From: an uncultured Gammaproteobacteria bacterium
Lineage (GTDB): Bacteria > Pseudomonadota > Gammaproteobacteria > Eutrophobiales > Eutrophobiaceae
DNA: 64,000 nt
Direction of reading: 5' to 3'
NCBI GenBank assembly: GCA_963976795.1
Contig: CAXBLT010000014.1
Coordinates: forward strand, 2,314 to 66,313
Shown: in pieces, positions 1 through 64,000 of the stretch
Layout of the letters: each line of letters begins with the position of its first letter
Numbering within the stretch: position 1 is the stretch's first letter
The notes under the pieces: model-generated
What the model was told of the DNA's origin: nothing
Database searches by the model: none
What the model saw: only the letters and a program-made list of their open reading frames with translations
Made by a program: the position numbers and the translations under genes

Positions 1-144
1 TAATTATATTAGAATACCCATATGTCACTTGACTGGATTGAAAACCCAAAACGTTTCGCGGGGAAGGCGCTCCTGATGTATGATACATGATTAAATTCTG
101 ACGTTATTTTTTAATCTTACTTTAGAGAAGAGCAATAAAATTCA

Positions 145-1776
145 ATGAGTTATCAAGTACTTGCCCGAAAATGGCGGCCTGGATCATTTCAAGATATGGT
201 CGGACAATCACATGTTTTAAAGGCATTGACTAATGCGCTGGATCAAGACCGTTTGCACCATGCTTATTTATTTACCGGTACACGCGGTGTTGGCAAGACG
301 ACTCTGGCAAGAATCTTAGCCAAATGTTTGAATTGTGATACTGGTGTGAGTTCTACACCCTGTGGCACATGCAATGCCTGTGTTGCAATAGACGAAGGTC
401 GCTTTGTTGATTTAATTGAAGTGGATGCCGCATCACGCGCCAAGGTCGAGGAAACACGCGACTTGATGGACAATGTTCAATACGCACCAAGTAGTGGTAG
501 ATATAAAGTCTATCTGATAGATGAAATTCATATGTTTTCCAACCATAGTTTTAATGCTTTATTGAAAACACTTGAAGAACCCCCTCCGCATGTAAAGTTT
601 TTACTGGCGACAACCGAACCCAAAAAATTACCTGTGACGATTTTGTCACGTTGTTTGCAATTTAATCTGAGTCATTTAACAAATGAACAAATCGCCAAGC
701 AAGTTGAAATGATTCTCGGGCAAGAGAATATTGAATATGACTCTGCTTCGACAGAACTCATTGCGAGTGGTGCAGCAGGCAGTATGCGTGATGCGTTAAG
801 TCTATTAGATCAAGCAATCGCCTATGGCGGTGGTAGATTAGAAGAGACTCAAGTTCGCGCCATGATGGGAACAATCGACAGTGCTGACTTGAATGGTTTG
901 ATCCAGGCGTTGATTGATGCTGATCCAGAGGCATTGCTGGATACAATCGAGACAATTGCATTACAAAGTCCTGACTTTGATGCTTTATTAGCGGAGTTAT
1001 TAAGTCTGCTCCAAAAAATAGCGATCATTCAAATATTGCCGCCGGATTCAAGTAATCCAATAAAAGATAATGCCGTATTAGTCGATTTTGCAAATGCAAT
1101 GAATAAGGAAGATGCTCAACTTTATTATCAAATCGGGATGATGGGGCGCAAGGATCTTTATTTAGCACCGGATGTTAAGTCAGGATTCGAGATGGTTATG
1201 ATCAGGATGCTGGCATTTAGACCGCTGACGGGTGATGAAGTGATCAGTAAACCACAAACACTCAAACCTACAAGTAGACCGAGCGCGCAAGAAGCAATGC
1301 CGAAAGCGTCATCCGTTACAGCAGAGAGGAATGATGTTGTTCCAACAAAAATTCCAATAGAAGCGCGTGACGAAGCGCCAATAAAAAATACAAACTCTGA
1401 TAATGAATGGAAAAAGATCATCGATGAGATGGCCTTGGTAGGGCTGGTAAAAGAACTAGCTGGAAACTGTGTTTTAAAATCACACACTGACAACCTCATA
1501 GAATTGGCGTTAGCACCATCACAGGAACACTTGCTACTAAACCAGAATCAAAAACACCGTTTGGAGCAAGCTATCCAAACCCGGTTTGGTTCGGAAGTTA
1601 AGTTAACTATATTGGTAGAGGATTCAAGTAATGAGACGCCTGCTGAAACCAATGCTCGACTAGAACGAGAAAAACAAAAAGTGGCTGAGAATGCTATAAA
1701 TAATGACCCAACAGTGAAATCATTAGTGGATACGTTTAATGCTTCAGTTGACCAAGACTCAATTCAACCCCAGTAA
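145..1776 (+). CDS. dnaX: DNA polymerase III subunit tau/gamma
   Basis: 543 aa; Walker A GTRGVGKTT, clamp-loader box motifs, synteny dnaX-ybaB-recR. Confidence 0.95.
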   Translation: MSYQVLARKWRPGSFQDMVGQSHVLKALTNALDQDRLHHAYLFTGTRGVGKTTLARILAKCLNCDTGVSSTPCGTCNACVAIDEGRFVDLIEVDAASRAKVEETRDLMDNVQYAPSSGRYKVYLIDEIHMFSNHSFNALLKTLEEPPPHVKFLLATTEPKKLPVTILSRCLQFNLSHLTNEQIAKQVEMILGQENIEYDSASTELIASGAAGSMRDALSLLDQAIAYGGGRLEETQVRAMMGTIDSADLNGLIQALIDADPEALLDTIETIALQSPDFDALLAELLSLLQKIAIIQILPPDSSNPIKDNAVLVDFANAMNKEDAQLYYQIGMMGRKDLYLAPDVKSGFEMVMIRMLAFRPLTGDEVISKPQTLKPTSRPSAQEAMPKASSVTAERNDVVPTKIPIEARDEAPIKNTNSDNEWKKIIDEMALVGLVKELAGNCVLKSHTDNLIELALAPSQEHLLLNQNQKHRLEQAIQTRFGSEVKLTILVEDSSNETPAETNARLEREKQKVAENAINNDPTVKSLVDTFNASVDQDSIQPQ

Positions 1777-1807
1777 ACAACATTTTTAATTAAGAGGAAA
1801 TAAAACG

Positions 1808-2131
1808 ATGAAAGGTGGTATGGGAAATATCATGAAACAGGCGCAACAGATGCAAGCCAATATGGAAAAAGCCCAAAAAGAGCTCGCTGATGCAGAAGTT
1901 GTTGGTGAATCAGGAGCGGGTTTGGTTAAAGTAACAATGAATGGTCGTCATGATGTAAAACGTGTCGTTATCGATCCAGAATTGATGAAAGATGATAAAG
2001 AGATGGTTGAAGATCTTGTGGCTGCAGCCGTGAACGATGCAAATCGACGAGTAGAAACTATGACACAGGAAAGGATGGCAAGTGTTACTGCTGGAATGGG
2101 TCTACCACCAGGAATGAAACTCCCTTTTTAG
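1808..2131 (+). CDS. ybaB: YbaB/EbfC nucleoid-associated protein
   Basis: 107 aa, conserved position between dnaX and recR, typical YbaB N-terminal [16 protein letters not shown]. Confidence 0.9.
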
Positions 2132-2152
2132 TTTTTGTAATACAGAATTCTT

Positions 2153-2746
2153 ATGACCCAACAGTCCTTGTTAGAGCAACTGGTTGAAGCCTTGCGTTGC
2201 ATGCCCGGTATAGGCAGAAAATCAGCACAACGGATTGCCCATCAGCTATTACAAAGAAATCGTGATGCGGCAAAACACCTCTCCAGAATTTTGGCCGATG
2301 CTATGGAAAATATTGGACATTGTGAACGTTGTCGTACCTATACCGAAAATACACTATGTCACCTTTGTGAAAATAAAAAACGTGATGAAAGTATGCTTTG
2401 TATCGTGGAAAACCCCTCTGATGTTGATTCAATTGAAGAAGCAAATTATCGCGGACGTTATTTTGTTTTGCTTGGCCACTTATCACCGCTGGATGGTATT
2501 GGGCCGGATGATATAGGTCTGAATGATCTGCCAAAATTATTGGACAACGAAGAATTAAAAGAAGTAATCCTTGCGACTAGCAGTACAGTAGAGGGTGAGG
2601 CTACAGCCCACTTTATTAGCGAGATGGTTAAAGCGCGTGGTAAAGCCGTTTCCCGAATTGCGCATGGGGTACCGATGGGGGGAGAGCTGGAGTATGTTAA
2701 TAGCTTGACTATCGCTCATGCAATAGATGGCAGGAAAGCGATCTAA
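2153..2746 (+). CDS. recR: recombination protein RecR
   Basis: 197 aa, HhH motif plus C4 zinc finger (CERCRTYTENTLCHLC), Toprim region. Confidence 0.95.
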   Translation: MTQQSLLEQLVEALRCMPGIGRKSAQRIAHQLLQRNRDAAKHLSRILADAMENIGHCERCRTYTENTLCHLCENKKRDESMLCIVENPSDVDSIEEANYRGRYFVLLGHLSPLDGIGPDDIGLNDLPKLLDNEELKEVILATSSTVEGEATAHFISEMVKARGKAVSRIAHGVPMGGELEYVNSLTIAHAIDGRKAI

Positions 2747-2908
2747 TAATTTTTTTTAAATCGTTTAAGCTTGTTTAATAGACGTTCAACACTTTGGAAA
2801 GAAGGCTCAATAGTGCTTCCCCTATTCTTTGGTTAAACAATACTAAAGGTGTGATAAAAAACATGCCAAACATTTTATTGTCATACACAATTAAATCGGT
2901 AATATAAA

Positions 2909-3775
2909 ATGAACGCAGTGTTATGGATGATAGGAGGCTTAGTCTCATTAAGCTTGATGGCAATCGGAGCGCGAGAACTTGCCGGGCAAATCACGACCTT
3001 CCAAATTCTTTTTTTTCGTAGTGTAGTCGGTTTGTTCATCATTACTGTAATAATTTATAAATCGAAAAAATCCAGACTATTTTCAAGTAAACGTATAAAG
3101 CTGCATATTGTACGTAATGTTTTTCATTTTATCGGGCAGTATGGCTGGTTCCTTGGGATCGGGTTATTACCCTTGGCGCATGTCTTTGCGCTGGAATTCA
3201 CCGTGCCTATGTGGACATTGGTAATAGCGTCGCTGTTCTTGAAGGAAGGCATAACTCCCCGGAAAATAATAGCTGTTTTATTTGGAGTCTTGGGCGTTTA
3301 TGTCATTTTAAACCCGGGCATAGAGATTGTAGATTCGGCATCAATTATTGTTTTGGTTGCGGCTATTGGGTATTCGGCCTCACATGTCGCAACCAAGGCG
3401 TTATCAAACACGGAGGACTCATTAACTGTCTTGTTTTATATGTGCCTCATACAACTTCCCATTGGTTTTCTATTTACCATGAATGATTGGGTATTGCCCG
3501 ATTTACGCCAGTGCTTTTGGTTAAGTGTTATTGGTATAACTGCGTTAACCGGACATTATTGTATTACCAATGCAATGAAATTAGCGGAAGCAGGTATCGT
3601 CGTTACTTTGGATTTTTTTCGATTGCCGTTGATTGCCGTTGTTGGAACGATCTTATACAACGAAGCGTTTGAAGTTGCGGTTATCCTGGGCGCTGGTTTA
3701 ATGCTATTTGGTAACCTGATAAATTTAAGCCCATCAAAAACGAAGCGTCTCCCTACAGCAACACATGAAGATTAA
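2909..3775 (+). CDS. EamA/DMT family transporter
   Basis: 288 aa, ~10 TM helices, duplicated EamA-like halves. Confidence 0.7.
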   Translation: MNAVLWMIGGLVSLSLMAIGARELAGQITTFQILFFRSVVGLFIITVIIYKSKKSRLFSSKRIKLHIVRNVFHFIGQYGWFLGIGLLPLAHVFALEFTVPMWTLVIASLFLKEGITPRKIIAVLFGVLGVYVILNPGIEIVDSASIIVLVAAIGYSASHVATKALSNTEDSLTVLFYMCLIQLPIGFLFTMNDWVLPDLRQCFWLSVIGITALTGHYCITNAMKLAEAGIVVTLDFFRLPLIAVVGTILYNEAFEVAVILGAGLMLFGNLINLSPSKTKRLPTATHED

Positions 3776-3924
3776 CCTTGTTCTGATCTAAGTGTTTTTA
3801 CACCGATTATCCAATCATTTCTCTCGCGTACTCATTTTGGATTCGGACTATGTGCATGTGTCACATAATCTGCATAACAACCTTGTTTGGGTAAGGGCTA
3901 ATTACTTATATTGAGTAACGTCAT

Positions 3925-4377
3925 TTGAGAAACAGAGAGGTCTTAAAAATGAAGGCTAAACATGGCAAACAGCCGTACGACTATTATGAAGAAACGAGGA
4001 CGTATCCCCGTGTACATATCAACCTGCCAATTACGATATACCTTGATAACAAACGATTTATCACAGCAAGTATTTATGATATCTCGCCGGATGGGTTGCA
4101 GGTTCGTTGCACAAGGGCTATTGCGAAGGCATTAAACCCACGAGGCCAACGAATAAAGTATGAAGACAAATTTACTGTTAATACGAAATTTACTGTGTCT
4201 ATTGATGACGAGCAACATGTGGTGGCGGTCTCTTGTCAAATTTACTATTTTGTTTTGCTTCCTGACGTCGAAGGAGAAGATGTCGCTTTTGGTTTGAAGT
4301 TTAAAAAATTCGAAGGGGAATCAATCAGGCACATAGGAGATCTTATTGAAAACGAATTAGAGCCAACAGTTGTATAA
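3925..4377 (+). CDS. PilZ domain protein (c-di-GMP binding)
   Basis: RxxxR (RTYPR) and DxSxxG (DISPDG) PilZ motifs. Confidence 0.65.
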   Translation: MRNREVLKMKAKHGKQPYDYYEETRTYPRVHINLPITIYLDNKRFITASIYDISPDGLQVRCTRAIAKALNPRGQRIKYEDKFTVNTKFTVSIDDEQHVVAVSCQIYYFVLLPDVEGEDVAFGLKFKKFEGESIRHIGDLIENELEPTVV

Positions 4378-4442
4378 CAATAAATGGTTGGCTTTAAGAA
4401 ACCTTGAGAAAATATTATTATTTGATTAGTGTCATTAAAATT

Positions 4443-4739
4443 TTATTTATCAGGATTGAAGTGATAAAAAGATTGGTTCAAGTAAGCCGTGACATCATCT
4501 ATCTCTTCTTCAAACCAAATCAGTTCGGTCATAATCTCGCATTGGACTACACGTTCGCGAAGCAATGAATAGCTTTTTGTTTTCTTGTCTTCACGCGTGT
4601 ACATAGAATCATCGTGACAACGTACACAACTTTCATTATGTAGCTCCTTACCATTGTCGATATCGAAAGCATGTGTGGACGTACTTAACAACAAGAATGA
4701 GACTAAGTTTGCCAGTGAGATTTTATTGAATAAGTTCAT
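4443..4739 (-). CDS. small secreted c-type cytochrome-like protein (CXXCH)
   Basis: 98 aa, N-terminal signal peptide, single CVRCH heme-binding motif; 4-nt overlap with upstream M48 peptidase gene. Confidence 0.5.
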   Translation of the reverse strand: MNLFNKISLANLVSFLLLSTSTHAFDIDNGKELHNESCVRCHDDSMYTREDKKTKSYSLLRERVVQCEIMTELIWFEEEIDDVTAYLNQSFYHFNPDK

Positions 4740-5980
4740 GCAAATTTACTCTTCAAATGTGCGATTCGTATCGGTGCTGGCGGATGTGAATCATGGAATG
4801 CAGAATACAGCGGATCCGGTGTCAATGTATTTGCATTTTCACGGTATAAACTCACCAATGCGGTAATCAGGTTTTCTGTTTGTGCTTGGTCTGCTGCAAA
4901 ATCATCAGCTTCAAATTCATGTTGACGTGATATGAATGAGAACAAAGGTTGCAGAAAAAATGTAAACGCAGGTGAGGCTATTAAGAACAATATTAATGCC
5001 ATATAGGTAGACGCTTGTTCGACGCCCAAACCATTATAGAACCAGGGTTCGTTAATCAGCCATCCAAGTATTCCCAAACCAATCAAAAAGACACTTCCCA
5101 ATACCGATATTCTTTTACGGATATGGTTACATTTGAAATGCCCAAGTTCATGTGCGAGAACGGCTTCAATCTCATCGTAACTAAGCTCATTAACCAATGT
5201 ATCAAAAAAGACAATACGTTTATTTGCACCAAGACCTGTAAAGTAGGCATTACCGTGTGTCGAGCGAGTTGAACCATCCATCACGAAAATACCCTGGCTT
5301 TTGAATCCATTTCGAGTAAGCAGGTTTTCTATGCGTGTTCTTAACTCTTCATTATCTAATGGTCTAAATTTATTAAAAAGAGGTGCTATAAAAGCTGGAT
5401 AGGCCCACATCATAATAAGACTGAAACTCAACCATGTTGCCCAGACATAAAGCCACCAGTAGTTACCACTATTCTCCATAATCCAGAGCACGAGCAATAA
5501 GATTGGCGTACCAATCAATAAGCCTACTACAGCATTTTTAAGTAGGTCGACGATAAATATTTTTGGCGTCATCTTATTGAAGCCAAATGATTGTTCTAGT
5601 TTAAATGTCCGATAAATTGACATTGGTAAATCGAGTATCGACATAATAGCGAATACACTGAGAATGAACCCGGCCCCGGTCCAAATGTCCGATAAGCCAA
5701 ATGAACGCCACCAGTTATCTAGCAGTTGAAGCCCGCCTGCCAAGGTCCACAATAGCAAAAATACTGAACCGATGATGAGTTCTGCCAAACCTGTTTTTAC
5801 CTTCGCTTGAGTATAATCTGCAGCCTTATGATGCGCTTCAACTGGAATTTTATCATTAAAAGCATCTGGCACATTTTCGCGGTTAGAACGAATATGGCTG
5901 ATATGTCGTTGTACTAAAAACCATTGAACAACGATGCTGACGCCTAAGCTAAGTACAAATATGCTGGTAAAGAGGTTCAC
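4736..5980 (-). CDS. M48 family zinc metallopeptidase (Ste24/HtpX-like), membrane
   Basis: 414 aa, several TM helices, HELGH zinc motif. Confidence 0.8.
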   Translation of the reverse strand: MNLFTSIFVLSLGVSIVVQWFLVQRHISHIRSNRENVPDAFNDKIPVEAHHKAADYTQAKVKTGLAELIIGSVFLLLWTLAGGLQLLDNWWRSFGLSDIWTGAGFILSVFAIMSILDLPMSIYRTFKLEQSFGFNKMTPKIFIVDLLKNAVVGLLIGTPILLLVLWIMENSGNYWWLYVWATWLSFSLIMMWAYPAFIAPLFNKFRPLDNEELRTRIENLLTRNGFKSQGIFVMDGSTRSTHGNAYFTGLGANKRIVFFDTLVNELSYDEIEAVLAHELGHFKCNHIRKRISVLGSVFLIGLGILGWLINEPWFYNGLGVEQASTYMALILFLIASPAFTFFLQPLFSFISRQHEFEADDFAADQAQTENLITALVSLYRENANTLTPDPLYSAFHDSHPPAPIRIAHLKSKFA

Positions 5981-6094
5981 GCGGTTTTTATCTCCTGAAA
6001 GAATTCTTGTCTGTTTTGTAATAAGTCGTTAATTATGTTCATATTTAGTAAATAGTGGTTAAAATTAAATAATCAAATAAAAACTGGATACATA

Positions 6095-6637
6095 ATGTCA
6101 CATTCTGAAAATAACCTCATATGGATCGATCTGGAAATGACGGGTCTTGATACTGATAATGACCTAATCATAGAGGTCGCTACTATTGTTACCGATCCTC
6201 AGCTTAACATCCTCGAAGAAGGTCCCATCATAGCAATCTTTCAATCTGATGAGATATTGGGGCAAATGGATGAGTGGAATACAAGACAACATAATCAATC
6301 CGGTTTGGTGGAAAGAATCAAGAATAGTCCATATGACGTTGCCGAAGCTGAAAGTTTGACGCTGGCATTTCTAAAAAAATTCGTAGGAAAAGGAAAATCA
6401 CCAATGTGTGGTAATAGTATATGTCAGGATCGCAGATTTATGCACCGATTAATGCCTGAATTAGAAGCCTATTTTCATTACCGAAACCTTGATGTCAGTA
6501 CCATCAAGGAAATCACCAAACGTTGGGCACCAGATCAGGAAGATTACACTAAACAAGGCAATCACCTTGCGATGGATGACATACGTGATTCAATCAATGA
6601 GTTGCAGTTCTATCGAGAGCACGTTTTCAAAATATAA
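6095..6637 (+). CDS. orn: oligoribonuclease
   Basis: 180 aa, DEDDh exonuclease motifs, [11 protein letters not shown]-terminus. Confidence 0.95.
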
Positions 6638-6639
6638 CC

Positions 6640-8148
6640 ATGTACGAATCTAATCGAAACTTGCCGGTTAAGCTATTCACCTCCGAGCAGGTCAGAGAAC
6701 TCGATCGAATCGCGATTGAAGATCACGGTATTGCGGGCTATTCCCTCATGCAACGCGCAGCGCGTTTTAGTTATGGGGAACTGAAACAACACTGGCCAGA
6801 TGCCAATAATATCGTAGTTGTCTGTGGCGGGGGAAATAATGCGGGTGATGGCTATGTTTTGGCTAAATTGGCGATAGAGGATGGGAAGCTGGTCTCAGTT
6901 ATTAACATGTTTAATGTTGAAAATCTGAAAGGTGATGCAGCAACTGCTTATCAGGATTTAAGTACTACAAACATAAGGCCTCAGAATTTTTCGACTTCTG
7001 TATTTGACGGTGCTGACGTCATTGTTGACGCTGTGTTTGGGACAGGGCTCGATCGCGATATAGAAGGTGAGTGTTATGATTTGATCAAGCTTATGAATTC
7101 ATCTGGATGTCGAATTATTTCTATCGACATCCCTTCAGGCATAAATGCGAATACAGGTAGCTCAATGAATGTTGCGGTTAATGCTGACGTTACTGCTACA
7201 TTCATAGGACTTAAACAGGGGATGTTTACCAATGATGGACTTGCCGCATCGGGAGAGGTCAAATTTAATGACCTTGATGTGCCCGAAGAGGCCTATCAAC
7301 AAATAAATCTAAACCGTGATAGTCATATTGTTTCAAGGTTGATCCTGGAAGATTTGAGTAAAATTCTTAAACCGCGTCATCGTAATTCGCATAAAGGTCA
7401 TTTTGGACATGCGCTTATTGTCGGAGGCGATGAAGGTTACCTCGGTGCAGCGCGTATGGCGGCTGAGGCAGCGGGACGAGTCGGGGCAGGTTTAGTGAGT
7501 GTTGCAACGCGTTCATCACATGCCAGTCTACTCAGCACTGTGAGACCAGAAATCATGTCTCACGGCGTTGAAACACTGGATGACTTAATGCCGTTAATCA
7601 AGCGCGCGTCAGTGATTGCGATTGGACCAGGCTTAGGGACATCGGAATGGGGCAAATTCTTATTAGCGCGCGTACTTGAATCAACGCTTCCGATAGTGAT
7701 TGATGCAGATGCGTTAAATCTTTTAATTGAAGAAGAACAGGTTTCAAAATCATGGGTGATTACGCCGCACCCGGGTGAAGCAGCACGTTTATTAAATACG
7801 GATACAAAAACAATTCAGAAGAACAGGTTCAAGTCTTTGGGATTATTACATGAAAAATTTCAGGGGCCAGTTGTGCTCAAAGGGTGTGGGACATTGATCG
7901 CTGATACTAAAGGGGATTTTTTCATCAGCGATGCTGGTAATCCAGGGATGTCTTCCGGAGGCATGGGTGATGTCTTGACCGGGGTTATTGCAGGTTTAAT
8001 TGCGCAGGGTATTGAGATGAATCTTGCTACTAAATTAGGAGTTTGTTTACATGCTAACGCCGCAGATAGAGCTGCCAATCGTGGTGAGCGCGGCCTATTG
8101 GCCATGGATCTGATGCCGCACTTACATAAGTTGGTAAACCCAGAATAA
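6640..8148 (+). CDS. nnr: bifunctional NAD(P)H-hydrate epimerase/ADP-dependent dehydratase
   Basis: 502 aa, YjeF-N plus carbohydrate-kinase-like C domain; synteny with tsaE-amiB. Confidence 0.9.
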   Translation: MYESNRNLPVKLFTSEQVRELDRIAIEDHGIAGYSLMQRAARFSYGELKQHWPDANNIVVVCGGGNNAGDGYVLAKLAIEDGKLVSVINMFNVENLKGDAATAYQDLSTTNIRPQNFSTSVFDGADVIVDAVFGTGLDRDIEGECYDLIKLMNSSGCRIISIDIPSGINANTGSSMNVAVNADVTATFIGLKQGMFTNDGLAASGEVKFNDLDVPEEAYQQINLNRDSHIVSRLILEDLSKILKPRHRNSHKGHFGHALIVGGDEGYLGAARMAAEAAGRVGAGLVSVATRSSHASLLSTVRPEIMSHGVETLDDLMPLIKRASVIAIGPGLGTSEWGKFLLARVLESTLPIVIDADALNLLIEEEQVSKSWVITPHPGEAARLLNTDTKTIQKNRFKSLGLLHEKFQGPVVLKGCGTLIADTKGDFFISDAGNPGMSSGGMGDVLTGVIAGLIAQGIEMNLATKLGVCLHANAADRAANRGERGLLAMDLMPHLHKLVNPE

Positions 8149-8603
8149 TGTTGTTCGCGCTTCAGGATGAGTCCGAGACAATCGCATTGGGCGCTAAAAT
8201 GGCTAGCGCACTGATTGGTGGTGAGATCATTTTTTTACAGGGTGAACTTGGTGCAGGTAAAACTACTTTTGTACGTGGCTTGTTAAATGCGTTAGGTCAT
8301 TCTGGTAATGTGAAAAGTCCGACCTATACCTTAGTTGAGCCCTATTCGATTACTGGTATTGATATATATCACTTTGATTTATATCGTATTAATGACCCAG
8401 AAGAACTTGAGGCAATGGGAATACGTGATTATTGTGATGGTAACGCAATCTGCTTGTTTGAATGGCCTGAGCAGGGGGCAGATGTCCTGCCCGAGGCTGA
8501 TATTACCCTGTCTCTTACTCATCTTTCCTCTGGTAGAGAGCTTGACATAAAAACGCATTCAGTCGCCGGCGAGAATATTCTGCACCGCATCAAATCAGCT
8601 TAA
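8148..8603 (+). CDS. tsaE: tRNA t6A biosynthesis ATPase TsaE
   Basis: 151 aa, P-loop GELGAGKTT, conserved yjeF-yjeE-amiB order. Confidence 0.9.
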   Translation: MLFALQDESETIALGAKMASALIGGEIIFLQGELGAGKTTFVRGLLNALGHSGNVKSPTYTLVEPYSITGIDIYHFDLYRINDPEELEAMGIRDYCDGNAICLFEWPEQGADVLPEADITLSLTHLSSGRELDIKTHSVAGENILHRIKSA

Positions 8604-8756
8604 TAAACGCACGATTTGCTTTAATTGACACTACAAATATATCTACTATTATTCATATAAAACATGGATATAGGTTGCTTTTTTAAACAAAACTTGAAAC
8701 TATTCACCCTATTAGTCATATAAACAATAAAAAGGTTAAGATTTAGGTTAACGAAA

Positions 8757-10058
8757 ATGCGTTTGGTTTTATTTAATATTTTCGTCTTTCTATCATCATC
8801 AATTTTCGCTGAGACAGTGACGATTGATAATGTGCGAGTTTGGGCCGCACCTGATAGTACTCGTGTCGTGTTTGATGTCAGTGGTCCTGTGGAACATGAA
8901 TTGTCTTTGTTGACAGCGCCCTATCGAACGGTTATCGATCTTAAGCAAGCGTCAATGAGCAAAAAGGCGATTCAACCTGGTTCTGAAGATAAGTATCTAC
9001 AAGCCATTCGTTCAGCTGTTCGTAACCAGAATGATCTACGGATAGTGCTGGATCTGAAAAAATTCGTTAAATATAAAACATTCCAGCTAAAACCCAATAA
9101 ACAATATGGACATCGACTGGTCGTCGACCTATATGGCGCTGATTCTGACGAGTTAAAAACAAATAGTGTTAAAGAAGAAGTTACCGCTGCGAACCGACCG
9201 CGAGATGTAATCATTGCTATTGATGCAGGGCATGGTGGTGAAGATCCAGGTGCCAAGGGACCAAGCGGCGTTTATGAAAAAAATGTTGTATTGAAGATTT
9301 CCCAACAACTCGTAGATGTGATTAATAAAGAACACGGTATGCGCGCAGTGATGATCCGTAAGGGCGATTATTATATGTCTCTGCGAAAGCGTATAAACAA
9401 AGCAAGAGAATACAAGGCTGATCTGTTTATGTCTGTCCATGCCGATGCATTTCGTGACCCGAAGGTGCATGGTTCCTCGGTATATGTGCTATCTAAACGC
9501 GGCGCGAGTAGTGAAGCAGCTAAATGGTTAGCCGAGTCTGAAAATGCTTCCGATTTGATAGGTGGTGTCAGTTTAGATAACAAAGATGATGTGCTTGCTT
9601 CTGTGCTGCTAGATCTGTCTCAAACAGCTAGCCTTGAAGCTAGTATCGATATTGCTGATCGTGTTTTAAAGGGCCTGAAAAGTGTTGGTAAGGTACACAA
9701 GCGTACGGTGCAATCGGCTGGTTTTGCAGTATTAAAATCCCCTGACATCCCTTCAATACTAATCGAGACAGCGTTTATTTCGAATCCACAGGAAGAACGA
9801 AAATTATTAAGTGAAAGTCACCGTACCAATATGGCAAATGCCATCATGGTTGGCTTGCGTGGCTATTTTCGAGACTTTGCTCCAGAAGGAACCCTGCTGG
9901 CGTCAAGAAAACATATTATAGGACGCGGTGAAACGCTTTCGACTATTGCACAACACTATCAGGTGAGTACCGATACCTTGCGACGCTACAATGATCTGAA
10001 AGGTGATTTGGTTCGTGTGGGGCAAACTATAAGTATCCCAAGAAGTAGCGGTACATAA
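8757..10058 (+). CDS. amiB: N-acetylmuramoyl-L-alanine amidase (AMIN + Amidase_3 + LysM)
   Basis: 433 aa, signal peptide, amidase_3 core, C-terminal LysM; position upstream of mutL as in E. coli. Confidence 0.85.
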   Translation: MRLVLFNIFVFLSSSIFAETVTIDNVRVWAAPDSTRVVFDVSGPVEHELSLLTAPYRTVIDLKQASMSKKAIQPGSEDKYLQAIRSAVRNQNDLRIVLDLKKFVKYKTFQLKPNKQYGHRLVVDLYGADSDELKTNSVKEEVTAANRPRDVIIAIDAGHGGEDPGAKGPSGVYEKNVVLKISQQLVDVINKEHGMRAVMIRKGDYYMSLRKRINKAREYKADLFMSVHADAFRDPKVHGSSVYVLSKRGASSEAAKWLAESENASDLIGGVSLDNKDDVLASVLLDLSQTASLEASIDIADRVLKGLKSVGKVHKRTVQSAGFAVLKSPDIPSILIETAFISNPQEERKLLSESHRTNMANAIMVGLRGYFRDFAPEGTLLASRKHIIGRGETLSTIAQHYQVSTDTLRRYNDLKGDLVRVGQTISIPRSSGT

Positions 10059-10300
10059 AAAGGCACTTTAGAAAAGCCCTTTGAAATAATGGTGTTGCCA
10101 TTGGACTTAGAGATGATGGCATTTATATCAAATGGTGAAATGCCATCAAGCTATCTCCTGCAAATGGCATTAAGACTAGATGTTTTTATTATTACTTAAG
10201 ATATTTATCTTGAGGCTCGTGTATCCGGTAATTTATCCCGGTGTTACTTACTTCAGTCGATCATGAAGTCGAGAATTTTGAATTTATTCATAATTATTCC

Positions 10301-10400
10301 TTTCAATAATTCGACTACCTAGTCAGTAATACCTGCCGTGTCATACGACTCATGTCAGGTAGTAGAAATTTTCCTCACATCCATAAACTCCGTGTCTCAG
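10301..10400. repeat. copy 1 of ~100-bp imperfect direct repeat (degenerate duplicate of mutL 5' UTR and first ~18 codons)
   Basis: about 88% identical to 11182-11283; contains inverted-repeat arms gactacct/aggtagtag; the ATG-led frame decays to a stop after 34 codons. Confidence 0.8.
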
Positions 10401-10495
10401 TTTCCGTTCACAGGGCCGGGTCTTGCCTATTGCTATTATCCTGCTGTAATCATTAGCATTGCATTTTGTAATCGTGTTGATTACGCTTACATAAT

Positions 10496-10783
10496 ATGAT
10501 TAAAAAATTCCGCCACAAGGGACTGAAGCGCTTTTTTAATGATCCACGTTACACAGATAAACATGGGATTAATGCAGAAATTGCTGAACGTTTGATCGTG
10601 ATTCTTGATGCGTTAGATACGATTGAAATTGCAGAAGAAATGGATATTGCTGGTCTATATTTTCGTGGGCTAAAAGGACAACGCAAAGGTGAGTACAGTA
10701 TTCGGGTATCAGGAAATTGGCGTATTACTTGGCGTATGGATAGCAATAATGTAATTGATTTGAATTTAGAGGATTACCATTAA
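10496..10783 (+). CDS. higB: HigB-family toxin (RelE/ParE superfamily mRNA interferase)
   Basis: 95 aa, MIKKFRHKGLKRFF N-terminus and C-terminal EDYH typical of HigB; 1-nt overlap with downstream HTH antitoxin. Confidence 0.85.
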   Translation: MIKKFRHKGLKRFFNDPRYTDKHGINAEIAERLIVILDALDTIEIAEEMDIAGLYFRGLKGQRKGEYSIRVSGNWRITWRMDSNNVIDLNLEDYH

Positions 10784-11076
10784 TGGCAAGGCAACCTTCT
10801 CATCCCGGGGCGTTAATTCGTAACGTAATTTTACCTGAAACCAGACTCACGGTTAGCGATCTGGCTAAACGTTGTGGGCTTGCTCGAAATACCATGTCTA
10901 AAGTTATTAATGAACGTGGTGATATTACAGAAGATATTGCAATTAGATTAAGTCGAGTTTTAGGTAGTACGCCTCGGTTTTGGATAGGTATGCAAACAAA
11001 TCTGAATCTTTGGAAATTAGAACAAGAGAATAAACGTGTTTATCAAAAGATGGAGCGTGTTCCAACACATCATTAG
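10783..11076 (+). CDS. higA: HigA-family antitoxin (XRE-type HTH)
   Basis: 97 aa, HTH motif LAKRCGLARNTMSKVINERGDITEDIAIRLS, coupled to higB. Confidence 0.85.
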   Translation: MARQPSHPGALIRNVILPETRLTVSDLAKRCGLARNTMSKVINERGDITEDIAIRLSRVLGSTPRFWIGMQTNLNLWKLEQENKRVYQKMERVPTHH

Positions 11077-11181
11077 GTTAGAATGTAGCGGTTATAGTTT
11101 ATATAGATGGGGCATACCTTTTGCCATACTAAAACAATGGACTTTCCAAAGTACTGTGTGAAAAAGCCACATCATTTCTTT

Positions 11182-11283
11182 TTTCAATAATTCGACTACC
11201 TAGTCGGTAATACCTGCCGTATCATACGGCACATGTCAGATAGTAGAAGTTTACCTCGTATCCATAAACTCCCTGTTTCAGTC
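11182..11283. repeat. copy 2 of ~100-bp direct repeat (authentic mutL 5' region)
   Basis: aligns with 10301-10400; overlaps mutL start codon at 11233. Confidence 0.8.
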
Positions 11284-12909
11284 GCAAACCAGATTGCTGC
11301 TGGTGAAGTGATTGAACGCCCAGCTTCTGTAGTAAAGGAATTGATTGAGAATAGTATTGATGCAGCAGCGACAAAAATTGAAATTGATATTGAAGAAGCG
11401 GGTATAAGTTTGATACGTGTGCGTGATAATGGACAAGGGATACATAAAGACGATCTAGAGTTAGCGTTACAAGCACATGCCACCAGCAAATTGTCGGCAT
11501 TTTCTGATCTGTCGCAGATAGTCAGTATGGGTTTTAGAGGGGAGGCTATCCCGAGTATTGCTTCGGTTTCACGATTTAAAATGACATCACGTCTGAACGG
11601 TACCGAACACGCCTGGAGCATCGATAACCAATCACAAATAAAACCGGCATCTCATGAGACAGGAACAACCGTTGAAGTTAATGATTTGTTCTTTTCTACG
11701 CCAGGGCGTCGCAAATTTTTAAAATCAGAAAAAACGGAATATCTACATATTCAATCGTTGATCAGAGCACTTGCTTTGAGTCACTTTGCAACCGGGATAT
11801 TTGTTAAACATAATGAACATCCTTTGTTTAGTTTACCTGCATGTAAGGACGCTATTGAAAAACGTATCATTAGTGTTTGTGGACGGTCATTTACTAATAA
11901 AAGTGTACAGGTTGATTCTGCAAAAGAGGGCATGCATTTATGGGGGTGGCTGGGATTAAATGATGTGGCCCGTAGTCAATCTGATCGACAGTATTTCTAT
12001 GTCAATGGACGGGTTGTTCGAGATAAGCATGTCAACCACGCTATACGTCTAGCTTATGATGATCGCATTGCTCCCGGACGTTATCCAAGTTACGTGCTGC
12101 ACTTTGAAATTGACCCTTCATTGGTTGATGTGAATGTCCATCCTGCAAAATCTGAAGTTCGATTTTCAGAAACAAGAAATGTACATGACTTTATTTATAG
12201 CAGCCTTTTGGAATGTTTAAGAAAACCAATCGTTGTTATAGACAATAATGTTAACTATGAAGCGAATGGATTAAATGCACAGAAAAACATTAATGAAGAA
12301 ACTAATATTTATAACACGACTAACTCTAAACAAACTAACATTTTTGAGAGCAGGGTAGCGGCATCAAAATACTTATCATTGTTAGCAAATCAATTTCTAA
12401 TTGCTACGATTAATCATGAGCAATACTTAATTGATATTGCTAAATCGAGGGCGTTAATAACGGCGCAACATTTACATAATGACTTCCTGTCAGAGTCGAT
12501 GACAATGAGGCCAATTCTTGTGCCGGTGGGTTGTGAGTTGAGTTCAAACTTACTGGAATTTGTTAATAAAAATGACATGCTCATTGAACAATGGGGTTTT
12601 AAATTAGAACAAATAGCGCCAACTCAAATATTAATTCGTTCGATACCTGCAACATTAATCAGTTCCGAGATAATCCCTTTAGTAAACGATCTAATTGATG
12701 CTTTATATGAAGATGAATCGAGTAAAGCTATCTCTAATATAATTGCACAACACGTTAACGATTCTGGTACAGCGTTGGATGAAAGCAATACGACACAATT
12801 AATTAACGAGATTTCTCAGTTTGAACAAAGTTCACATGAATCCGGTTCACTACCATGGCGAAAATTTGATTCTGAAACCTTATCGGCATGGTTGAACGCA
12901 CAAACATGA
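11233..12909 (+). CDS. mutL: DNA mismatch repair endonuclease MutL
   Basis: 558 aa, GHKL ATPase N-terminus (ANQIAAGEVIERPASVVKELIENSIDA), conserved amiB-mutL-miaA-hfq order. Confidence 0.95.
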   Translation: MSDSRSLPRIHKLPVSVANQIAAGEVIERPASVVKELIENSIDAAATKIEIDIEEAGISLIRVRDNGQGIHKDDLELALQAHATSKLSAFSDLSQIVSMGFRGEAIPSIASVSRFKMTSRLNGTEHAWSIDNQSQIKPASHETGTTVEVNDLFFSTPGRRKFLKSEKTEYLHIQSLIRALALSHFATGIFVKHNEHPLFSLPACKDAIEKRIISVCGRSFTNKSVQVDSAKEGMHLWGWLGLNDVARSQSDRQYFYVNGRVVRDKHVNHAIRLAYDDRIAPGRYPSYVLHFEIDPSLVDVNVHPAKSEVRFSETRNVHDFIYSSLLECLRKPIVVIDNNVNYEANGLNAQKNINEETNIYNTTNSKQTNIFESRVAASKYLSLLANQFLIATINHEQYLIDIAKSRALITAQHLHNDFLSESMTMRPILVPVGCELSSNLLEFVNKNDMLIEQWGFKLEQIAPTQILIRSIPATLISSEIIPLVNDLIDALYEDESSKAISNIIAQHVNDSGTALDESNTTQLINEISQFEQSSHESGSLPWRKFDSETLSAWLNAQT

Positions 12910-13832
12910 TTGATTCTCCGAGAGTGATTTTTATTATGGGTCCGACGGCAACGGGTAAAACTGATTTGGCCGTATTTTTAAATGAAAATATTGATAGTGA
13001 AATCATTAGTGTTGATTCGGCCATGGTTTATAAGGGAATGGATATAGGTACCGCAAAGCCTGATAAAGAACTATTAGTGAAGGCACCGCATCGATTGATC
13101 GATATATGCGATCCATTAGAAGCGTATTCAGCGGCACAATTTAGAGAAGACGCGAATTTAGCTATTGCAGAGATATTGGGAAAAAATAAAACGCCCGTAC
13201 TTGTAGGAGGAACAGGGTTGTACTTTCGTGCACTGGAGAAGGGTTTGGCAGAATTGCCAGAGGCCAACTCACAAATACGTGCCAGGCTCGAAGCCGAAGC
13301 CGATGCTGATGGCTGGCATCGCCTACATAACAGGTTAAGAGAGATAGACCCTGATGCAGCAGCTCGAATAAGTGAAAATGACCCACAACGTATTCAGCGA
13401 GCACTAGAAGTCTTTGAAATAACAGGAAAAACATTAACAGCATTAATTTCCGCTGAGCACAAAGAACCGTTTTCCTACCCGATAAAAAAAATTATCTTAG
13501 CGCCTGAAGACCGTTCAGTACTCCACGAACGGGTAAGATGCCGGTTTATCGATATGTTGAAAACCGGGTTCATCGATGAGGTTGAGGGCTTATATCGCCG
13601 AGGTGATTTATCATTAGATTTACCGTCCATGCGGTTAGTCGGTTACAGGCAGGTTTGGCATTATTTGAATGGAGAGTGCAGCTATGATGAAATGCAGGAA
13701 AATGCCATTATCGCTACAAGGCAGCTTGCCAAGCGCCAGATTACCTGGTGTCGCTCAGAAGAGAATGCTGAGTGGCATGATTCATATAAAACAGGGATTT
13801 TCTCCGAAATTTTGAAAAATCTGGATAATTAG
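12888..13832 (+). CDS. miaA: tRNA dimethylallyltransferase
   Basis: P-loop GPTATGKT; alternative start at 12906 possible. Confidence 0.95.
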   Translation: MVERTNMIDSPRVIFIMGPTATGKTDLAVFLNENIDSEIISVDSAMVYKGMDIGTAKPDKELLVKAPHRLIDICDPLEAYSAAQFREDANLAIAEILGKNKTPVLVGGTGLYFRALEKGLAELPEANSQIRARLEAEADADGWHRLHNRLREIDPDAAARISENDPQRIQRALEVFEITGKTLTALISAEHKEPFSYPIKKIILAPEDRSVLHERVRCRFIDMLKTGFIDEVEGLYRRGDLSLDLPSMRLVGYRQVWHYLNGECSYDEMQENAIIATRQLAKRQITWCRSEENAEWHDSYKTGIFSEILKNLDN

Positions 13833-13944
13833 CCGTATATTTTCCTCATTTGTAATATACTTGTTGGATAATAAACAGAAATGGTCGTGGATCTATTTAA
13901 ACGGCTGATAAATAAGAATAAATTAGAATCAAAGGAGAATTATT

Positions 13945-14190
13945 ATGAGTAAGGGGCACTCATTGCAGGATCCTTTTTTAAATGCATTAAGGAAAGAGCG
14001 GATTCCGGTATCCATATTTTTGGTCAATGGGATAAAATTACAAGGACAGGTAGAATCTTTTGATCAATTTGTCATATTACTTAAAAATTCAGTGAGTCAG
14101 TTGGTCTATAAACATGCTGTTTCGACAATTGTCCCGGCGAGAAACGTCAAACTCCCTCGATCTGATGAGGATTCTGGCGAAGACGCGTGA
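13945..14190 (+). CDS. hfq: RNA chaperone Hfq
   Basis: 81 aa, Sm motifs ([36 protein letters not shown]). Confidence 0.97.
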
Positions 14191-14217
14191 CCTCAATTAA
14201 TCTAGTTTGGTAAGCAT

Positions 14218-15516
14218 TTGGAATCAAAATCCGCTGACATTCAGCGTGCCTTAATCGTTTACGTCGATTTTTATAAATCTACGGCTGATGATGCATTGAA
14301 TGAATTTGTTCAATTAGTTGATTCTTCTGGCTTAGATGTCATTGGTTCAATTAAAGCCCCACGTCAATTTCCAGATGCACAGCTCTTTGTTGGTAAGGGA
14401 AAGGCCGATGAAATCACCATGCAAGCCGAACAATTGAATGCTGATGTCGTCATATTTAACCATCCACTGACACCGGCACAGGAAAGAAACCTCGAGAATC
14501 ACACCAAAGTCCGTGTCATAGATAGAATAGGTTTGATTTTGGATATATTTGCTCAACGTGCGCGAAGTTATGAAGGTAAGTTGCAGGTTGAATTGGCTCA
14601 ATTGCAACATCTATCGACTCGATTAATACGAGGCTGGACGCACTTGGAACGTCAAAAAGGCGGTATAGGATTACGTGGTCCTGGTGAAACGCAGCTTGAG
14701 ACAGATCGTCGATTGGTAGGTTTTCGAATCAAGTTGATTAATCAGCGGTTGGAAAAAGTACGCAAGCAACGATATTTGAGTAGACAGCAGCGTAAGAAAA
14801 ATGATGTGCCGGTTATTTCTCTGGTGGGTTATACCAATGCAGGGAAATCAACCCTGTTTAATCGCATGAGTGGAGCGGATGTCAGGGCTGCGGATCAGTT
14901 ATTTGCTACTCTCGATCCAACATTAAGACGAGTTGAGATGGATTCTGGAAGGAATATTATATTAACGGATACAGTAGGATTTATTCGTGATTTACCGCAT
15001 GATCTGGTCGAATCGTTTCAGGCGACATTGGAAGAGGTCAGAGAGGCTGATTTATTGATACACGTCATTGATGTGGATCATGAGCAACGACAGCAGCGAA
15101 TTGATGAAGTGAATAAGGTCATTGAATTAATTGATGCTGAAAACGTCCCACAAATAGAGGTCTATAACAAGATAGATAAATATTCAGAACAAACAGCGCG
15201 CGTTGAGATATCCGATAATTACCCGCATAAACGGGTATGGTTATCTTCACAGACGGGAGAAGGATTGGGTTTATTACGAGAAGCTATTGAGCAACAACTG
15301 CGACAAGAGAGGCAACCACATTATCTGAATCTACCCGTCACTGCAGGTCAATTAAGGGCAAAATTATTTGATCTTGGGGCCGTTAGACAGGATGATGAGA
15401 ACGAACTAGGCGGTTGGATAATGGAAGTTGAGTTGGAAGAATTCAGACTGAACAAGCTTTGTGAAGAGGCTAGTTTGGATATATCACAGTTGCAGTCAGA
15501 GCCTGCTCGCTATTAA
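14218..15516 (+). CDS. hflX: GTPase HflX
   Basis: 432 aa, TTG start, G-domain GYTNAGKST, conserved hfq-hflX-hflK-hflC. Confidence 0.92.
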   Translation: MESKSADIQRALIVYVDFYKSTADDALNEFVQLVDSSGLDVIGSIKAPRQFPDAQLFVGKGKADEITMQAEQLNADVVIFNHPLTPAQERNLENHTKVRVIDRIGLILDIFAQRARSYEGKLQVELAQLQHLSTRLIRGWTHLERQKGGIGLRGPGETQLETDRRLVGFRIKLINQRLEKVRKQRYLSRQQRKKNDVPVISLVGYTNAGKSTLFNRMSGADVRAADQLFATLDPTLRRVEMDSGRNIILTDTVGFIRDLPHDLVESFQATLEEVREADLLIHVIDVDHEQRQQRIDEVNKVIELIDAENVPQIEVYNKIDKYSEQTARVEISDNYPHKRVWLSSQTGEGLGLLREAIEQQLRQERQPHYLNLPVTAGQLRAKLFDLGAVRQDDENELGGWIMEVELEEFRLNKLCEEASLDISQLQSEPARY

Positions 15517-15601
15517 GATCGCACGCAAATTCATTTTTAATTTACTATTTACAACAAGGGTATTATCGATATACCCATAAATTTCGTCGGAGAAATATAT
15601 A

Positions 15602-16741
15602 ATGGGCTGGAATGAACCACCTGACAATAAAGGCAAAGACCCCTGGGGCAATAGAGGCGATGGAGATGGGCCACCGGATCTTGACGAGATAATTCGCAAG
15701 ATGCAAAAAGGCTTAGGCGGCATGTTTGGTAATCGACCTGGTAAAGTAGGTGACAATAATTCCATGTTTCCTTTTATGATGGGCATCATCCTGCTGATCG
15801 CATGGTTGGCTTTTGATATGACTTATTTGATTGATCAACAAGAACGAGGTGTTGTACTTCGTTTTGGTGAACATGTTGATACGCTTGAACCAGGGTTGAA
15901 TTTTCGTTTTCCAAGGCCGGTAGAAGTTGTAAAAAAGGTCAATGTTGGACAGGTTAGATCAATTACGCATAAAGCATTGATGTTGACTCAGGATGAAAAT
16001 ATTGTTGACGTTGAAGTGGCTGTACAATGGCGGATAGGGAATGCAGACGAATATCTGTTTAATGTGTACTCTCCAGCTTCAACACTAAGACAAGTAACCG
16101 AAAGCTCCGTTCGTGAAGTGATTGGTAAGAGTAAACTTGATTTCGTCTTGACTGAAGGACGAAGTGAAATCGCAGAAAGAATACAATCCTTAATTCAGGA
16201 AACACTGGGGGACTATAAAACAGGAATTTATATTTCCACTGCGGAAATGCAACCAGCGAAACCACCAGAAGAAGTAAAAGCGGCATTTGATGACGCTATC
16301 AAGGCGCGAGAAGATGAACAGCGTCAGGTAAATGAAGCGGAAGCTTACAGGAATGATATCCTGCCAAAAGCCCGTGGTGGTGCAGCACGCTTACGTGAAG
16401 AGTCGAATGGTTATAAGTCACGAATCATTTCCAAGGCTGAAGGTGAGGCGAGCCGTTTTGGACAGCTATTGGCTGAATATCAGCGTGCACCGGAAGTCAC
16501 ACGCGAAAGATTATATCTGGATGCGCTTGAATCCGTTTTCAGTAATACAAATAAGGTGCTGATTGATAATGATAATGGTAATAGTCTGATGTATTTACCA
16601 ATAGATAAAATGATTGATAAACGTCAAAACAATAGCTCGAATGATGCTATTTCAAATTTTAATGAGTCTTCTAATTCATCATCCACTACTATGAACGATG
16701 TTCGGCAAAGACTTGATGAACGACTCAGAGGAGTACGCTAA
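15602..16741 (+). CDS. hflK: FtsH protease modulator HflK
   Basis: 379 aa, SPFH/band-7 domain, N-terminal TM. Confidence 0.92.
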   Translation: MGWNEPPDNKGKDPWGNRGDGDGPPDLDEIIRKMQKGLGGMFGNRPGKVGDNNSMFPFMMGIILLIAWLAFDMTYLIDQQERGVVLRFGEHVDTLEPGLNFRFPRPVEVVKKVNVGQVRSITHKALMLTQDENIVDVEVAVQWRIGNADEYLFNVYSPASTLRQVTESSVREVIGKSKLDFVLTEGRSEIAERIQSLIQETLGDYKTGIYISTAEMQPAKPPEEVKAAFDDAIKAREDEQRQVNEAEAYRNDILPKARGGAARLREESNGYKSRIISKAEGEASRFGQLLAEYQRAPEVTRERLYLDALESVFSNTNKVLIDNDNGNSLMYLPIDKMIDKRQNNSSNDAISNFNESSNSSSTTMNDVRQRLDERLRGVR

Positions 16742-17607
16742 TGCCTTTGAACCCTAAAATTCTAATACCTTTAATTATTATTGCGGTCGTTGCCTATTCA
16801 TCTGTGTTTACAGTGAATCAATGGGAGCAGGCTCTGGTGTTTAAGTTTCGAGAGATTGCTCGGTCTGATGATAAACCGGGTTTACATTTCATGATGCCGA
16901 TTGTGAACGTGGCACAGAAGTTTGAAAAACGGCTTTTAAATCTTGATCAAGAACCACAGCGATTCCTAACAATAGAAAAGAAAGATGTGATTGTTGATTA
17001 TTACGCAAAGTGGCGAATTACTGATGTTGATAAGTTTTATACTGCGACACGAGGTGATGTGCTTTATGCCAATGGCTTATTGGGCCAACGTATCAACCGT
17101 GCATTACGAGATGAATTTGGTGCACGCACCGTTCAGGAAGTTGTTGCAGGAGAGCGTACTCAAATCCTGAGTGTCGTTACAGCAAGCACTTCAAACCTAC
17201 CTCAAGAGCTAGGTATAACGGTGGTTGATGTGAGAACCAAGCGGATAGACTTGCCGACAGAAGTTAGTAATTCGGTTTATGAACGTATGCGTGCCGAGCG
17301 TAACCGTGTCGCTAAGGATTTTCGAGCCCGTGGTTCTGAAGCTTCGGAGCGTATCCGTGCTAATGCCGATCGTGAACGTGAGATTATCCTGGCAAATGCG
17401 TATCGAGATGCTGAAATTATTCGTGGTGAAGGTGATGCGCAGGCAACCGAAATCTATGCCGCAGCCTATACCAAAGATGAAGAGTTTTATTCACTGTATC
17501 GTAGTTTGAATGCCTATAAAAATAGTTTCAATGATAGTAATGATGTATTACTACTTGAACCTAAGTCGGATTTCTTTAGATATTTTAATAATTCGAAAGG
17601 CAATTAA
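16741..17607 (+). CDS. hflC: FtsH protease modulator HflC
   Basis: 288 aa, SPFH domain, start overlaps hflK stop. Confidence 0.92.
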   Translation: MPLNPKILIPLIIIAVVAYSSVFTVNQWEQALVFKFREIARSDDKPGLHFMMPIVNVAQKFEKRLLNLDQEPQRFLTIEKKDVIVDYYAKWRITDVDKFYTATRGDVLYANGLLGQRINRALRDEFGARTVQEVVAGERTQILSVVTASTSNLPQELGITVVDVRTKRIDLPTEVSNSVYERMRAERNRVAKDFRARGSEASERIRANADREREIILANAYRDAEIIRGEGDAQATEIYAAAYTKDEEFYSLYRSLNAYKNSFNDSNDVLLLEPKSDFFRYFNNSKGN

Positions 17608-17688
17608 ATTCAGGGCTTATCAGACAACAGGTTTATTTAATAGATATAGATAAGCCTGTTTCTATTAAAATCGATATGGTGAAAATGA

Positions 17689-17886
17689 TTGTTTGATATT
17701 AATTTCTCTGATCTTTTATCTGCACTCGCGTTAGTGTTTATATTAGAAGGTCTTATGCCATTTCTGAACCCTGAAGGTATTCGAAAAGTATTTCTTGCCG
17801 CTGCCCAAATGGATAACCAAACATTACGGTTTTTAGGTGTCTCAAGCATGTTGGTTGGTTTGATATTGTTATACATTGTTCGTTAA
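17689..17886 (+). CDS. DUF2065 small membrane protein (YjeT-like)
   Basis: 65 aa, two TM helices, conserved location between hflC and purA. Confidence 0.7.
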   Translation: MFDINFSDLLSALALVFILEGLMPFLNPEGIRKVFLAAAQMDNQTLRFLGVSSMLVGLILLYIVR

Positions 17887-17893
17887 TTAAATT

Positions 17894-20388
<2,495 letters not shown>

Positions 20389-20505
20389 AAGAATTAAAAT
20401 ATAGTACGTTAATGCTAGTATTCTATGACTATTATTATAATAGTTTAAAAATATAGTACTATTTGACAGGCTTGTTCCTGAGTTTAATTTTCAGGGAGCA
20501 AGTAA

Positions 20506-21138
20506 ATGACACCGATCAACAAAACTATTCCTCTTTCTTTAAAAGTAATTTTCACTGCTTTTATGTCAGTATTAGTGCCTTTTTATTGGAAAACCTATGG
20601 CCCAAGTAATTTTCTATATTTTTGTGACGTAGCTTTAATACTTACTTTGTTTGGTATCTGGACTGAAAATAAGTTACTAATCAGTTTACCTGCTGTAGGC
20701 ATCCTCATTCCTCAATTTATTTGGGTTGTTGATTTTGTTGGCGGCTTATTTGGTTTTGCACCATTAGGGATGACTGACTACATGTTCGATTCGAATATTC
20801 CATTTTTTGCACGTAGTTTGTCATTGTTTCATGGGTGGTTGCCTTTTTTATTAATTTATCTTGTTTATAAAGTCGGTTATGACAAAAGAGCTTTTCGTTA
20901 CTGGACAGTGGCTGCATGGATATTAATATCAATATGTTATTTCATCATGCCTGCGCCTGGTGTAATTCTTGAGAATATTAATGCGCCAGTAAATATTAAT
21001 TATGTCTATGGGTTTAGTGATGAAGTGGCACAAACATGGATGGCCCCACATTTATACGTTGTCTTTTTAATGATTGGCTTGCCATTATTTGTTTATTATC
21101 CCACTTCAAGGGCATTAAAACGTTTGTTTTATAACTAA
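20506..21138 (+). CDS. hypothetical polytopic membrane protein
   Basis: 210 aa, ~6 TM helices, no recognisable motif. Confidence 0.5.
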   Translation: MTPINKTIPLSLKVIFTAFMSVLVPFYWKTYGPSNFLYFCDVALILTLFGIWTENKLLISLPAVGILIPQFIWVVDFVGGLFGFAPLGMTDYMFDSNIPFFARSLSLFHGWLPFLLIYLVYKVGYDKRAFRYWTVAAWILISICYFIMPAPGVILENINAPVNINYVYGFSDEVAQTWMAPHLYVVFLMIGLPLFVYYPTSRALKRLFYN

Positions 21139-21142
21139 ACCT

Positions 21143-21180
21143 CTAATATATGAAGGTCGGGATTAGCCGGCCTTCATGAT
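21143..21180. terminator. bidirectional rho-independent terminator between convergent genes
   Basis: hairpin tgaaggtcgg...ccggccttca followed by tgatttttt. Confidence 0.6.
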
Positions 21181-21190
21181 TTTTTAAAGC

Positions 21191-21922
21191 TCATTTTCTT
21201 AGGTGTTCAAATAATCCATACTGCCACTGTCTTAGCGCCATTACGACTGTTGTCCCATTGCGTTCATCTAGTGATAAACGCGCATCGGTGTCATTTAACT
21301 CGTTAAATTCTCTAATCAGCTTTTCCATTTTCTTTTGGAAAACTGCATTGGAGCTATTAGCCAACATCCCATTAACAACTAATAGACGTTCATTTTCTTT
21401 ATTAAACCGGGTATTGAAAAAATCTTGTTCTACTTTGGTTTGAAAAAACTTTTGAATAGGGCCATTTTCGAGCCAGGCAAAATTTGAGGCGACTAATAAC
21501 TTGATACGATTTTTGGGTAATAACTCAATGATTTTAAGTTTATCCAGTTTTGCCAACAAGCGTATAGCCTCTATCTCAGAAATTTTGTAATAGGTAGTTA
21601 TTTCATCCAGAGTCCAGCGATTTAGTACGCAGACAGTAACCAGTAAAAGAGTCAGGTTATTTGCGATTTCTTTTTCTTGCTCTTCATTGAGTTTGCTCAG
21701 ATGTTGTTTATCTTCTTGCATGAGTTTTAAAAGATCGGACAATTCCATATTCATGCACTGACATAGTTGCTCCAGTCGTTTCAAGGTAAAGTTCTTTTCA
21801 GAGAACATACGTTTTATACTGGCCTCAGATAAACCGATCTCTTTGGCAATATCGTTATAGGTTAAGCCATGTGCCTTAAGCGCTTTTTTAAGTGTAATGA
21901 TAAGGTGATGTGTTTGTGCCAT
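21191..21922 (-). CDS. XRE-family HTH transcriptional regulator
   Basis: HTH at N-terminus (LTYNDIAKEIGLSEASIKRMF); likely start at MAQTHH (21922) rather than ORF-track start 21982; divergent from lplT-aas fusion. Confidence 0.65.
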   Translation of the reverse strand: MAQTHHLIITLKKALKAHGLTYNDIAKEIGLSEASIKRMFSEKNFTLKRLEQLCQCMNMELSDLLKLMQEDKQHLSKLNEEQEKEIANNLTLLLVTVCVLNRWTLDEITTYYKISEIEAIRLLAKLDKLKIIELLPKNRIKLLVASNFAWLENGPIQKFFQTKVEQDFFNTRFNKENERLLVVNGMLANSSNAVFQKKMEKLIREFNELNDTDARLSLDERNGTTVVMALRQWQYGLFEHLRK

Positions 21923-22055
21923 TGGGATATGCAAGGTAGTGATTAATGATACTAATAGAACACATAAGTAATACAGATACAATATAAGTTGTTTATTACA
22001 ATACTAATTATTAGTCTCCAGGGACTTACTGAAGCAGTGTTAAAGGATATATCAC

Positions 22056-25000
22056 ATGAAAACGTTATTTAAATACTCAGGCTTTTTACCGTATATCATT
22101 GTTGTCTTTCTGAATGCCTTTGTTGATCTGGGCCATAAGATCATTATTCAGAATACGGTGTTTAAGATTTATGATGGACAGGAACAAATATTTTTAACGG
22201 CGATCGTCAATGCGTTGATTCTATTACCTTTCATATTACTCCTCTCTCCTGCAGGTTTTTGTTCCGATAAATTCCCAAAGAACAAAGTAATGCGGATAAG
22301 TGCGTGGGTCGCTGTCGGCATTACCTTGTGCATTACATTGTTTTATTATCTGGGCTGGTTTTGGCCTGCCTTTGCCATGACCTTTACCCTGGCATTACAA
22401 AGTGCATTTTATTCGCCAGCGAAATATGGCTACATCAAAGAGATGGTCGGCAAAGATAATCTGGCTAGAGCAAATGGCTTAGTACAGGCGACGACAACGA
22501 TAGCTATTCTTGCTGGGATATTTGTATTTTCAATTCTTTTTGAACAGTTTTTAATCGACTCAATATATAGCGATACGTCTTCATTACTAATGAATATTGC
22601 CCCAATCGGCTGGGGGTTGGTTGCATTCAGTATTATTGAACTAGGTCTTGCTTATATGTTGCCTCAGAAACATCCTGTTGATGAGGAGATGAAGTTTGAT
22701 TTAAAAGAATATAGCCGCGGGAATTATTTGAGATCGAATATGGGTGTCGTGCTTGATCGTGAAGTCATCTTTCTATCAATTATTGGATTAGCAATATTCT
22801 GGGCGATATCACAAGTTATGTTGGCGGCGTTTCCGGCTTACGCGAAGGAAACATTAGGCATTACCAATACCATTATCATTCAGGGAATCCTGGCTTGCGC
22901 CGGTATGGGTATTATGTTGGGTTCAATCATTGCTGGACGTATTTCCAGAACACATATCGAAACCGGCATGATTCCAGTAGGATCGATTGGGATTGCAATT
23001 TGTTTGTTGATACTGCCTAGCTTGGACAATGCTTATCTACAAGCAGTTCTATTTTTTGGCTGGGGCATGTTCGGTGGGTTTTTATTAATCCCGTTAAATT
23101 CATTGATACAGTTTCATGCTGAAGAAGATGAGTTGGGTCGTGTGCTCGCGGGGAGTAACTTGATTCAAAATACGGTGATGTTGACCTTTCTTGGTTTGAC
23201 GGTCTTATTTGCGTTTTACGGGATGAATAGCCTTGGGTTGTTTAACATCTTACTAGTCGTTGCCGTAGTCGGAACAATCTATACGGCTTATAAGCTACCA
23301 CAGTCACTGGTTCGGTTTATTGTTAGTTACATCATTGGTCATCGTTATCGTCTTCAGGTCTTGGGTTTAAAAAACATTCCGGAGCAAGGTGGCGTTTTGA
23401 TGTTGGGTAACCACATTAGTTGGATCGATTGGGGCATTATTCAGATGGCCTCACCTCGACCTATTCGTTTCGTTATGATTCGGAATATTTATGAACGTTG
23501 GTATCTGAAATGGTTTCTAGATATTTTTAATGTAATTCCTGTCTCTGCTGGGGCGAGTAAAGGGGCTCTTCAAAAAATTAATGAGAGTTTAAACAATGGT
23601 GATGTGGTTTGTTTATTTCCTGAAGGTACCATCAGTCGCACCGGGCAGTTAGGTGAGTTCCAACGAGGTTTTGAAAAGGCTGCGGAAGAAGCCAATGCGG
23701 TCATTCTACCATTTTACCTACGTGGTCTATGGGGTAGTTGGTTTTCACGATCCAGTGAAAAATTAAAAAACCTTCGTAGCAGTGGCATCAAACACGACAT
23801 CATTGTTGCTTTTGGTGAAACGTTACCAATTGATACAACAACTGATGAATTAAAGAAACGAGTGTTTGATTTGTCAATTGATTCTTGGGAGCACTACACT
23901 AGTGACTTACCTTCAATCGGTACGGCTTTTATTGATACTGCAAAACGTAATAGTGATGAATTAACCGTTGCTGATTCTTTAGCCGGGCCATTAAACGGTA
24001 ATAAATTCTTAACTGGAGTGATATGTTTTTCCCGATTGATTAAAAAATATTCAAAAGAGCAAAATGTCGGTTTGTTACTCCCGACCAGTAGTGCCGGTGC
24101 TATTGCTAATATGTCAGCTATCCTCTGTGGTAAGACTGTCGTTAATCTCAATTTTACTGCCAGTCGCGAAGCATTACAGGGTTCAGTAACGAAAGCGGGT
24201 ATTAAAACAGTCTATACCTCGCGTAAGTTTATGGAAAAACTGGCTAAGAAGGGAATCGACCTAAATGATGCGTTTTCAGACAGTCAGTTTATCTACATGG
24301 AAGATCTTAAAACGGAAATTAGTAAAGTGACCGGTTTATGCACTTTAATAACGGTAATGCTTTTACCTGCAGCGGTATTAAAGTTTCTCTATTGCAAGAA
24401 GGTAGATATAAATACGCCAGCTGCAATATTGTTTTCCAGTGGTAGCGAAGGCACACCAAAAGGGGTAATGCTGAGCCATCGTAATATCATGGCTAATCTG
24501 AAACAGATCTCGGATATGCTGAACACTCAAGACACCGATGTTGTTATGGCAAGCCTGCCCTTGTTCCATGCCTTTGGCATAACTGTGACGACCTTCATGC
24601 CTTTGGTCGAAGGTATACCAATGATTTGCCATCCTGATCCCACCGATGCGGTTAATATCTCAAAAGCGATTGCAAAATATCGTGCAACTATCTTTTGTGG
24701 AACTTCAACCTTTTTAAGACTTTATACGAAGAATAAACGCATACATCCACTGATGTTGGAGTCTTTACGTATTGTAGTCGCTGGTGCAGAAAAACTCAGT
24801 CCGGATGTGCGTGATGCCTTTAAGTTAAAATTTAATAAAGACATCTATGAAGGTTATGGTGCTACCGAAACAACACCAGTTGCCAGTGTGAATATTCCTG
24901 ATGCGCTCGATGTAAATTACTGGTCAGTTCAATTGGGTAATAAACAAGGTACGGTCGGCATGCCATTACCCGGTACCAGTTTTCGAATCGTTGATCCTGA

Positions 25001-25508
25001 TTCATTAGAAGAATTGGGAACTGGTGAAGATGGTCTAATCTTAATCGGTGGTAGTCAGGTGATGCTGGGTTATCTGGATGATGAAGAAAAGACTAATGAA
25101 GTGATCACGATTCTTGATGATAAACGTTGGTATAAGACTGGTGACAAAGGTCATCTCGATGAGGATGGATTCTTGAGTATTGTTGATCGTTATTCACGCT
25201 TTGCTAAACTTGGCGGGGAAATGATTAGTCTAACTGCGGTTGAAGAAGTAGTTAGAAATGCTTTAAATGAGCCAGAGCTAGAATTGCTTGCAGTGAATCT
25301 CCCCGATGAAAAGAAAGGTGAAAAAATAATCCTCATGATCACAAAAGAAATTGAGCTTGCTAATGTTAAAAAGGCAATGTTGGATTCAGGTGCGAACCCA
25401 TTAATGATTCCTGCTGAGGTGAAAGTTGTTGAAGAAATACCAAAGCTGGGTAGTGGTAAGACTGATTTTAAGGGGGCTAAGAAATTGCTGTTTGATAAAA
25501 ATGTATAA
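22056..25508 (+). CDS. aas: tri-domain fusion: MFS lysophospholipid transporter (LplT-like) + PlsC acyltransferase + AMP-binding acyl-ACP synthetase (Aas-like)
   Basis: 1150 aa; 12-TM MFS N-terminus; HX4D-like acyltransferase motif NHISWIDW; AMP-binding motifs SSGSEGTPKGV and YGATETT. Confidence 0.8.
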   Translation: MKTLFKYSGFLPYIIVVFLNAFVDLGHKIIIQNTVFKIYDGQEQIFLTAIVNALILLPFILLLSPAGFCSDKFPKNKVMRISAWVAVGITLCITLFYYLGWFWPAFAMTFTLALQSAFYSPAKYGYIKEMVGKDNLARANGLVQATTTIAILAGIFVFSILFEQFLIDSIYSDTSSLLMNIAPIGWGLVAFSIIELGLAYMLPQKHPVDEEMKFDLKEYSRGNYLRSNMGVVLDREVIFLSIIGLAIFWAISQVMLAAFPAYAKETLGITNTIIIQGILACAGMGIMLGSIIAGRISRTHIETGMIPVGSIGIAICLLILPSLDNAYLQAVLFFGWGMFGGFLLIPLNSLIQFHAEEDELGRVLAGSNLIQNTVMLTFLGLTVLFAFYGMNSLGLFNILLVVAVVGTIYTAYKLPQSLVRFIVSYIIGHRYRLQVLGLKNIPEQGGVLMLGNHISWIDWGIIQMASPRPIRFVMIRNIYERWYLKWFLDIFNVIPVSAGASKGALQKINESLNNGDVVCLFPEGTISRTGQLGEFQRGFEKAAEEANAVILPFYLRGLWGSWFSRSSEKLKNLRSSGIKHDIIVAFGETLPIDTTTDELKKRVFDLSIDSWEHYTSDLPSIGTAFIDTAKRNSDELTVADSLAGPLNGNKFLTGVICFSRLIKKYSKEQNVGLLLPTSSAGAIANMSAILCGKTVVNLNFTASREALQGSVTKAGIKTVYTSRKFMEKLAKKGIDLNDAFSDSQFIYMEDLKTEISKVTGLCTLITVMLLPAAVLKFLYCKKVDINTPAAILFSSGSEGTPKGVMLSHRNIMANLKQISDMLNTQDTDVVMASLPLFHAFGITVTTFMPLVEGIPMICHPDPTDAVNISKAIAKYRATIFCGTSTFLRLYTKNKRIHPLMLESLRIVVAGAEKLSPDVRDAFKLKFNKDIYEGYGATETTPVASVNIPDALDVNYWSVQLGNKQGTVGMPLPGTSFRIVDPDSLEELGTGEDGLILIGGSQVMLGYLDDEEKTNEVITILDDKRWYKTGDKGHLDEDGFLSIVDRYSRFAKLGGEMISLTAVEEVVRNALNEPELELLAVNLPDEKKGEKIILMITKEIELANVKKAMLDSGANPLMIPAEVKVVEEIPKLGSGKTDFKGAKKLLFDKNV

Positions 25509-25673
25509 TAATTGAGGGCTGAAGGATGTTAATTATTAACCTACAATAGAGAACCTTAATAAGTATGGGCAACGAAGAACATAAATCAGCTCTTTGAGAT
25601 AAATCATAGTGATAAATTTAATATGATTTTGCCACTTGGGTATTATCGTAAAACAATGGAAAAGGATAATGAT

Positions 25674-26564
25674 ATGAAACTACAAACACCTCTCGTATCG
25701 ACAGACTGGCTTGATGAACATTTAGGAAAACCAGAACTAAGGATCTATGACGTTACGCTTTACGTCGAATATAAAGGTGATGCGGGTGACAGTTTCGGTG
25801 GTTATAACCTGGATTCTGAAACTCCTCGTAAAGAGTGGGAACAGGCGCATATACCTGGTTCAGGTTTTATCGATATTAATGCTGAATTGTTCGACTCAAA
25901 TAACAGTGTTCCATTTATGATGCCGGCACCGGAAACATTTGCCACAGCGATCGCAACGCATGGCGTATCTGATAAAACGACTGTTGTTCTGTTTAGTAAG
26001 GGAAGTCAGATGTGGGCTACAAGGATTTGGTGGATGTTACGCTCTATCGGATTTGACAATGTGGCTGTATTGGACGGCGGATGGGAGAAGTGGCAACGTG
26101 AAGGACGCTCCACGGATAGGGAGGGTTCCAATTATCCGACAGGAAAGCTTTCTGTGACCCCGCGGCCCGAGATGTGGGTTGATAAACATAAGATGCTTGA
26201 AGTTATAGAGAAAGGTGGTCCGACCATGGTCAATGCATTGCCCACCGAAGTGTATACAGGGGAATTAAACCGCTATGGTCGACCCGGGCACCTGCCAGGC
26301 AGCTACAGCGTGCCTTATGACTCTCTCCTTAATCCTGACACAGGTGAGTTTCTGGAACCGGATGAGTTGCGTCCATTGTTTACAGAGAGTGGAGCCTTAC
26401 AGACAGATAAAGTTATTGCTTATTGTGGTGGCGGTATTTCTGCAACCATGGATTGTCTGGCCATGAGTTTATGTGGGCAAGATAATGTCTCTGTTTACGA
26501 TGGCTCTATGAATGAGTGGGTTCTCGATGAGTCCCTGCCTCTTAAACTTGGTGCTGAGCCGTAG
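25674..26564 (+). CDS. rhodanese-domain sulfurtransferase (3-mercaptopyruvate/thiosulfate sulfurtransferase-like)
   Basis: tandem rhodanese domains, active-site Cys in CGGGISA; ORF-track start 25623 probably too far upstream, MKLQTPLVSTDWL fits SseA N-terminus. Confidence 0.8.
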   Translation: MKLQTPLVSTDWLDEHLGKPELRIYDVTLYVEYKGDAGDSFGGYNLDSETPRKEWEQAHIPGSGFIDINAELFDSNNSVPFMMPAPETFATAIATHGVSDKTTVVLFSKGSQMWATRIWWMLRSIGFDNVAVLDGGWEKWQREGRSTDREGSNYPTGKLSVTPRPEMWVDKHKMLEVIEKGGPTMVNALPTEVYTGELNRYGRPGHLPGSYSVPYDSLLNPDTGEFLEPDELRPLFTESGALQTDKVIAYCGGGISATMDCLAMSLCGQDNVSVYDGSMNEWVLDESLPLKLGAEP

Positions 26565-26711
26565 TTCTAAGAGATTGCGTGAGATATTTTGCAGAATGTA
26601 ATTTAGCTCTGGGCTATAGCGCACTGACATCTGCGCTGTTTAGTTTGAAGAATAAAAATATGTTTCTTCGTCTATTAATCCTAAAGTTCAGTTGAACCTG
26701 TGAAAGCGTAT

Positions 26712-26798
26712 TGGTGCCGAGAAGAGGACTTGAACCTCCACGAGCATAAGCTCACTAGCACCTGAAGCTAGCGCGTCTACCAATTCCGCCACCTCGGC
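26712..26798 (-). tRNA. tRNA-Leu (anticodon CAG)
   Basis: rc reads GCCGAGGTGGCGGAATTGGTAGACGCGCTAGCTTCAGGTGCTAG...GGTTCAAGTCC...CGGCACCA; 87 nt with long variable arm, anticodon loop TTCAGGT. Confidence 0.93.
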
Positions 26799-26842
26799 AT
26801 ATTTTAAATTGGCACCAAATTTAATGTTCTAGTTCTATTTTT

Positions 26843-26860
26843 AAAAACGCGCTAAGCGCG
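26843..26860 (-). terminator. rho-independent terminator (minus strand) downstream of tRNA-Leu 5' fragment-like element
   Basis: cgcgc-tta-gcgcg hairpin followed by TTTTT on minus strand. Confidence 0.5.
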
Positions 26861-26907
26861 ATCGCTCTTCTGCATCCATGCAGCCGCGACACTCGGACTC
26901 CTGTCCA

Positions 26908-26933
26908 GCGTCTACCAGTTCCGCCACCTCAGC
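26908..26933 (-). pseudogene. tRNA-Leu 5' fragment (acceptor + D arm only)
   Basis: 24/26 nt identical to 5' end of adjacent tRNA-Leu; downstream sequence cannot fold into anticodon/T arms. Confidence 0.6.
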
Positions 26934-27006
26934 ATGTGTTATAGTGTTGGAACCAAAGAGGGCGGACTTTAACCAGCCTCTATAATATTGTCAATCCACA
27001 AAGGTC

Positions 27007-29166
27007 ATGGGTAAAAAATCTAAACCACAATCATCCTCGAATAAAGTCTTTAAGTTACCAGAACGCGAAGCCATATTGGCGTTCCTGCGCGAAGCTGGTC
27101 GACCATTGAAGCGTAAGCAATTTGCAGAGGCATTTGTTATTCGCGATCCGGAAATTCGTCAGGCATTAGGTCGTAGGCTTAAAGCGATGGAACGTGACGG
27201 TCAATTGATTCGTAATCGACGTGGTAGTTATGGATTGATCGAGAAAATGGATCTGATTAAAGGTCGGGTTATCGGTCATCCTGATGGTTATGGGTTTGTC
27301 GTTCCCGATGAAGGTGGTAAAGATTTGTTTTTATCAGGAAAGGAGATGCGCACGGTCTTAAATGGCGACCGTGTATTAGTTCGTCAGGTTAGCGTTAGTA
27401 AACAAGGTAAACGCGAAGGCGGATTAGTTGAAGTCTTGGAGCGCGCGAATACACAACTAGTAGGCCGTTACTATGAAGAGCAAGGTATTGCTTATATTGT
27501 TCCGGATAATAAGCGTATAAGTCAGGATCTATTAGTCCCGGCAAAGAATAAAAACAAAGCAAAGAACGGGCAATATGTCGTTGCTAAAATTGTGCACCAG
27601 CCTGAAAAGCATAGACAAGCTATAGCTGAAGTGTTGAGTATTATTGGTGACGGTCTTGATGCAAGCATGGCAGTTGATATTGCTATTAGAAGCTATGACA
27701 TCCCGTTTGAATGGTCAGAAGAAATTGAAAAAGACATTGAAAGATTAACCGAGGAAGTCGACTCAGAAAATATATCCAATAGAGTTGATAGCCGTGATGT
27801 TCCCTTTGTTACGATAGATGGCGAAGATGCACGTGACTTTGATGACGCAGTTTTTTGCCAAAAAGAAGGGGGTGGTTGGCGTTTGCTAGTAGCTATTGCT
27901 GATGTCTCGCATTATGTAAAAAAGCTAAGTGCGCTCGATGATGAAGCTCGTTTACGAGGGACTTCCGTTTATTTTCCTGACCGTGTTGTTCCCATGTTGC
28001 CCGAGATACTGTCGAATGGTTTGTGTTCTCTTAAACCAAAAGTTGATCGATATAGTCTGGTTTGCGAATTAAACATTGATGCTAAAGGCAAGGTGAAACA
28101 TTCTTCTTTCTTTAAGGGGATTATTAAATCAGCGGCTCGCTTAACCTATACAGAAATGTCTGCGATTGTTGTTGAAAAAAATAGCGATGCTAGACAGAAA
28201 CATGAAGCGCTTGTAAATCATCTTGATGATTTATATCAGTTATATCAACTACTACATGGAGAACGGAAGAAACAAGGTCTCATTGACTTTTCTTCACTCG
28301 AATCGCGATTTGAATTTAATGACAAAGGCCATATTGAAGCTATTCATACCGCTGAAAGAAATGAGGCTCATCGTTTAATCGAAGAGATGATGTTGGTGGC
28401 CAATGTTGCAGCCGGTGAGTTTCTTGAAAAAAATGAGATTCCAGCAATGTATCGTATTCACGAGACGCCGAAACTGGATAAACTTGAGAATGTGCGGTCA
28501 TTATTATCGCAATTGGGCTTGTCTTTAGGCGGTGGTGAGGAGCCGACCTCTAAAGATTATGCAAAGTTAATGGACGTCATTAGAAAACGCGATGATGCGC
28601 AAATGTTGGAAACGGTGTTATTACGAAGTATGCCGCTTGCATCCTACAGCATGGTGAATGAAGGTCATTTTGGATTGGGATTCCCTATTTATGCTCACTT
28701 CACTTCACCTATTCGCCGCTACCCTGATCTTATGGTTCATCGGGGGATTGTGCATATTCTCGAAGGTAAAACGGCTACAACGTTTAATTATTCTCCGCAA
28801 CAAGTGTTGGAGTTGGCCGAACACTGTTCAATGACAGAGCGCCGTGCGGAAGAGGCATCACGCGATGCGGTGCAGCGGCTTAAGTGCGCCTTTATGGAAG
28901 ATAAGGTAGGCGAAACATTTAGTGGCATGGTGAGTTCTGTTACATCATTTGGTTTATTTGTCGTGTTGGATGATATATTTATTGAAGGATTGGTTCATAT
29001 TAGTAATCTCCCGGTTGATTATTATCATTTTGATGAAATTACGCATACTTTACGTGGTGAACGTGGAGGTAAGGTTTTCAAGCTTGGACAGACACTCGAA
29101 GTGCTTGTCACACGAGTTGATTTAGAAGAACGTAAAATAGACTTTGAACTAAAAGAGAATGAGTAA
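27007..29166 (+). CDS. rnr: ribonuclease R
   Basis: 719 aa, RNB catalytic domain, cold-shock and S1 domains. Confidence 0.95.
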   Translation: MGKKSKPQSSSNKVFKLPEREAILAFLREAGRPLKRKQFAEAFVIRDPEIRQALGRRLKAMERDGQLIRNRRGSYGLIEKMDLIKGRVIGHPDGYGFVVPDEGGKDLFLSGKEMRTVLNGDRVLVRQVSVSKQGKREGGLVEVLERANTQLVGRYYEEQGIAYIVPDNKRISQDLLVPAKNKNKAKNGQYVVAKIVHQPEKHRQAIAEVLSIIGDGLDASMAVDIAIRSYDIPFEWSEEIEKDIERLTEEVDSENISNRVDSRDVPFVTIDGEDARDFDDAVFCQKEGGGWRLLVAIADVSHYVKKLSALDDEARLRGTSVYFPDRVVPMLPEILSNGLCSLKPKVDRYSLVCELNIDAKGKVKHSSFFKGIIKSAARLTYTEMSAIVVEKNSDARQKHEALVNHLDDLYQLYQLLHGERKKQGLIDFSSLESRFEFNDKGHIEAIHTAERNEAHRLIEEMMLVANVAAGEFLEKNEIPAMYRIHETPKLDKLENVRSLLSQLGLSLGGGEEPTSKDYAKLMDVIRKRDDAQMLETVLLRSMPLASYSMVNEGHFGLGFPIYAHFTSPIRRYPDLMVHRGIVHILEGKTATTFNYSPQQVLELAEHCSMTERRAEEASRDAVQRLKCAFMEDKVGETFSGMVSSVTSFGLFVVLDDIFIEGLVHISNLPVDYYHFDEITHTLRGERGGKVFKLGQTLEVLVTRVDLEERKIDFELKENE

Positions 29167-29908
29167 ACGAACAGATCGAATTTTTGGGCTGCATGCGGTT
29201 AAGCAGGTTTTAGAAAATTCACCTGAAAAAATCTTAAGTGTCTTGATACAAGAATCAATTCAGTCCGATTCAGTGAACTCTATTCACGAGACACTAAATA
29301 AATTAGGTGTGTCGGTTCAGACGGCGTCACGTTCTACCCTGAGCAAGATGGTTAAGAACCAGAATCATCAGGGTGTGATTATGGAGGTTAGAAAAGCAGC
29401 AAAAAAAACTGAGCATGATCTCGATGATGTTTTAGAACAAAATCAAGACGCTAACCCGCTCTATTTGATTCTGGACTCAGTACAAGACCCACATAATCTC
29501 GGCGCTTGTATTCGTACCGCTGATGCGGCAGGCGTTACAGCGGTAATCATCCCGAATGATCGCGCAGCAAGTATCAATGAAACAGTGCGTAAAGTCGCGA
29601 GTGGCGCAGTAGAAAACGTCACCGTTATCAGTGTGGTGAATCTAGTCCGTGCAATAAAGAAGATAAAGGAAGCTGGCGTTTGGGTGGTTGGAACTGCAGG
29701 AGATGCGGAGCAAACGATCTATGAGCTTGATTTAAAGATTCCTACAGCTATTGTCATGGGCGGTGAAGGTAAAGGCATGAGAGATTCGGTTCAGAAAGAA
29801 TGCGACTACACCGCTTCGTTACCTATTCATGGTAATGTTGAGAGCTTGAATGTCTCGGTCGCAGCCGGAGTGGCTTTATATGAGGTTCTCAGGCAACGAA
29901 GCACCTGA
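29159..29908 (+). CDS. rlmB: 23S rRNA (guanosine2251-2'-O)-methyltransferase
   Basis: 249 aa SpoU/TrmH family, conserved rnr-rlmB pairing. Confidence 0.9.
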   Translation: MSKRTDRIFGLHAVKQVLENSPEKILSVLIQESIQSDSVNSIHETLNKLGVSVQTASRSTLSKMVKNQNHQGVIMEVRKAAKKTEHDLDDVLEQNQDANPLYLILDSVQDPHNLGACIRTADAAGVTAVIIPNDRAASINETVRKVASGAVENVTVISVVNLVRAIKKIKEAGVWVVGTAGDAEQTIYELDLKIPTAIVMGGEGKGMRDSVQKECDYTASLPIHGNVESLNVSVAAGVALYEVLRQRST

Positions 29909-29995
29909 ATCCAACTGGTTTAGCATGAAAACTCAGAAAAATAGCGATGTTTGGTTATTTTCAGACTGATTTCTGAAATTTCAGCTCGTATCGCA

Positions 29996-30024
29996 TTGCA
30001 GTGGACGAGGCAATCCATTAGAAT
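29996..30024 (+). promoter_or_regulatory. sigma70-type promoter upstream of rpsF (TTGCAG-17-TAGAAT), followed by structured rpsF leader
   Basis: good -35/-10 with 17-nt spacer ~70 nt upstream of rpsF ATG; rpsF leaders are known S6:S18 autoregulatory elements. Confidence 0.5.
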
Positions 30025-30093
30025 CGCGCCACTTTACACGTCCTTGCCTCACCCTGAAATGCTGGGGAGGCTATTAACCCTTGAGGATACACA

Positions 30094-30588
30094 ATGAGAC
30101 ACTATGAAATCGTCTTTCTGGTTCATCCGGATCAGAGCGAGCAAGTTCCTGCGATGATAGATCGTTATCAGAGCATTATCACAAGCAACAACGGCACAAT
30201 CCATCGTTTGGAAGATTGGGGTCGTCGGCTTTTGGCATACCCTATTAACAAGATCCATAAGGCACACTATGTTCTGATGAATATCGAATGTGATGCCGAA
30301 TCTCTGAATCAACTGACGGACGGTTTTCGATTTAACGATGCTGTTATCCGTAATCTGGTTATTAAAAAGGATGAAGCTGTTACTGAGGCATCACACTTGA
30401 TTAAATCCAAGGACGAAGAAGAAACTCGACCAGCACCCGTAACGGCAGCTGCTACTCCGGCAGAAGCACCAGTGGAAACGGCAACTGCTGAAGAAGCTGC
30501 TCCAGTAGAACCTGCTGCGGCTGTAGAGGAATCAAGTAAGGACGAAGCAGTTGAAGAAGCTGCCGATAAGTCTGAATCAGAAGATTAA
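30094..30588 (+). CDS. rpsF: 30S ribosomal protein S6 (with extended acidic/Ala-Pro-rich C-terminal tail)
   Basis: 164 aa vs ~130 typical; N-terminal [14 protein letters not shown]. Confidence 0.95.
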
Positions 30589-30605
30589 ATTGAGAGGATT
30601 ATAAA

Positions 30606-30830
30606 ATGGCTCGTTATTTCAAACGTAAAAGATTTTGCAGGTTTACTGCAGATGGTGTGAAAGAGATTGATTACAAAGATCTCAATACATTAAAAAATTA
30701 TGTATCTGAAAATGGAAAGATTGTTCCAAGCAGAATTTCAGGTACAAATGCTCGTTATCAAAGACAGTTATCAACTGCAATTAAGCGTGCGCGCTATCTT
30801 GCTTTGATTCCTTATTGTGACGCGCATTAG
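30606..30830 (+). CDS. rpsR: 30S ribosomal protein S18
   Basis: 74 aa, directly follows rpsF (no priB between). Confidence 0.95.
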
Positions 30831-30936
30831 GCTGGACTAAATAAAGTATATGTAGCATATGTTCATCTACTACTTAGATGGACATATTTTAATGCGAAAA
30901 CCAATTGTAATTTGGTCAAGCAAGAGTCATTACTAA

Positions 30937-31839
30937 ATGATCGGTAACTATCTATTAAGTGGCAGGTTTCAGGCCATTGCAGCGACAACCTTTAGTGCCT
31001 TGATTTCGTTGTTATTGCCGCCACTTGCCTTTCTGATTAATGGCTCTGTTGTCGCTTTGATTACCCTGAGGAAAGGGGCATCTACAGCGTTGCAAATTTT
31101 GATGACAAGCCTATTGCTATTATTGGCTTTCTCATTGCTTGCAAATCTGCCAATAGAACTGGTTTTCGGCTACGCGTTGGTGATCTGGTTACCTGTTTGG
31201 TCCGCAGCAATGACACTGCGTTTTTGTGAACAGCAGGGCTTGTTGCTGTTTGTAGTCGGATTATTGGCAGCGGTGTTGATTGTTGCGATATATCTCATTA
31301 TTGGTGATGTATCTGGATGGTGGCAACAGTGGTTGGTTATCATGCTAGAAAAAACAGTGCCGCCAGAAGATATCGGGCAGTATCAGAAAGTATTGGCCCC
31401 AGCGGCAGGTATGATCAACGCGATGATGATTACCGGTTTTATGCTGAATGTAGTCATTAGTGTTTTGTGTGGTAGGTGGTGGCAGTCAAGATTATTTAAT
31501 CCCGGGGCATTTCGAAAGGAATTTTATGCACTGAGCTTACCATCAAAAATATTACCAGCGAGTGCTTTGATTGTATTATTGGTATTGACGCTAGCTGAAC
31601 CATGGCAAGCTTTGTTTAGGGATATTATGGTTGTTTTGATGTTTATGTATTTGATGCAAGGAATCTCATCAGTACATCGAAATGTTGATAAATTTAAATT
31701 ATCAACGGCCTGGATAGTATCGATGTATTGTTTGTTAGTGCTCCTGCCGCAAATGGCATTACTTATTGCCTGTTTAGGCATGACAGATGTTTATGTTGGT
31801 TGGCGTAGAAGGAAAATTGGCTCCAAAAATGAATTGTGA
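30937..31839 (+). CDS. DUF2232-like polytopic membrane protein
   Basis: 300 aa, conserved rpsR-(membrane protein)-rplI arrangement seen in Pseudomonas-like genomes. Confidence 0.6.
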   Translation: MIGNYLLSGRFQAIAATTFSALISLLLPPLAFLINGSVVALITLRKGASTALQILMTSLLLLLAFSLLANLPIELVFGYALVIWLPVWSAAMTLRFCEQQGLLLFVVGLLAAVLIVAIYLIIGDVSGWWQQWLVIMLEKTVPPEDIGQYQKVLAPAAGMINAMMITGFMLNVVISVLCGRWWQSRLFNPGAFRKEFYALSLPSKILPASALIVLLVLTLAEPWQALFRDIMVVLMFMYLMQGISSVHRNVDKFKLSTAWIVSMYCLLVLLPQMALLIACLGMTDVYVGWRRRKIGSKNEL

Positions 31840-31898
31840 AGCGAGTCAGTTTGTAAAGAATCTGTTATTATAAAATCGTTATGAATTGAGGTAATCTG

Positions 31899-32354
31899 AT
31901 GGAAGTTATTTTGCTTGAAAAGGTACATAAACTCGGTGAGTTAGGCGATCAAGTCAAGGTCAAACCTGGATTTGGTAGAAACTACCTTATCCCAAGTGGC
32001 AAAGCTGTGTCTGCAACTGTTGACAATATTGCCAAGTTTGATGCTCGCAGGGCTGAGCTTGAAAAACACCAACAAGAATCGTTAGCTGCGGCGACTGCTC
32101 GCGCTGAGAATTTAAATACGGTAAGTATTTCTATCGTACGTAAAGCAGGTGCTGAAGGTAAATTATTTGGTTCGGTTGGCACTATCGATATCGCTGATGC
32201 AGTTACTGAGTCTGGTGTCGAGTTGGCTAAGCATGAAATTAGATTGCCGGATGGACCGATACGTAGCACGGGTGAATTTGAAGTTGATGTTCATCTTCAT
32301 GCGGATGTAGCTGCCAAAATAAAGGTGACTGTTGTTTCGGAAGAAGAAGATTAG
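31899..32354 (+). CDS. rplI: 50S ribosomal protein L9
   Basis: 151 aa, [32 protein letters not shown]. Confidence 0.95.
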
Positions 32355-32390
32355 TTTTTCATTCGGGACAGCAATATAATTAATTCTTCT

Positions 32391-32427
32391 AAATAGCCTT
32401 TAAATTAAGGCTATTTACTGTTTTATT
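32391..32427 (+). terminator. rho-independent terminator after rplI
   Basis: near-perfect 10-bp inverted repeat aaatagcctt/aaggctattt followed by ctgttttattt. Confidence 0.65.
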
Positions 32428-32455
32428 TGGATCGATTCTCGATCCAGGGACTGTT

Positions 32456-33859
32456 ATGCAGGAATCGATACACACATCTATATCGAGTGATGCTGAGACA
32501 CTGGCATTAAAGATCCCGCCGCATTCCATAGAAGCAGAACAAGCCGTTTTAGGCGGCGCATTTCTAGATAAAGAAGCCTGGGACAAGGTAGTCGAACGCG
32601 TTCGCGAAGAAGATTTCTACCGAAAAGATCACCGGATTATTTTCCGAGCTATAAGCGCGCTTAGCGAAGATGGCCAACCTTACGATATTGTCACCGTTGC
32701 AGAATGGTTGGAAAATCATCAGTTACTTGATGAAGCTGGCGGTATGCGTAATCTTGCTGCTCTTGCTGAAAATACACCAAGTGCAAGTAATATTAGTGCT
32801 TATGCCGATATCGTTCGTAAGCGTTCCATTCTCAGACAGTTGATTAGTGCCACAACTGATATTAATGATACTGTATTTAATCCTCAGGGACGGAGTAGCG
32901 AACAGATACTCGAATTCGCTGAGCAAACGGTTTTTGAAATTGCCGAAAATGAAAACCGTGGGCGAAAAAGTTATCAAGAGATCAAGGAATACCTGAAAGA
33001 AGCATTGAATAGAGTGGATGAGTTGTTCCACAAAGATAGCCCTATAACCGGTATTGCTACTGGATATGAAGACCTCGATATAAAAACTGCCGGTTTTCAA
33101 CGTTCTGATTTAATTATTGTTGCTGGTAGACCCTCTATGGGTAAGACCGCATTTGCGGTAAACATCGCGGAGAATGCTGCGATTAAGGGACAACATAGTG
33201 TTGCCATTTTTAGTATGGAAATGCCGGGCGAACAGCTTGCCATGCGAATGATGTCCTCCTTAGGTCGAATTGATCAACATAAGGTTCGGACAGGAAAGCT
33301 GGACGATGATGATTGGCCGCGATTAACATCGGCGGTCGGTATGTTACAAGAAACGCGCATGTTCATTGATGACACGCCAGCACTAACGCCGGCTGAACTA
33401 AGAGCACGTTGCCGTCGTATATCAAGAGAACATGGGCTTGATCTTGTTGTCGTTGACTATTTGCAGCTAATGCAAGTTGCAGGTACAAATGAAAATAGGG
33501 CGACAGAAATTTCAGAAATTTCACGCTCCTTAAAGGCGATGGCAAAAGAACTTAAAGTGCCTGTTATCGCTTTGTCCCAGTTAAATAGAAGCCTCGAATC
33601 ACGTACGGATAGAAGACCTGTAATGTCTGATTTGCGTGAATCAGGTGCTATTGAACAAGATGCAGATGTCATCTTGTTTATTTATCGGGATGAAGTTTAT
33701 GATGAAGATAGTAATGACAAGGGGACGGCTGAGATTATTATTGGTAAACAAAGAAACGGCCCCATAGGGAAAGTCAGGTTATCTTTTCTCGGACAATTTA
33801 CACGTTTTGAGAATCTAGCAGATGATTACGTCCACAATCCTTCCGGGTTTTCTGAATGA
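32456..33859 (+). CDS. dnaB: replicative DNA helicase DnaB
   Basis: 467 aa, Walker A GRPSMGKTAF, no intein. Confidence 0.95.
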   Translation: MQESIHTSISSDAETLALKIPPHSIEAEQAVLGGAFLDKEAWDKVVERVREEDFYRKDHRIIFRAISALSEDGQPYDIVTVAEWLENHQLLDEAGGMRNLAALAENTPSASNISAYADIVRKRSILRQLISATTDINDTVFNPQGRSSEQILEFAEQTVFEIAENENRGRKSYQEIKEYLKEALNRVDELFHKDSPITGIATGYEDLDIKTAGFQRSDLIIVAGRPSMGKTAFAVNIAENAAIKGQHSVAIFSMEMPGEQLAMRMMSSLGRIDQHKVRTGKLDDDDWPRLTSAVGMLQETRMFIDDTPALTPAELRARCRRISREHGLDLVVVDYLQLMQVAGTNENRATEISEISRSLKAMAKELKVPVIALSQLNRSLESRTDRRPVMSDLRESGAIEQDADVILFIYRDEVYDEDSNDKGTAEIIIGKQRNGPIGKVRLSFLGQFTRFENLADDYVHNPSGFSE

Positions 33860-34935
33860 CACGACCATCCAGGGTTGTTATTGATAAACAGGCGCTGAAA
33901 CACAACCTCCAACGAGCACAGGAACTCGCTCCCAATTCAAAAACTATGGCGATCATCAAGGCCGATGCCTATGGTCATGGACTAGTCAGAGTAGCTAATA
34001 CGCTCAGTGAAGCAGATGCCTTTGGTGTTGCATGTCTGGAAGAAGCCGAACAGCTAAGGACTGCATCAATTACCACTCCCATAATCTTGCTTGAAGGGCC
34101 ACATAAAGCCGTTGATTTAACATCAATTGTTCAATTGCAACTTGAAATAGTAATTCATAATGAATTTCAATTAGATATATTAGAACAAGCAACACTAAAT
34201 GAGCCGCTTCAAGTCTGGGTAAAAATAGATACAGGTATGCATCGACTCGGCTTTCCTCTTGATGATGTTAAGGATATTTTAAAGCGTGTTACACAATGTA
34301 AAAACATCAAACCTGCTTTTCGATTGATGACGCACCTAGCGACGGCTAATGAACAAAATAATCCACTGACACAACAACAATTAGAAAATTTCAAACAGGC
34401 TTGTGGTGGTCTCGAAGCAGAAAAGACCATTGCAAACTCTGCGGCAGTGATTGCTTTTCCAGAAGCACATGCTGATTGGAATCGACCCGGGTTAATGCTC
34501 TATGGTGTATCTCCAATGGCCGATAAACATGCGCATGAACTCAGACTAAAACCGGTGATGACATTAGAATCAGAATTAATATCGATCCAACGATTAAAAA
34601 AAGGTGAGCCAGTTGGTTATGGCGCAACTTGGAGATGTCCAGAAGACATGCCTGTCGGTGTTGTTGCCGCTGGTTATGGTGATGGATTCCCGCGTCATGC
34701 CAAGTCCGGTACGCCAGTTCTTGTGAACGATGTTCGTTGCGCATTAATAGGCCGGGCCTCAATGGACATGTTGACTATCGATCTTAGAAGTCAACCGCAG
34801 GCTGAAATTGGTGACAGAGTCGTCTTATGGGGTGAGTCTTTGCCTGTAGAAGAAATTGCACAGTACGCTGATACCATTCCCTACGAATTATTATGTGGGG
34901 TGCATAAGCGATTGGAATTTATAGAACGTGGTTAA
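33856..34935 (+). CDS. alr: alanine racemase
   Basis: 359 aa, PLP-Lys motif AIIKADAYGHG. Confidence 0.9.
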   Translation: MTRPSRVVIDKQALKHNLQRAQELAPNSKTMAIIKADAYGHGLVRVANTLSEADAFGVACLEEAEQLRTASITTPIILLEGPHKAVDLTSIVQLQLEIVIHNEFQLDILEQATLNEPLQVWVKIDTGMHRLGFPLDDVKDILKRVTQCKNIKPAFRLMTHLATANEQNNPLTQQQLENFKQACGGLEAEKTIANSAAVIAFPEAHADWNRPGLMLYGVSPMADKHAHELRLKPVMTLESELISIQRLKKGEPVGYGATWRCPEDMPVGVVAAGYGDGFPRHAKSGTPVLVNDVRCALIGRASMDMLTIDLRSQPQAEIGDRVVLWGESLPVEEIAQYADTIPYELLCGVHKRLEFIERG

Positions 34936-36301
34936 GCCAAAAATTCAATTTCAATGTAATGAATGTGGTGCAGAGACACCGAAATGGGTTGGTCAGTGCC
35001 CTGAATGTATGGCATGGAATACACTTCAAGAAAGTTTAGTTGAAAAGAAAACGGTATCAAGTTCTAACCGCTTTCGTGAACATCTTGCCGGACCATCAGA
35101 AGTTTGCTCTCTTGATGCTGTTGAAATGTCAGAAACGCCAAGGCAAGCAACTGGATTAGCAGAATTAGATCGTGTTATGGGTGGTGGTCTTGTTAATGGT
35201 TCAGTGACATTAATCGGTGGTGACCCCGGCATTGGTAAATCAACCTTGTTATTGCAGACATTAGCTTGTTTGGATAATGCTTCTGGCATCCCAAGCCTGT
35301 ATGTGACAGGTGAAGAATCTGCGCAACAGGTAGGCTTGCGAGGCAAACGCCTAGGACTATCTTTAGGTTCATTAAGAATCTTAACCGAAAATCATCTTGA
35401 ACGAATCCTAAGCGTTGCCAATAAAGAAAAGGCTAAAGTGATCGTTATCGATTCAATTCAAACTGTTTATAGTGACATATTGCAATCTGCCCCTGGTTCA
35501 GTCGCGCAAGTAAGAGAATGCGCTGCGCAATTGGTCCGATTTGCCAAGCAAACTGATACAGCATTATTCTTGGTTGGACATGTTACTAAAGAAGGGGCAT
35601 TAGCAGGCCCAAGAGTATTAGAGCACATGGTTGATACGGTGCTTTATTTTGAAGGCGACAGTAGTAGCCGATTTCGTGTTGTCCGTACCGTAAAAAATCG
35701 TTATGGCGCGGTGAATGAACTAGGCATCTTTGCAATGACCGACAAAGGCTTGAGAGAGGTTTCTAATCCATCAGCAATCTTTCTATCACGCCATGACGAC
35801 AAAGTCTCCGGAAGTGCCATAATGGTTACTCGAGAAGGAACTCGCCCTATGTTAGTTGAGGTGCAAGCGTTGGTTGATCAGACACATCTAGGTAACCCCC
35901 GGCGTGTTGCACTTGGGCTGGAACAGAATAGACTGGCAATGTTACTAGCCGTGTTACATCGTCACGCTGGAATATCTATGAGTGATCAAGATGTATTTAT
36001 TAATGTTGTAGGAGGCGTGCGTATTGCCGAGACAGCGGCAGATCTACCTTTGCTGTTAGCAATAATTTCGAGCTATAAAAGTAAGCCTCTTCCGAATGAT
36101 ATGATAATGTTTGGTGAAGTTGGTTTGTCAGGCGAGATCCGTCCAGTTCAAAATGGATTGGAAAGATTAAATGAAGCAGCTAAGCACGGTTTTAAACAAT
36201 CTCTGATTCCAATAGCTAATAACCCTAAAGTGGCTATACCGAAGATGAATATTGAGACGGTGACGCATGTTTCCCAAGTGCTGGAAAAAGTAGGTTTGTA
36301 G
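34928..36301 (+). CDS. radA: DNA repair protein RadA/Sms
   Basis: 457 aa, N-terminal C4 zinc finger, RecA-like P-loop GDPGIGKST, Lon-like C-terminus. Confidence 0.95.
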   Translation: MVKPKIQFQCNECGAETPKWVGQCPECMAWNTLQESLVEKKTVSSSNRFREHLAGPSEVCSLDAVEMSETPRQATGLAELDRVMGGGLVNGSVTLIGGDPGIGKSTLLLQTLACLDNASGIPSLYVTGEESAQQVGLRGKRLGLSLGSLRILTENHLERILSVANKEKAKVIVIDSIQTVYSDILQSAPGSVAQVRECAAQLVRFAKQTDTALFLVGHVTKEGALAGPRVLEHMVDTVLYFEGDSSSRFRVVRTVKNRYGAVNELGIFAMTDKGLREVSNPSAIFLSRHDDKVSGSAIMVTREGTRPMLVEVQALVDQTHLGNPRRVALGLEQNRLAMLLAVLHRHAGISMSDQDVFINVVGGVRIAETAADLPLLLAIISSYKSKPLPNDMIMFGEVGLSGEIRPVQNGLERLNEAAKHGFKQSLIPIANNPKVAIPKMNIETVTHVSQVLEKVGL

Positions 36302-36302
36302 C

Positions 36303-36698
36303 TTAATTTTCACAGGTCATCATGTTTGCAATCTCGCGATCAAGTATATCTTCGTCACCAAGATTCAGCTCAACCAATCGCTTGAGAATTGACACACTCT
36401 TAAGATCAATACTGATGCATTGCAAGCCGAGGCTTTTATCTGCAACGTGAACTTGTTTAGTATTCATATTGATAATTGAGTCGTGACCTTCTAGTCCAAC
36501 AGAAATATTGAATTCTGCATTATTTGGGTAGCTCCAGTTGTCGGGCTTCGAGATAAGAACACCTTTCAGTGATATATCTATAAGGCTTGAACCCCAGTCA
36601 CCATCATTGCTGCGTATTGTTACAGGGGCGTCAAAGGCAATGCGGCTAAATCGACGCTTATCTGTGTAAGTGGGTTTGGTTTTCATCGTTGTCTCCAT
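36303..36698 (-). CDS. PilZ domain protein (c-di-GMP binding)
   Basis: 131 aa, RRFSR and DISLKG motifs. Confidence 0.65.
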   Translation of the reverse strand: METTMKTKPTYTDKRRFSRIAFDAPVTIRSNDGDWGSSLIDISLKGVLISKPDNWSYPNNAEFNISVGLEGHDSIINMNTKQVHVADKSLGLQCISIDLKSVSILKRLVELNLGDEDILDREIANMMTCEN

Positions 36699-36778
36699 CT
36701 ATCTGTATTGAGAAGAGCAGGCGGCCGTAGCCTATGCACTTGATACAGAAATAACAATGCAAAAATCAGACCCAGTGC

Positions 36779-38077
36779 TTACTCGTCGTTATTATTAAGA
36801 TTTTCTTCAAGCATCTTAATCCGCGCCATTTTTATTGAATTTTCAGATACTTGCGTAACCTCAATAAGATAATTATCGACCTTTAAGGTGGTGCCTGATT
36901 CGGGTATAAACTCCAGGTGTTCTAGTAAAAGCCCATTTAATGTTTTTGGTCCATCGGTTGGGAGGCTCCATTTTAATTGCCGATTTATTTCACGCAGATG
37001 AACCGAACAGTCAATCAGGTAGAAACCATAACCCTGTTTCTGGATATCAAGGTTATGAGTTTGCATGTCTGTCGTAAATTCGCCGACAATCTCCTCTAGT
37101 ATATCTTCCAACGTGACTAAACCCTGAATAACACCATATTCGTCAACAACTATCCCGAAGCGACGTTTATTACGTTGAAAATGCATCATCTGGGTATGTA
37201 ACGGTGTACCTTTGGGAACAAAATAACTATCGAACAGAATTTCTTTTATCGCTTCGTGGGTAAGCTCATTTTTATCAGCCATGATTCGGGCAATACGTCG
37301 TAGATGTATCACTCCGACAATATTATCGATGTTAGATTGGTATACTGGTAAACGTGTGTGTTGACAATGACTAAGCTGTTCTATTATCTCATTAATCGGG
37401 TCATCTAGATCTATCGCTGCAACTTCATTTCTAGGTACCATGATGTCATCAACAGTCACGTTTTCCAGTTCCAGAATATTAATCAACATGCGTCGATGTC
37501 TTTGTGGTATTAGGTGCCCAGCTTCCAAAACGATAGTTCTCAATTCTTCTCGTGATAGGGGGTCATCTCCTTGATCATTCAAACTGATTCCAATCAGCCC
37601 CAATAAGCCATTAGAAACCCAGTTTATAAGCCAGACTGCTGGATATGCCAATTTCATCATCGGTGCCAAGATATAACTTGCTGGAAAAGCAATAAGTTCT
37701 GGCTTAAGTGCGGCAATTGTTTTTGGCATTACCTCAGCAAAGATTAAAAAGACCATAACCAATACAATAGGTGCTAAGGCGACTCCTAAATCACCCAATA
37801 AACGTATTCCAACTAGCGTCGCTATCGAGGCAGCCATAAAGTTAACCAGGTTGTTACCCAGTAAAATAAGACCGATCAGACGGTCAGGCCTTGCCAGCAG
37901 TTTTTCAGATATAATTGCACTACGCTTCCCTTCTTTTGCCAGGTGACGCAGGCGATAACGGTTCAAGGCTATCATGGCAGTTTCCGAGCTGGAAAAAAAT
38001 GCAGAAAAAATGACCAGAAAGAATAGGGTTCCTAACAGAACCGATACCGGAATGTCGTCCAAAAATGATGACCTCAA
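36779..38077 (-). CDS. HlyC/CorC (CNNM) family transporter, DUF21 + CBS pair + CorC_HlyC
   Basis: 432 aa; matches E. coli yfjD position next to ypjD/ffh. Confidence 0.85.
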   Translation of the reverse strand: MRSSFLDDIPVSVLLGTLFFLVIFSAFFSSSETAMIALNRYRLRHLAKEGKRSAIISEKLLARPDRLIGLILLGNNLVNFMAASIATLVGIRLLGDLGVALAPIVLVMVFLIFAEVMPKTIAALKPELIAFPASYILAPMMKLAYPAVWLINWVSNGLLGLIGISLNDQGDDPLSREELRTIVLEAGHLIPQRHRRMLINILELENVTVDDIMVPRNEVAAIDLDDPINEIIEQLSHCQHTRLPVYQSNIDNIVGVIHLRRIARIMADKNELTHEAIKEILFDSYFVPKGTPLHTQMMHFQRNKRRFGIVVDEYGVIQGLVTLEDILEEIVGEFTTDMQTHNLDIQKQGYGFYLIDCSVHLREINRQLKWSLPTDGPKTLNGLLLEHLEFIPESGTTLKVDNYLIEVTQVSENSIKMARIKMLEENLNNNDE

Positions 38078-38241
38078 TTATGACTAGTGAGTATTGTGCT
38101 GGATCACCCCGTACCTATGTCAAGCATTGATTATTCGTGTTAACCAGCATTTTACGCCATTAGTATTCTAAAACTTTTCCCTGTTTAGTGTTAGCACCTA
38201 TGTTCGTGGTTATAACGGTTAATTATAGTTATATGATAGGT

Positions 38242-39048
38242 TTATACACGTTGAAGAACGACTTCCAGCACAAATTTTGAACCGAAGTAGGCGAGAACTA
38301 ATGCCGTAAAGCCGCCCAAAGCCCAACGAATAATTTGTTTTCCTCGCCAGCCAGCCGACCAGCGACCCCAAAGTAATATTGCGTAGATGATCCAGGCTGC
38401 CATCGACAACATAGTTTTATGTGCCAAGTGTTGGGCAAATATGTCATCAATAAACATTGTTCCTGAAGCAAGACTAAGGCTCAACATGAAGAAACCGGTG
38501 ACAATAAACTGTATCAATAATGCTTCCATCACCTGTAAAGGAGGGAGTGTATTCATGATGATTGCGACACGTTTTTCCTTAATCAGCTTTTCTTGCACGG
38601 CAAGCATAATAGCTTGAACAGCACTGATCATTAACAAACTATAGGCACAGATAGATAATAGGATATGAATACGTAGCCCTATAGGTAACGATTCATTCAG
38701 GATTCGACCACCCGGGATAGTAAGTTCGAGTACGATAGCCAGACCAGCGGCAGGTAATAATACCAAGAGCAAGTTTTCCAGGGGGAGTAACAGGGAGGAT
38801 AGTAGTACGATGAATGCGACAAGCCAGGTTACCAATGAAATCGCATTGAAAAACCCAAAATCAAAACCAATAGCTAAAATGATCGACTGATAGAGTAAAT
38901 GACCGTGTAAAACAATACCTATTGCACCTGATATTAGCGCGATTGTTCGCCTCTTGTTAAATACCTCTGACGAAGTAACTATTCTGATACCTAACAGGCA
39001 AGCCGATGTCAGGTAAAGTAATATAGCTGCAATAGCTTGAAGACTCAT
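38242..39048 (-). CDS. cytochrome c assembly family inner-membrane protein (YpjD-like)
   Basis: 268 aa, 8 TM, divergent from ffh exactly as E. coli ypjD. Confidence 0.8.
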   Translation of the reverse strand: MSLQAIAAILLYLTSACLLGIRIVTSSEVFNKRRTIALISGAIGIVLHGHLLYQSIILAIGFDFGFFNAISLVTWLVAFIVLLSSLLLPLENLLLVLLPAAGLAIVLELTIPGGRILNESLPIGLRIHILLSICAYSLLMISAVQAIMLAVQEKLIKEKRVAIIMNTLPPLQVMEALLIQFIVTGFFMLSLSLASGTMFIDDIFAQHLAHKTMLSMAAWIIYAILLWGRWSAGWRGKQIIRWALGGFTALVLAYFGSKFVLEVVLQRV

Positions 39049-39209
39049 AGTTCAATATTATCTATAGGGGTACGTGATGATTGCATATTCTGGCGATTGG
39101 TAGAAGTGCTGATTCTGTTGTAAACATGGGAATGATTTTTAAGTTATTGAATTAATAAGTTAGAATAACGAACTCTATAACTAAAATGAAACGATAAACC
39201 TGGAATACT

Positions 39210-40577
39210 ATGTTTGATGCTCTTTCCGATAAGTTAACCCGAGTCTTTAAAGATCTGCGTGGCCATGGCCGTTTAAGCGAAGAGAATATCAGTAATGGTC
39301 TGCGTGAAGTGCGTATGGCATTGCTTGAAGCCGATGTCGCCTTGCCGGTTGTACGTGATTTTATTCAACATATCCGTGATCGCTCGCTGGACAAAGAAGT
39401 CGTTACTAGTCTCACGCCTGGACAAGCGTTAATTAAGATTGTTAATGAAGAGTTGGTTGCGCTCATGGGAGAAAGCAACGAACCATTAAATCTTAAAGCT
39501 CAACCACCCGCAGTTATTCTACTGGCAGGATTACAAGGAGCAGGTAAGACGACCACTGCTGCTAAACTCGGCCGTTGGATTAAACAAAAAGAGAATAAAA
39601 AAGTCGCCGTAGTGAGTTGCGATGTTTATCGACCAGCGGCTATTAAACAACTACAGACTTTGGCGAATGAAAATGAATTAGTTTGGATTGAAAGTAAAGA
39701 AACTGAAAGCCCATCGGCTATAGCCACAAATGCAGTCGACACAGCCCGACGCCAGTTAATAGATGTACTTATTGTTGATAGTGCCGGACGTTTGCATATT
39801 GATGATGAGATGATGCAAGAAATTCAAACGGTCCATGATAAGGTAGCTCCTGTCGAAACCTTGTTCGTTATTGATAGTATGATGGGCCAAGATGCTGTTA
39901 ATGCCGCTGCTGCATTTAATAACGCATTACCGTTAACAGGCACTATCCTAACCAAGACTGATGGTGACGCACGCGGGGGTGCGGCATTAACCGTTAAGCA
40001 CGTCACGGGCAAACCAATTAAATTCATTGGAACTGGAGAAAAAAGTGACGCCTTAACACCCTTTCACCCCGAACGTATTGCGTCGCGAATATTAGGCATG
40101 GGTGATGTCCTAAGTCTAATCGAAGAAGTAGAAGAAAAAACAGATCAAAAAGAAGCGCTTAAATTAGCTAAAAAACTTAAGACAGGGAAAGCTTTTAATC
40201 TTGAGGATTTTCGTGAGCAATTAAATCAAATGGGTAATATGGGTGGTATTGCCGGGTTGATGGATAAAATACCTGGGATGTCACAATTGCCACCCGGTGC
40301 GGCTGCTCAAGTTAATGATAAGGAGTTTGTTAAGTTAGGTGCGATTATCGACTCAATGACACGCAAGGAGCGAGTCGATCCTGCGATTATTAATGGCTCA
40401 CGTAAAAAACGAATTGCAACAGGTTCTGGCACACAAATTCAAGACATCAATAAACTGTTAAAACAATTTAAACAAATGCAAAAAATGATGAAAAAAATGT
40501 CTGGCAAAGGTGGCATGGTAAAAATGCTGCGTGGTATGGGCGGTAATATGCCTCCGCCGGGCATGCCTTTTAAGTAA
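39210..40577 (+). CDS. ffh: signal recognition particle protein Ffh
   Basis: 455 aa, NG domain GLQGAGKTT, Met-rich M domain. Confidence 0.97.
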   Translation: MFDALSDKLTRVFKDLRGHGRLSEENISNGLREVRMALLEADVALPVVRDFIQHIRDRSLDKEVVTSLTPGQALIKIVNEELVALMGESNEPLNLKAQPPAVILLAGLQGAGKTTTAAKLGRWIKQKENKKVAVVSCDVYRPAAIKQLQTLANENELVWIESKETESPSAIATNAVDTARRQLIDVLIVDSAGRLHIDDEMMQEIQTVHDKVAPVETLFVIDSMMGQDAVNAAAAFNNALPLTGTILTKTDGDARGGAALTVKHVTGKPIKFIGTGEKSDALTPFHPERIASRILGMGDVLSLIEEVEEKTDQKEALKLAKKLKTGKAFNLEDFREQLNQMGNMGGIAGLMDKIPGMSQLPPGAAAQVNDKEFVKLGAIIDSMTRKERVDPAIINGSRKKRIATGSGTQIQDINKLLKQFKQMQKMMKKMSGKGGMVKMLRGMGGNMPPPGMPFK

Positions 40578-40579
40578 GA

Positions 40580-42823
40580 ATGACAGAAGATACCGACAAG
40601 TCCGCTCTAGATTATCATCGCTTTCCAAAACCCGGAAAGATTGAAATATCCGCAACCAAACCGCTAGCAAACCAGCGTGATCTCGCTTTGGCCTATAGTC
40701 CGGGTGTGGCTGAGCCGTGTAAGGCAATCGCAACGGAAAGTAGAATGGCGGCTGAATTAACCGCACGTTCAAATCTTGTTGCTGTTGTTACCAATGGCAC
40801 AGCAGTTCTAGGTCTGGGTGACATTGGCCCTCTCGCAGCAAAACCGGTGATGGAAGGGAAGGCGGTACTATTCAAAAAGTTTGCTGGTATCGATGTCTTT
40901 GACCTTGAAATCAATGAAAAGGATCCAGATAAACTGATAGACATTATTGCCAGTCTAGAACCTACTTTTGGCGGTATAAACCTGGAAGACATACGTTCGC
41001 CAGAATGTTTCCTGGTAGAGGGTAAATTGCGTAAACGGTTAAAGGTTCCTGTGTTCCATGATGATCAGCACGGGACAGCGATCATTGTTGCTGCAGCAAT
41101 GATTAATGCGCTTAAAATTGTTGGTAAAGATATCGCGAAAGTTAAATTGGTAACAACGGGAGCCGGAGCCGCAGGCATCGCTTGTCTTAAATTACTCGTT
41201 AAGCTGGGTATGAAAAAAGATAATATTATCGCCGTCGATCACGTTGGTGTTATTTATAAAACCCGTCGCGCTGAACAAACACCGCATAAACGTATGTTTG
41301 CTAGCAATACCAAGCTAAGAACACTCTCTGATGTAATGAAAGATGCAGATATCTTTCTTGGTCTATCAGGTCCTGGTGTTTTAAAACAAGAAATGGTCAG
41401 AAGCATGGCAGACAACCCGATAGTATTTGCTTTGGCGAACCCTATCCCGGAAATATTACCTGAAGAGATCAAAGCGGTACGTGACGATGCCATTATCGCG
41501 ACAGGGCGATCGGATTACCCTAATCAGGTTAATAATGTGTTGTGCTTTCCCTTCATTTTTCGTGGTGCCCTTGATGTTGTTGCAACTACAATTAATGATG
41601 AAATGAAAATCGCTATGGTGCATGCCTTGGCAGCTATGGCTACAGAAGAAACTCCTGAAACTGTTGTTGCAGTCTATGGTGGAGATGAACTCAAGTTTGG
41701 CAGGGAATATTTAATCCCTAAGCCTTTCGATCCTAGATTAATCGTTAAGCTTGCTCCTGCAATAGCGCAGGCCGCGATGGATAGCGGTGTTGCTACGCGT
41801 CCGATTGAAGATATGGAAGCCTATCGTCAGCATTTGTCACAATATGTCTTTGAGTCAGTTATCTTGATGAAGCCATTATTTGAGAAGGCGAAGAGTGACC
41901 CCAGGCGATTGGTTTATGCTGAAGGTGAACAAACAAAAATTCTGCACAGTGTTCAATCGGTGTTCGATGAAGGGTTGGCCAAGCCTATCCTTATAGGTAA
42001 TCCAGATATCATAGAGAACAGAATTAAATACATGGGTCTTCGTCTTCGACCGGGTATCGATATACAGATCGTCGATCCATCAGCGTATATGGATGAGATG
42101 AATATTAATTTTGATGGTATCTCAGAGATCAATACCTGTGTCGCGACCAAGATGGTTGAGCAAGGCGAAGCTGATGCCATAATTTGCGGTACCGATGGTC
42201 ATTTTCATGATCATCTGGCACATGTCATAAGAGAATTAGGGGTGAATGAAGAATATAAGCAAGCAGCAGCAGTTAATGTCTTACTGCTTAAAAAAGGCGC
42301 ATATTTTATCTGCGATACAGCCGTAACGCTTGACCCCACGGCCGAACAGATTGCAGACAATACTTTATTAGCCGCGAAAACGGTACAGCGTTTTGGATTG
42401 ACGCCAAAAGTTGCCTTACTCTCTTTTTCAAATGAAGATGATTCTGAAAGCAACCAGAAGATGATTGCGGCAATGGAGATAATCCATAAGCAAAACCCTG
42501 AATTAGAAGTACAGGGACCAATACGAGCAGACGCGGCATTGTTAAAAGATGTACGTCGGCGGGTATTGCCTTATTCAAAATTGGTAGAGAATGCAAACCT
42601 GTTGATTATGCCTAACCTTGATGCGGCAAAGATTGCGTATGATATGGTCAAAGTTTTAGGTGAGGCCGTATCTATTGGCCCGATACTGGTCGGCCTCAAT
42701 CATCCAGTACATATATTGACACCTTCATCAACGGTACGCCGTATAGTGAATGCGAGCGCTATTGCTGTTGTTGATGCACAGATTAAAGCGCATGAATCGC
42801 AGTCTTTGTTAGAAACAATTTAA
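40580..42823 (+). CDS. maeB: NADP-dependent malic enzyme (malic + PTA-like domains)
   Basis: 747 aa, two-domain MaeB architecture. Confidence 0.9.
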
Positions 42824-42934
42824 AGATGCGCTGAGAACTATTTCCCACATTTATACAACCGTGTGTACGGTACTTTGCCTCCGCAGAAGGGGAATTAGCT
42901 TTTACTGCCAAAAAAATACTATTTTAAATAAATG

Positions 42935-43444
42935 TTAAAAATTAAATAGTCTTCTCTCGGGCTTTAACATGAAAATCGCCAGAATAGTCGCAAGAGCAAT
43001 ACTTGAGAAACAAATGAGGCTCCATTCAGCAATACTTAGACCGATAAATTGCCAGTGAACCTCAGCGCATTCACCAGAACCACTGAAGACCATTTTCAAT
43101 GCTTGTCCTAAAGGAAATACTTCAAGCATATATTCCAGTCCTGGGCCGCATTCAGGTACCAGTTCCGCTGGTAAATGTTGTAACCATGTTTGCCTGCCAG
43201 CGATGGCAGCACCAATCAAGGCAAAAATAATCAGCAGCATGTTGTATACAATCCGGAATATATCTGTGGGGTTGTGGATAGCCGCAATTAAAGCAACGAC
43301 AGTGATGGCTACGTAAGCTAACCGTTGAAACGCGCATAACGGGCAAGGTTCCAATCCTCTTACATGCTCTAGGTAGAGTCCAAAGCTGAGTAATGAGAGA
43401 CACGCGATAAAGAGAGCGATAAAGAATAGTCTTGAAGTCAGCAT
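42935..43444 (-). CDS. dsbB: disulfide bond formation protein B
   Basis: 169 aa, 4 TM, CPLC and periplasmic Cys pair. Confidence 0.9.
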   Translation of the reverse strand: MLTSRLFFIALFIACLSLLSFGLYLEHVRGLEPCPLCAFQRLAYVAITVVALIAAIHNPTDIFRIVYNMLLIIFALIGAAIAGRQTWLQHLPAELVPECGPGLEYMLEVFPLGQALKMVFSGSGECAEVHWQFIGLSIAEWSLICFSSIALATILAIFMLKPERRLFNF

Positions 43445-43595
43445 AACGTTATTATTTTTATTGTTGATTTTAATATGATTTTTTTAAAATTAATTATTAC
43501 CGAACATGTATTTAATCCAGCATAATATCGCGTAGAGACTAAAAATAAAAATCCATTCAAAAACTGCTTATCTATAATGTCGCTAAAAACCAACA

Positions 43596-44083
43596 ATGAT
43601 CGCTGTCAGGATCTTTGAGATCACCTTTCCTATCTTTGCGATAGTTGCAGCAGGCCTGTTTTACGCTAAGAAATATAGACCGGATATGGTGCTTCCCAAT
43701 CGTATGAATATGGATATATTCATACCTTGCCTGCTATTTAGTGTCTTGATCGAACGAGGTGGTATTTCTGGGCTATTTGGAGGTTTGGCGCTAGCAATTA
43801 CTTTGGTCATCCTGCTCTACAGAGGCGATTGCTGCCGTGCGCCGTTATCTTCCTTTGATACGGGAAGATGCAGAGAGCGCTTTTACGATGCTTGGGCGCG
43901 GCTATTTTGCCTGTGTTTATGACGATTTGGTCGAACTGGATATACAAATGCAATGTCTGCGATAAGCAGTTGAAAATGGCTAACCAGTCTAATGTGATTT
44001 GTCAATGGCCGACGGGGTTTTTGGGTATCGGGCCGGTGGTGGCAAGGGGCTCAAGAATGGGCGGCATATGTTGGGCTGCTTAG
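43596..44083 (+). pseudogene. decayed AEC (auxin efflux carrier / malate permease) family transporter remnant
   Basis: only ~70 N-terminal residues resemble AEC transporters; frame then breaks; remaining ~500 bp is conspicuously GC-rich (~50%) with scattered short ORFs. Confidence 0.4.
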
Positions 44084-44309
44084 GCCTGGTGTCGAGACAA
44101 CATTCCAGCGGCGGCAAGGATACTTTGTTAGGAATGGGTAAGTGCGGTAAGCCTATCTACACACGTTGTTAATTCACGGCGTGCGAACGGTGTATGGACT
44201 GCTCTATCTGGGAAATATTTTTCAGTTGGTAATTAATGGTTTCAATGATAAATCGGCGGTTCAGAGAAAGAGGAAATTGCAGCGTTTAATGAAGATCTGA
44301 ACCGTGCTC

Positions 44310-45662
44310 TTATTTAATCCATTCCAGCCCAATGATGACATCCTCTGCAGATTGAAATCGTTCGTCTGGTTCTTTCGCTAATAAACCATCTATCAATGGT
44401 TGGTATTTAGCCAAATGGGTAGGAAGATGTGGGATTGGCGCGTTTATGTGCATTGATATTAGTTGTGCTACCGATTTAGCGATGTAGGGGCGTTCGTTTG
44501 TTAGCATCTGGAAAATCATAATACCAAGACTGTATAGATCACTGCGATGATCAAAAGGCATGCCGGCACCTTGTTCTGGACTTATATAGTAGGGTGTGCC
44601 AACGATATGATTGTTGACCGTTATATCCTCCACGTCTCCCGTTAAATTTTTTGCAGCGCCAAAATCGGTGATTGTTAATGTGTCATCGGCTCTAAATAAA
44701 ATATTACCGGGCTTTATATCTCGATGAACGATATTCAATTCATGTACGGCAACTAAGCCTAGGCACATTTCACGGATGTATTCGATTGCTTTCTCTAATT
44801 CAATACCATGCTTAAGTTTTTTAGTTAAGTCACCACCAGGAAAATGTTCCATTGCAATATAAGCAAAATCTGATGCAAATGCCCGCTCATAAATAGAGAC
44901 TACATTTGGATGGTCAAGACACGATATTAACGTGTACTCTTGCATAAATCGTTTTAATGCAATGGGGTCTTCGTGGCCTTCGGTAAACATAACTTTCAAG
45001 ACAACTTCATTGTTTTCTTCTATTGGCTTGGCTAAAAATACGGTTGACATACCTCCGCGACCAATCTCTTTGAGTAGCTGATAGCCAGGAACGACAAGCC
45101 CAAATTTTTCTAATTGCTTATTCGTAGTAGAAAAATCAGCCGTCTCCCCAGAGATGTCAAAGAAATCATCCAGGTTAACATCATCTTCATCTTGAAAAAG
45201 TAAATCAGGTAATGGTGGTGTTCCAACAATTGTTGCCTCATCGACTTCTACATTACTTGTGATTAAGGTTTGTTGTTTATCTGCAAGAGAAAAAATATCA
45301 TCTAGTGTTGTTTTAATTGTGTATTCAGATATATCTTCTTTATCTATAAAATCTATTGCACCAGCTTTTAGTACGCGGACAGCAACCTTTGTATTACCTT
45401 CAGCTGTTAACATCAGAACAGGTGGCATACCAACAATTGAATTGAAATGCACCATCCAACCCAGACCATTTTCTCTTCCAAGCCCCAGGTCATAATCAAG
45501 AATGACTAGGTCAATTTCATCCCAAACAAAATCATCACTAGGTAATCTTTGACTAACAGGGTCATATTCTACGACCTCTACATCACTATATGTATTTTTT
45601 ATATAGTGAATCAATAATTTGCGGTAATCCGCCGAGTCATCAATGAGTAGTATGCGTGACAA
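44310..45662 (-). CDS. response-regulator receiver domain fused to Hanks-type Ser/Thr protein kinase (last gene of chemosensory operon)
   Basis: 450 aa; REC residues DD..D(LVILDYDLG)..T..K present; kinase GxGxxG (GRGGMSTV), HRDIKPGN, DFG, SPE motifs. Confidence 0.85.
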   Translation of the reverse strand: MSRILLIDDSADYRKLLIHYIKNTYSDVEVVEYDPVSQRLPSDDFVWDEIDLVILDYDLGLGRENGLGWMVHFNSIVGMPPVLMLTAEGNTKVAVRVLKAGAIDFIDKEDISEYTIKTTLDDIFSLADKQQTLITSNVEVDEATIVGTPPLPDLLFQDEDDVNLDDFFDISGETADFSTTNKQLEKFGLVVPGYQLLKEIGRGGMSTVFLAKPIEENNEVVLKVMFTEGHEDPIALKRFMQEYTLISCLDHPNVVSIYERAFASDFAYIAMEHFPGGDLTKKLKHGIELEKAIEYIREMCLGLVAVHELNIVHRDIKPGNILFRADDTLTITDFGAAKNLTGDVEDITVNNHIVGTPYYISPEQGAGMPFDHRSDLYSLGIMIFQMLTNERPYIAKSVAQLISMHINAPIPHLPTHLAKYQPLIDGLLAKEPDERFQSAEDVIIGLEWIK

Positions 45663-45744
45663 TAGAAGCTATCCTGGTGAGCTTATTAAATATCAGGTTA
45701 GTAAATTAATGAAATAAATAATATTATTCAACAAGATGTAGTTT

Positions 45745-48700
45745 TCAAACTAGTAAGCTGTGAACATGATCTAATAAATCATCTTCTGAAAAAGGTTTGG
45801 TCACATATATATTGACCCCAGCCGCTTCGGCTTGTTTTCTGTGTTTGTCCGTTGAGCGTGATGTTATCATAATTACAGGGATGTCTTTTGTGTTTTCAAG
45901 ACCGCGTACATGTGAGGTCAATTCCATACCATTCATTCTTGGCATTTCCATATCAACCAGCATGATATTTGGTTTTTTATTCTCGATGATTCCAACAGCT
46001 TCCAGACCATCTTTGGCTGTCCTGACATCAAAGCCTGCATCCTGGATAACCTGGGTGAGAGCACGTCTGGCACTGAGAGAATCATCGACTACTAGGGCTA
46101 CAGGCAGTGCACGATGAATATTTGAGTGGGTCAGTTCATCAGGTTTGTCTAAAATCGTAACTGGTGCTCGAATTAATTCAGGTAAATCAATAACGGGTAT
46201 GACACTACCATCGCCCAGGATAGTCGCTCCAAGCATGCCCTTGATGTTATTAATATATTTCCCCATGGACTTAATAAAAAGGTCTCGTGTATCAACTACT
46301 TCTTGTATATAAATAACATGATTCAATTCTTCATCACGGATAAGCAAGGCCGGTCTTGTCTCTCTCGTATCACCTCTTCTATCTTCGGGTAAATTTAATA
46401 AGGATTCTAGGGATTGCATTTTAAGTTTTTCGCCATCAACTTCACACATAAGGCCATGGTCAGTCTCAATAATTTGTGAATCACTTGGGTGAAGGATTTT
46501 TTCTATACCGTGATTAGATACGGCAATTATATTATTTAAGTGGCGTAATAATAAAGCGTGAGATGACATTAACGTTAATGGCATTCTTAATTCAATTAAA
46601 CACCCCTTGTTCTCTTTAGACTCGATATGAACGCTACCTTTCATTGCTAGAAGTTCAGTGTGAACGATGTCCATACCAACGCCACGGCCAGAAGTTTGTG
46701 TTGCTTTCTCTCGTGTTGAAAAACCAGGGTTTAAAATAAGTCTGTTAATCTTGTTCTCAGAAAATTGTTCATCTGGCCTTAATAAACCTCGTTTGATAGC
46801 TGTATCGATTATATCTTTTCTATCAAGACCTGAGCCATCATCCTGACATTTAACAAGAATTTGAGTGCCTTCTCTGACAAAAGTAAGTTGCAGCTTTCCT
46901 TCCGGGTCTTTTTTCAGGTGTATTCGTTGTTCACGATTTTCAATACCATGGTCTATGGCGTTTCTAAGTATATGCATCAACGGGTCTATCAACTTATTTA
47001 AAATGTCGCTATCTATAAGCGTGTCAGAGCCAATAATTTCGAGAGAGACTTCTTTCTTTGTGCTTCTACATGTTTGTCGCACAATACGCTGTAACCTAGG
47101 AGATATAGTCTTAATAGCTACCATGCGGGTGCGCATAACAATTCCCTGGATTTCATTATGTAGACGTAACTTATCGACTAATAATTCATCCAGTTCACGT
47201 AAGTCATTTGCAACCTCTTGATTTAATTCATATGAGTCATCTGCAGCTTCGACAATGCGATGAGTAACGGTATGTAGTTCGTTATATTCTTCAAGCTCTA
47301 ATGAGTCGAAAACTGTATCTTGGTCAGCACTCTGTTGATTGTTTTGAACAGCGCTTTTTACATCTACTTGAACCTCCAAGTCTGAAGCTAGATTTTTCAC
47401 GCTATTTTGGTGCTCAACAAGTCGTTGTGACTGCATTGTTGATAGTCTTACCCTTTCTTGAAGTTGAGATGTGACAATCATGGTTTCACCAAGAAGTCTT
47501 AATATTTCATCGATTAGATTAGCCGGAACGCGTAATATAGCACTGGCATCACTATCATCGTTTTCTTTTTCAATATCCTCTTCTTTGGGTTTTGCAGTGA
47601 CCGGTTCAATAGTTTCATTTTCTTCAGATTTAAGACAATCTACGCCTTCCTTTTCTAAGCGTATTGCCCAGTCCAATATACTTTGCAACACGTTTTGACT
47701 GTTTGAGGGGGCTGTTCCACGTTCTAACAAAGCTTCACTCATTTCTTCTAAACAATCTGCTGCATCCATGAAGCTAGCTGCTAAGGCAGGAGAGGGGAGG
47801 TGATTTAGATCATTGAGTGAACTCATTATGTCTTCAAGCTGATGGGTTAAGATGGCAATACCTTTTACACCAACGGTATTTGCCGCACCTTTTACTGTAT
47901 GAGCAATGCGTTGTGCTTTATGTACTTCGCTGATGTCACCACTGCCATCAATCAGGGCTTGAATTGCAGCTGAAAAACCCTCTGTCTGTCCGGGTAGTTC
48001 CTGCAATAAACCATCGAGTAATTCTTGGTTTATATCTTCCGGAAGCTCAATAGAAACATCTTCACTTTTTGCTTCTGTCTGTCTTGCTTCTTTATGAATA
48101 TCAACCTCTGAGACATAGACCGCTTTTAAGAGATTAATCAGTGCCGGTGCAACACCGGTCATTAAATTATTCGGTAATTCTTTATCTTTTACGATATCTA
48201 CAAGTGCACTGCTAAAAACATTATCTCCTGGGTTTTGTAGATAAGATAAAACACTTTGAGGCCATAAAGTAAGAAGTGACAATTGATGTTCTGTAAATTT
48301 AGCTTCGTTATTTGAAAAATAATTAATATTATTCGTGAATACAGAAGCTATTTGGTACAAGCCATCCATCTCGGCTGCCTGGCATGCACTACCAAAACGC
48401 TCGACATGAAGAGCATACTGGGATAGAGAATCAACGATTACTTCAGCCTCGGTATCTTCATTTTTTATTAATTCAATATGAGATAAGATTTCATCGCGGA
48501 TTATAGTTGCTTCTTCTTGTAGCATTTTAACAAGATCTTTACTAATGCCATGTGGTGCAGCGAGGATATCTTTTGTTTCAATCACATCATCTAATATTTC
48601 ATTGAATTCTTCCTGTAATCTTTCGTTCGTCGAGACCGTTGTTGAATTCGTAGGGGCAGCTATATTAGCTGCTTCCGGTTCAATGACCTCATTTGCTTCA

Positions 48701-49881
48701 GGAGGAGCACCCATCATCTCTTGGATAATATCTAGGTCAGCTTGTGCCATAGGGTTTGGCCATTGCTCATCTGATAGATACTCAAGAATGTTTTGAATCG
48801 CATCAGTTGAGTTTGGATTTACTAAATAATTTTTAACAAGTGACAGCCATTGCTTAATATGTTGAATATATTGTTCTAAAGATGATTTGCTATCATCTGC
48901 TATGTCAGATAAAAATTCTTTTATAAGAAAACAGACGTCCTGAAACCCAAGTAGATCCAATTCTCCTGCGGCTAGTCCGATTTCTTCAGAATTGTTTGCA
49001 ACATTGAGAATGCTGTCTTTATTATGTGGCTCTACCTCTGCGACAGAACGCTGGAGTTTATTAAATACATTAACCAGTGCGTCTGGTATGTTTGGTGAAC
49101 TATCCTTAGTTTGGACGCCAAACATCTCTAATAAAACATTAGCATCGGTTTCAGCGAGGGGTGTGGGCCATTCATCTTGTTTTAAGTTAGCAACTAATGC
49201 GGAAGCAGCGGCAGAATTGTTTGTGCTTGACAAAAATAACTCAGCTTGATTGAGCCATTCTAACACCATGTTCTTCTGTGTGTCGTTTATTCCATTATTA
49301 TCTTGTTCAAGATCGGTTATATTCTCTTGAAATAACAAACAAACATCTAGAAACCCCATTAGGTTTTCTTCGTTAAGAGAAAGTAATAACTCTTCTAACT
49401 TTTCATTTAAAAGGCCTAATTCAAGGGTTTTGTTATTTCTTATGTTGGTGATGATTTCTGAGAATAAAGTTTGAAATTTATTAGCTTCTTTACTAAGCAT
49501 GTCGTTTAAAACATTTAGATCTGCTTCTTCTAGTGATGTACTTAAATCTGAATTATTAAAGAAATTAGTGAGAGCATCTGCGGTGGAATGTGTGCTGTTT
49601 TTTAAGTGATTAGAAGCAAGGATCGGCCATCGTTTTAATAACTCAAGTTGAGTGCTGCTCAAGGTATTATTGGTTTCAATAATATCGGAATATGTTTCCT
49701 GAACTAAAAAACAAATATCCTGGAAGCCTAATCGTTTATTTTCACCTGCTGCAATTCCCAAGGCTTCGATGTTATTTAGCGCATATTGTAAAGATGCCGT
49801 ATCAATATTATCTTGGCTGGGAATAGATTGGGAAACCTGAGCAATGAATAGCTCTAGATTAGAGTTGATTTTAGAACTCAT
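45745..49881 (-). CDS. ChpA/PilL-like hybrid CheA histidine kinase: four FimL-like N-terminal repeats + Hpt + HATPase + CheW + C-terminal REC
   Basis: 1378 aa; Hpt HTVKGAANTVGV; repeated ~110-aa modules each ending W(P).P.....D...L.EM; C-terminal receiver VALVVDDS...MLVDMEMP. Confidence 0.85.
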   Translation of the reverse strand: MSSKINSNLELFIAQVSQSIPSQDNIDTASLQYALNNIEALGIAAGENKRLGFQDICFLVQETYSDIIETNNTLSSTQLELLKRWPILASNHLKNSTHSTADALTNFFNNSDLSTSLEEADLNVLNDMLSKEANKFQTLFSEIITNIRNNKTLELGLLNEKLEELLLSLNEENLMGFLDVCLLFQENITDLEQDNNGINDTQKNMVLEWLNQAELFLSSTNNSAAASALVANLKQDEWPTPLAETDANVLLEMFGVQTKDSSPNIPDALVNVFNKLQRSVAEVEPHNKDSILNVANNSEEIGLAAGELDLLGFQDVCFLIKEFLSDIADDSKSSLEQYIQHIKQWLSLVKNYLVNPNSTDAIQNILEYLSDEQWPNPMAQADLDIIQEMMGAPPEANEVIEPEAANIAAPTNSTTVSTNERLQEEFNEILDDVIETKDILAAPHGISKDLVKMLQEEATIIRDEILSHIELIKNEDTEAEVIVDSLSQYALHVERFGSACQAAEMDGLYQIASVFTNNINYFSNNEAKFTEHQLSLLTLWPQSVLSYLQNPGDNVFSSALVDIVKDKELPNNLMTGVAPALINLLKAVYVSEVDIHKEARQTEAKSEDVSIELPEDINQELLDGLLQELPGQTEGFSAAIQALIDGSGDISEVHKAQRIAHTVKGAANTVGVKGIAILTHQLEDIMSSLNDLNHLPSPALAASFMDAADCLEEMSEALLERGTAPSNSQNVLQSILDWAIRLEKEGVDCLKSEENETIEPVTAKPKEEDIEKENDDSDASAILRVPANLIDEILRLLGETMIVTSQLQERVRLSTMQSQRLVEHQNSVKNLASDLEVQVDVKSAVQNNQQSADQDTVFDSLELEEYNELHTVTHRIVEAADDSYELNQEVANDLRELDELLVDKLRLHNEIQGIVMRTRMVAIKTISPRLQRIVRQTCRSTKKEVSLEIIGSDTLIDSDILNKLIDPLMHILRNAIDHGIENREQRIHLKKDPEGKLQLTFVREGTQILVKCQDDGSGLDRKDIIDTAIKRGLLRPDEQFSENKINRLILNPGFSTREKATQTSGRGVGMDIVHTELLAMKGSVHIESKENKGCLIELRMPLTLMSSHALLLRHLNNIIAVSNHGIEKILHPSDSQIIETDHGLMCEVDGEKLKMQSLESLLNLPEDRRGDTRETRPALLIRDEELNHVIYIQEVVDTRDLFIKSMGKYINNIKGMLGATILGDGSVIPVIDLPELIRAPVTILDKPDELTHSNIHRALPVALVVDDSLSARRALTQVIQDAGFDVRTAKDGLEAVGIIENKKPNIMLVDMEMPRMNGMELTSHVRGLENTKDIPVIMITSRSTDKHRKQAEAAGVNIYVTKPFSEDDLLDHVHSLLV

Positions 49882-49935
49882 CAGAATGCACTCATACAGT
49901 GATGATAATAGTATTGAATATTAGTATATCGATTA

Positions 49936-51324
49936 TTAAATATTCATCTCATCATCAGCTAGTCTGAATACGCCGACCGATGCCACTAATTGCATGGCTT
50001 GCTCCACTAGTTCATCAGTATGTACAGTTTGATCTTGCAAATGGGCTCCTGTTTTACGAACACTATCTCGAATAACGTCTGTGCGCTCTCTCAGTTGATT
50101 ACTGGTTTTGGCTTGTGCAACAGCATGTTCTGCAATTTTTTGTACCATACTTACTAATTCAGCTGTTGTAGATTGCGTTTCTTTCATTTGTGAACCAGCA
50201 GTTTCTGCTAACTGACTACCACCGACAACCTGGGTGGTAAGCTCGTTCATTGTGTTGACTGTATTTACAGTTTCAATCTGAATATTATTCACTAACGTGC
50301 CAATTTGCGAAGTTGCTTCTCTGGCATTTTCAGCAAGGCGTTGCACTTCGTCAGCAACGACAGCAAAGCCGCGGCCGGCTTCACCGGCAGATGCTGCGTG
50401 CATGCTGGCATTAAGAGCAAGAATATGTGTTCTTTCAGAGATATTATTAATTAAGTTTACAGCAGTACTAATTTCTTGAGATCGTTCACCAAGGCGTTTA
50501 ATACGTTTTTCAGTTTCATGGATGGTGTCACGTATATTATTAATGCTATCTACAGTATCACCCACTGTACTCATAGCAGTTATGGTGGTTTTTATTGCAT
50601 CTTCGGCAGCAATATTAGATTGCTCTGCTAAACGGGCGATTCTGGACATGGTTCCTGTAGCCGATTTCAATTCTATTGCTGCTTTTTCAACTTCATCCTG
50701 TTCCTTATTAGCGAGTAACAATACATTATCAGATTGAGATTTAACCAGGTTTGACGTTTCTGCAACATCACCAGAGATTCTTGTTACTTCGTTTAATACG
50801 CTAGTTGTTTCAGAAGTCATTAAATTTAATGCATCTGCTAATGGACCAGTAATGTCTTCATTTACTTTTGCCTTTATGCCAAGGTTTTTCTGAGCCATTT
50901 GTGCAACTGTTTCTAATAGCGCCACAATGGAGTCATTTAACTGTTCATTTTCATCTTCTATGCTCATCAAAACAGAAACGCGTTCATTTAACATAGTATC
51001 AATTGATGTGCTGATATTCTCAAATTCATCTCCGCTTTTAACACCGACGCGTGCTTCTAGATCGCCTTCTGATATTTTCTCCATAATGTTCATTAATCTT
51101 TCGATAGGCTTGTAGAGAGAATTAACGAAATAAACGGTGCCGATAAAAGTAATAGTCAACATTACAAAAACACTTTTAACCCCATTATTTAAAATTTGTG
51201 TGATAGCTTCACTATGCTCTGCACTTGATATTGCGAAATACAAACTAAGGAGAATGCTCAAGTAGGCAATATTGATGAATAAGACCCCTAAAAATAATTT
51301 GTTTTTGATTTGCATCTTCATCAT
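49936..51324 (-). CDS. methyl-accepting chemotaxis protein, PilJ-position, essentially no periplasmic domain
   Basis: 462 aa; two TM helices ~20 aa apart, HAMP, MCP signalling hairpin (ALNASMHAASAGEAGRGFAVVADEVQRLAE). Confidence 0.85.
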   Translation of the reverse strand: MMKMQIKNKLFLGVLFINIAYLSILLSLYFAISSAEHSEAITQILNNGVKSVFVMLTITFIGTVYFVNSLYKPIERLMNIMEKISEGDLEARVGVKSGDEFENISTSIDTMLNERVSVLMSIEDENEQLNDSIVALLETVAQMAQKNLGIKAKVNEDITGPLADALNLMTSETTSVLNEVTRISGDVAETSNLVKSQSDNVLLLANKEQDEVEKAAIELKSATGTMSRIARLAEQSNIAAEDAIKTTITAMSTVGDTVDSINNIRDTIHETEKRIKRLGERSQEISTAVNLINNISERTHILALNASMHAASAGEAGRGFAVVADEVQRLAENAREATSQIGTLVNNIQIETVNTVNTMNELTTQVVGGSQLAETAGSQMKETQSTTAELVSMVQKIAEHAVAQAKTSNQLRERTDVIRDSVRKTGAHLQDQTVHTDELVEQAMQLVASVGVFRLADDEMNI

Positions 51325-51381
51325 GATTGTTGCTCTCAGTTGTTGATTTAAGTTACTTAGTTCTTATTGCGAATCAGTTTT

Positions 51382-51921
51382 CTAATCGGAATAATCCTTG
51401 GTCATGTTTTTAATAAATGCGTCGTAATCAATTTCAATCCATATCTCTTGTTCTAGAAAAAATGTTTCTGATATATAATCGGTAAGAATTTCAGGGGTGT
51501 CATTAGGTGTTGATGTTTTAATGAATTTCTCATTATCGATATCAATTGAGTTTGGTAGGTCATCTATATATGTGGCAAAGGCACTTTCGCCTCTATCGAT
51601 AATTAGTAATGTATCATCTTTTTTATCATCGCCAGTTTGTTCAAGTATTTTTTTTAAATCAAATACTGGTACAAGTATACCTCGTAGATTTATCAATCCT
51701 TGTATCCATGGTGGCGTGTTTGGCATGGAATAAATTATTGGTCTTTTAACCACTTCACAGATGGTGAATTTGTTGATGAGTAAATTTATTTCTCCTAGAC
51801 GAAAGCCGAATCGTAGATTTAAGGATTGACCGTCATCAACAAACCCTTGGTATGGATCAAAGTGATCTGCCTCAGACGAAATATTAACGAGTTCAGGTTC
51901 TGTCGTTTGATCGGGTGTCAA
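51382..51921 (-). CDS. CheW-like coupling protein (PilI-like)
   Basis: 179 aa CheW domain. Confidence 0.8.
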   Translation of the reverse strand: MTPDQTTEPELVNISSEADHFDPYQGFVDDGQSLNLRFGFRLGEINLLINKFTICEVVKRPIIYSMPNTPPWIQGLINLRGILVPVFDLKKILEQTGDDKKDDTLLIIDRGESAFATYIDDLPNSIDIDNEKFIKTSTPNDTPEILTDYISETFFLEQEIWIEIDYDAFIKNMTKDYSD

Positions 51922-51973
51922 TTTATATGCCTATATCAAAATCTAATCAATTTGTTAGTTAGTTGCAGCTTGA

Positions 51974-52339
51974 TTATTCATATGCCTTCAGTTGATCCAG
52001 GATTTGTTCCTTCGTGTAGGGTTTTGATACAAGGTCTTTGCCTCCTTGCATTTTGGCCCAGACGCGATCTGCTTTTTGGCGTTTGCTACTCACAAAAACA
52101 ATAGGAATTGTTTTAGTCGCACTATCATTTGTTAATGTTCTCGTTGCTTCGTAACCATCCATTTGATCCATGACGATGTCCATAAAGATAATGTCGGGTT
52201 TTTCACTTTTTGCTTTTTCAATAGCATCACTGCCATTTGATGCGGTAATGACTTCTTTTTCTGTATCACTAATGATCTTTTCAAGGTTTGATAAATCTGT
52301 TGATGAATCATCAACAATCAGAACTTTACTTATCGGCAT
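51974..52339 (-). CDS. pilH: single-domain response regulator PilH
   Basis: 121 aa; C-terminal DRVWAKMQGGKDLVSKP closely parallels P. aeruginosa PilH DKVWGKRQGARDYLTKP. Confidence 0.75.
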   Translation of the reverse strand: MPISKVLIVDDSSTDLSNLEKIISDTEKEVITASNGSDAIEKAKSEKPDIIFMDIVMDQMDGYEATRTLTNDSATKTIPIVFVSSKRQKADRVWAKMQGGKDLVSKPYTKEQILDQLKAYE

Positions 52340-52404
52340 TATTTCCTCCGGGCTAAAATGTAACTAGTAAATCTTATTAAGTTTAAATCTTATGGATAGA
52401 TAAA

Positions 52405-53205
52405 TTAAGAGACAGCACTGGCTCTTATCGGCTCATTCAAATACTGAGAAACAACTTCTTTGAATATTGTTTGACCAACGGGTTTAATTAAGTAGGTATC
52501 ACAACCGGCCAGTTTCCCTTTTATTTTATCAGCGGGTGATGAGTTTCCTGTAAGCATAATAATTGGAGTGTTTTTTGCCTTGCCTTGTTTAATGACTTTA
52601 CAAATCTCATAACCATCCATGCCAGGTAAAATAACATCGAGAAAAATTATTTGATATTCATTTGTATTAATTAATTCAAATGCTTCTTCACCAGATTCAG
52701 CAAAATCAACACGCTCCGTAAAAGGTTTTAGAGCCTGATCCATTTGTATTCTTACAGGTAAACTGTCATCAATAACAAGTGCTATAGAATGTTTTACGTC
52801 ATTGTTTTTTGATATTGGCGTCGCAGTTTGTTCTAAAATTGCAACTTCTTCTTTGACTGTAAACTCTTTAGCTGTGACCTGATCTAAAATGCTTATTGCT
52901 CTGGATGCAATTAAAGGACGTCTTACCTGATAATGTTCTGTCTTGAACTCGCGATCTTTAGAAACTAATACAGAAGGAGGATCTTTTATATCTTTGGCTT
53001 CAAGTGTATTTCGATATTTACGCCATTGAATCAAAGATAAAGGTTCATCAGCATTCACCATTAAAATTTGTGGCGAATCATTAATGTCCGTCGCCGAGTA
53101 AGCTGTATGTCTTGACTGCGAATGTTGAAAAGCGGCGTTTAAACGTTTTTCTTCAATAGATGGAATACCAATTAAGGCTACCGTTATATTGTTATCTGCA
53201 TTCAC
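52405..53205 (-). CDS. pilG: PilG-like response regulator with ~140-aa N-terminal degenerate (pseudo-)receiver extension
   Basis: C-terminal REC with PilG-like DKIKGKLAGCDTYLIKP; N-terminal half has receiver-like strand pattern but lacks the phospho-Asp. Confidence 0.6.
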   Translation of the reverse strand: MNADNNITVALIGIPSIEEKRLNAAFQHSQSRHTAYSATDINDSPQILMVNADEPLSLIQWRKYRNTLEAKDIKDPPSVLVSKDREFKTEHYQVRRPLIASRAISILDQVTAKEFTVKEEVAILEQTATPISKNNDVKHSIALVIDDSLPVRIQMDQALKPFTERVDFAESGEEAFELINTNEYQIIFLDVILPGMDGYEICKVIKQGKAKNTPIIMLTGNSSPADKIKGKLAGCDTYLIKPVGQTIFKEVVSQYLNEPIRASAVS

Positions 53206-53227
53206 GTTGTCAATTCCCTATATATTC

Positions 53228-54232
53228 TTAGGTGTTTTCGATACTTAAATAAACCAGTGTTTGATTTAACAATTGGTATGCAATTTCGCCATAAGTCATG
53301 GGGCCCGTCATACCTGGAGTTGTTTTTCCTTCTAGTTCTGAATGAAGATAATTTAAGAGACAGTTACAAGAAAAGGTCGTGCCATTTTCCAATACCGGCA
53401 GGGAAGACTGGAAGGCAGAAACATAGTCATCAAGAGGAGCGGATAATTTGTACTCAACACCACTAAATACAGGGGCATAGAAAGAAACTGTTTTTTTCTT
53501 TTCATCAATTTCCTGGAATGATACATTTATCATTGCACCAGAATAATCTGCCACGAGAGGTAGTTTGATATCTACATTAATGCCTAATAAATAATCAGCA
53601 AGATTTTGTTCTATACCATTAACGAGGCAGGAGGATGCAGAAAAACCTGTTTCAGGGAATTCAATAACATCACCACCACCTTGATTCATAATATTAACAA
53701 TTCCAATATTAGCTACTTTATTGGGTGCTAAAGTGACATGCATTGCCACAGCTTTATCTGAAGATGTTTCAGTTGTACCGCCATTAAATACAGTGGGTTT
53801 GACGCTGCCTTGGTCATCAAGGTGTATGCCGGTAACCCAGCCAGCAATAGGTTTAATAAACATCTCTTCATATTCGGGTGCATTTTGCGCATAAGAGAGA
53901 TGTAAATCACTAAATGCAGGGATTAATAATATGGTGAACCCGTCATCGGGCGAGTCTTTCGCAATATTTTTTATACTATCCGTATTATAAAATTTAACTT
54001 GGATTCGACGAGCAACGCCAGGATCAAGTTCTGAAGCATAAATCATGTCGCGAGTTGTTATACCTCCGTCAGAAGACATGAAGTAAGGGATTGAGCCGCC
54101 AATCCAGCGACCTTTTGGTAATTGTTTTAGAAGGTTTTCATCTCCGGCAAGCCATAATACCTTACCTGCTTCGATAGCTGCCTTCGCTTGATCAACGGTT
54201 AGCATTTTTGTGTGTATATCAGATGTGGACAT
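53228..54232 (-). CDS. hypothetical cytoplasmic protein, possibly FIST (N+C) sensory domain protein
   Basis: 334 aa, no TM; C-terminal PMTYGEIAYQLLNQT reminiscent of FIST_C signature; co-operonic with che genes. Confidence 0.4.
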   Translation of the reverse strand: MSTSDIHTKMLTVDQAKAAIEAGKVLWLAGDENLLKQLPKGRWIGGSIPYFMSSDGGITTRDMIYASELDPGVARRIQVKFYNTDSIKNIAKDSPDDGFTILLIPAFSDLHLSYAQNAPEYEEMFIKPIAGWVTGIHLDDQGSVKPTVFNGGTTETSSDKAVAMHVTLAPNKVANIGIVNIMNQGGGDVIEFPETGFSASSCLVNGIEQNLADYLLGINVDIKLPLVADYSGAMINVSFQEIDEKKKTVSFYAPVFSGVEYKLSAPLDDYVSAFQSSLPVLENGTTFSCNCLLNYLHSELEGKTTPGMTGPMTYGEIAYQLLNQTLVYLSIENT

Positions 54233-54244
54233 TTTAACCTACTC

Positions 54245-55798
54245 CTATGCGGCTATTAACTGATCAAGTTCAGTTCTGTGTTTGTTTTGATGTTTCACAA
54301 AATATTGCCGAAGTATTTTTGCCCCAGCAGTTCGTGATGCATCGGATGGATTATTTTCGATTGAAATTCGAATGCTTTGCAGCATCATTTTGAGTGCTAC
54401 TATGTCCGTATTTATGACCAACTCACCATTAATTAATCGTTGCCAACTTGGATGGGTCTCTGGCGGGATAGTAATTTGGTTGTTATCATTGTTGTCAGTA
54501 GGTAAGACTTGGGGTGCTATCCCATTTAACTGAAGTATTTCATTTTGTGATGAAGCTTGATGTTTAAGAAAATATTGGCGTAATATTTTTATTCCCGCCA
54601 TGCGATTAGTTTCAGACGTGTTTTTTTCAACAGATTGTCGTACTCTTTCCAACATCATCTGTAAACCAACTGTATTTGTCTGAATTTTTAACTCACCAAT
54701 AACCAGTTGTTGCCAACATGAGGCATTCTCTGACGGTAATATGACATCTGTTTTTGCAGAAGTAATGGGTATCGATACTCGAATTCCCATTTGTTGTGAT
54801 TCTGAACTTAGCCGCGCCTTATGTTTTATAAAAAATTGCCTAAGTATTTTTGCACCTGCTTGCCGAGATGACTCCGATGGGTTTCTTTCCACCGATTGGC
54901 GTACACGCTCCATCATCATTTGCAATGCAACATTTGATGTTTGAATTTGTAGTTCAGCATTAATGATTTTTTGCCAAACGGCATCATTCACACCTGGAAA
55001 AACTGAAGACTCAGATGCAAGTATGCCTATTTGTTCTTGATTTGATGCTTGAGTTGAAATGCCAGAAATTATGGCAATGTCGGCTTTGTGTTTATCTTGA
55101 TTTTTGATGAAGTATTGGCGCAATAATTTTGCAGATTTAATGCGTGAAACTTCAGAAGGGTTCTTTGCGATATCTTGACGAATACGTTGCAGCAGCATTT
55201 GTAGACCAACAGCTTTTGTCTTAATAATTTGATCGCCATTGATGATTCGTTGCCAATTATCATGTGTTTCTGGCGGAATATTAGTGTGTTCAATTAATTC
55301 AAAAGATTTCGTGTCAAAATAATCCGTAGGGCTTGACGTAGACGTGTTGGTTGCATTTGCAACATTTGATAATGCATCGGCAAGATTATCAGCTCCTGCT
55401 CCGGTACGTTCACTTACTTCACGAATCTCAGCCGCAGTAACACCAGAAATTTTCGCTGCGGCTTGGTTAGATTTTGTGTTGTTAAGGATATCGATTAAAA
55501 ATGCTTCCATCTCGTTGGTCAGTTGGGAACCTGAGGGAGCCCAACTCTTATTACTCTCTACCGTGCTAGGTGCAGGTACGTGTAAATACGTACGCATTCC
55601 GGATATTGGTAAATGGCGCAATTTAATGGTTTGAATATCGTCATTAGATTTTGAATTGCCGAAAAAGGATTTCTTCTTCTTTGAACCGTGAGCAATAGCG
55701 ATATCTATACGATTTGAAGGTCGATCCACCTCAACTGTATTTATATGCCATTCATCATCTAAATTTAATAATAGTGTAAGTATTTCTGTATCTTGCAT
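54245..55798 (-). CDS. tandem-repeat protein: N-terminal ISL3-transposase-N-like (cysteine-less) domain + four ~90-aa repeats; first gene of chemosensory operon
   Basis: 517 aa; repeats start at W182, W275, W362, W452 with consensus WQ.IINGEL.I.T..VALQMM.ERVRQSVE.NPSE.SR.AGAKILRQYFIKH; N-terminus VEVDR...IKLRHLPISGMRTYLHV mimics zf-ISL3 pattern without Cys; no DDE domain. Confidence 0.7.
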   Translation of the reverse strand: MQDTEILTLLLNLDDEWHINTVEVDRPSNRIDIAIAHGSKKKKSFFGNSKSNDDIQTIKLRHLPISGMRTYLHVPAPSTVESNKSWAPSGSQLTNEMEAFLIDILNNTKSNQAAAKISGVTAAEIREVSERTGAGADNLADALSNVANATNTSTSSPTDYFDTKSFELIEHTNIPPETHDNWQRIINGDQIIKTKAVGLQMLLQRIRQDIAKNPSEVSRIKSAKLLRQYFIKNQDKHKADIAIISGISTQASNQEQIGILASESSVFPGVNDAVWQKIINAELQIQTSNVALQMMMERVRQSVERNPSESSRQAGAKILRQFFIKHKARLSSESQQMGIRVSIPITSAKTDVILPSENASCWQQLVIGELKIQTNTVGLQMMLERVRQSVEKNTSETNRMAGIKILRQYFLKHQASSQNEILQLNGIAPQVLPTDNNDNNQITIPPETHPSWQRLINGELVINTDIVALKMMLQSIRISIENNPSDASRTAGAKILRQYFVKHQNKHRTELDQLIAA

Positions 55799-56681
55799 CT
55801 ATGCACTCCTTAGGCATATATACATCTACTCACACACTTCCGATACGTCCTTAATTTACGATAGTTTACCTGTAGATTAATTGTGAAAAATCTTATGGAA
55901 CTTGTCGCTTCCCCTGCCTTATAAAACTCGTACTAAATACCTAAACAACTATTTTCATTAAAGATATAAAGCGAAGTGTGCTCTTAAAATTTATTATTAT
56001 ATAATTCTCTGTTACGGACTTATTTGTACCATTAATTAATTTCAAAGTCACGTTTGTTGAAAATAATCATTTTCTTTCAATGGCTTAGATAAGTTTTTGA
56101 AAGGTAATTAGTATTTTGAGTATTTCTTCTAAGTACAAGTAAATCAAATAGATATTAGTGTTAACTAATGTGTTTAGTAATCCATAGTGTTTGTAGTTAG
56201 CGACACATTAATTTCTTTAATAGGGTGAGATGTGTAGTCGAATATATACCCTTAATTAGGTAGTGATTTATAAATGATGGGGCTTTTTTTAGATTACTAC
56301 AACACAGGCTCATCAAAAGAAGGAATCATATCTATGATAGAGCAACTTGAAGACAGAACTTTTCATCAATAAACAAGAGGCTTGGCAGTATTGCTCAGCA
56401 GATTTAGTAATCTGATGAATATATAATTGTTTAGTTCGATAATGATCTTGTCTCTGGAATGAGCACATATAAACAGAATGAAGATACAAGTTTCTGAACA
56501 TCCTTCTTAAAAAATATTAATTGGGAAGAAACTCCTGGCACCACCATTGAATTACACCATAGATAATAAACATTCGGTTTCAGAGTCAGGTTTTAAATCT
56601 TAAACTTGAAATACGGTGGTTATAGCTGAACTTAAATCAGCGACATCAGCTTTATGAGTGTTGTGATTAAATATTGTTAGT

Positions 56682-57680
56682 CTATTTAAATATGGATTTA
56701 AAAAAATCAGTTAAGCGCTTCTCACTCCAATACTTTGGATGAAATGGTGTGTCGCCATAAACAAACCCAACATGTCCACCTCGTTCCGTTAGTTCTAATG
56801 TGACGCTCTCTGATAAGTCATCTTCGTTTGGGAGTGCGCTCTGGTTCATGAAGGGGTCGTCTTTGCTGTGGAGTATAAGCGTAGGAGTGGTGATGTGTTT
56901 TATGAATTGTTTGCAACTGGATTTGCTGTAGTAGTCATCGACACTATCAAAATTATGTAAGGGGGCGGTGACGTTGTGGTCGAATGAGTAGAAGTTTGTC
57001 CATTCGTTTAGTCTGCTTAGATCAATGGGTGCCAGTTTGTTTTTGAATTTATCGCGTGTTTTTATAATCAGGCTGTTGATTAAATAACTTTGGTATATTC
57101 TGGCGAAACCTGTTTCCAATTCTTTAGCGCAAATGCCGAGATCGAAAGGAATTGAGATTGCCATTGCTGCGGTTAAAGGACATTTTTCGCCGAGTTCGCC
57201 CATATATTTAATCAAGGCATTGCCACCAAGAGAGATACCTACGGCTGTTATTTTTCTATTGGGGTAACGTTTAATTAATTCGTTGATAAAGAAACTGATG
57301 TCACCAGTGTCACCCGAATGATAGCTGCGATTCAATCGATTGTGCCGACCGCTGCAACCACGAAAATGCATGAGTACGCCTTGCCAGCCATTACCGATGA
57401 CAGCGTTTAAAATCAATTTCACATAATGTGAGTCTACCGAGCCTTCGAGGCCATGAAATAGGGCGACTATTGGGCCAGTTTCTTTTTTCTCAGTCCATGC
57501 AAGGTCAACGAAATCGCCATCAGCTAATTCAAACTCTTCACGAAGTAGCTTCGGAGGAGAGGGACTTTTAAATAGCCGTGGATACAGTGTTTGTAAGTGA
57601 CGATTGGAGCACCACCAAGCAGGTTTGAATTCACTGTTGATAATGTTGATTGCTGGTATCCCTTGATAGGTGTTACTTAT
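56682..57680 (-). CDS. YheT-like alpha/beta hydrolase; intact frame but no canonical start codon (ATA overlapping ygfZ stop)
   Basis: in-frame conserved N-terminus (NRHLQTLYPRLF...DGDFVDLAW...FHGLEGS) upstream of GTG at 57422 called by ORF track; catalytic GISLGGN, SKDDPF, GGHVGF present; no ATG/GTG/TTG between 57423 and in-frame stop at 57691-57693. Confidence 0.6.
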   Translation of the reverse strand: MSNTYQGIPAINIINSEFKPAWWCSNRHLQTLYPRLFKSPSPPKLLREEFELADGDFVDLAWTEKKETGPIVALFHGLEGSVDSHYVKLILNAVIGNGWQGVLMHFRGCSGRHNRLNRSYHSGDTGDISFFINELIKRYPNRKITAVGISLGGNALIKYMGELGEKCPLTAAMAISIPFDLGICAKELETGFARIYQSYLINSLIIKTRDKFKNKLAPIDLSRLNEWTNFYSFDHNVTAPLHNFDSVDDYYSKSSCKQFIKHITTPTLILHSKDDPFMNQSALPNEDDLSESVTLELTERGGHVGFVYGDTPFHPKYWSEKRLTDFFKSIFK

Positions 57681-58690
57681 GGTTCGATATCAGAAGGTAG
57701 TTCAATAATTGAGATTGCTTTATTTTCAATTAATAGCTTGTCGTTTAGTTTATCTAGATCGATTACTGCTAGCGCATAACTCAATCCATCAGGATGAGTT
57801 GCTGCATTTATGATAGTGCCTGCCTTACTATTGGACTGTTCAGAAATGAGATGTTTATCAATAGATAATGGTTGTGCGGATTGTATCAAGCTAAGACGTT
57901 TTTTTACTTCTCCGCGATAATGTAAGCGCGCGATGACTTCCTGTCCCGGATAGCATCCTTTTTGATAGCTTAAGCCTTTGAGAGCATCAAGGTTTAGCAT
58001 CTGTGGTAAGTACTGTTCTTGAGTTAATGATGTTACCCACGGCAGGCCAGCGAGGATGTCTAATAGATTCCAGATATGAATCCCTGTCATTGAGACATTA
58101 TCTTTAAAATGCGATATGTTTTTTATCAAGGCCTCAATATTGCCTGTTATAAGGTGGCGATTAGAGCCATCGGGATGACAAATAATAATTAACCCATCAA
58201 CAGCATTTACTTCTCCAGGGTTTGACGGGAGGTTACCGTTTAATGAGGCAAGATTGCTGCAATTTGGCAGTACATTGGCCAGACCAAGTAAAGGTGATGA
58301 GTCTGAGATATCATTGATCGTCACATCAGAACGCATGACAAACATCTCTAGTCTTTTTTGCACAAACTCTTTTAAATCTGTTTTGAATATCAACAGATAG
58401 GCAATTCCAGTGTTGATGACTAAAAAGTTGCTAATAACTTGCCCTTTAGGATTGCACCAAGCGGAGATTTGCGCAGCAGGTTCTTCAATAAGATTTAAAT
58501 CGTTGATGAATTGACCATGTAAAAATTCGTGCCGATCATTACCAACAACGGCTAGCATTGAAAACCCGGAGAGAGGCGTGATTAAGGGTGTCTCTGAAAC
58601 ATTGATGCCTGAGTCATTGAAGTCAATGACATCATTGTTCAGTATTGTTGCGCCCTTTTGTTCAAGAAAGGCTTGCCATGTCTCTTGCAT
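57677..58690 (-). CDS. ygfZ: folate-binding tRNA-modification protein YgfZ (GcvT-like)
   Basis: 337 aa, aminomethyltransferase-like fold, neighbour of sdhE as in E. coli. Confidence 0.8.
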   Translation of the reverse strand: MQETWQAFLEQKGATILNNDVIDFNDSGINVSETPLITPLSGFSMLAVVGNDRHEFLHGQFINDLNLIEEPAAQISAWCNPKGQVISNFLVINTGIAYLLIFKTDLKEFVQKRLEMFVMRSDVTINDISDSSPLLGLANVLPNCSNLASLNGNLPSNPGEVNAVDGLIIICHPDGSNRHLITGNIEALIKNISHFKDNVSMTGIHIWNLLDILAGLPWVTSLTQEQYLPQMLNLDALKGLSYQKGCYPGQEVIARLHYRGEVKKRLSLIQSAQPLSIDKHLISEQSNSKAGTIINAATHPDGLSYALAVIDLDKLNDKLLIENKAISIIELPSDIEP

Positions 58691-58699
58691 CGTTTTAAT

Positions 58700-58948
58700 T
58701 CAATCTGTTTGTCTGGATTGTCGAATTAAGGTAATGATGTTTTTTATACCGTCATTTTCTGGAATATCTTTCCCCATTATCCAGTTAAGGATATCGAGAT
58801 CAGCTTCGTCTAATAGTTGTGAAAATGAATTTTTATCAGTGTCACTTAGCGTGTTATACGACTGATTTAAAAAGTCTTGTAGCACTATATCCATTTCTCG
58901 AATACCGCGACGGCAACGCCAGAGAAGCCGAGAATGTTCTCCTTCCAT
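58700..58948 (-). CDS. sdhE: FAD assembly factor SdhE
   Basis: 82 aa, RGxxE motif (CRRGIREMD), abuts sdhB. Confidence 0.85.
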   Translation of the reverse strand: MEGEHSRLLWRCRRGIREMDIVLQDFLNQSYNTLSDTDKNSFSQLLDEADLDILNWIMGKDIPENDGIKNIITLIRQSRQTD

Positions 58949-59731
58949 TTAAAGGGTGCGAGACAGCATCAATTTTTTGATTTCAGCGATTGCTTTCGCT
59001 GGGTTTAATCCCTTTGGACAAGTGTTCGTGCAATTCATGATCGTATGACAACGGTATAGGCGGAACGGATCCTCCAGATCATCTAGACGTTCACCGGTAA
59101 ATTCATCACGGCTGTCCGCAATCCAGCGATAGGCTTGAAGTAAAATAGCAGGGCCCAGATAACGGTCACTATTCCACCAGTAACTTGGGCAACTGGTTGA
59201 GCAACAGGCACACAAGATACATTCATATAATCCATCGAGTTCAGCGCGTTCTTCTTTTGATTGCAATGTTTCTGCGTCTGGTGGGGGAGCAGTTTGAGTC
59301 TGCATCCAGGGTTTAATTGATGTGTATTGCGCATAAAAGTGTGTCAAATCCGGGACCAAATCTTTTACTACAGGCATGTGTGGTAATGGGTAGATTGGGA
59401 TGTCACCGTTGTATTCATTAATCGCTTTGGTGCAGGCCAAGGTATTTGTGCCACCAATATTCATGGCACACGAGCCACAAATACCTTCGCGACAGGAGCG
59501 ACGGAAGGTTAATGTAGAGTCAATTTCATTTTTAATATAGATGATGGCATCTAATATCATCGGACCACAGTTATCGAGATTAATTTCATAGCTATCTAAT
59601 CTTGGATTATCGCCGGAGTCAGGTTCCCACCTGTAAATACGAAAGGTTTTTTTGTTGCTTGCGCCTTTTGCAGCGGCGAAGGTCTTGCCCGTTTTAATTT
59701 TAGAATTTTTAGGTAATGTAAATTCAGCCAT
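58949..59731 (-). CDS. sdhB: succinate dehydrogenase iron-sulfur subunit
   Basis: 260 aa, 2Fe-2S/4Fe-4S/3Fe-4S cysteine clusters. Confidence 0.95.
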
Positions 59732-59757
59732 AGTTATTCTCTGTTATTAATACTCGA

Positions 59758-61545
59758 TTAGTAGACACGTTTCTTTGGTGGGAATACATCAACTTCATCT
59801 GTTAGCGTAAACATATGCACAGGTCGATATTCGAAACTGACTTCGCCTTTGTCACTAAACTTAGCCAGAGTATGTTTCATCCAGTTTTCATCATCACGAT
59901 CCGGAAAATCTTCTCGGGCGTGACCGCCACGACTTTCCTCACGGTTGTATGCACCATGAATACTAACCATGGCACATCGTAGAAGATTATCGAGTTCTAA
60001 CGTCTCTACCAGATCGGTATTCCAGACCATGCCCTTATCTTCAACCTTCACTTGTGAGAATGAATCCCAAATTTTTGCCATCTCATCAATACCATGTTTC
60101 ATGGATTCACCAGTACGGAATACTGCGGCATCGTTTTGCATGGTACGTTGCATGTTACTTCGTATTTCAGCAGTCGGTATTGACCCTTTGTTATGACGTA
60201 ATCTATCTAGGCGTTCCAGGCCTTCATCACCGGCGTCAGGCATCGATTTGTGTGCTTGATTAGGTTTTATGTTTTCTGCGCAGTAATTAGCAGCTGAGCG
60301 TCCGAAAACAATTAAATCGAGCAATGAATTTGAACCCAGACGATTGGCGCCGTGAACTGATACACAAGCCGCTTCACCAATGGCCATCAGACCTTCGACA
60401 ATTGTATCAGGGTCGCCATCTTTCATGGTTACTACCTGTCCATGATAATTGGTTTGTATGCCACCCATGTTGTAATGGACGGTTGGAATGACTGGTATTG
60501 GTTCTTTAGTGACATCAACACCAGCAAAGATCTCCGCCGATTCCGCTATACCCGGCAAACGTTCATTAATCACTTCTGGTCCCAGATGTTCCAGATGTAA
60601 GTGGATATGATCTTTATCTTTACCAACACCGCGGCCTTCGCGTATTTCCATGGTCATGGAACGACTAACTACATCTCGTGATGCCAAGTCTTTTGCAGAA
60701 GGGGCGTAACGTTCCATAAAGCGCTCACCTTCAGAGTTGGTGAGATAGCCTCCTTCCCCGCGAACACCTTCGGTAATCAAACAACCTGAACCGTAAATGC
60801 CTGTTGGGTGAAATTGAATAAACTCCATGTCTTGCAATGGCAGACCTGCACGTAGAACCATGCCATTGCCATCACCGGTACAGGTGTGAGCAGAGGTGGC
60901 CGAGAAATAAGAACGACCGTAACCGCCAGTAGCCAATACAACTTGATGTGCTCGAAAACGATGAATCTTTCCATCTTCCAGATTCCAGGCCATCACACCA
61001 CGACAGACGCCGTCGACATCCATTATTAAATCAAAAGCAAAGTATTCGATAAAAAACTCTGCTTCGTGCTTTAACGATTGTTGATAAAGAGTATGCAAGA
61101 TGGCATGTCCGGTTCTGTCAGCTGCGGCACAGGTACGCTGAGCTGTTCCTTCTCCATAATTAGTGGTCATGCCACCAAAAGGCCGTTGGTATATTTTCCC
61201 TTCTTCCGTCCGGGAGAAAGGCACACCTTGATGTTCTAGTTCAATAACAGCCGGTACAGCCTCGCGACACATGTATTCTATAGCATCCTGATCGCCAAGC
61301 CAGTCAGAACCTTTTACGGTGTCATACATATGCCAACGCCAGTCATCTTTTCCCATATTACCAAGTGAAGCACTCATGCCACCTTGTGCCGCAACAGTAT
61401 GGCTACGGGTTGGAAATACTTTGGTGATGCACGCGGTTTTCAATCCTTTTGCGGCCATGCCAAATGTCGCTCTAAGGCCAGCACCACCAGCGCCAACGAC
61501 GACGATGTCGTACTTGTGTTCAATAATTTCGTATGATTTTGTCAT
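59758..61545 (-). CDS. sdhA: succinate dehydrogenase flavoprotein subunit
   Basis: 595 aa, FAD-binding GAGGAG, covalent-FAD His region. Confidence 0.97.
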
Positions 61546-61551
61546 TATAAT

Positions 61552-61932
61552 TTACAGCCCTAAATAAATCTTTAACACAGCAATTGCGGCGCTAAGCCCA
61601 GCCAGCAATGCAAGAAACTTGACAAGGATCAGACAAGCAATTTTTTGCCATTCCGATTCGACGTAATCTTCTATTACCACTTGCAGCCCTAATGCCGCAT
61701 GATAATAAAGTGAGATTATGAAAAGTAGCATGAGAACGGCATTTAATGGATTTGCTAGCCAAGTGACCGCTGTAGCGTAATCAGCACCTGTTACCGATAC
61801 CAGAGAATAGATAAACCACAAACTAAGAGGGACTAGTGCTAGCGCTGTTAGACGTTGTGACCACCAGTGATGAACACCTTCTTTAGCTGAACCTAGACCG
61901 CGAACACGTGCTAGAGGGCGTTGAAGACTCAT
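61552..61932 (-). CDS. sdhD: succinate dehydrogenase hydrophobic anchor subunit
   Basis: 126 aa, 3 TM, position. Confidence 0.85.
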   Translation of the reverse strand: MSLQRPLARVRGLGSAKEGVHHWWSQRLTALALVPLSLWFIYSLVSVTGADYATAVTWLANPLNAVLMLLFIISLYYHAALGLQVVIEDYVESEWQKIACLILVKFLALLAGLSAAIAVLKIYLGL

Positions 61933-62312
61933 ATCATGCCTCCAAGTATTAGCGTGATTATTGACAGGATGATGCTGAATGCAATAGTGATATATCCAGT
62001 CATATAAACTGTCGATATTTCCAGGCCTTTGCCAGCATCCCAGAATAAATGCCGGATGCCATTTGCGAAATGAAAGTAAAATGAAAATACAAATGCAGCA
62101 AGACTGATTTTTCCATACCAGGTCGACGCATGTATTTGTAAATTGTTGAATGCCTCTTCGCCACTAGCAAGCCCGACTAACCAACAGGTTAATAACAAAG
62201 CCCCGAGGCTAAGGAAGACACCAGTACCTCTGTGTGTAATCGATAAAACCGATGTTAATTGAGGTTTATAGACTTGCAAATGAGGTGATAACGGTCGTTT
62301 CACCGATTCCAT
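61929..62312 (-). CDS. sdhC: succinate dehydrogenase cytochrome b556 subunit
   Basis: 127 aa, 3 TM, heme-ligand His, first gene of sdhCDAB. Confidence 0.88.
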   Translation of the reverse strand: MESVKRPLSPHLQVYKPQLTSVLSITHRGTGVFLSLGALLLTCWLVGLASGEEAFNNLQIHASTWYGKISLAAFVFSFYFHFANGIRHLFWDAGKGLEISTVYMTGYITIAFSIILSIITLILGGMI

Positions 62313-62715
62313 AATTGATATCCTCTAGAGTAATTTTGTTGGGTTGACCTGTTGTAATCTACAAGCCATCTCGGCTCAGCAATTATTATTGCTATTCTTG
62401 CTAAAAATCTATGCAGCGTCCTTTTTTTTCCCAGTCTCCATACCGTGTAGGTTCAGGACCCTTAGGACCTCCTATCTCTGTGAACTTCTCTTTAGGCTTC
62501 ATCTCAGTCTGGAGGGAAGAGTCAATATCTGTATGTCTATTATTATTATCTGAGTTTTTAATATTATTCATTTTATTTTACATCATGATACAAGTGTAGA
62601 AATGTTATTTTCTGTATGCTGCATTGCAAGAGCGTAATTCTAAGGTTATTTTGAGTAAAAATCACGCTAGAATCGCAATTTCATGGAATGGACTCCAAAC
62701 TATTCGTAATATGAC

Positions 62716-63165
62716 ATGGACAGCTACGAAAATCCTTTTCTTCTCACGTTAAGGCTACCTATTAGAAATCCTCTAATAATCGCTAAAGTACTTCTCTTTG
62801 CCTACAGTTTTGGTTTGTTTTTACCGTGGTTAACCCATCTAGACTTGGTATTGAAGATATTGTTAACCATTTGTCTCATTTTGAGTTTGTGGAATTTAAT
62901 TTATAAATACAGATCTCCAACGACCACAAGACGAGTAATTGAGTTAATACTGGGATCTGAAGATGATTGGCAAGTGAAAATGAATAACGGAGAAGTGCAT
63001 CAGGCTGTTTTGGGCAGTTCATTATTTGTACATCCGCGATTGACCATTATTTTGTTAAGTTATGAAGGTCATAAAAAATATTTCATCTTTACACAGGATA
63101 ATATTGAAGCTGATTTGTTTAGACGGTTACGTGTCAGGCTTCGTTTTAAAGTCAATAGAGCGTAA
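62716..63165 (+). CDS. YgfX/CptA-like (DUF1434) inner-membrane protein
   Basis: 149 aa; two TM helices then W-containing C-terminal domain with basic tail, resembling E. coli YgfX (toxin partner of SdhE/YgfY). Confidence 0.5.
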   Translation: MDSYENPFLLTLRLPIRNPLIIAKVLLFAYSFGLFLPWLTHLDLVLKILLTICLILSLWNLIYKYRSPTTTRRVIELILGSEDDWQVKMNNGEVHQAVLGSSLFVHPRLTIILLSYEGHKKYFIFTQDNIEADLFRRLRVRLRFKVNRA

Positions 63166-63175
63166 TTAGAGAACA

Positions 63176-64000
63176 CTATGAAATAAAATGTGTCCACCAT
63201 GCAATCCCTAGTTTTCTGATAGGTGTGAGACGTATATTTGAGCTTAGTACTTTGCATCCACCGTTAATAATTTCATCGCAGGTCTTGAAGGCAAGTCGAT
63301 TTAAAATCAAACCGTGTTTGAGGACAAGGCAATCATCCTTGCGTAATCCGTCATAGTGATCTTCTAACAATACTTTTAGTGTCGTTATTAACGGTGAGAA
63401 TATGAGGGACTGATTTATTGGGTTATTTTGAGCATCGAGTCTAAAATTAAGTAAATCATCTTGCTTGATAATGTTTTCTGGAATGATACAGCGTGATTCA
63501 GTGATATAGGTATTTGGTTCTTGTAAACACCGTAGGTAATGATAGACGTTACCTATAGCGCGATAATTTTGTAGAGATACGGAATCTGTTGTTCCTAGTT
63601 GAGTCGCGCATAGTTGCCATGTTTCTCCAACGGTTGAATCATATAAACTTAAGATGGTATTTATATTATCGGCTTGATCAATGAATAAGAAATTATCGAA
63701 ACTATTAATAATAGAATGGAATGATGTTGTTATACTTTGATCGAGTGTGAGAGATTCTTTTAAATACCTCGTTATTGGGTGACGGGGTTGTTGTTGGAAG
63801 AGTCGCTCGATCTCTTCTTGCCACCAGTGCAGTTTTACTCTTGCAACCCCAGGGTCTGAACACTCTTGAATAATCTCTGTAAGTTCATAGAGAAAGGCAT
63901 GTAGTCCTATAATAATAGCTTTATTTTTTTCTGCTTCAAAAAGTGTTGCATAGTAAAGATTAGAACCATCAGGAATGGCTTTATTAATACAATAATCCAG
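63176..64000 (-). CDS. squalene/phytoene synthase family protein (partial, N-terminus beyond window end)
   Basis: open minus-strand frame from window end to stop at 63176; residues YYATLF...RVKLHWWQEEIERL typical of trans-isoprenyl diphosphate synthase head-to-head family; ORF track lists only the C-terminal 64 aa. Confidence 0.55.
   Translation of the reverse strand: MDYCINKAIPDGSNLYYATLFEAEKNKAIIIGLHAFLYELTEIIQECSDPGVARVKLHWWQEEIERLFQQQPRHPITRYLKESLTLDQSITTSFHSIINSFDNFLFIDQADNINTILSLYDSTVGETWQLCATQLGTTDSVSLQNYRAIGNVYHYLRCLQEPNTYITESRCIIPENIIKQDDLLNFRLDAQNNPINQSLIFSPLITTLKVLLEDHYDGLRKDDCLVLKHGLILNRLAFKTCDEIINGGCKVLSSNIRLTPIRKLGIAWWTHFIS

Follow-up and report, generated by a model that had tools for sequence, protein, structure and literature searches.

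Sequence analysis of a 64,000-nucleotide stretch of DNA (hereafter, the window) from an uncultured marine gammaproteobacterium demonstrated that a higB-higA gene pair lies between amiB and mutL, inside two imperfect direct repeats. The genes of the neighbourhood (nnr/yjeF, tsaE, amiB, mutL, miaA, hfq, hflX, and hflK) are all housekeeping genes, and mutL is followed on its 3′ side by miaA, hfq, and hflX. The features of the locus are as follows, in window coordinates.

8757–10058, + strand: amiB, N-acetylmuramoyl-L-alanine amidase, the left flanking core gene (Pfam Amidase_3, AMIN, and LysM)
10059–10300, no strand: segment X, 242 nt of non-coding filler (alignments to L001, L002, L038, and L041, described below)
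10301–10401, + strand: upstream repeat copy, an orphan mutL stub with leader, ATG (10352), and 17 codons
10402–10443, no strand: stub-to-cassette spacer, 42 nt with 52% GC, without homology elsewhere
10444–10495, + strand: putative higBA promoter/operator region, a portion of the portable unit, conserved in six aligned cassette contexts
10496–10783, + strand: higB, toxin gene, 95 aa (PF05015)
10783–11076, + strand: higA, antitoxin gene, 97 aa, Xre-type HTH (HTH_3)
11084–11181, no strand: post-cassette spacer, missing in empty sites and in other cassette loci
11182–11282, + strand: downstream repeat copy (alignments to empty sites)
11233–12909, + strand: mutL, intact, 558 aa (Pfam)

The higB product matched PF05015 over its full length (E value, 5.2e-17; 62.5 bits against a cut-off of 27), and among solved structures its closest match is Proteus vulgaris HigB (4MCT_B; 7.6e-13); 1847 homologues were found. 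The higA product matched HTH_3 (1.8e-6), with 3CEC, 6F8S, and 4MCX HigA as solved relatives. The toxin gene comes first (reversed order), and the higA start codon and the higB stop codon share 1 nt. Upstream of higB, a conserved TTGCAT and the palindrome TGTAATC-N5-GATTAC (10467–10484), a putative operator, are present in the six aligned cassette contexts, and the promoter scan placed a promoter-like site at 10466–10495. Judged from these matches, higB and higA are predicted to be a HigBA type II toxin–antitoxin pair. The pair resembles HigBA systems such as Rts1 HigB-HigA of Proteus vulgaris (PDB 4MCT/4MCX) and GraTA of Pseudomonas putida (PDB 6F8S) in having the toxin gene first, a RelE-fold toxin of PF05015, an Xre/HTH_3 antitoxin, overlapping stop and start codons, and a predicted palindromic operator in the promoter. 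Unlike the characterised systems, it is chromosomal, belongs to an uncultured marine gammaproteobacterium, and is distant in sequence from them, with PDB matches at E values of approximately 1e-13 and at most 47% identity to plasmid-borne homologues.

The portable higBA unit is approximately 640 bp long (from about 10444/10459 to 11060/11083) and was found in seven other contexts at 77–84% nucleotide identity. Inside the insertion, higB and higA are the only ORFs with family matches. A phage or plasmid origin was considered and rejected, as neither the single protein nor a 45-sequence profile detected HigB relatives among the viral contigs of IMG/VR, the plasmid-borne homologues reached no more than the identity given above, and the cassette had no DNA-level match in PLSDB. 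A compositional signature of foreign DNA was likewise rejected, with 37.5% GC in the cassette against 40.4% in the window.

The core repeat (10301–10401 and 11182–11282) spans 101 nt with 89.1% identity (E value, 4e-31; BLAST within the window). A repeat search gave a longer call of 113 nt with 86% identity (10289–10401 and 11170–11282; spacing, 881), whose weakly similar left extension is the final 12 nt or so (11170–11181) of the post-cassette spacer. The 11 mismatches between the 101-nt copies consist of 8 transitions and 3 transversions, and the longest exact run is a 24-mer that occurs nowhere else in the 64 kb (0.00 expected from shuffles). Each copy comprises approximately 51 nt of leader, the ATG, and 17 codons, and the upstream copy opens a stop-terminated ORF of 34 codons (10352–10456). 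These results agree with a preliminary description of the locus, which had placed higBA between amiB and mutL within imperfect repeats of about 100 bp, approximately 88% identical and differing mostly by transitions. Its gene calls were right, as was its reading of the repeat as a duplicate of the mutL 5′ end, with the real mutL start downstream and a copy upstream that reaches a stop after 34 codons.

HigB of identical sequence was found on 22 contigs, and these include independent ENA, Tara, and Logan assemblies. All 10 of the HigB contig places listed were the amiB-mutL locus, and both repeat copies were present in all eight that reached far enough. Because HigB contigs from independent assemblies carry both copies, the repeat structure is not an assembly artefact.

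Six sequences carry the same junction without higBA: L041, L038, and L039 from the same species, and L001, L002, and L040 from sister lineages with approximately 86% nucleotide identity. Their layout is amiB, about 56–58 nt, and mutL, with a single repeat copy. This comparison with relatives lacking higBA, which the preliminary description had suggested as a check, bore out its claim that the amiB-mutL junction had been split by a higBA insertion. The empty allele L041 is 98.8–99.2% identical to the window in both flanks, and L038 and L039 are 99.9% identical to it from position 11194 onward, on the mutL side. Both alleles were found in one sample, ERZ2783029 (L018 and L039). The higBA islet is present in some strains of this bacterium and absent in others.

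In the window, approximately 1,135 nt (about 10059–11193) replaces the native 19–22-nt amiB-mutL spacer of the empty sites. Beyond the cassette, the inserted content includes the 242-nt segment X, the stub, and spacers of 42 and 86 nt; the earlier figure of an approximately 880-bp insertion carrying only higB-higA was thus too small. Segment X is missing in every empty site and is indel-polymorphic among the insertion-bearing contigs: L016 is without 10166–10251, and in L021 48 nt are missing between ATGGCATT repeats. Segment X had no second match in the 64-kb window and no Rfam match. Within the downstream repeat copy, positions 11182–11193 (TTTCAATAATTC) are non-native, and positions 11194–11282 are the native mutL leader and first 17 codons, with a single mismatch (11206) to the same-species empty alleles. 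Altogether, 12–24 nt (TTTCAATAATTC and the sequence upstream of it) are present in both copies and in none of the empty sites, and half of the longest exact run consists of non-native sequence. The possibility that the empty alleles are excision products formed through the repeat was rejected because segment X and the 12-nt extension TTTCAATAATTC are missing from them.

When AmiB, MutL, HigB, and cluster members were looked up as exact proteins, every allele recovered was either the full insertion or empty; a donor or intermediate, whether amiB-X-mutL without higBA or higBA-mutL without the stub, did not turn up in the collections scanned. Across mutL positions 11405–11931, the window is 10.6% divergent from L041 and identical to L038. 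A divergent patch against L041 also occupies the last 70 nt or so of amiB (9986–10043) in the mismatch map and alignment. The mutL pattern indicates frequent recombination at the amiB-mutL locus.

Seven substitutions are private to the stub, one of them P14R in the conserved KLPVSV motif, and two bases specific to this species are missing from it (GTTTACC, CTCGTATCC). Over 89 nt, it has 10 mismatches to the resident allele, compared with one in the functional copy. The differences between the coding parts of the stub and the functional copy are five non-synonymous and three synonymous. The stub appears to be old or foreign and does not look like a fresh duplicate that integration produced from the resident mutL start. 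The target duplication at integration that had been proposed at the outset is not supported, in view both of this divergence and of the 12–24 nt that the two copies share and no empty site has.

The repeat had also been suggested to contain a recombination site or a mutL 5′-UTR structure in an inverted-repeat stem (gactacct...aggtagtag). This stem pairs well in the upstream copy alone (z = −1.1, not significant); the functional copy and the relatives have mismatches in it. The recurrent feature in the functional copy and relatives is a small hairpin, GCCGUA-UCA-UACGGC. Fold z-scores in the repeat ranged from −0.4 to −2.0, and no Rfam match was obtained in the repeat region at E ≤ 1. A structured RNA or a recombination-site stem was rejected on these results, together with the confinement of the long stem to the orphan copy. 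Reading of the sequence had suggested a promoter, hybrid or outward-facing, at the TTTCAATAATTC/GACTACC junction; the promoter scan did not detect it, and the idea was dropped.

In 255 kb of sequence (the window and 21 loci), four local direct repeats were found, all of which bracket cassettes of the higBA family: the window repeat (101 nt, 89%), L044 (at least 89 nt, 92%), L046 (34–39 nt, 90–94%), and L043 (31 nt, 94%). Bracketing repeats thus occur at four of the seven evaluable cassette contexts, and each is context-specific. The suggested check of whether higBA elsewhere is flanked by similar repeats gave a positive result at three other cassette loci and a negative one at three more, namely the rsgA-rnpB locus (L023/L028), L047, and L049–L053, where no bracketing repeat was found. 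BLAST detected no similarity of the L043, L044, and L046 repeats to the window repeat. A core common to the repeats at different loci was rejected, the only recurring element being the 5-mer GTCAG, which is compatible with chance by our own estimate. Site-specific integration, one of the routes first proposed, is not supported by these data: a recombinase, terminal inverted repeats, and a core common to the loci are all lacking.

The architecture of L044 is that of the window, with a 5′ stub of the downstream gene, the toxin–antitoxin genes, and the intact gene in this order. All seven differences between its two copies are synonymous, from which it follows that each copy diverged as part of a working gene, in separate lineages, before the two came together. 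The L043 and L046 repeats are short hairpin-containing intergenic sequences, and their cause may be different; the L043 hairpin also adjoins the cassette in L045. In L046, the 39-nt repeats lie within approximately 15 nt (approximately 5 nt with a looser edge) of the conserved left edge of the cassette and within 2 nt of the higA stop. In L049, a 238-nt repeat of 91% identity brackets an unrelated DJ-1/PfpI gene; this type of scar is therefore not specific to toxin–antitoxin genes.

The direct repeat is probably (with a probability of about 0.6) the scar of an old, homology-driven and integrase-free insertion, either one-ended or by single crossover. The insertion, the empty alleles, the cassette limits, the divergence of the stub, and the presence of comparable repeats at further loci are observed; for the recombination route, its direction, and its timing, we infer the following. 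Donor DNA with higBA just upstream of a mutL 5′ end would have recombined with the resident mutL through a single stretch of homology. Closure of the other end may have been illegitimate, with the join at codon 17, as in homology-facilitated illegitimate recombination; alternatively, the incoming DNA may have been circular and have entered by a Campbell-type single crossover. In both cases, an orphaned mutL start would remain upstream of the cassette, with the complete mutL gene downstream of it. The event would be old, and the stub would have drifted afterwards; later, the insertion allele may have spread, or the empty allele may have replaced it, by homologous recombination in the amiB and mutL flanks. 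Such an origin was drawn from only seven evaluable cassette contexts, and some observations count against it. Neither a donor nor an intermediate allele was found in the collections scanned, and three cassette loci have no bracketing repeat. The crossover on the mutL side would have to fall within approximately 12 nt of where the homology ends, and clear microhomology was not seen at the junction of the stub and the insert (about 10400–10402). The repeat differences in the window are mostly non-synonymous, which is equally compatible with decay in situ.

Experimental precedents exist for both routes. In Escherichia coli conjugation, single crossover of circular molecules produced duplications of 109–950 bp of the homologous locus on both sides of the insert, and one-ended illegitimate recombination was the rarer outcome (PMC3240628). 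Transformation studies in Acinetobacter, Pseudomonas stutzeri, and Streptococcus pneumoniae, cited in that paper, belong with these precedents (PMC3240628). The locus is like these events in entry through a single homologous stretch and in the direct duplications around the insert, which measure 101 nt in the window and at least 89 nt in L044. Unlike the experiments, which were performed in the laboratory with engineered substrates, the event here is deduced from a natural, old, and diverged scar.

Among the alternatives, a true long target-site duplication is unlikely. It would involve staggered breaks made in trans, tens to approximately 100 nt apart, followed by fill-in and decay of the upstream copy. 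The context-specific repeats at four of the seven evaluable loci, the L046 repeats that nearly abut the cassette edges, and the mainly non-synonymous changes of the window stub are what such duplication and decay would give. However, it does not account for the 12–24 nt of both window copies that are missing from empty sites, nor for the entry of segment X and of 128 nt of spacer. The seven synonymous differences of seven in L044 would have a probability of approximately 1e-4 by our own estimate, in which a quarter of random changes are synonymous. The repeats also vary from 31 to 113 nt with no core common to loci, all four pairs are approximately 90% identical and none is near 100%, and the L049 repeat surrounds a gene that is not a toxin–antitoxin gene. 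No transposase was found, nor any inverted repeats pairing the ends of the 1,135-nt or the 640-nt unit, and in place of a fixed-length duplication of the local target, the upstream copy differs at 10 of 89 positions. Quite improbable in our judgement is a variant in which the approximately 640-bp unit, from promoter to stop, moves by an unrecognised recombinase in trans or by a repair mechanism that duplicates 30–110 bp of target, often the 5′ end of the downstream gene. If true, the target gene would survive, and a general integrase-free insertion route for toxin–antitoxin islets would exist.

Elements that integrate at gene ends carry a substitute copy of that end, giving the order of stub, element, and substitute start with the rest of the gene. 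The layout of the locus is as this predicts, and the repeats could be read as attL and attR of a SpyCI-like, integrase-type island at the mutL 5′ end that has shrunk to higBA, with segment X, which is eroding by deletions, and the spacers as its debris. Integration of SpyCIM1 into the mutL 5′ end is documented (PMC4689407, PMC3430984). This origin is nevertheless distinctly unlikely: no integrase, excisionase, or other island gene was found in the insertion, whose neighbours are all housekeeping genes, no tyrosine or serine recombinase lies in or beside it, the identical core never exceeds 24 nt, and no relatives of HigB turned up among the viral contigs of IMG/VR. Moreover, segment X lies to the left of the would-be attL and yet is missing from empty sites, and the mutL-fused copy is resident-like and the orphan divergent, the opposite of the simple att prediction. 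Least probable by far is a dispersed REP/MITE-like element of approximately 100 bp tied to toxin–antitoxin mobility, which had been offered as an alternative at the outset and which the short hairpins inside the unit and the hairpin repeats flanking the cassette in L043 and L046 might suggest. The unit has two copies in 64 kb, the single-copy mutL leader and start of the six empty-site sequences are the orthologues of its downstream copy, and the unit is missing from all other cassette loci; a search for its 27-nt core pattern in 241 million JGI metagenome records returned one contig, at the same locus. On these comparisons, the dispersed-repeat reading appears largely refuted.

An old recombination scar, and not a new mobile element or a new type of system, is most likely what the locus represents, and several known systems invite comparison with it. 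SpyCI of Streptococcus pyogenes is likewise a foreign element at the mutL 5′ end with possible effects on expression of the mismatch-repair operon. SpyCI has many genes (as its phage-like description implies), integrates site-specifically, excises dynamically, and blocks mutL transcription, whereas the insertion here is 1.1 kb with two genes and no recombinase, mutL is intact and keeps its leader, and excision did not give rise to the empty alleles. For the type VI secretion (T6SS) effector–immunity modules of Vibrio cholerae, a model of sequential displacement has been proposed (PMC5361080). The orphans of Vibrio T6SS, Rhs, and CDI loci share with our locus a conserved neighbouring segment as the anchor, an orphaned resident fragment, and no integrase (PMC5361080). 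What is orphaned there is a 3′ fragment of a toxin or immunity gene, and arrays accumulate; at our locus, an unrelated housekeeping gene has contributed its 5′ end, and a toxin–antitoxin pair is the cargo.

According to Belot et al. (2026, PMC13617665), it is still poorly characterised how chromosomal toxin–antitoxin pairs come to lie as isolated two-gene islets that lack any mobility gene. In the same study, the ParE/RelE 26 islet of Photorhabdus was flanked by a 24-bp res-like palindrome that is single-copy in the empty site, and spread by homologous recombination in the flanking core genes was also proposed (Belot et al., 2026, PMC13617665). Both islets consist of a minimal operon with its promoter, have no mobility genes, and show a single repeat in a close relative without the operon. 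The Photorhabdus palindrome resembles a Tn3 res site and points to site-specific recombination; in contrast, the repeat here is 101 nt of host leader and coding sequence, is imperfect, and differs by locus. The amiB-mutL locus provides a natural example in which insertion and empty alleles coexist in one population, with a defined portable unit, a flanking scar that points to entry by homology rather than by a recombinase, and related scars at other loci in the same cassette family.

The genes higBA, mutL, miaA, and hfq are on the same strand, and no terminator-like site was predicted between amiB and mutL in a scan of 9950–11350. Because the genes are co-directional without a predicted terminator between them, read-through from amiB or from the higBA promoter into mutL is likely. 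With the cassette lying co-directionally just upstream of mutL-miaA-hfq in this way, the insertion and empty alleles could differ in how strongly mismatch repair and Hfq are expressed.

Re-reading of the window sequence in 9800-11700 bore out the layout given in the preliminary description, in which a higBA toxin–antitoxin module lies between amiB and mutL, bracketed by a direct repeat. The repeat search returned a single long direct repeat (10289-10401 and 11170-11282; 113 nt, 86%, spacing 881). Its well-matched core (10301-10401 and 11182-11282; 101 nt) is 89.1% identical, with 11 mismatches (eight transitions and three transversions) and a longest exact run of 24 nt. In either copy, the mutL leader is followed by the ATG and 17 codons, and the upstream copy opens the 34-codon ORF described previously (10352-10456). 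The genes miaA, hfq, and hflX follow mutL in that order. The features of the junction are as follows.

8757-10058: amiB (Amidase_3, AMIN, and LysM)
10059-10300: X, non-coding filler, eroding by deletions in the insertion-bearing contigs L016 and L021
10301-10401: stub, the upstream repeat copy, an orphan mutL start
10402-10443: spacer, 42 nt
10444-11083: higBA unit, about 640 bp
10496-10783: higB (PF05015, 5e-17)
10783-11076: higA (HTH_3)
11084-11169: spacer, 86 nt
11170-11193: non-native repeat extension, 24 nt
11233-12909: mutL (Pfam MutL domains)

HigB and HigA are unremarkable HigBA family proteins. An identical HigB was found on 22 contigs; the 10 placements shown are all at the amiB-mutL locus, and both repeat copies are present in all eight that are long enough to hold them. 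Because the insertion structure recurs in many independent assemblies, an assembly artifact is ruled out. The 24-mer common to both copies occurs at these two sites only in 64 kb (0.00 expected from shuffles). A dispersed repeat, proposed earlier as a family of ~100-bp repetitive elements, is essentially refuted. A hairpin in the mutL leader (GCCGUA-UCA-UACGGC, 11215-11229), just 5′ of the start codon, is kept in the functional copy and in both relatives folded (L041 and L001) but broken up in the orphan copy, and may act as a translational element of mutL.

Comparison with relatives lacking higBA revealed empty amiB-mutL sites in sister lineages and in the same species. A MutL-based scan with one genome per species yielded two relatives with 84% identical MutL, Thiotrichaceae bacterium UBA973 (L001) and Gammaproteobacteria OFTM147 (L002), in which 56 nt lie between the amiB end and the mutL ATG and higBA is absent; a JGI metagenome contig (L040) has the same arrangement. 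Same-species empty alleles were located by exact-protein look-ups. L041, from a 198-kb Tara scaffold whose MutL protein is recorded on 11 contigs, matches the window at 99.2% identity in the amiB flank and 98.8% in the mutL flank, with 58 nt between the two genes. L038 and L039 share the MutL protein sequence of the window and are 99.87–99.96% identical to the window from 11194 on, with the empty-site spacer upstream. One sample yields both an insertion allele (L018) and an empty allele (L039). Since both alleles occur within the species and within a sample, the higBA locus is a presence/absence polymorphism, which segregates in the population. At least three independent contigs (the L017/L037 scaffold, L020, and L022) begin at 9931, exactly 55 nt before 9986, the first SNP separating insertion and empty alleles; such starts are expected from a k=55 assembly-graph branch and suggest the presence of both alleles in the samples concerned. 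In empty-allele strains, amiB also contains a 12-nt in-frame insertion close to its 3′ end (window ~10030-10040 versus L041 3909-3920 and L038), apparently a local duplication of CCGAGNAGT; their AmiB has 437 aa, with an extra SSFP, versus 433 aa.

Homology to the empty sites stops on the left at the amiB stop codon and starts in both window copies at GACTACCTAGTC (10313 and 11194). The 12 nt TTTCAATAATTC and ~12 further, weakly similar nt are common to both window copies and absent from every empty site. These limits indicate that ~1,135 nt (about 10059-11193), including X, the stub, and the spacers, replace a native spacer of 19–22 nt, instead of the ~880-bp insert carrying only higB-higA that had been described. 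Comparison of seven other loci, with cassettes 77–84% identical, set the limits of the portable unit: it begins only about 50–65 nt 5′ of higB and ends no more than ~7 nt from the higA stop, and its upstream part holds TTGCAT and the palindrome TGTAATC-N5-GATTAC (10467-10484). X, which contains a 10-bp hairpin (GATGGCATTT...AAATGCCATC), varies by deletions among insertion-bearing contigs (window 10115-10162 and 10166-10251) and seems to be filler undergoing erosion; a 48-nt stretch between two ATGGCATT repeats is missing in L021, 86 nt are missing in L016, and L019 carries a rearranged form.

Across the 89 nt that have a counterpart in the empty sites, the functional copy shows one mismatch to the same-species empty alleles, and the stub shows 10. 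The stub lacks two species-specific bases (the A in GTTTACC and the T in CTCGTATCC) and has seven private changes. This divergence suggests that the stub is either far older than within-species diversity or derived from another lineage, and it argues against the target duplication proposed earlier, as the stub does not appear to be a copy of the resident mutL start made on cassette arrival. The coding part of the stub shows five non-synonymous and three synonymous differences from the functional copy, including P14R within the conserved KLPVSV motif. The possibility that empty alleles are excision products through the repeat was rejected, because excision would leave X and one repeat copy.

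Self-comparison of the window and 21 non-redundant loci (255 kb; direct repeats of at least 28 nt, spacing 200–3000 nt) found only four local direct repeats, all bracketing this higBA cassette family: in the window (101 nt, 89%), L044 (at least 89 nt, 92%), L046 (34–39 nt, 90–94%), and L043 (31 nt, 94%). The sequence differs from locus to locus; that of L046 is a short intergenic hairpin, and that of L043 is a palindromic hairpin also adjoining the cassette in L045. In the suggested check of whether higBA elsewhere is flanked by similar repeats, L043, L044, and L046 had bracketing repeats, and three cassette loci had none, namely rsgA-rnpB (L023/L028), L047, and L049-L053. L044 has the architecture of the window, with a stub (codons 9–38 of the downstream exonuclease-like gene), two toxin–antitoxin pairs, and the intact gene. 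Since all seven differences between its copies are synonymous, the copies acquired them while still functional genes, each in its own lineage, before juxtaposition, a pattern predicted by between-lineage recombination and not by decay of a dead duplicate. In L049, an unrelated DJ-1/PfpI gene lies between the copies of a 238-nt repeat (91%), the same type of scar around non-toxin–antitoxin cargo. With three cassette loci lacking a repeat and a DJ-1/PfpI gene having one, the scar is neither universal for the higBA cassette nor exclusive to it. The L049-L053 copies lie at 333-570 and 1300-1537; the left one derives from the neighboring cupin gene as a decayed stub covering its C-terminal 75 codons, with 13 non-synonymous and five synonymous codon differences.

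Gene calls and Pfam, repeat, terminator, and Rfam scans detected no recombinase, terminal inverted repeat, terminator, or Rfam family at the locus, and the repeats of different loci have no common core; the site-specific integration suggested earlier is therefore not borne out. The best-supported explanation, with a probability of roughly 60%, is a homology-driven, integrase-free insertion. From the observed insertion and its extent, the empty alleles, the stub divergence, and the recurrence, we infer its route, direction, and timing. Incoming DNA in which higBA preceded a mutL 5′ end would have recombined with the resident mutL via one single homologous stretch, either as a circle by a single crossover or as a linear molecule by an illegitimate join at codon 17; both routes would orphan one mutL start. 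Later, the allele may have spread, or empty alleles may have replaced it, by ordinary homologous recombination in the flanks. Both routes have experimental precedent in E. coli, where single crossovers left the insert flanked by 109–950-bp duplications of the homologous locus, one-ended illegitimate recombination being less frequent (PMC3240628). A comparable displacement model has been proposed for Vibrio T6SS modules (PMC5361080), and spread by flanking homologous recombination for toxin–antitoxin islets in general (PMC13617665).

A true long target duplication followed by decay of one copy could account for the window taken by itself, but is unlikely, given that both window copies share non-native bases, that the extra X and spacer DNA is present, and that L044 contradicts it. 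Even less probable is a reduced SpyCI-like integrase island (PMC4689407); the layout fits, but island genes are absent, X lies on the wrong side of attL, and it makes the opposite prediction for which copy is resident-like. Under homology-driven insertion, the flanking repeat represents, in a natural setting, a class of recombination product already known, and the higBA locus is not a new kind of element; it offers a concrete, testable clue to how toxin–antitoxin islets without mobility genes enter chromosomes.

Recombination around the amiB-mutL locus is frequent. In mutL 11405-11931 (codons ~58–233), the window differs from L041 at 56 of 527 nt (10.6%), is identical to L038, and is also matched by L039, likewise empty; the remaining mutL and ~5 kb downstream differ from L041 at only nine sites. 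All 13 amino-acid differences between the two MutL proteins fall within residues 58–222, and this patch makes the mismatch-repair gene itself a recombination mosaic. The final ~70 nt of amiB also differ between insertion and empty alleles. Small SNP clusters relative to L041 in tsaE (8249-8339, nine in 91 nt) and amiB (9030-9041, three in 12 nt), against a background ~99.8% identical, suggest short imported tracts.

The cassette often adjoins other toxin–antitoxin or defense genes: a second HigB/HTH pair (L044 823-1413), a YoeB-like toxin fragment (L045 3-269), a HicB-like gene (L047 3701-4129), and a SMODS (CBASS-type) gene (L043 823-1752). In L023/L028 (about 3580-3720), from two other species, the related higBA lies between rsgA and a sequence that reads as the RNase P RNA start (…GAGGAAAGTCCGGGCTCCATAGG); a flanking repeat is absent. 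The palindromic hairpin TTAAAGGGGTCAGAGCCCTTTAA lies directly 3′ of higA in two contexts (L043 and L045 1067-1093) and occurs twice in L043 (2948-2978 and 4323-4353), bracketing higBA and an 87-aa ORF. One possible interpretation is a REP-like or recombination site travelling with this cassette sub-lineage.

Follow-up and report, generated by a model that had tools for sequence, protein, structure and literature searches.

A Pil-Chp-lineage chemosensory operon joined to a receiver-Ser/Thr kinase and a FIST-fold protein cassette in mostly uncultured Gammaproteobacteria

Where would a chemosensory pathway obtain its signal, and on what would it act, if its receptor has no periplasmic domain, its adaptation enzymes are missing, and its operon ends in a Ser/Thr kinase? 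The question is raised by eight genes in a 64,000-nt stretch of DNA (the window) from an uncultured Gammaproteobacteria bacterium. A first-pass annotation had read them as an atypical Pil-Chp-like system; we examined their domain content, relatives, and genomic surroundings.

Layout, boundaries, and conservation of the operon

ORF analysis identified eight minus-strand ORFs at 44310-55798, separated (from gene 8 to gene 1) by 12, 22, 65, 52, 57, 54, and 82 nt, in agreement with the original description of eight co-directional, tightly packed genes. Protein lengths were identical in independent gene calls on identical metagenome contigs. The eight genes are probably co-transcribed. The features of the locus, in order from the 5' side of gene 8, are as follows.

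55799-56681, strand not assigned: upstream region, 883 nt, AT-rich and non-coding, 5' of gene 8; presumed promoter/regulatory region
54245-55798, minus: gene 8, 517 aa; ISL3-transposase-like head (aa 1-148), then four ~70-aa four-helix modules with disordered linkers
55073-55279, minus: gene 8 module 1, aa 174-242 (all four modules located by alignment and an HMM built from the repeats)
54788-54997, minus: gene 8 module 2, aa 268-337
54527-54739, minus: gene 8 module 3, aa 354-424
54257-54469, minus: gene 8 module 4, aa 444-514
53228-54232, minus: gene 7, 334 aa; DUF6976 protein with a FIST-like fold
52405-53205, minus: gene 6, 266 aa; conserved N-terminal domain of ~115 aa (nt 52831-53205) and PilG-like receiver (nt 52465-52779)
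51974-52339, minus: gene 5, 121 aa; PilH-like single-domain response regulator
51382-51921, minus: gene 4, 179 aa; CheW-type coupling protein
49936-51324, minus: gene 3, 462 aa; MCP with two TM segments, HAMP, and a signalling domain of 40H-type length
45745-49881, minus: gene 2, 1,378 aa; ChpA-like CheA
48118-49806, minus: gene 2 N-terminal modules, four of ~100 aa (aa 26-588)
47734-48024, minus: gene 2 Hpt, single, with H661
46165-47541, minus: gene 2 core (dimerisation, HATPase, CheW)
45763-46095, minus: gene 2 C-terminal REC, with D1310
44310-45662, minus: gene 1, 450 aa; receiver, acidic linker, and Hanks-type Ser/Thr kinase
45336-45653, minus: gene 1 receiver (D8, D9, D56, T86, K108)
44352-45083, minus: gene 1 kinase (K223, HRD313-315, N320, DFG333-335)
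43596-44309, plus: downstream boundary, a 108-aa ORF (43596-43922) and then 387 nt of non-coding DNA; outside the system

Pfam searches of all eight proteins confirmed the domain content: REC and Pkinase in gene 1; Hpt, HATPase_c, CheW, and REC in gene 2; HAMP and MCPsignal in gene 3; CheW in gene 4 (E = 5.5e-19); REC in gene 5; an N-terminal domain without a family followed by REC (aa 143-247) in gene 6; and DUF6976 over the full length of gene 7 (E = 1e-137). No Pfam family scored above threshold in gene 8.

The AT-rich gap of ~880 bp reported at one end of the operon measures 883 nt at 31% GC, compared with 40% for the 64-kb window. A long gap (at least 380 nt) precedes the genes in 13 of 16 related loci, its sequence having no detectable conservation. 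In the 883-nt region itself, Rfam and tRNA searches returned no match, and promoter-like sites and short repeats were found at no more than chance level. The decayed GC-rich pseudogene described at the other end was not confirmed in that form: we found a 108-aa ORF with a weak Mem_trans match (E = 0.08, profile positions 2-50 of 343), after which the reading frames break (at ~108 codons) and non-coding DNA follows. This ORF may be what is left of the N-terminus of an AEC-family transporter. The operon had been thought consistent with an acquired module, but its GC content is 0.38 against 0.40 for the window, housekeeping genes lie on either side, and neither tRNA genes nor mobility genes were found around it. 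Recent acquisition is thus unsupported, and what is seen is long-term modular gain and loss alone.

The same gene order occurs in at least 14 other genomes, including that of the cultured Methylohalomonas lacus. The full eight-gene order is present at loci L004-L012, L014, and L017; loci L019, L020, and L092 lack the small CheY (the PilH-like gene) only, and L087 has this order too, its gene 8 truncated where the contig stops. The eight-gene order is retained in loci with DUF6976 identities from 59 to 87% and in hosts of 34-67% GC. We conclude that the operon is real, no product of chance, and conserved in a clade of mostly uncultured Gammaproteobacteria; we found no description of this system in the literature searched.

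The chemosensory core and the receiver-fused kinase

The affinities of genes 6-2 were assessed against verified P. aeruginosa and E. coli proteins, a reference set that represents two classes (Tfp and F7). Gene 5 scored 113 bits against P. aeruginosa PilH (41% identity), 89 against PilG, and 55 against E. coli CheY, and the gene 6 receiver scored 74 bits against PilG (39% identity), 58 against PilH, and 50 against CheY. For gene 3 the scores were 171 bits with PilJ and 67 bits with Tar, and the PilJ alignment covers 347 collinear residues (aa 111-457 with 331-677) at 33% identity. For the kinase core of gene 2, P. aeruginosa ChpA gave 244 bits and E. coli (F7) CheA gave 177, a ranking that applies to these two reference classes only. 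The class of gene 4 is ambiguous (49 bits with E. coli CheW, 43 bits with PilI). Best matches to PilH, PilG, PilJ, and ChpA over their E. coli counterparts, together with the same gene order, support the assignment of genes 6-2 to the Pil-Chp (Tfp) lineage that the first-pass annotation had made, including its identification of gene 5 as PilH. The genes also show two hallmarks of the Tfp class: two CheY-like regulators, one PilG-type and one PilH-type, lie upstream of CheW-MCP-CheA, and the MCP is PilJ-type and of 40H length, though the periplasmic domain of PilJ is absent.

As read from its sequence, gene 3 has two hydrophobic segments with a loop of only ~19 residues between them, and therefore no periplasmic domain, as had been proposed. 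From the hairpin tip (E315) to VFRL455 are 140 aa, or 20 heptads per arm; the 40H class is assigned from this length, not from class HMMs. Neither a methylation-consensus motif nor a C-terminal pentapeptide was found in the protein. The reported absence of a methyltransferase/methylesterase pair held for the operon and for the whole 64-kb window, where tblastn queries with CheR and CheB from E. coli and PilK from P. aeruginosa gave receiver-domain matches only. With neither CheR nor CheB in the window and no methylation-consensus motif in the MCP, the locus does not encode a canonical adapting chemotaxis pathway.

Gene 6 had been described as a PilG-like regulator with a pseudo-receiver. The PilG-like part of this description stands, but comparison of the N-terminal domain with REC by hhalign gave no support for the other part. 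This domain has invariant D53, S82, and P97 and no acidic pair, a motif pattern from which it is possibly a pseudo-receiver. It has no Pfam match at E <= 1, PATAN included, and gene 6 was accordingly not classed as a PatA-type (PATAN-REC) regulator.

In gene 2, residues 620-1377 are collinear with ChpA 1676-2473 (362 bits), from the last Hpt to the C-terminal receiver. The protein has one recognisable Hpt and a C-terminal REC, no P2 domain was detected, and H661 and D1310 are invariant in all 12 orthologues compared. A CheA with multiple Hpt domains and a REC is typical of the Tfp class and also of the ACF class (PMC10782961). The four N-terminal modules are mutually homologous (probability 99-99.9) and not detectably Hpt-like. 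The earlier reading of gene 2 as a ChpA-like CheA-REC with four FimL-like modules is therefore right about the ChpA collinearity, the C-terminal receiver, and the existence of four repeats, but unsupported as regards FimL. In precomputed Pfam assignments, FimL_C and FimL_2nd are listed for ChpA and not for gene 2; BLASTP of the modules against ChpA gave nothing at E <= 1e-3; and hhalign gave a probability below 1%, compared with 81% for an Hpt control. The FimL-like identity thus found no support with any of these methods, all at the sequence or profile level.

Gene 1 is the receiver-Ser/Thr kinase fusion that had been reported, with an intact receiver and a complete set of kinase catalytic residues. 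All 15 orthologues keep the catalytic residues, with a single substitution (HCD for HRD) in one of them, and the kinase is apparently active. The receiver is intact in 11 of the 15, degenerate in L010, and absent in L006-L008. Homologues of the fusion down to 41-47% identity still lie directly 3' of a CheA-REC gene, and an orphan receiver-kinase is known at L093. The proposal that the CheA phosphorelay feeds into Ser/Thr phosphorylation is therefore plausible for this locus but cannot be generalized: four of 15 orthologous kinases have a missing or degenerate receiver and one fusion is an orphan, so phosphotransfer from CheA cannot be the only link.

The FIST-fold cassette and the proposed wiring

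Gene 7 is a DUF6976 protein whose fold corresponds to FIST_N plus FIST_C, in line with its earlier description as FIST-like; at the sequence level it matches neither Pfam FIST nor FIST_C. Gene 8 had been called a tandem-repeat protein, and it contains four ~70-aa repeats. In its AF2 model (pLDDT 76.5), the ordered domains score 80-90 and the linkers, which are disordered and Ser/Thr-rich, score below 50. The head is modeled as a beta-sheet with HTH-like helices. Matches of Zn_ribbon_ISL3 and HTH_Tnp_ISL3 to the head fall below threshold in the window's protein but exceed the gathering score in one of its relatives. Gene 8 is not an ISL3-family transposase, as only the N-terminal domains are matched, mostly below threshold, and profile searches found no DDE domain (DDE_Tnp_ISL3) in it or in any relative examined.

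The first-pass annotation had treated genes 8 and 7 as two novel lead genes of this operon. They prove instead to be an autonomous, widespread, and undescribed two-gene cassette, found without Che genes in many phyla. Across these phyla the gene 8-type partner carries one to six copies of the ~70-aa helical module, which is itself previously undescribed, often behind a head derived from an ISL3 transposase; in the minimal partner, the 70-aa module stands alone and no DNA-binding head precedes it. Cassette, Che block, and kinase come and go independently of one another. At one syntenic site the complete set, the cassette alone, or the kinase alone is found, the cassette outlasts loss of the Che block at L089, and at L091 the Che block and kinase occur without genes 8 and 7, accompanied all the same by a gene 6-type regulator. 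The cassette and the Che-kinase block are thus not obligately coupled.

We think it fairly probable that the locus is a composite signalling operon in which three evolutionarily separable modules are wired together: module A (genes 8 and 7), which pairs a module protein bearing a DNA-binding-like head with a DUF6976 protein of FIST fold; module B (genes 6-2), a Pil-Chp-lineage core whose MCP has no ligand-binding domain and which has no adaptation enzymes; and module C (gene 1), a Hanks-type Ser/Thr kinase with a receiver at its N-terminus. The routes of phosphotransfer, the way in which information passes between module A and the other two modules, and any targets are inferred. The MCP-CheW-CheA complex would act as a non-adapting switch. 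CheA would autophosphorylate on His661 and pass phosphate to four receivers: its own; that of the PilH-like gene 5, which may be a sink or an antagonist; that of the PilG-like gene 6, whose N-terminal domain may be a protein-interaction output; and that of gene 1, where phosphorylation would gate Ser/Thr phosphorylation of targets. Since no sensory domain is present in the MCP, gene 7 with its FIST-like fold is the most plausible source of a cytoplasmic signal; by analogy with NosP, it would supply this input either by itself or while bound to gene 8, whose several modules would serve as a scaffold. A broader form of this idea, which we offer tentatively and consider doubtful, is that DUF6976 and the ~70-aa module constitute an unrecognised, phylum-spanning two-protein sensory module, which in this gammaproteobacterial clade would have come to feed a cytoplasmic signal into a Pil-Chp-type array that is read out by Ser/Thr phosphorylation. 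If true, the operon would encode a three-tier cascade from a FIST-fold sensor through a His-Asp phosphorelay to a Hanks kinase, and the gene 8 protein, with its several module copies, would be a scaffold bringing more than one sensor molecule into the array.

Information could also flow the other way, with module A as the output: the kinase or the PilG-like regulator would modify gene 8 or gene 7 and change DNA binding, making a chemosensory-type transcriptional switch. The ISL3-type zinc-ribbon and HTH-like head of gene 8, which has weak fold matches to HTH transcription factors, would suit such a switch, as would its Ser/Thr-rich disordered linkers, the long non-coding region 5' of gene 8 at most loci, and the lack of any other conserved neighbour that could be a substrate of the kinase. 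However, the minimal partner has no head, so the pair must have its core function in something other than DNA binding. Within the module, conserved Ser/Thr residues read as helix-capping motifs and are present in kinase-free lineages too, and no conserved upstream DNA motif was found. We regard an output role for module A as unlikely.

Slightly less probable still is a true regulator of type IV pili, a pared-down Pil-Chp system for twitching motility and polarity in which the N-terminus of gene 6 would act on the pilus motor like cyanobacterial PATAN and the kinase would be an added branch. Its cyanobacterial analogue shares this logic (PMC11181946), and the matches to PilG, PilH, PilJ, and ChpA and the identical gene order favour it too. 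However, neither the 64-kb window nor the syntenic loci, inspected to a distance of 10 kb, hold pilus genes, with the one exception of L091, where pilMNOP lie ~7 kb away, downstream of mrcA. As ponA/mrcA-pilMNOPQ is a common arrangement in Gammaproteobacteria, this proximity may be coincidental. The missing PilJ periplasmic domain and the absence of PATAN or any other Pfam match in the gene 6 N-terminus also speak against a pilus regulator.

A third possibility, which we consider improbable, is that the modules are functionally independent neighbours that occupy a common site, and perhaps a common transcript, but exchange no signals. The separate occurrence of each module, the three states of the one syntenic site, the Che-kinase block without a cassette, and the wide spread of the cassette without Che genes are all compatible with independence. 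Nevertheless, the gaps are tight (12-22 nt) and the order is invariant in at least 14 genomes of 34-67% GC with differing chromosomal neighbourhoods, which argues for selection on linkage, and the kinase is almost always receiver-fused and 3' of CheA-REC. Finally, it is highly improbable that the kinase or the whole locus is a PD-T4-6-type anti-phage defence element: gene 1 matches PADLOC PD-T4-6 models (up to 225 bits) and the NCBIfam MADS6 and PglW kinases, but the PADLOC matches are confined to the generic Hanks domain (aa 188-449) and equal a generic PknB match in score (224.7 bits), genes 8, 7, and 6 have no PADLOC match, the kinase carries a receiver and keeps its place 3' of cheA, and housekeeping genes, not a defence island, surround the locus.

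Comparison with known systems

Gene 8-type heads resemble the N-terminal region of ISL3-family transposases in matching both of its domains in the correct order, and some relatives of gene 8 keep the zinc-ribbon cysteines. In contrast to the transposases, the head is fused to one to six helical modules and always paired with DUF6976, and the gene 8 of the window has lost the cysteines.

The composite operon shares with P. aeruginosa Pil-Chp (pilG-pilH-pilI-pilJ-pilK-chpA-chpB) the order RR-RR-CheW-MCP-CheA and an MCP cytoplasmic domain collinear with that of PilJ and equal to it in length. It differs in having no PilK (CheR) or ChpB (CheB), no PilJ periplasmic domain, and one Hpt in CheA where ChpA has many. 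Four unrelated modules replace the FimL-like/Hpt array of ChpA, the PilG-like regulator has an extra N-terminal domain, and the receiver-Ser/Thr kinase and the DUF6976 cassette are added, with no pilus genes nearby.

In Wsp, a system of the ACF class, the receiver-fused output enzyme is the REC-GGDEF protein WspR. A Che core with CheA-REC and a receiver-fused enzyme at the operon end as presumed output are common to Wsp and the present locus. Here, however, the enzyme is a Hanks Ser/Thr kinase instead of a diguanylate cyclase, and CheR and CheB are absent; the two are set apart by description.

Cyanobacterial Tfp-class systems combine an N-terminal-domain-plus-REC regulator with a single-domain CheY and have no methylation enzymes (PMC11181946), so the absence of CheR and CheB here has a precedent in the class. 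One such system is Tax1/Pix (pixG-pixH-pixI-pixJ-pixL; Tfp), in which the first regulator has an N-terminal output domain and a REC, the second is a single-domain CheY-like antagonist (gene 5 is likewise single-domain), CheA has a C-terminal REC, adaptation enzymes are missing, and the gene order is the same (PMC11181946). Unlike in Pix, Pfam does not recognise PATAN at the N-terminus of gene 6, the MCP carries neither a photoreceptor nor any other sensor module, the hosts are gammaproteobacterial, and there is an extra kinase and FIST cassette; the likeness is one of description.

NosP is a stand-alone FIST-FIST_C auxiliary sensor that controls a co-encoded histidine kinase, and the NosP-NahK pair resembles the present locus in placing a stand-alone FIST-fold protein beside a histidine-kinase pathway without its own sensor (PMC8846402). 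Gene 7, by contrast, is a DUF6976 member that matches neither the FIST nor the FIST_C family of Pfam in sequence. Its constant partner is the 70-aa module protein and not a kinase. The type of system encoded here is thus known; what is new is the joining of a Pil-Chp-lineage pathway to a receiver-gated kinase and to the FIST/module pair.

Organization and genomic context of the operon

The eight minus-strand open reading frames proposed by the first-pass annotation were confirmed at 44310-55798, with gaps of 12, 22, 65, 52, 57, 54, and 82 nt between them, and the protein lengths are identical in gene calls from identical marine metagenome contigs (ENA, TARA). An NCBIfam search of the operon proteins added no specific names to the Pfam assignments listed here, in which the genes are numbered from the kinase end (gene 8 is first in transcription order).

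Gene 1, 44310-45662, minus strand: REC and Pkinase (receiver-Ser/Thr kinase fusion, REC-STK)
Gene 2, 45745-49881, minus strand: ChpA-like CheA; Hpt, HATPase_c, CheW, and REC, with about 600 N-terminal residues without a family
Gene 3, minus strand: MCP; HAMP and MCPsignal
Gene 4, minus strand: CheW
Gene 5, minus strand: PilH-like response regulator; one REC
Gene 6, minus strand: PilG-like response regulator; N-terminal domain of about 135 aa without a family, then REC
Gene 7, minus strand: DUF6976 across the full length (E = 1e-137); FIST-like fold
Gene 8, minus strand: multi-module repeat protein; no family above threshold

We refer to genes 8 and 7 as the cassette and to genes 6 to 2 as the Che core. 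The two hydrophobic segments of the MCP, as read from its sequence, lie only about 19 residues apart, and the MCP thus has no periplasmic ligand-binding domain, as had been claimed. The reported lack of adaptation enzymes also held, as neither a CheR domain nor a CheB methylesterase domain was detectable within the whole 64-kb window.

A DUF6976 profile, run against a single genome from each species, gave 571 loci, and we kept the best 80. Among these best 80 of 571 loci, the full order (repeat protein, DUF6976, response regulator, CheY, CheW, MCP, CheA, and kinase) recurs in L004-L012, L014, and L017. Other related loci have the order without the small CheY (L019, L020, and L092) or a matching order in which gene 8 is truncated by the contig end (L087). 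The hosts of the conserved order are gammaproteobacterial MAGs and the cultured Methylohalomonas lacus HMT 1 (L012), and host GC content across the conserved loci ranges from 34% to 67%. The system has no name in databases, its proteins being labeled “hypothetical,” “DUF6976 family protein,” or “protein kinase” in the source records with no system name, and we found no description of it in a literature search. REC-Hanks-kinase fusions as such appear in response-regulator censuses; literature searches on Che operons with REC-kinase fusions or FIST proteins yielded no relevant paper.

The window is ordinary core genome (dnaX, recR, mutL, miaA, hflX/K/C, purA, rnr, ffh, malic enzyme, dsbB, and sdhAB). 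The operon had been suggested to be an acquired module, but a recent island is not supported: its GC content tracks that of the host (0.38 for the operon versus 0.40 for the window), housekeeping genes flank it, and the window lacks mobility genes. No tRNA or Rfam matches were found near the operon. The flanking genes are not shared with the closest relatives (87% DUF6976 identity), which indicates that the operon has changed its surroundings in the course of evolution, by movement or rearrangement.

The AT-rich gap reported upstream of gene 8 is real (883 nt, 55799-56681), and a long, relatively AT-rich noncoding region (about 380-1,350 nt) occupies this position in 13 of 16 loci at any host GC content. 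The gap showed no sequence conservation by blastn against the upstream regions of relatives and had no Rfam or tRNA match and thus no known RNA family. It contains just short two-copy repeats, at chance level for AT-rich DNA, and scans for promoters and terminators did not exceed chance. Downstream of the operon, what had been described as a decayed pseudogene is a 108-aa open reading frame; its weak match to an AEC-transporter profile (first 50 positions, E = 0.08) suggests that it is possibly a remnant of such a transporter. A local GC spike (0.46) with a GC skew of +0.255 occurs at 44000-44499, in the noncoding stretch that separates this reading frame from the kinase gene's end, and searches detected neither an RNA family nor a terminator there. 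Elsewhere in the window, a single 1,150-aa open reading frame (22056-25508) combines MFS-transporter, acyltransferase, and AMP-binding domains. It looks like a fusion of a lysophospholipid transporter with an acyl-ACP synthetase/acyltransferase, which are encoded in E. coli by the adjacent genes lplT and aas. Among housekeeping genes, a 210-aa open reading frame without a Pfam match (20506-21138) lies next to a divergent gene for a 263-aa Cro/C1-type HTH protein (21191-21982).

The DUF6976 cassette and separable modules

DUF6976 is very conserved, with 4,510 homologues in a word-indexed search and identities of at least 50% across phyla. Using an HMM of the gene 8 repeats, we found that in 60 of 74 loci the gene directly preceding DUF6976 carries the same module of about 70 aa. 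The module occurs as a stand-alone 80-120-aa protein in Spirochaetota, Ignavibacteria, and Thiotrichaceae, as a single copy in Betaproteobacteria, where a head of about 160 aa precedes it, and in 3-5 copies in the Che-linked clade. It has no Pfam family, and literature searches found no paper on either the module or “DUF6976.” We conclude that this phylum-spanning pairing is the most novel element of the system, and the operon offers a handle on DUF6976 and its constant partner. Membership of gene 7 in the FIST family at the sequence level was not supported, as there was neither a Pfam match nor any hit in a PDB profile search.

A structure model of gene 8 has an N-terminal β sheet and helical head followed by four 4-helix modules on disordered linkers. 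The head of gene 8 and its relatives matches Zn_ribbon_ISL3 and then HTH_Tnp_ISL3 (above the Pfam gathering score in L016, below it in M. lacus and the window), and no DDE domain is present in any of these proteins. The simplest reading of the head is that of a DNA-binding region domesticated from a transposase. The gene 8 relatives of M. lacus (L012), L016, and L024 retain the CxxC and CxC cysteines of the zinc ribbon, which are lost in the window's protein; this shows a stepwise decay of the transposase-derived ribbon.

One syntenic site (aminotransferase, glycerate kinase, EipA, Polyketide_cyc2, and AAA protein) was found in three states. L088 has the Che genes and REC-STK, and its contig ends inside the MCP gene, with genes 8 to 4 beyond view; L089 (also numbered L013) has only the cassette and a 183-nt kinase remnant; and L093 has only an orphan REC-STK. 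The site is a natural deletion series, and its states (full system, seen in L088 only as far as the MCP gene; cassette only; kinase only) are ready comparative material. A further locus, L091, has a gene 6-type regulator (41% identical, full length), CheW, MCP, CheA-REC, and REC-STK without a cassette. The three-state site and L091 together indicate three separable modules: the cassette, the Che core, and the kinase. In L091 (252-11431), an extra 156-aa gene without annotation lies between cheA and the kinase gene. Just upstream of the L091 block are a CheB gene, a CheW, and a 191-aa MCP fragment, apparently a portion of a second che cluster. Some 7 kb downstream of the block, beyond argS, priA, and mrcA, lies pilMNOP.

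Proposed signal flow and its alternatives

The kinase residues K223, HRD, N320, and DFG of gene 1 are kept in all 15 orthologues (HCD replaces HRD in one), and in 11 of the 15 the receiver residues D8, D9, D56, T86, and K108 remain intact. The receiver is degenerate in L010 (18596-19894; Y, N, F, and R at the D9, D56, T86, and K108 positions) and absent from the kinase genes of L006, L007, and L008 (about 18540-19620; 285-312 aa), all with intact kinase catalytic residues. CheA-to-kinase phosphotransfer is therefore not the sole coupling in the family; for the window's protein, it is a sound hypothesis. A role in anti-phage defense was rejected, as the PADLOC PD-T4-6 matches reflect only a generic kinase domain and their scores equal those of PknB.

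The MCP-CheW-CheA complex would act as a non-adapting switch. Phosphate from CheA (His661 and Asp1310 of gene 2 are invariant among the orthologues compared) could pass to CheA's own receiver, to the PilH-like regulator, which would serve as a sink or antagonist, to the PilG-like regulator, with its N-terminal domain as a putative protein-interaction output, and to the gene 1 receiver, where it would gate Ser/Thr phosphorylation of putative targets. We favor the DUF6976 protein as the probable cytoplasmic input of the pathway, and gene 8 with its several modules may hold it in an array. This reading draws on the lack of a sensor domain in the MCP and on the precedent of NosP and similar stand-alone FIST proteins, which regulate histidine kinases encoded alongside them (PMC8846402).

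The autonomy of the cassette keeps three rival readings in play. The cassette may instead be a transcriptional output of the pathway, which we regard as unlikely. That the operon is a true pilus regulator is less probable still; its Che core has Pil-Chp affinities, and no pilus or flagellar genes were found in the 64-kb window. Mere co-location of the cassette, Che block, and kinase is the least probable, and REC-STK homologues down to 41-47% identity directly follow a CheA-REC gene.

Chemosensory pathways with non-motility outputs are known, and their inputs and outputs are mostly uncharacterized. We propose that the locus is a defined, conserved case of a Che-type phosphorelay hard-wired to a eukaryote-like Ser/Thr kinase, a wiring directly testable in cultured M. 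lacus.

Lineage of the Che core

We compared the Che core with PilG (an exact match to PILG_PSEAE), P. aeruginosa pilG-pilH-pilI-pilJ-pilK-chpA (L094), full-length ChpA (L096), and the E. coli che operon (L095). Gene 5 scored highest with PilH (113 bits, 41% identity; PilG 89, CheY 55), and the gene 6 receiver scored highest with PilG (74 bits, 39%; PilH 58, CheY 50). The MCP is collinear with PilJ over 347 residues (171 bits; Tar 67 bits). Residues 620-1377 of gene 2 are collinear with ChpA 1676-2473 (362 bits, E = 8e-106); its Hpt prefers ChpA Hpt domains, its kinase core scored 244 bits against ChpA and 177 bits against E. coli CheA, and its C-terminal receiver is 44% identical to that of ChpA. 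The class affinity of the gene 4 CheW is ambiguous. The C-arm of the MCP, from Glu315 at the tip to VFRL455, measures exactly 140 residues, or 20 heptads per arm, a length equal to the aligned part of PilJ, and the MCP sequence contains no methylation-consensus motif or tethering pentapeptide. The reference scores, MCP arm length, and identical gene order thus support the proposed Pil-Chp (Tfp) lineage, the references compared being Tfp and F7 only; CheAs with multiple Hpt domains and REC typify ACF as well as Tfp systems (PMC10782961).

Two finer domain claims fared less well. The N-terminal modules of gene 2 (aa 26-130, 158-257, 286-392, and 483-588) are true repeats (mutual hhalign probability 99-99.9%), with 1 to 4 copies across orthologues and no histidine common to them. 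They had been called FimL-like, a label that is unsupported: BLASTP against full ChpA and hhalign against a profile built from 57 sequences of the N-terminal 1,400 residues of ChpA gave no match (Hpt control 81%; the controls worked), and precomputed Pfam lists place FimL_C and FimL_2nd in ChpA and neither in gene 2. The modules had no Pfam match at E <= 1, a PDB sequence search was negative, hhalign against the protein's own Hpt gave no match, and they showed neither homology to nor co-variation in copy number with the gene 8 modules. The strongly conserved N-terminal domain of gene 6 has a beta-alpha pattern in receiver register, with D53, S82, and P97 invariant, R96-P97 in place of K-P, and the acidic pair absent. 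This motif pattern agrees with the earlier reading as a putative pseudo-receiver; profile comparison lends it no statistical support, with an hhalign probability of 0.3 and no Pfam match for a receiver or PATAN domain.

Our results confirm the observation of the first-pass annotation and support its interpretation in part. We read the system as a Tfp-lineage, adaptation-free chemosensory pathway with a REC-Ser/Thr-kinase output and an attached FIST-fold cassette. The gene order of its Che core is identical to that of the P. aeruginosa pil-chp locus. The operon is also a gammaproteobacterial counterpart of the cyanobacterial Tfp-class systems and so bears on when methylation-based adaptation is dispensable: in those systems, as in the operon, the methylation enzymes are absent and a regulator with an N-terminal domain and REC is paired with a single-domain CheY (PMC11181946).

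Follow-up and report, generated by a model that had tools for sequence, protein, structure and literature searches.

Transposases of the ISL3 family are represented here by the reference models PF14690 (Zn_ribbon_ISL3), PF13542 (HTH_Tnp_ISL3), PF01610 (DDE_Tnp_ISL3), and NCBIfam NF033550. The 517-aa protein described in this work belongs to a family whose first ~140 residues are homologous to, and collinear with, the N-termini of these enzymes. The shared motifs are LLGL..PW.V..V..D....R.DI, CPxC, (W)RHL....RTYLH, CxC/W, and SRFT..ME, followed by a helix-turn-helix (HTH), and four cysteines stand at the zinc-ribbon positions in about half of the family. Unlike ISL3 transposases, the 517-aa protein has no DDE domain, and its gene, present once and with conserved neighbours, lacks terminal inverted repeats. 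The clade studied here has lost the zinc ligands by deletion, and the family C-terminus consists of one to six copies of an unrelated helical domain.

Transcription factors that arose from transposase DNA-binding domains are well documented in eukaryotes. The present family resembles them in that a recognition module has outlived the catalytic domain and become attached to a new region with an effector or partner-binding role, whereas it is bacterial and ISL3-derived, and its DNA binding is putative. Literature searches on ISL3 domain names and ISL3 domestication returned nothing relevant, and we found no earlier bacterial case in which the DNA-binding module of a transposase had been retained to serve the host after loss of the catalytic part. 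Judged from its sequence, the protein described here is a clear and deeply conserved case of this kind.

Pil-Chp systems, which belong to the type IV pili class, have the operon order pilG-pilH-pilI-pilJ-(pilK)-chpA. The window, by which we mean the entire 64,000-nt stretch of DNA that was analyzed, contains a cluster of similar order (REC, CheY, CheW, MCP, and a large Hpt/kinase/CheW/REC hybrid, corresponding to REC-REC-CheW-MCP-hybrid CheA). In contrast to Pil-Chp, none of its eight genes encodes CheR or CheB domains, an extra REC-Ser/Thr kinase gene lies at its end, and it starts with two extra genes, which encode the 517-aa protein and a DUF6976 protein. We know of no Pil-Chp component that resembles the 517-aa protein. 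There are FIST-domain sensors that work with a co-encoded partner, such as NosP with its histidine kinase (PMC12570481). DUF6976 is comparable in being a stand-alone, cytoplasmic protein, with weak FIST_C similarity, that is encoded beside, and presumably acts through, a separate signalling partner. Instead of a kinase, however, this partner would be a small docking domain made of helices, either by itself or on a transposase-derived head, and DUF6976 scores below the FIST thresholds.

The associations reported here give the large, functionally uncharacterised DUF6976 family a concrete and testable partner, define a small protein domain outside all Pfam models, and point to unusual accessory proteins heading a Pil-Chp-like operon. 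The receptor of that operon has no obvious sensing domain, and therefore the input or transcriptional output of orphan chemosensory systems becomes directly testable.

Results and Discussion

A Conserved Gene Heading a Pil-Chp-like Operon

The open reading frame starts with ATG, and AAGGAG lies 7 nt upstream (Table 1). It heads a run of eight co-directional genes with gaps of 12–82 nt and is preceded by ~880 nt of non-coding sequence, in agreement with the sequence-only reading, which had placed it first in a che operon. The operon encodes four receiver domains. Related genome loci that extend far enough all have this same gene order, with a REC-Hanks kinase gene closing the operon.

Table 1. 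Coordinates of the 517-aa gene, its encoded domains, and the downstream operon genes within the window
Feature	Position	Strand	Remarks
Whole ORF	54245..55798 (incl. stop codon)	-	517 aa; ISL3-like N-domain and four helical repeat units
N-terminal domain, aa 1-148	55355..55798	-	Homologous to N-terminal ~140 aa of ISL3 transposases; no cysteine
Helix-turn-helix part, aa 91-135	55394..55528	-	Corresponds to HTH_Tnp_ISL3
Linker, aa 149-171	55286..55354	-	Disordered, Ser/Thr-rich; pLDDT <50; Ser+Thr 0.39 vs 0.16 overall
Repeat unit 1, aa 172-247	55058..55285	-	Predicted four-helix unit
Repeat unit 2, aa 265-339	54782..55006	-	Predicted four-helix unit
Repeat unit 3, aa 352-427	54518..54745	-	Predicted four-helix unit; has the only cysteine, C361
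Repeat unit 4, aa 442-517	54248..54475	-	C-terminal; best conserved position across the family
DUF6976 protein	53228..54232	-	334 aa; Pfam PF22396, E 1e-137; 12 nt downstream of the 517-aa gene
Rest of operon	44310..53205	-	Six genes, in transcription order from REC to REC-Ser/Thr kinase
REC protein with N-terminal extension	52405-53205	-	
CheY-like	51974-52339	-	
CheW	51382-51921	-	
MCP with HAMP	49936-51324	-	
ChpA-like Hpt/kinase/CheW/REC hybrid	45745-49881	-	
REC-Ser/Thr kinase	44310-45662	-	

The gene occurs once within the window, and its homologues form 116 clusters of full-length ORFs, all unnamed. Three relatives bear the source names "phage anti-repressor protein" or "Atl1 flippase", with no domain match behind them. 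Full-length orthologues are 33–80% identical (best segment), and synteny is fixed over 24 genome loci. dN is 0.12–0.32 in the domains versus 0.5–0.84 in the linkers (dS >2, saturated), and the domains, N-domain included, are under purifying selection. No terminal inverted repeats flank the gene; the inverted repeats found there are short, with arms within coding regions. If the gene were a functionless relic of an ISL3 insertion sequence in decay, its product would likewise resemble ISL3 transposases at the N-terminus and lack both the DDE domain and the cysteines. However, the full-length orthologues in fixed synteny, the purifying selection on the domains, and the single copy lacking terminal inverted repeats leave this reading with hardly any probability, and conservation together with synteny effectively refutes it. 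On the evidence of these comparisons, the gene is functional.

An N-Terminal Domain Related to ISL3 Transposases

The N-domain combines a strand region, in which the zinc ribbon is degenerate, with an HTH that follows it, and its AF2 model comprises four strands and four helices, with pLDDT mostly >90. NCBIfam transpos_ISL3 (NF033550) matches residues 55–134 on profile positions 26–113 with an E-value of 4e-4, and PF14690 matches the protein at 0.003; both fall below the curated cut-offs. PF14690 and PF13542 are each matched by 20 of 45 relatives (best E 1e-7 and 2e-8, respectively). When a profile of the family N-terminus (132 positions) was searched among 1.84 billion proteins, 799 were recovered at E ≤ 1e-3, including ~410-aa proteins that align collinearly, 1–131 to 1–141, at E 5e-15 to 1e-9. 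Four of these ~410-aa matches, with N-terminal profile E-values of 5e-15 to 4e-12, were scanned, and all proved to be bona fide ISL3 transposases (DDE_Tnp_ISL3 E ~1e-70).

This similarity, already suspected in the sequence-only reading and significant in the profile searches, supports descent of the N-domain from the DNA-recognition region of an ISL3 transposase (strand/zinc-ribbon plus HTH). The catalytic domain PF01610 matches neither the 517-aa protein nor any of the 45 relatives, and its reported absence holds. In sequence profile searches of the PDB, the N-domain matched nothing but 8vd6, an HTH repeat protein of designed origin (profile positions 95–129), and a search with an ISL3 transposase yielded no relative of known structure.

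About half of the family retains a Cys4 site (C54/C57/C99/C101, CxxC...CxC), including the members from Methylohalomonas lacus HMT 1 and Desulfogranum japonicum. The only cysteine of the 517-aa protein is C361, which lies in repeat 3. Residues 1–170 contain no cysteine, so the N-terminal domain is cysteine-less as had been described. The zinc ligands had also been called replaced. Their absence stands, but alignment with Cys-keeping relatives reveals that the loops holding CPxC and CxC are deleted by 13 and 7 residues, respectively, and by this alignment the window clade lost the zinc site through two loop deletions. Ligands were also lost repeatedly elsewhere across the wider family. Because the window N-domain has no zinc ribbon, is mildly acidic (net −4, pI 5.5), and carries a Glu-rich third HTH helix, this clade may have lost DNA binding. 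Net charge, considered as a discriminator, does not separate this family's N-domain from true transposases, as the average net charge of ISL3 transposase N-termini is the same.

A Predicted Four-Helix Domain Present in Four Copies

Conserved tryptophans at residues 182, 275, 362, and 452 define periods of 93, 87, and 90, and the four units share 38–53% mutual identity with 18 invariant columns, which confirms the ~90-aa repeats noted earlier. The W, R36, and an LRQ.F motif are among the conserved features of the unit. A tblastn search with repeat 4 recovers the other three at E 2e-21 to 2e-25. No tandem repeat is found at the DNA level in the gene; the repeats are therefore old and not the product of recent duplication. 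The structured unit spans 76 aa, and the linkers are 12–23 aa long. The units are basic (pI 9–10.4), and three of the four linkers contain 29–39% Ser/Thr, compared with 16% overall, and are predicted to be disordered.

The AF2 model of the full protein shows five domains with pLDDT >90, joined by linkers below 50 (pTM 0.36), and repeat unit 4 modelled singly reaches a pLDDT of 92.5. A solenoid had been proposed for the repeats, but AF2 predicts four separate four-helix units on disordered linkers, like beads on a string, and not a continuous superhelix.

DUF4783 (PF16022) was considered and rejected: the 517-aa protein reaches 18.6 bits, below the gathering cut-off of 24.1, with no single stretch significant, and the DUF4783 scores of relatives sum over repeats while spanning just profile positions ~18–55 of 102. 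Stand-alone single units do not match it. HEAT, DUF7077, and other Pfam matches on the repeats are likewise sums of weak per-repeat scores, with single units unmatched, and among relatives HEAT and other Pfam matches are sporadic and weak. The unit itself matches no Pfam family and has no relative in the PDB by sequence profile search, which places the repeats outside any characterised family; word-indexed searching of proteins with the profile of the 76-aa unit gave just three fragments and was not informative. On its modelled fold, the 76-aa repeat unit is a four-helix domain that has not been described before and lies outside the Pfam models. With a head that matches ISL3 profiles and repeats that match no characterised family, the earlier suggestion of a domesticated ISL3 module fused to a novel repeat is supported.

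Association of the Repeat Unit with DUF6976

DUF6976 is encoded immediately after the family gene in 24 of 24 genome loci, and it also follows the gene in each of the four single-unit cases examined and in Desulfogranum japonicum. Seen from DUF6976, 69 of the 75 metagenomic loci whose upstream sequence could be used have a unit-encoding gene directly upstream, and in-frame unit-DUF6976 fusions occur at two loci at least, L097 and L109, and, weakly, at L094. Unit-carrying proteins come in several architectures: stand-alone (~75 aa), an ISL3-like domain with one unit, and an ISL3-like domain with two to six units. Comparison by hhalign shows the stand-alone proteins of 73–77 aa to be homologues of the repeat unit (probability 99.3%, E 1e-20).

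Members of the Gamma- and Betaproteobacteria, Desulfobacterota, and Ignavibacteria carry the pair of unit and DUF6976, which mostly lies outside che operons and with no REC or che genes near. Unit number and che linkage are only loosely tied, because D. japonicum has a two-unit protein and no che genes, whereas locus L067 encodes a headless one-unit protein and yet has che genes. From these neighbourhoods, the constant partner of the repeat units is DUF6976 and not the chemosensory proteins. Adjacency and fusion imply a functional link between unit and DUF6976, though not necessarily a 1:1 complex.

The DUF6976 family comprises at least 4,610 clusters. FIST_C matches 6 of 15 members weakly (best E 0.0054) and the window copy not at all. 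No DUF6976 relatives were found in the PDB by sequence profile, and a literature search for DUF6976 returned nothing relevant. We infer that the repeat units bind DUF6976, which may be distantly related to FIST_C.

Proposed Function and Alternative Explanations

We consider it somewhat better than an even bet that the 517-aa protein is a multivalent DUF6976-docking adaptor built on a transposase-derived, probably DNA-binding-type head, heading a Pil-Chp-like operon. Each repeat unit would dock one FIST-like DUF6976 molecule, and one head could hold up to four such sensors. The simplest relatives, with a head, one unit, and DUF6976, would represent a split one-component regulator in which the sensor controls its DNA-binding partner; here, the pair would have been placed at the head of a chemosensory operon. 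Because the MCP of this operon lacks an evident ligand-binding domain, the pair could provide signal input, feeding a cytoplasmic signal into the pathway, or a gene-regulation output, converting the state of the pathway into regulation. A broader proposal, which we put forward tentatively and with appreciable doubt, is that unit and DUF6976 form a widespread, unrecognised two-protein sensory module. One branch would have joined the unit to the DNA-binding domain of a domesticated ISL3 transposase, and bacterial transcription factors of a new class would have arisen in this way. In the lineage of the 517-aa protein, the unit would later have been multiplied 2–6-fold and connected to a Pil-Chp-like pathway. 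If so, the chemosensory array and gene expression would share one FIST-like cytoplasmic sensor.

Some relatives are placed as regulators would be. In at least nine loci, which may stem from close relatives and hence be non-independent, the gene for a head with one unit is divergent to a TonB-dependent receptor operon, and array genes are absent nearby. By analogy, this is the classic layout of a regulator and its target. A search of the sequence upstream of the operon revealed no conserved operator. Shared 9-mers did not exceed shuffled controls, and the only conserved upstream block lies within the ~30 nt that precede the start codon, among close relatives. A GGCAC...GTGCC inverted repeat is present in three relatives and absent from the window.

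The head might no longer bind DNA and instead have been reused for protein interaction or oligomerisation, in which case the 517-aa protein would be a pure scaffold that clusters DUF6976 on the MCP/ChpA array with no role in transcription. The repeated loss of zinc ligands, in the window clade and in the wider family, would fit such a scaffold, as would the acidic N-domain, the lack of a conserved operator, the flexible linkers (well suited to clustering), and the array components encoded in the same operon. We nevertheless judge it unlikely, if the most credible of the alternatives, in view of the purifying selection on an N-domain whose HTH is still recognised by ISL3 profiles, the equal average charge of genuine transposase N-termini, and the same-head relatives divergent to TonB-receptor operons away from array genes. 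Less credible again is a different ligand for the units, such as phosphorylated receivers, ChpA, nucleic acid, or one another, with DUF6976 as a mere pathway neighbour. The basic pI of the units would also suit binding to acidic REC surfaces or nucleic acid, and the operon supplies four receivers, but the pair mostly occurs where REC and che genes are lacking, in-frame fusions to DUF6976 exist, and the stand-alone form is one unit with nothing else attached.

The linkers suggest a further role, in which the pathway would act on the protein as its output substrate. Once activated by ChpA, the co-encoded REC-Ser/Thr kinase would phosphorylate the linkers and so alter DUF6976 docking or DNA binding. 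The Ser/Thr content and predicted disorder of the linkers, and the kinase gene that ends the operon in every locus long enough, are consistent with this scheme; it is, however, purely inferential, and the linkers evolve fast, with no conserved phospho-site motif seen. We regard it as quite improbable, and it is compatible with the adaptor explanation and not exclusive of it. The proposed adaptor and DUF6976 are encoded in two cultured organisms, with che genes in M. lacus HMT 1 and without them in D. japonicum.

Repeat Units of the Window Protein

The four tandem repeats described in the sequence-only reading of the window protein are genuine. The units, which have conserved tryptophans at residues 182, 275, 362, and 452, are 38–53% identical in pairwise comparisons and share 18 invariant alignment columns, and tblastn with repeat 4 recovers the other three (E 2e-21 to 2e-25). 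Tandem Repeats Finder detected no tandem repeat in the corresponding DNA, so the unit was duplicated long ago. Among 109 full-length relatives, proteins with two (n = 4), three (n = 15), four (n = 60), five (n = 27), and six units (n = 3) occur. The units are position-specific, with first units closest to other species' first units and last units to last units; the last is the best conserved.

An AlphaFold2 model of the window protein, built with a 109-sequence alignment (mean pLDDT 84.8, pTM 0.36), contains an N-domain (residues 1–148) of four strands followed by four helices. The repeats form four further units of four helices each, standing apart from one another (about 180–245, 273–336, 360–424, and 450–516); all five domains have pLDDT >90. 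The segments joining these domains have pLDDT <50. The model therefore resembles beads on a string, and the proposal that the repeats form a solenoid was discarded. We conclude that the repeat unit is a new domain. Variant architectures include P0133, a 676-aa homologue with the head and five units, and P0188 (864 aa), in which ~300 residues of unknown sequence separate the ISL3-like head from four units.

Origin of the N-Terminal Domain

Searched alone, the window protein gives sub-threshold matches to Pfam Zn_ribbon_ISL3 (E 0.0028) and NCBIfam transpos_ISL3 (E 4.3e-4; residues 55–134, profile positions 26–113). Zn_ribbon_ISL3 and HTH_Tnp_ISL3 are each matched by 20 of 45 relatives (best E 1.3e-7 and 2.1e-8, respectively). 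A 132-position N-terminal family profile, searched against 1.84 billion representative proteins, retrieved 799 proteins at E ≤ 1e-3. Next after the family itself came proteins of ~405–420 aa, with profile positions 1–131 aligned to residues 1–141 (E 5e-15 to 1e-9); the four that were scanned proved to be true ISL3 transposases, each carrying DDE_Tnp_ISL3 (E about 1e-70). Motifs common to both groups are recognizable by eye. This family-level evidence settles the sub-threshold matches, and the window protein's N-terminus is ISL3-related.

Four cysteines (C54, C57, C99, and C101; CPxC...CxC) are kept at the zinc-ribbon positions in approximately half of the family. The window clade has lost 13 and 7 residues from the two cysteine loops and retains no cysteine there; across the wider family the zinc site has been lost repeatedly. 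A DDE domain is absent from the window protein and from the 45 relatives scanned. The earlier description of an ISL3-like, cysteine-less domain lacking a DDE catalytic domain thus holds in each part. Relatives P0015, P0029, and P0068 bear the JGI names "phage anti-repressor protein" and "alkylated DNA nucleotide flippase Atl1", which have no domain evidence and are probably automatic misannotations.

Pairing of the Unit with DUF6976

DUF6976 directly follows every genome-derived relative, and the same six signaling genes come next on contigs of sufficient length; the sole cultured organism among these genome loci is Methylohalomonas lacus HMT 1. The N-terminal profile also finds proteins of ~240–264 aa consisting of an ISL3-like domain and a single C-terminal unit. 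DUF6976 lies directly downstream of all four that we looked up, with no che genes nearby in contigs long enough to show the neighborhood.

We then scanned metagenomes from DUF6976, a family of at least 4,610 protein clusters. This gave at least 554 loci; 80 were retained, and their upstream genes were classed with local HMMs. A unit-encoding gene lies immediately upstream of DUF6976 in 69 of 75 loci with usable upstream sequence. Its product has an ISL3-like domain with two to six units in 13 loci (followed by che genes wherever downstream sequence suffices), an ISL3-like domain with one unit in 21, and one unit with no detected ISL3-like domain in 35, in 5 of which the contig ends within the ORF. 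The complete head-less ORFs encode stand-alone proteins of 73–77 aa whose start codon lies two residues upstream of the conserved proline of the unit; these match no Pfam family, but hhalign shows that they are homologues of the repeat unit (probability 99.3%, E 1.1e-20). In-frame fusions of the unit to the DUF6976 N-terminus occur in L097 and L109 and, by a weak match, in L094.

This adjacency, the fusions, and the unit homology identify the unit–DUF6976 pair as the constant element, to which the transposase-derived head, unit multiplication, and che genes are add-ons. The add-ons are separable, since Desulfogranum japonicum has a head, two units, and DUF6976 without che genes, and locus L067 has a head-less single unit and DUF6976 with them. 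By named source, multi-unit variants come from Gammaproteobacteria, one-unit variants from Betaproteobacteria, and stand-alone units from Ignavibacteria; Desulfobacterota are also represented. In the L109 and L094 fusions, leucine replaces the otherwise invariant tryptophan. The 546-aa upstream ORF of L115 is only weakly unit-like at its C-terminus.

Operon Context

The window gene opens the che operon, as first read: it heads eight co-directional genes with intergenic gaps of 12, 22, 65, 52, 57, 54, and 82 nt, preceded by ~880 nt of AT-rich noncoding DNA. CheR and CheB are not encoded within this cluster. Two hydrophobic helices of the MCP, presumably membrane helices, are only ~20 residues apart as read by eye, so the protein appears to lack a periplasmic ligand-binding domain. 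The REC/Hanks-type Ser/Thr kinase fusion ends the conserved operon in every sufficiently long locus; an output of this kind is unusual among ChpA-type pathways.

Coordinates of features in the window and in metagenomic loci
Feature	Sequence	Position	Strand	Remark
Window protein ORF, 517 aa	window	54245..55798	-	ATG start; AAGGAG ribosome-binding site 7 nt upstream
DUF6976 protein, 334 aa	window	53228-54232	-	cluster gene 2
Receiver protein, 266 aa	window	52405-53205	-	cluster gene 3; N-terminal extension
CheY-like protein, 121 aa	window		-	cluster gene 4
CheW	window		-	cluster gene 5
HAMP-MCP, 462 aa	window	49936-51324	-	cluster gene 6
ChpA-like Hpt/kinase/CheW/REC hybrid, 1378 aa	window		-	cluster gene 7
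REC-Ser/Thr kinase (Hanks-type)	window	44310-45662	-	cluster gene 8, last
Conserved pre-start block	window	55799-55830	-
Upstream same-strand neighbors	window	56682-62312	-
Unit–DUF6976 fusion	L097	314-1549
Unit–DUF6976 fusion	L109	83-1414
Unit–DUF6976 fusion	L094	1053-2537		E 0.027
ORF upstream of DUF6976	L115	4317-5954
Locus with one-unit gene, DUF6976, and divergent TonB-receptor operon	L058, L064, L065, L070, L075, L084, L090, L113, L114	1-6969 (L090)

The first receiver protein has a conserved ~140-aa N-terminal extension that matches no Pfam or NCBIfam model; full-length orthologues in related loci are 57–83% identical. The ~30 nt preceding the window gene's start codon are conserved (also at the upstream ends of L003–L006 and L037) and the remaining long leader is not. 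In relatives this block reads TACTGTGTATATGCTCTGAGGGGAAGCATA, of which the window keeps part, and it may act in translation or regulation as an element additional to the ribosome-binding site. Farther upstream lie an alpha/beta hydrolase and a GCV_T-fold (YgfZ-like) protein, both checked against Pfam, and, as read, a small SdhE-like ORF and a succinate dehydrogenase operon of four ORFs (260, 595, 126, and 127 aa).

Proposed Mechanism and Alternatives

On balance, we lean toward a multivalent adaptor. Each helical unit would dock one DUF6976 molecule, giving the window protein a capacity of up to four on a single head that derives from a transposase and probably binds DNA; one-unit relatives and DUF6976 would form a split one-component regulator. 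Here, with an MCP apparently almost devoid of a periplasmic loop, the pair could act as a cytoplasmic input for the array or translate pathway state into a transcriptional response. That the units bind something other than DUF6976, the product encoded beside them, seems improbable. We also doubt that the protein is a pure scaffold whose head does not bind DNA, an unlikely reading toward which the loss of the zinc ribbon in the window clade and the mildly acidic window N-domain (net -4, pI 5.5) point. True ISL3 N-termini have about the same mean net charge as the family, so charge cannot decide DNA binding. In favor of DNA binding, the part homologous to the head recognizes the element ends in DDE transposases generally, and the AlphaFold2 model of the head retains a three-helix HTH. 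Also in favor, a gene for a head and one unit is oriented divergently, in at least nine loci that may derive from related organisms, from an operon whose products are a metallo-beta-lactamase-fold protein, a TENA/PQQC-like protein, a TonB-dependent receptor, and DUF302. Such a classic regulator–target layout hints that one-unit relatives may regulate an uptake system. Against DNA binding, no conserved operator was found upstream of the window operon.

A variant with the disordered linkers, three of them 29–39% Ser/Thr, as phosphorylation targets of the co-encoded REC-Ser/Thr kinase is purely inferential and very unlikely. It is hardly conceivable that the window gene is a dead transposase remnant: its synteny is fixed in 24 genome loci, and dN is low in the domains (0.12–0.32 versus 0.5–0.84 in linkers, with synonymous sites saturated). 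The gene is also single copy within the window, with no flanking inverted repeats found. Together with the missing DDE domain, these observations indicate that it is maintained by selection and is not a mobile-element remnant. The window protein shares N-terminal homology with ISL3 transposases but differs in zinc ligands, DDE domain, and mobility; judged from its sequence, it would work like a transposase-derived DNA-binding adaptor, not an ISL3 transposase.

The kinds of component represented, namely a domesticated transposase domain, a sensor–partner pair, and a chemosensory accessory protein, are known. We found no description of the unit–DUF6976 module or its ISL3-headed variants in the literature, and, JGI misnomers aside, every database name for these proteins is either "hypothetical" or "DUF6976 family protein". 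The two-protein module beneath these variants may merit being called new in its own right.

Nature of DUF6976

DUF6976 members are almost always single-domain proteins of ~325–350 aa, with no PDB relative by sequence. FIST_C is weakly matched by 6 of 15 members (best E 0.0054), and the C-terminal GEI...LNQT motif resembles the one that closes FIST_C. Proteins of the FIST family serve as sensors in the cytoplasm. One of them, NosP, senses nitric oxide and acts through a co-encoded kinase (see also PMC12570481). We regard a FIST-like sensor role for DUF6976 as a lead, not a result. Its invariant residues include H137, D139, D140, C289, and C291, the last two forming an SCNC motif, which suggests a cofactor, metal, or redox site.

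Follow-up and report, generated by a model that had tools for sequence, protein, structure and literature searches.

To our knowledge, AUC is a very rare start codon among natural bacterial genes, and comparative support exists for hardly any of the genes that use it. Within the wider class of AUH starts, infC (which encodes IF3) and pcnB are cited as the sole confirmed non-canonical starts in Escherichia coli, and in ebpA of Enterococcus faecalis a change of ATT to ATG raises expression (PMC4447247). These three genes begin at AUU, and they have in common a conserved N-terminus that can be obtained only from an AUH codon behind a Shine-Dalgarno (SD) sequence, with a weak codon that is expected to throttle expression. 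As for AUC itself, E. coli reporters have shown that it initiates with an N-terminal Met at 1-2% of the level of AUG (bioRxiv 10.1101/063800). The gene described here, a YheT-family hydrolase of an uncultured gammaproteobacterium, resembles infC, pcnB and ebpA in its conserved N-terminus, in its SD and in the low expression to be expected from its codon. It differs from them in that the codon is AUC and that the start is inferred from sequence, and by this inference it would add to the known rare class of near-cognate AUH-start bacterial genes. In contrast with infC, the hydrolase is unconnected to the translation apparatus, so autoregulation of the IF3 type is not implied.

The window analysed here is a stretch of 64,000 nucleotides, and all features of the hydrolase locus given below lie on its minus strand. 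Frame translation gives an open hydrolase frame that runs from just after an in-frame TGA (57692-57690) to a TAG (56684-56682). The first canonical start in this frame is a GTG (57422-57420), which is the start taken by ORF finders, and no ATG, GTG or TTG precedes it within the frame. A preliminary description of this DNA had reported a complete, conserved hydrolase frame without a start codon and 86 start-less codons upstream of the GTG. Both observations hold, the 86 codons being counted from an ATA at 57680-57678 (89 from the upstream stop); the upstream stop it placed at 57691-57693 exists as well, one base away from that position. When the in-frame codons of the window's long ORFs are counted, 5.7% are ATG, GTG or TTG, and from this frequency the chance of a 90-codon run without any of them is about 0.005. 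A comparable start-less leader is absent from every other complete gene in the window, and a genome-wide relaxation of start-codon usage was rejected on this ground. The two further long leaders in the window belong to a frame at 61552-62163 that overlaps with the gene before it and to a gene at 63176-64000 that is cut off by the end of the window. A DNA tandem-repeat search of a neighbouring gene, which encodes a 517-aa repeat protein, found nothing.

The gene is a predicted YheT-type alpha/beta hydrolase, as the preliminary description had recognised. In the 335-aa stop-to-stop translation, residues 19-333 match positions 3-321 of 326 of the NCBIfam equivalog PRK10985 (348.4 bits against a cut-off of 267), and this family profile begins 3 residues after an ATC codon at 57650-57648, not 13 after the ATA. 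The full-length match, the HG motif, the Ser-Asp-His triad and the fold are all shared with E. coli YheT (UPF0017, ABHD1/ABHD3-like), whereas the position of the gene after ygfZ (after aguB in relatives) and the non-canonical start codon set it apart. In an alignment of 31 homologues, the catalytic residues Ser140 (in GISLGG, 57231-57233), Asp265 (56856-56858) and His293 (56772-56774) occupy invariant columns. The HGLEGS oxyanion-hole motif (residues 66-71, 57455-57438) does lie upstream of the GTG, as had been claimed, and its H66, G67, L68, E69 and G70 are invariant in the same homologues. An AF2 model of the hydrolase (pLDDT 91.7, pTM 0.92) has the alpha/beta-hydrolase fold. Solved structures searched by sequence yielded no more than a marginal match to a bromoperoxidase; in the fold search used instead, the best Foldseek matches of the model were esterases and (monoacylglycerol) lipases, with E about 1e-11. 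A literature search on the function of YheT found nothing informative.

The absence of a canonical start is not peculiar to this genome. It recurs before the conserved N-terminus in 16 distinct lineages (the window, L001-L009, L012, L032, L036, L038, L040 and L041), whose proteins are 63-81% identical. The codon that aligns with the ATG of orthologues is ATC in 15 of these 16 lineages and ATT in the remaining one. For the window, the ATC at 57650-57648 aligns with the ATG of L076, L011, L013/L061 and L078, in which the N-terminus is of a type with 7 codons before the conserved FKPAWW, as seen in L076. A length variant has 10 codons before FKPAWW, as in L010, and there the ATC column corresponds to the ATG of L010, L020, L022 and L023. 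Outgroups also carry ATG at this codon. In addition, L075, which bears ATG, is nested in the subclade of the window with 99% bootstrap, and thus ATC and ATG replace each other here or immediately beside this codon. The basal branching of the clade has 22-56% bootstrap and is compatible with both a single and a repeated origin of ATC. Among the 14 relatives that retain a close in-frame stop, ATC is the first in-frame near-cognate codon after that stop in 13; the exception is L004, where an AAG codon within the SD motif comes first. The ATC triplet is kept in 17/18 sequences, against 13-15/18 at the other invariant Ile columns. As these values are close, sequence alone is no proof of selection for C over any Ile codon, and third-position conservation was not accepted as a proof that the triplet is selected.

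The codons without a start are under purifying selection equal to that on the remainder of the gene. Over the 16 lineages, dN/dS is 0.114 from the ATC to the column of the GTG and 0.107 beyond it, at a dS of about 1.4, and the first 20 codons after the ATC are the most constrained, with a dN/dS of 0.065 and an amino-acid identity of 83%. The hydrolase frame is intact in all lineages, with dN/dS of about 0.11 over its whole length.

An SD-like element, AAGGG (57664-57660), precedes the ATC in the window; its AAGG (57664-57661) ends 10 nt before the codon, an aligned spacing of 7, which is within the range of the other genes of the window. TAAGG or AAGG is kept at -15 to -11 in 15 of the 16 AUH-start lineages, alike in ygfZ and aguB upstream contexts, and it keeps its place relative to the ATC whichever of the two N-terminal lengths is present. 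Matches to the SD are found in only 5 of 20 orthologues with a canonical start (Fisher p = 4e-5, uncorrected for phylogeny). This genome makes moderate use of SD sequences, with a 4-mer match in about 40% of its genes. The ribosome-binding site (RBS) of the window is the most diverged of the clade, with CAAGGG in place of TAAGG and the spacer ATACCAGCA in place of NCTTCATCA. Regarding RNA structure, RNAalifold on nine junctions gave only a weak hairpin of Ile-Ile/Trp-Trp codons with no compensatory changes, the single-sequence fold of the start region had z = 0.0, and no Rfam family matched there, the sole Rfam match in the window being a tRNA-Leu (26712-26798).

Our reading, to which we give a probability of about 0.8, is that translation begins at the near-cognate AUC (57650-57648) behind the SD-like AAGG(G) and that the gene is intact and expressed, with a proposed coding sequence of 322 codons (57650-56682). 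The gene would have no normal start codon because the clade most likely begins this hydrolase at a rare AUC, and not because it is broken. The initiator tRNA would be guided to the AUC by the AAGG(G), which lies about 10 nt before it. The hydrolase would share its transcript with ygfZ, the stop of which is 26 nt upstream. Ribosomes initiating in this way would insert Met as the first residue, and the translation rate expected from AUC is low; the predicted N-terminus is MNIINSEF..., with (M)NIINSEFKPAWWCSNR as the predicted N-terminal tryptic peptide. The module of RBS plus AUC would be the ancestral state of the clade, a group of uncultured marine Gammaproteobacteria in which it has persisted through a synonymous divergence above 1.

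One could go further and speculate that the AUC start is not a tolerated defect but serves the whole clade as an adaptive means of setting expression, in which a weak codon discriminated by IF3 is combined with a newly strengthened SD. We regard this extension as tentative, with the odds somewhat against it. If it were true, the hydrolase would be held very low or be condition-dependent, for example rising when initiation fidelity is lowered by stress or cold, and the codon would go back to AUG once the gene is no longer tightly placed in its operon, for which L076, L010 and L075 would be examples. Independently of this idea, the locus offers one orthologue with AUC (once AUU) and a co-conserved RBS over at least 16 diverged lineages, with the ATG relatives as built-in controls. 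This makes it a natural system for studying how near-cognate starts are maintained and how the strength of the start codon and that of the SD compensate each other.

The best surviving alternative is a compatible variant of the AUC start, in which most initiation at this codon is by ribosomes fresh from termination on the preceding gene and not by free 30S subunits; such a supply would explain the tolerance of a weak codon. L012 and L040 have too little upstream sequence to be counted, but in all of the other 14 AUH-start loci the stop of the upstream gene and the start codon are 12-29 nt apart, and ATG is carried by the two nested relatives in which this distance is long, at 184 nt (L076) and 391 nt (L010). 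This short-gap association may, however, merely reflect shared ancestry. In the window the upstream gene is ygfZ (58690-57677), which encodes a CAF17-like folate-binding Fe-S assembly protein; its product matches TIGR03317 (101.9 bits against a cut-off of 49) and the Pfam family GCV_T, and scores 122.7 against the full-length E. coli-type equivalog PRK09559, below the cut-off of 219. Its TAA (57679-57677) leaves a gap of 26 nt, and neither a stop/start overlap nor a gap of a few nucleotides is present at the ygfZ-hydrolase pair. Coupled pairs of the ATGA or TAATG type do exist for the same hydrolase gene in relatives, where it overlaps aguB (ATGA in L075 and L011, TAATG in L078), but the window and its AUH-start relatives differ from such pairs in having the 12-29 nt gap plus an SD of their own. 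Experiments in E. coli and Haloferax have shown that an intergenic distance of about 20 nt almost abolishes termination-reinitiation (PMC10666635), which puts the AUH-start gaps outside the range of efficient coupling. The conserved SD at optimal spacing also fits ordinary 30S recruitment. We consider a main supply of terminating ribosomes possible, and a little less likely than the adaptive role discussed above.

A far less likely alternative is that this lineage uses the AUA at 57680-57678, alone or beside the AUC, through coupling to the termination of ygfZ, which would add 10 residues to the protein. The preliminary description had offered rare AUA initiation as one of its explanations. 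Its more general part, initiation at a non-AUG codon, is favoured by our results; the choice of the ATA as the start is not, the likely start being the ATC 30 nt downstream. In its favour, AUA belongs to the near-cognate codons. In the window and in relatives 99% identical to it, the frame is also open from the ATA, which overlaps the ygfZ stop, a geometry that favours termination-reinitiation. Against this, no SD was found upstream of the ATA, no orthologue has anything corresponding to the ten extra codons (ISNTYQGIPA), and the conserved SD lies inside the extension, as expected of an untranslated RBS. Moreover, the extension exists only through a change specific to the lineage. The window has CAA (57665-57663) at a position where the 15 other start-less lineages have TAA in 13 cases, TGA in L040 and CAA in L041, so that 14 of the 16 carry an in-frame stop between the position of the ygfZ stop and the N-terminus. 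In most relatives this TAA stands 4 codons upstream of the ATC, its T being that of TAAGG. The local TAA to CAA (T to C) change keeps the frame of the window open as far as the ygfZ stop; the longer upstream frame would be its by-product. With an in-frame TAA between the ygfZ stop and the ATC in most relatives, the ATA cannot be the conserved start. A frameshift or read-through from an upstream ORF was likewise rejected: the AT-rich spacer of the relatives is closed in all three frames, and no upstream ORF can therefore feed into the hydrolase.

Even less probable is a functional product made from a downstream canonical codon, the GTG at 57422-57420 (codon 77), with the upstream frame untranslated or vestigial. 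It is true that ORF finders and public annotations call products of 229-304 aa in this clade. However, the first canonical codon differs by lineage, from +11 to +86 codons after FKPAWW, while the N-terminus is conserved; the possibility, raised earlier, that all orthologues start at the downstream GTG and lack the N-terminal region is not what the relatives show. No well-placed SD was found before the GTG of the window, and the codons that would be skipped are as constrained as the rest. In the AF2 model, the strands at residues 3-5, 36-41, 47-52 and 61-66 precede codon 77, and a product started at the GTG would be without these four strands; it would also lose a helix and the HG oxyanion motif, which is invariant. 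In an exact look-up in a protein collection, the 322-aa product with an M start and the 246-aa product with a GTG start were both absent. Gene finders truncate the hydrolase or would flag it as a pseudogene, leaving fragments without the oxyanion-hole motif in public databases, and homology-aware start calling would fix this.

The chance is slighter again that, as the preliminary description proposed, a very recent G to A transition turned an ancestral ATGA overlap (hydrolase ATG, ygfZ TGA) into ATAA and left a fresh pseudogene. The ATA does overlap the TAA of ygfZ, as was stated, and the frame is open from it; relatives also show ATGA overlaps of the hydrolase gene, but these are with aguB and not with ygfZ. 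When the orthologous junctions were compared, as had been suggested, ATGA was found at the ygfZ stop in none of them. Several relatives share the '...A TAA' arrangement, with an in-frame TAA 4-5 codons downstream, and such stops between the end of ygfZ and the N-terminus mean that the ancestral start cannot have been at the ygfZ stop, a point with which the beginning of the family profile agrees. The loss of the start is not recent either, because it is common to 16 lineages at a dS above 1, and with the frame intact and selection not relaxed, a recent pseudogene was rejected. Finally, there is a negligible chance that the start codon or position 57678 was misread in sequencing or assembly: the exact 57-nt junction is found in three independent assemblies (L074, L083 and L084, a TARA scaffold and two Logan assemblies of different runs), which excludes the error that had been considered possible, and homologous ATC junctions occur in at least 15 other lineages on many contigs. 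The L001-type junction, for example, reads the same in each of the four contigs compared, and 23 contigs are on record for P0042.

The minus-strand gene for a YheT-family alpha/beta hydrolase, which lies 3' of ygfZ (58690-57677, minus strand; TAA stop at 57679-57677), has a complete, conserved reading frame without a canonical start, as the preliminary description had recognized. The frame is open on the minus strand from after a TGA at 57692-57690, one base away from where this upstream stop had been placed, to a TAG at 56684-56682. Its first in-frame ATG, GTG or TTG is the GTG at 57422-57420, 89 codons past the TGA and 86 past an ATA (57680-57678) that overlaps the ygfZ stop, and the HGLEGS motif (57455-57438) is encoded 5' of this GTG. 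The stop-to-stop translation matches NCBIfam PRK10985, the YheT equivalog, with 348 bits (cut-off 267; profile positions 3-321 of 326), and also Pfam Abhydrolase_1. Of the in-frame codons in the long ORFs of the window, 5.7% are canonical start triplets, and the chance of a 90-codon run without one is about 0.005; no second long start-less leader was found among the complete genes of the window. A squalene/phytoene-synthase-like frame (63176-64000, minus strand) shows no ATG, GTG or TTG in its 210 visible N-terminal-side codons, but it runs off the window end and was rejected as a second case, its true start lying beyond that end.

Related loci, taken from genome and metagenome collections and from contigs encoding selected proteins, were read codon by codon. 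This comparison of orthologous junctions, which had been proposed as a check, yielded 16 distinct lineages without a canonical start ahead of the conserved FKPAWW...HLQT N-terminus (the window and loci L001-L009, L012, L032, L036, L038, L040 and L041). The relatives share 63-81% protein identity with the window; their sources are uncultured marine Gammaproteobacteria, in part labelled 'Thiotrichaceae bacterium UBA973/UBA7357'. At one aligned position each of the 16 lineages has an isoleucine codon, which is ATT in L040 and ATC in the other 15; in the window this putative start codon is ATC 57650-57648 (minus strand), giving a proposed coding sequence of 57650-56682. Two length variants of the N-terminus occur in the clade, the ATC standing 7 or 10 codons ahead of FKPAWW, and canonical orthologues have ATG at exactly the ATC codon in both: L076, L011, L013/L061 and L078 for the 7-codon type, L010 and Methylophagaceae/Piscirickettsiaceae-labelled outgroups for the 10-codon type. 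At its third position, the ATC is not clearly better conserved than other invariant isoleucine codons of the gene.

In an alignment of the loci anchored at the ATC, a TAAGG motif occupies positions -15 to -11, with the A at -13 present in 16/16 and the G at -12 in 15/16. It is kept with either ygfZ or aguB upstream and in both length variants, and thus follows the ATC rather than the protein core. The window has a Shine-Dalgarno-like AAGGG at 57664-57660 (minus strand), with 10 nt between AAGG and ATC; its aligned spacing is 7, and that of the other Shine-Dalgarno-bearing genes of the window is 5-8. A match at functional spacing occurs in 15 of the 16 lineages with ATC or ATT against 5 of 20 canonical-start orthologues (Fisher p 4e-5), and a match of at least 5 nt in 12/16 against 0/20 (p 1.5e-6), both p values being uncorrected for shared ancestry. 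This contrast fits the pattern expected if a stronger Shine-Dalgarno sequence compensates a weak start codon. The 9-nt spacer is unusually conserved in the relatives (NCTTCATCA), positions -7, -5, -3 and -2 being kept in 14-15 of 16, and most of them contain an out-of-frame ATC at -4 to -2; the window spacer (57651-57659) has diverged from it (ATACCAGCA).

A sequencing or assembly error can be rejected, since the junction is identical in a TARA scaffold (L074; 99.1% identical to the window across 3.7 kb) and, as an exact 57-nt match, in two Logan assemblies of separate runs; the L001-type junction reads the same in 4/4 contigs fetched, and the protein entry P0042 is recorded on 23 contigs (ENA, JGI, Logan). 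The start had also been proposed to be a recently lost ATG, an ancestral ATGA at the ygfZ stop having become ATAA. Indeed, ATGA or TAATG overlaps of the hydrolase do exist (L075, L011, L078), but with aguB as the upstream gene; ATGA at the ygfZ stop was found in none of the other start-less lineages, several of which have '...A TAA' there as the window does. Moreover, an in-frame TAA, formed by the first three bases of the conserved TAAGG, stands four codons 5' of the ATC in 13 of the 15 other start-less lineages (TGA in L040, CAA in L041), so that translation from the ygfZ stop cannot enter the hydrolase. The window frame is open up to that stop solely because CAA replaces TAA at 57665-57663 (minus strand), as in L041, independently. 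The idea that ATA 57680 is a decayed ATG was therefore dropped, and neither this codon nor GTG 57422 is preceded by a usable Shine-Dalgarno sequence.

The N-terminal codons evolve as the rest of the gene does. Nei-Gojobori estimates on a codon alignment of the 16 lineages gave a dN/dS of 0.114 between the ATC and the alignment column of GTG 57422 (dS about 1.4, many distant pairs being saturated) and 0.107 for the remainder; the first 20 codons past the ATC are the most constrained part (0.065; 83% amino-acid identity). Differences in the N-terminal part fall 1964/1043/4054 on codon positions 1/2/3, and the first canonical codon downstream lies +11 to +86 codons past FKPAWW, differing among relatives. 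An AlphaFold2 model (pLDDT 91.7, pTM 0.92), whose closest solved folds are esterases and monoacylglycerol lipases, predicts strands at residues 3-5, 36-41, 47-52 and 61-66 and a helix at 17-26, all ahead of codon 77, as is the invariant HG motif. A GTG-started product would, on this model, be without the oxyanion hole and a large part of the core sheet. On these patterns, the hydrolase gene is not a pseudogene, and its N-terminus is translated.

The best-supported reading is that the hydrolase would be translated from a co-transcript with ygfZ, the 26-nt gap between ygfZ and the ATC being too short for a promoter, by Shine-Dalgarno-directed initiation at the near-cognate AUC. Non-AUG initiation had been among the alternatives of the preliminary description, and it is the one favoured here, at ATC 57650-57648 instead of ATA 57680. 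Post-termination ribosomes from the upstream gene could assist such initiation: an upstream stop lies 12-29 nt ahead of the start in 14/14 readable ATC or ATT loci (L012 and L040 having too little upstream sequence), and the two nested relatives whose gaps are long carry ATG (184 nt in L076, where an aguB remnant remains; 391 nt in L010). However, at about 20 nt termination-reinitiation was all but lost in a published study (PMC10666635), which leaves coupling as a possible contributor only. No RNA-structure signal was found around the start. In E. coli reporters, AUC gives 1-2% of the AUG level, with an N-terminal Met (bioRxiv 10.1101/063800), so low expression of the hydrolase is expected by analogy. 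Every testable sequence-level feature of a near-cognate-start gene appears to be present, and the start is best regarded as a real feature and a further example of a rare known class, like infC and pcnB (AUU starts) and E. faecalis ebpA (ATT start). In contrast to these, the codon here is AUC, the gene family is different and the case is known from sequence alone.

Start type varies with the presence of the polyamine genes aguA and aguB (PAD_porph agmatine deiminase and CN_hydrolase), taking the form of an ATGA/TAATG overlap, an ATG past a long gap, or a Shine-Dalgarno sequence with ATC. These genes lie between ygfZ and the hydrolase in L075 (1071-3004), L078 (1-1501), L006-L008, L011 and L015, are decayed to recognizable 3' remnants in L076 (2817-3000) and L010, and are absent from the window's subclade. 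A neighbour-joining tree with bootstrap places L075, with its ATG in an ATGA overlap with aguB, within the window's subclade (99%), and groups this subclade with L076, L078, L006-8 and L038 (92%) and L040 with L009 and L012 (99%); basal nodes are weak (22-56%). These groupings indicate that the ribosome-binding site and ATC form an old module common to the clade, and that ATC and ATG have replaced each other on several occasions, along with the gain, loss or decay of the upstream aguAB. The AUC may be adaptive or merely tolerated, and it may have arisen once or repeatedly.

Public gene calls for the hydrolase clade (P0002, P0005, P0012, P0013, P0024, P0025, P0028, P0032, P0033, P0037, P0042, P0046, P0048, P0054 and P0074), NCBI-sourced ones included, are too short: they run to 229-305 aa from the first internal ATG, GTG or TTG, and the HG oxyanion motif is missing from several. 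The protein search returned many close relatives with calls of 229, 246, 260, 281 and 301-304 aa, starting at varied internal positions, some past HGLEGS. The truncation is an annotation artefact that arises systematically from the non-canonical start. In one relative, L077 (293-346; protein P0006), the conserved start position holds ATT, and TAAGG has become TAAGTG; this provides a canonical GTG four codons ahead of the ATT, and the gene caller took that GTG as the start. This lineage may be gaining a new canonical start.

Adjoining the hydrolase, a lower-GC block of about 12.9 kb (43817-56698) is missing from the 99%-identical L074, in which a Mem_trans (PF03547) gene, DsbB and malic enzyme come straight after the hydrolase; the block has the appearance of a strain-variable island. 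Its left junction falls inside the hydrolase gene, in the final ~110 nt (56682-56800), where identity to L074 fades gradually and the C-terminal residues differ, a pattern that points to homologous recombination with a diverged allele. To the right (~43597-43816), all that is left of the Mem_trans gene is a truncated remnant, its first ~220 nt. The block carries a chemosensory-type cluster encoding a REC and Ser/Thr kinase protein (44310-45662), a CheA-like hybrid kinase with Hpt, HATPase, CheW and REC domains (45745-49881), an MCP (49936-51324), CheW (51382-51921), a CheY-like protein (51974-52339), a further REC protein (52405-53205) and DUF6976 (53228-54232). At the island edge, next to the DUF6976 gene, a 517-aa protein (54245-55798, minus strand) has no Pfam match, and its gene showed no DNA-level tandem repeat; the protein consists in part of four diverged repeats of ~80 residues, of the form '...W Q x x I N G E L x I x T x x V x L Q M M L x R V R Q S V E x N P S E x S R x A G A K I L R Q Y F x K H...'.
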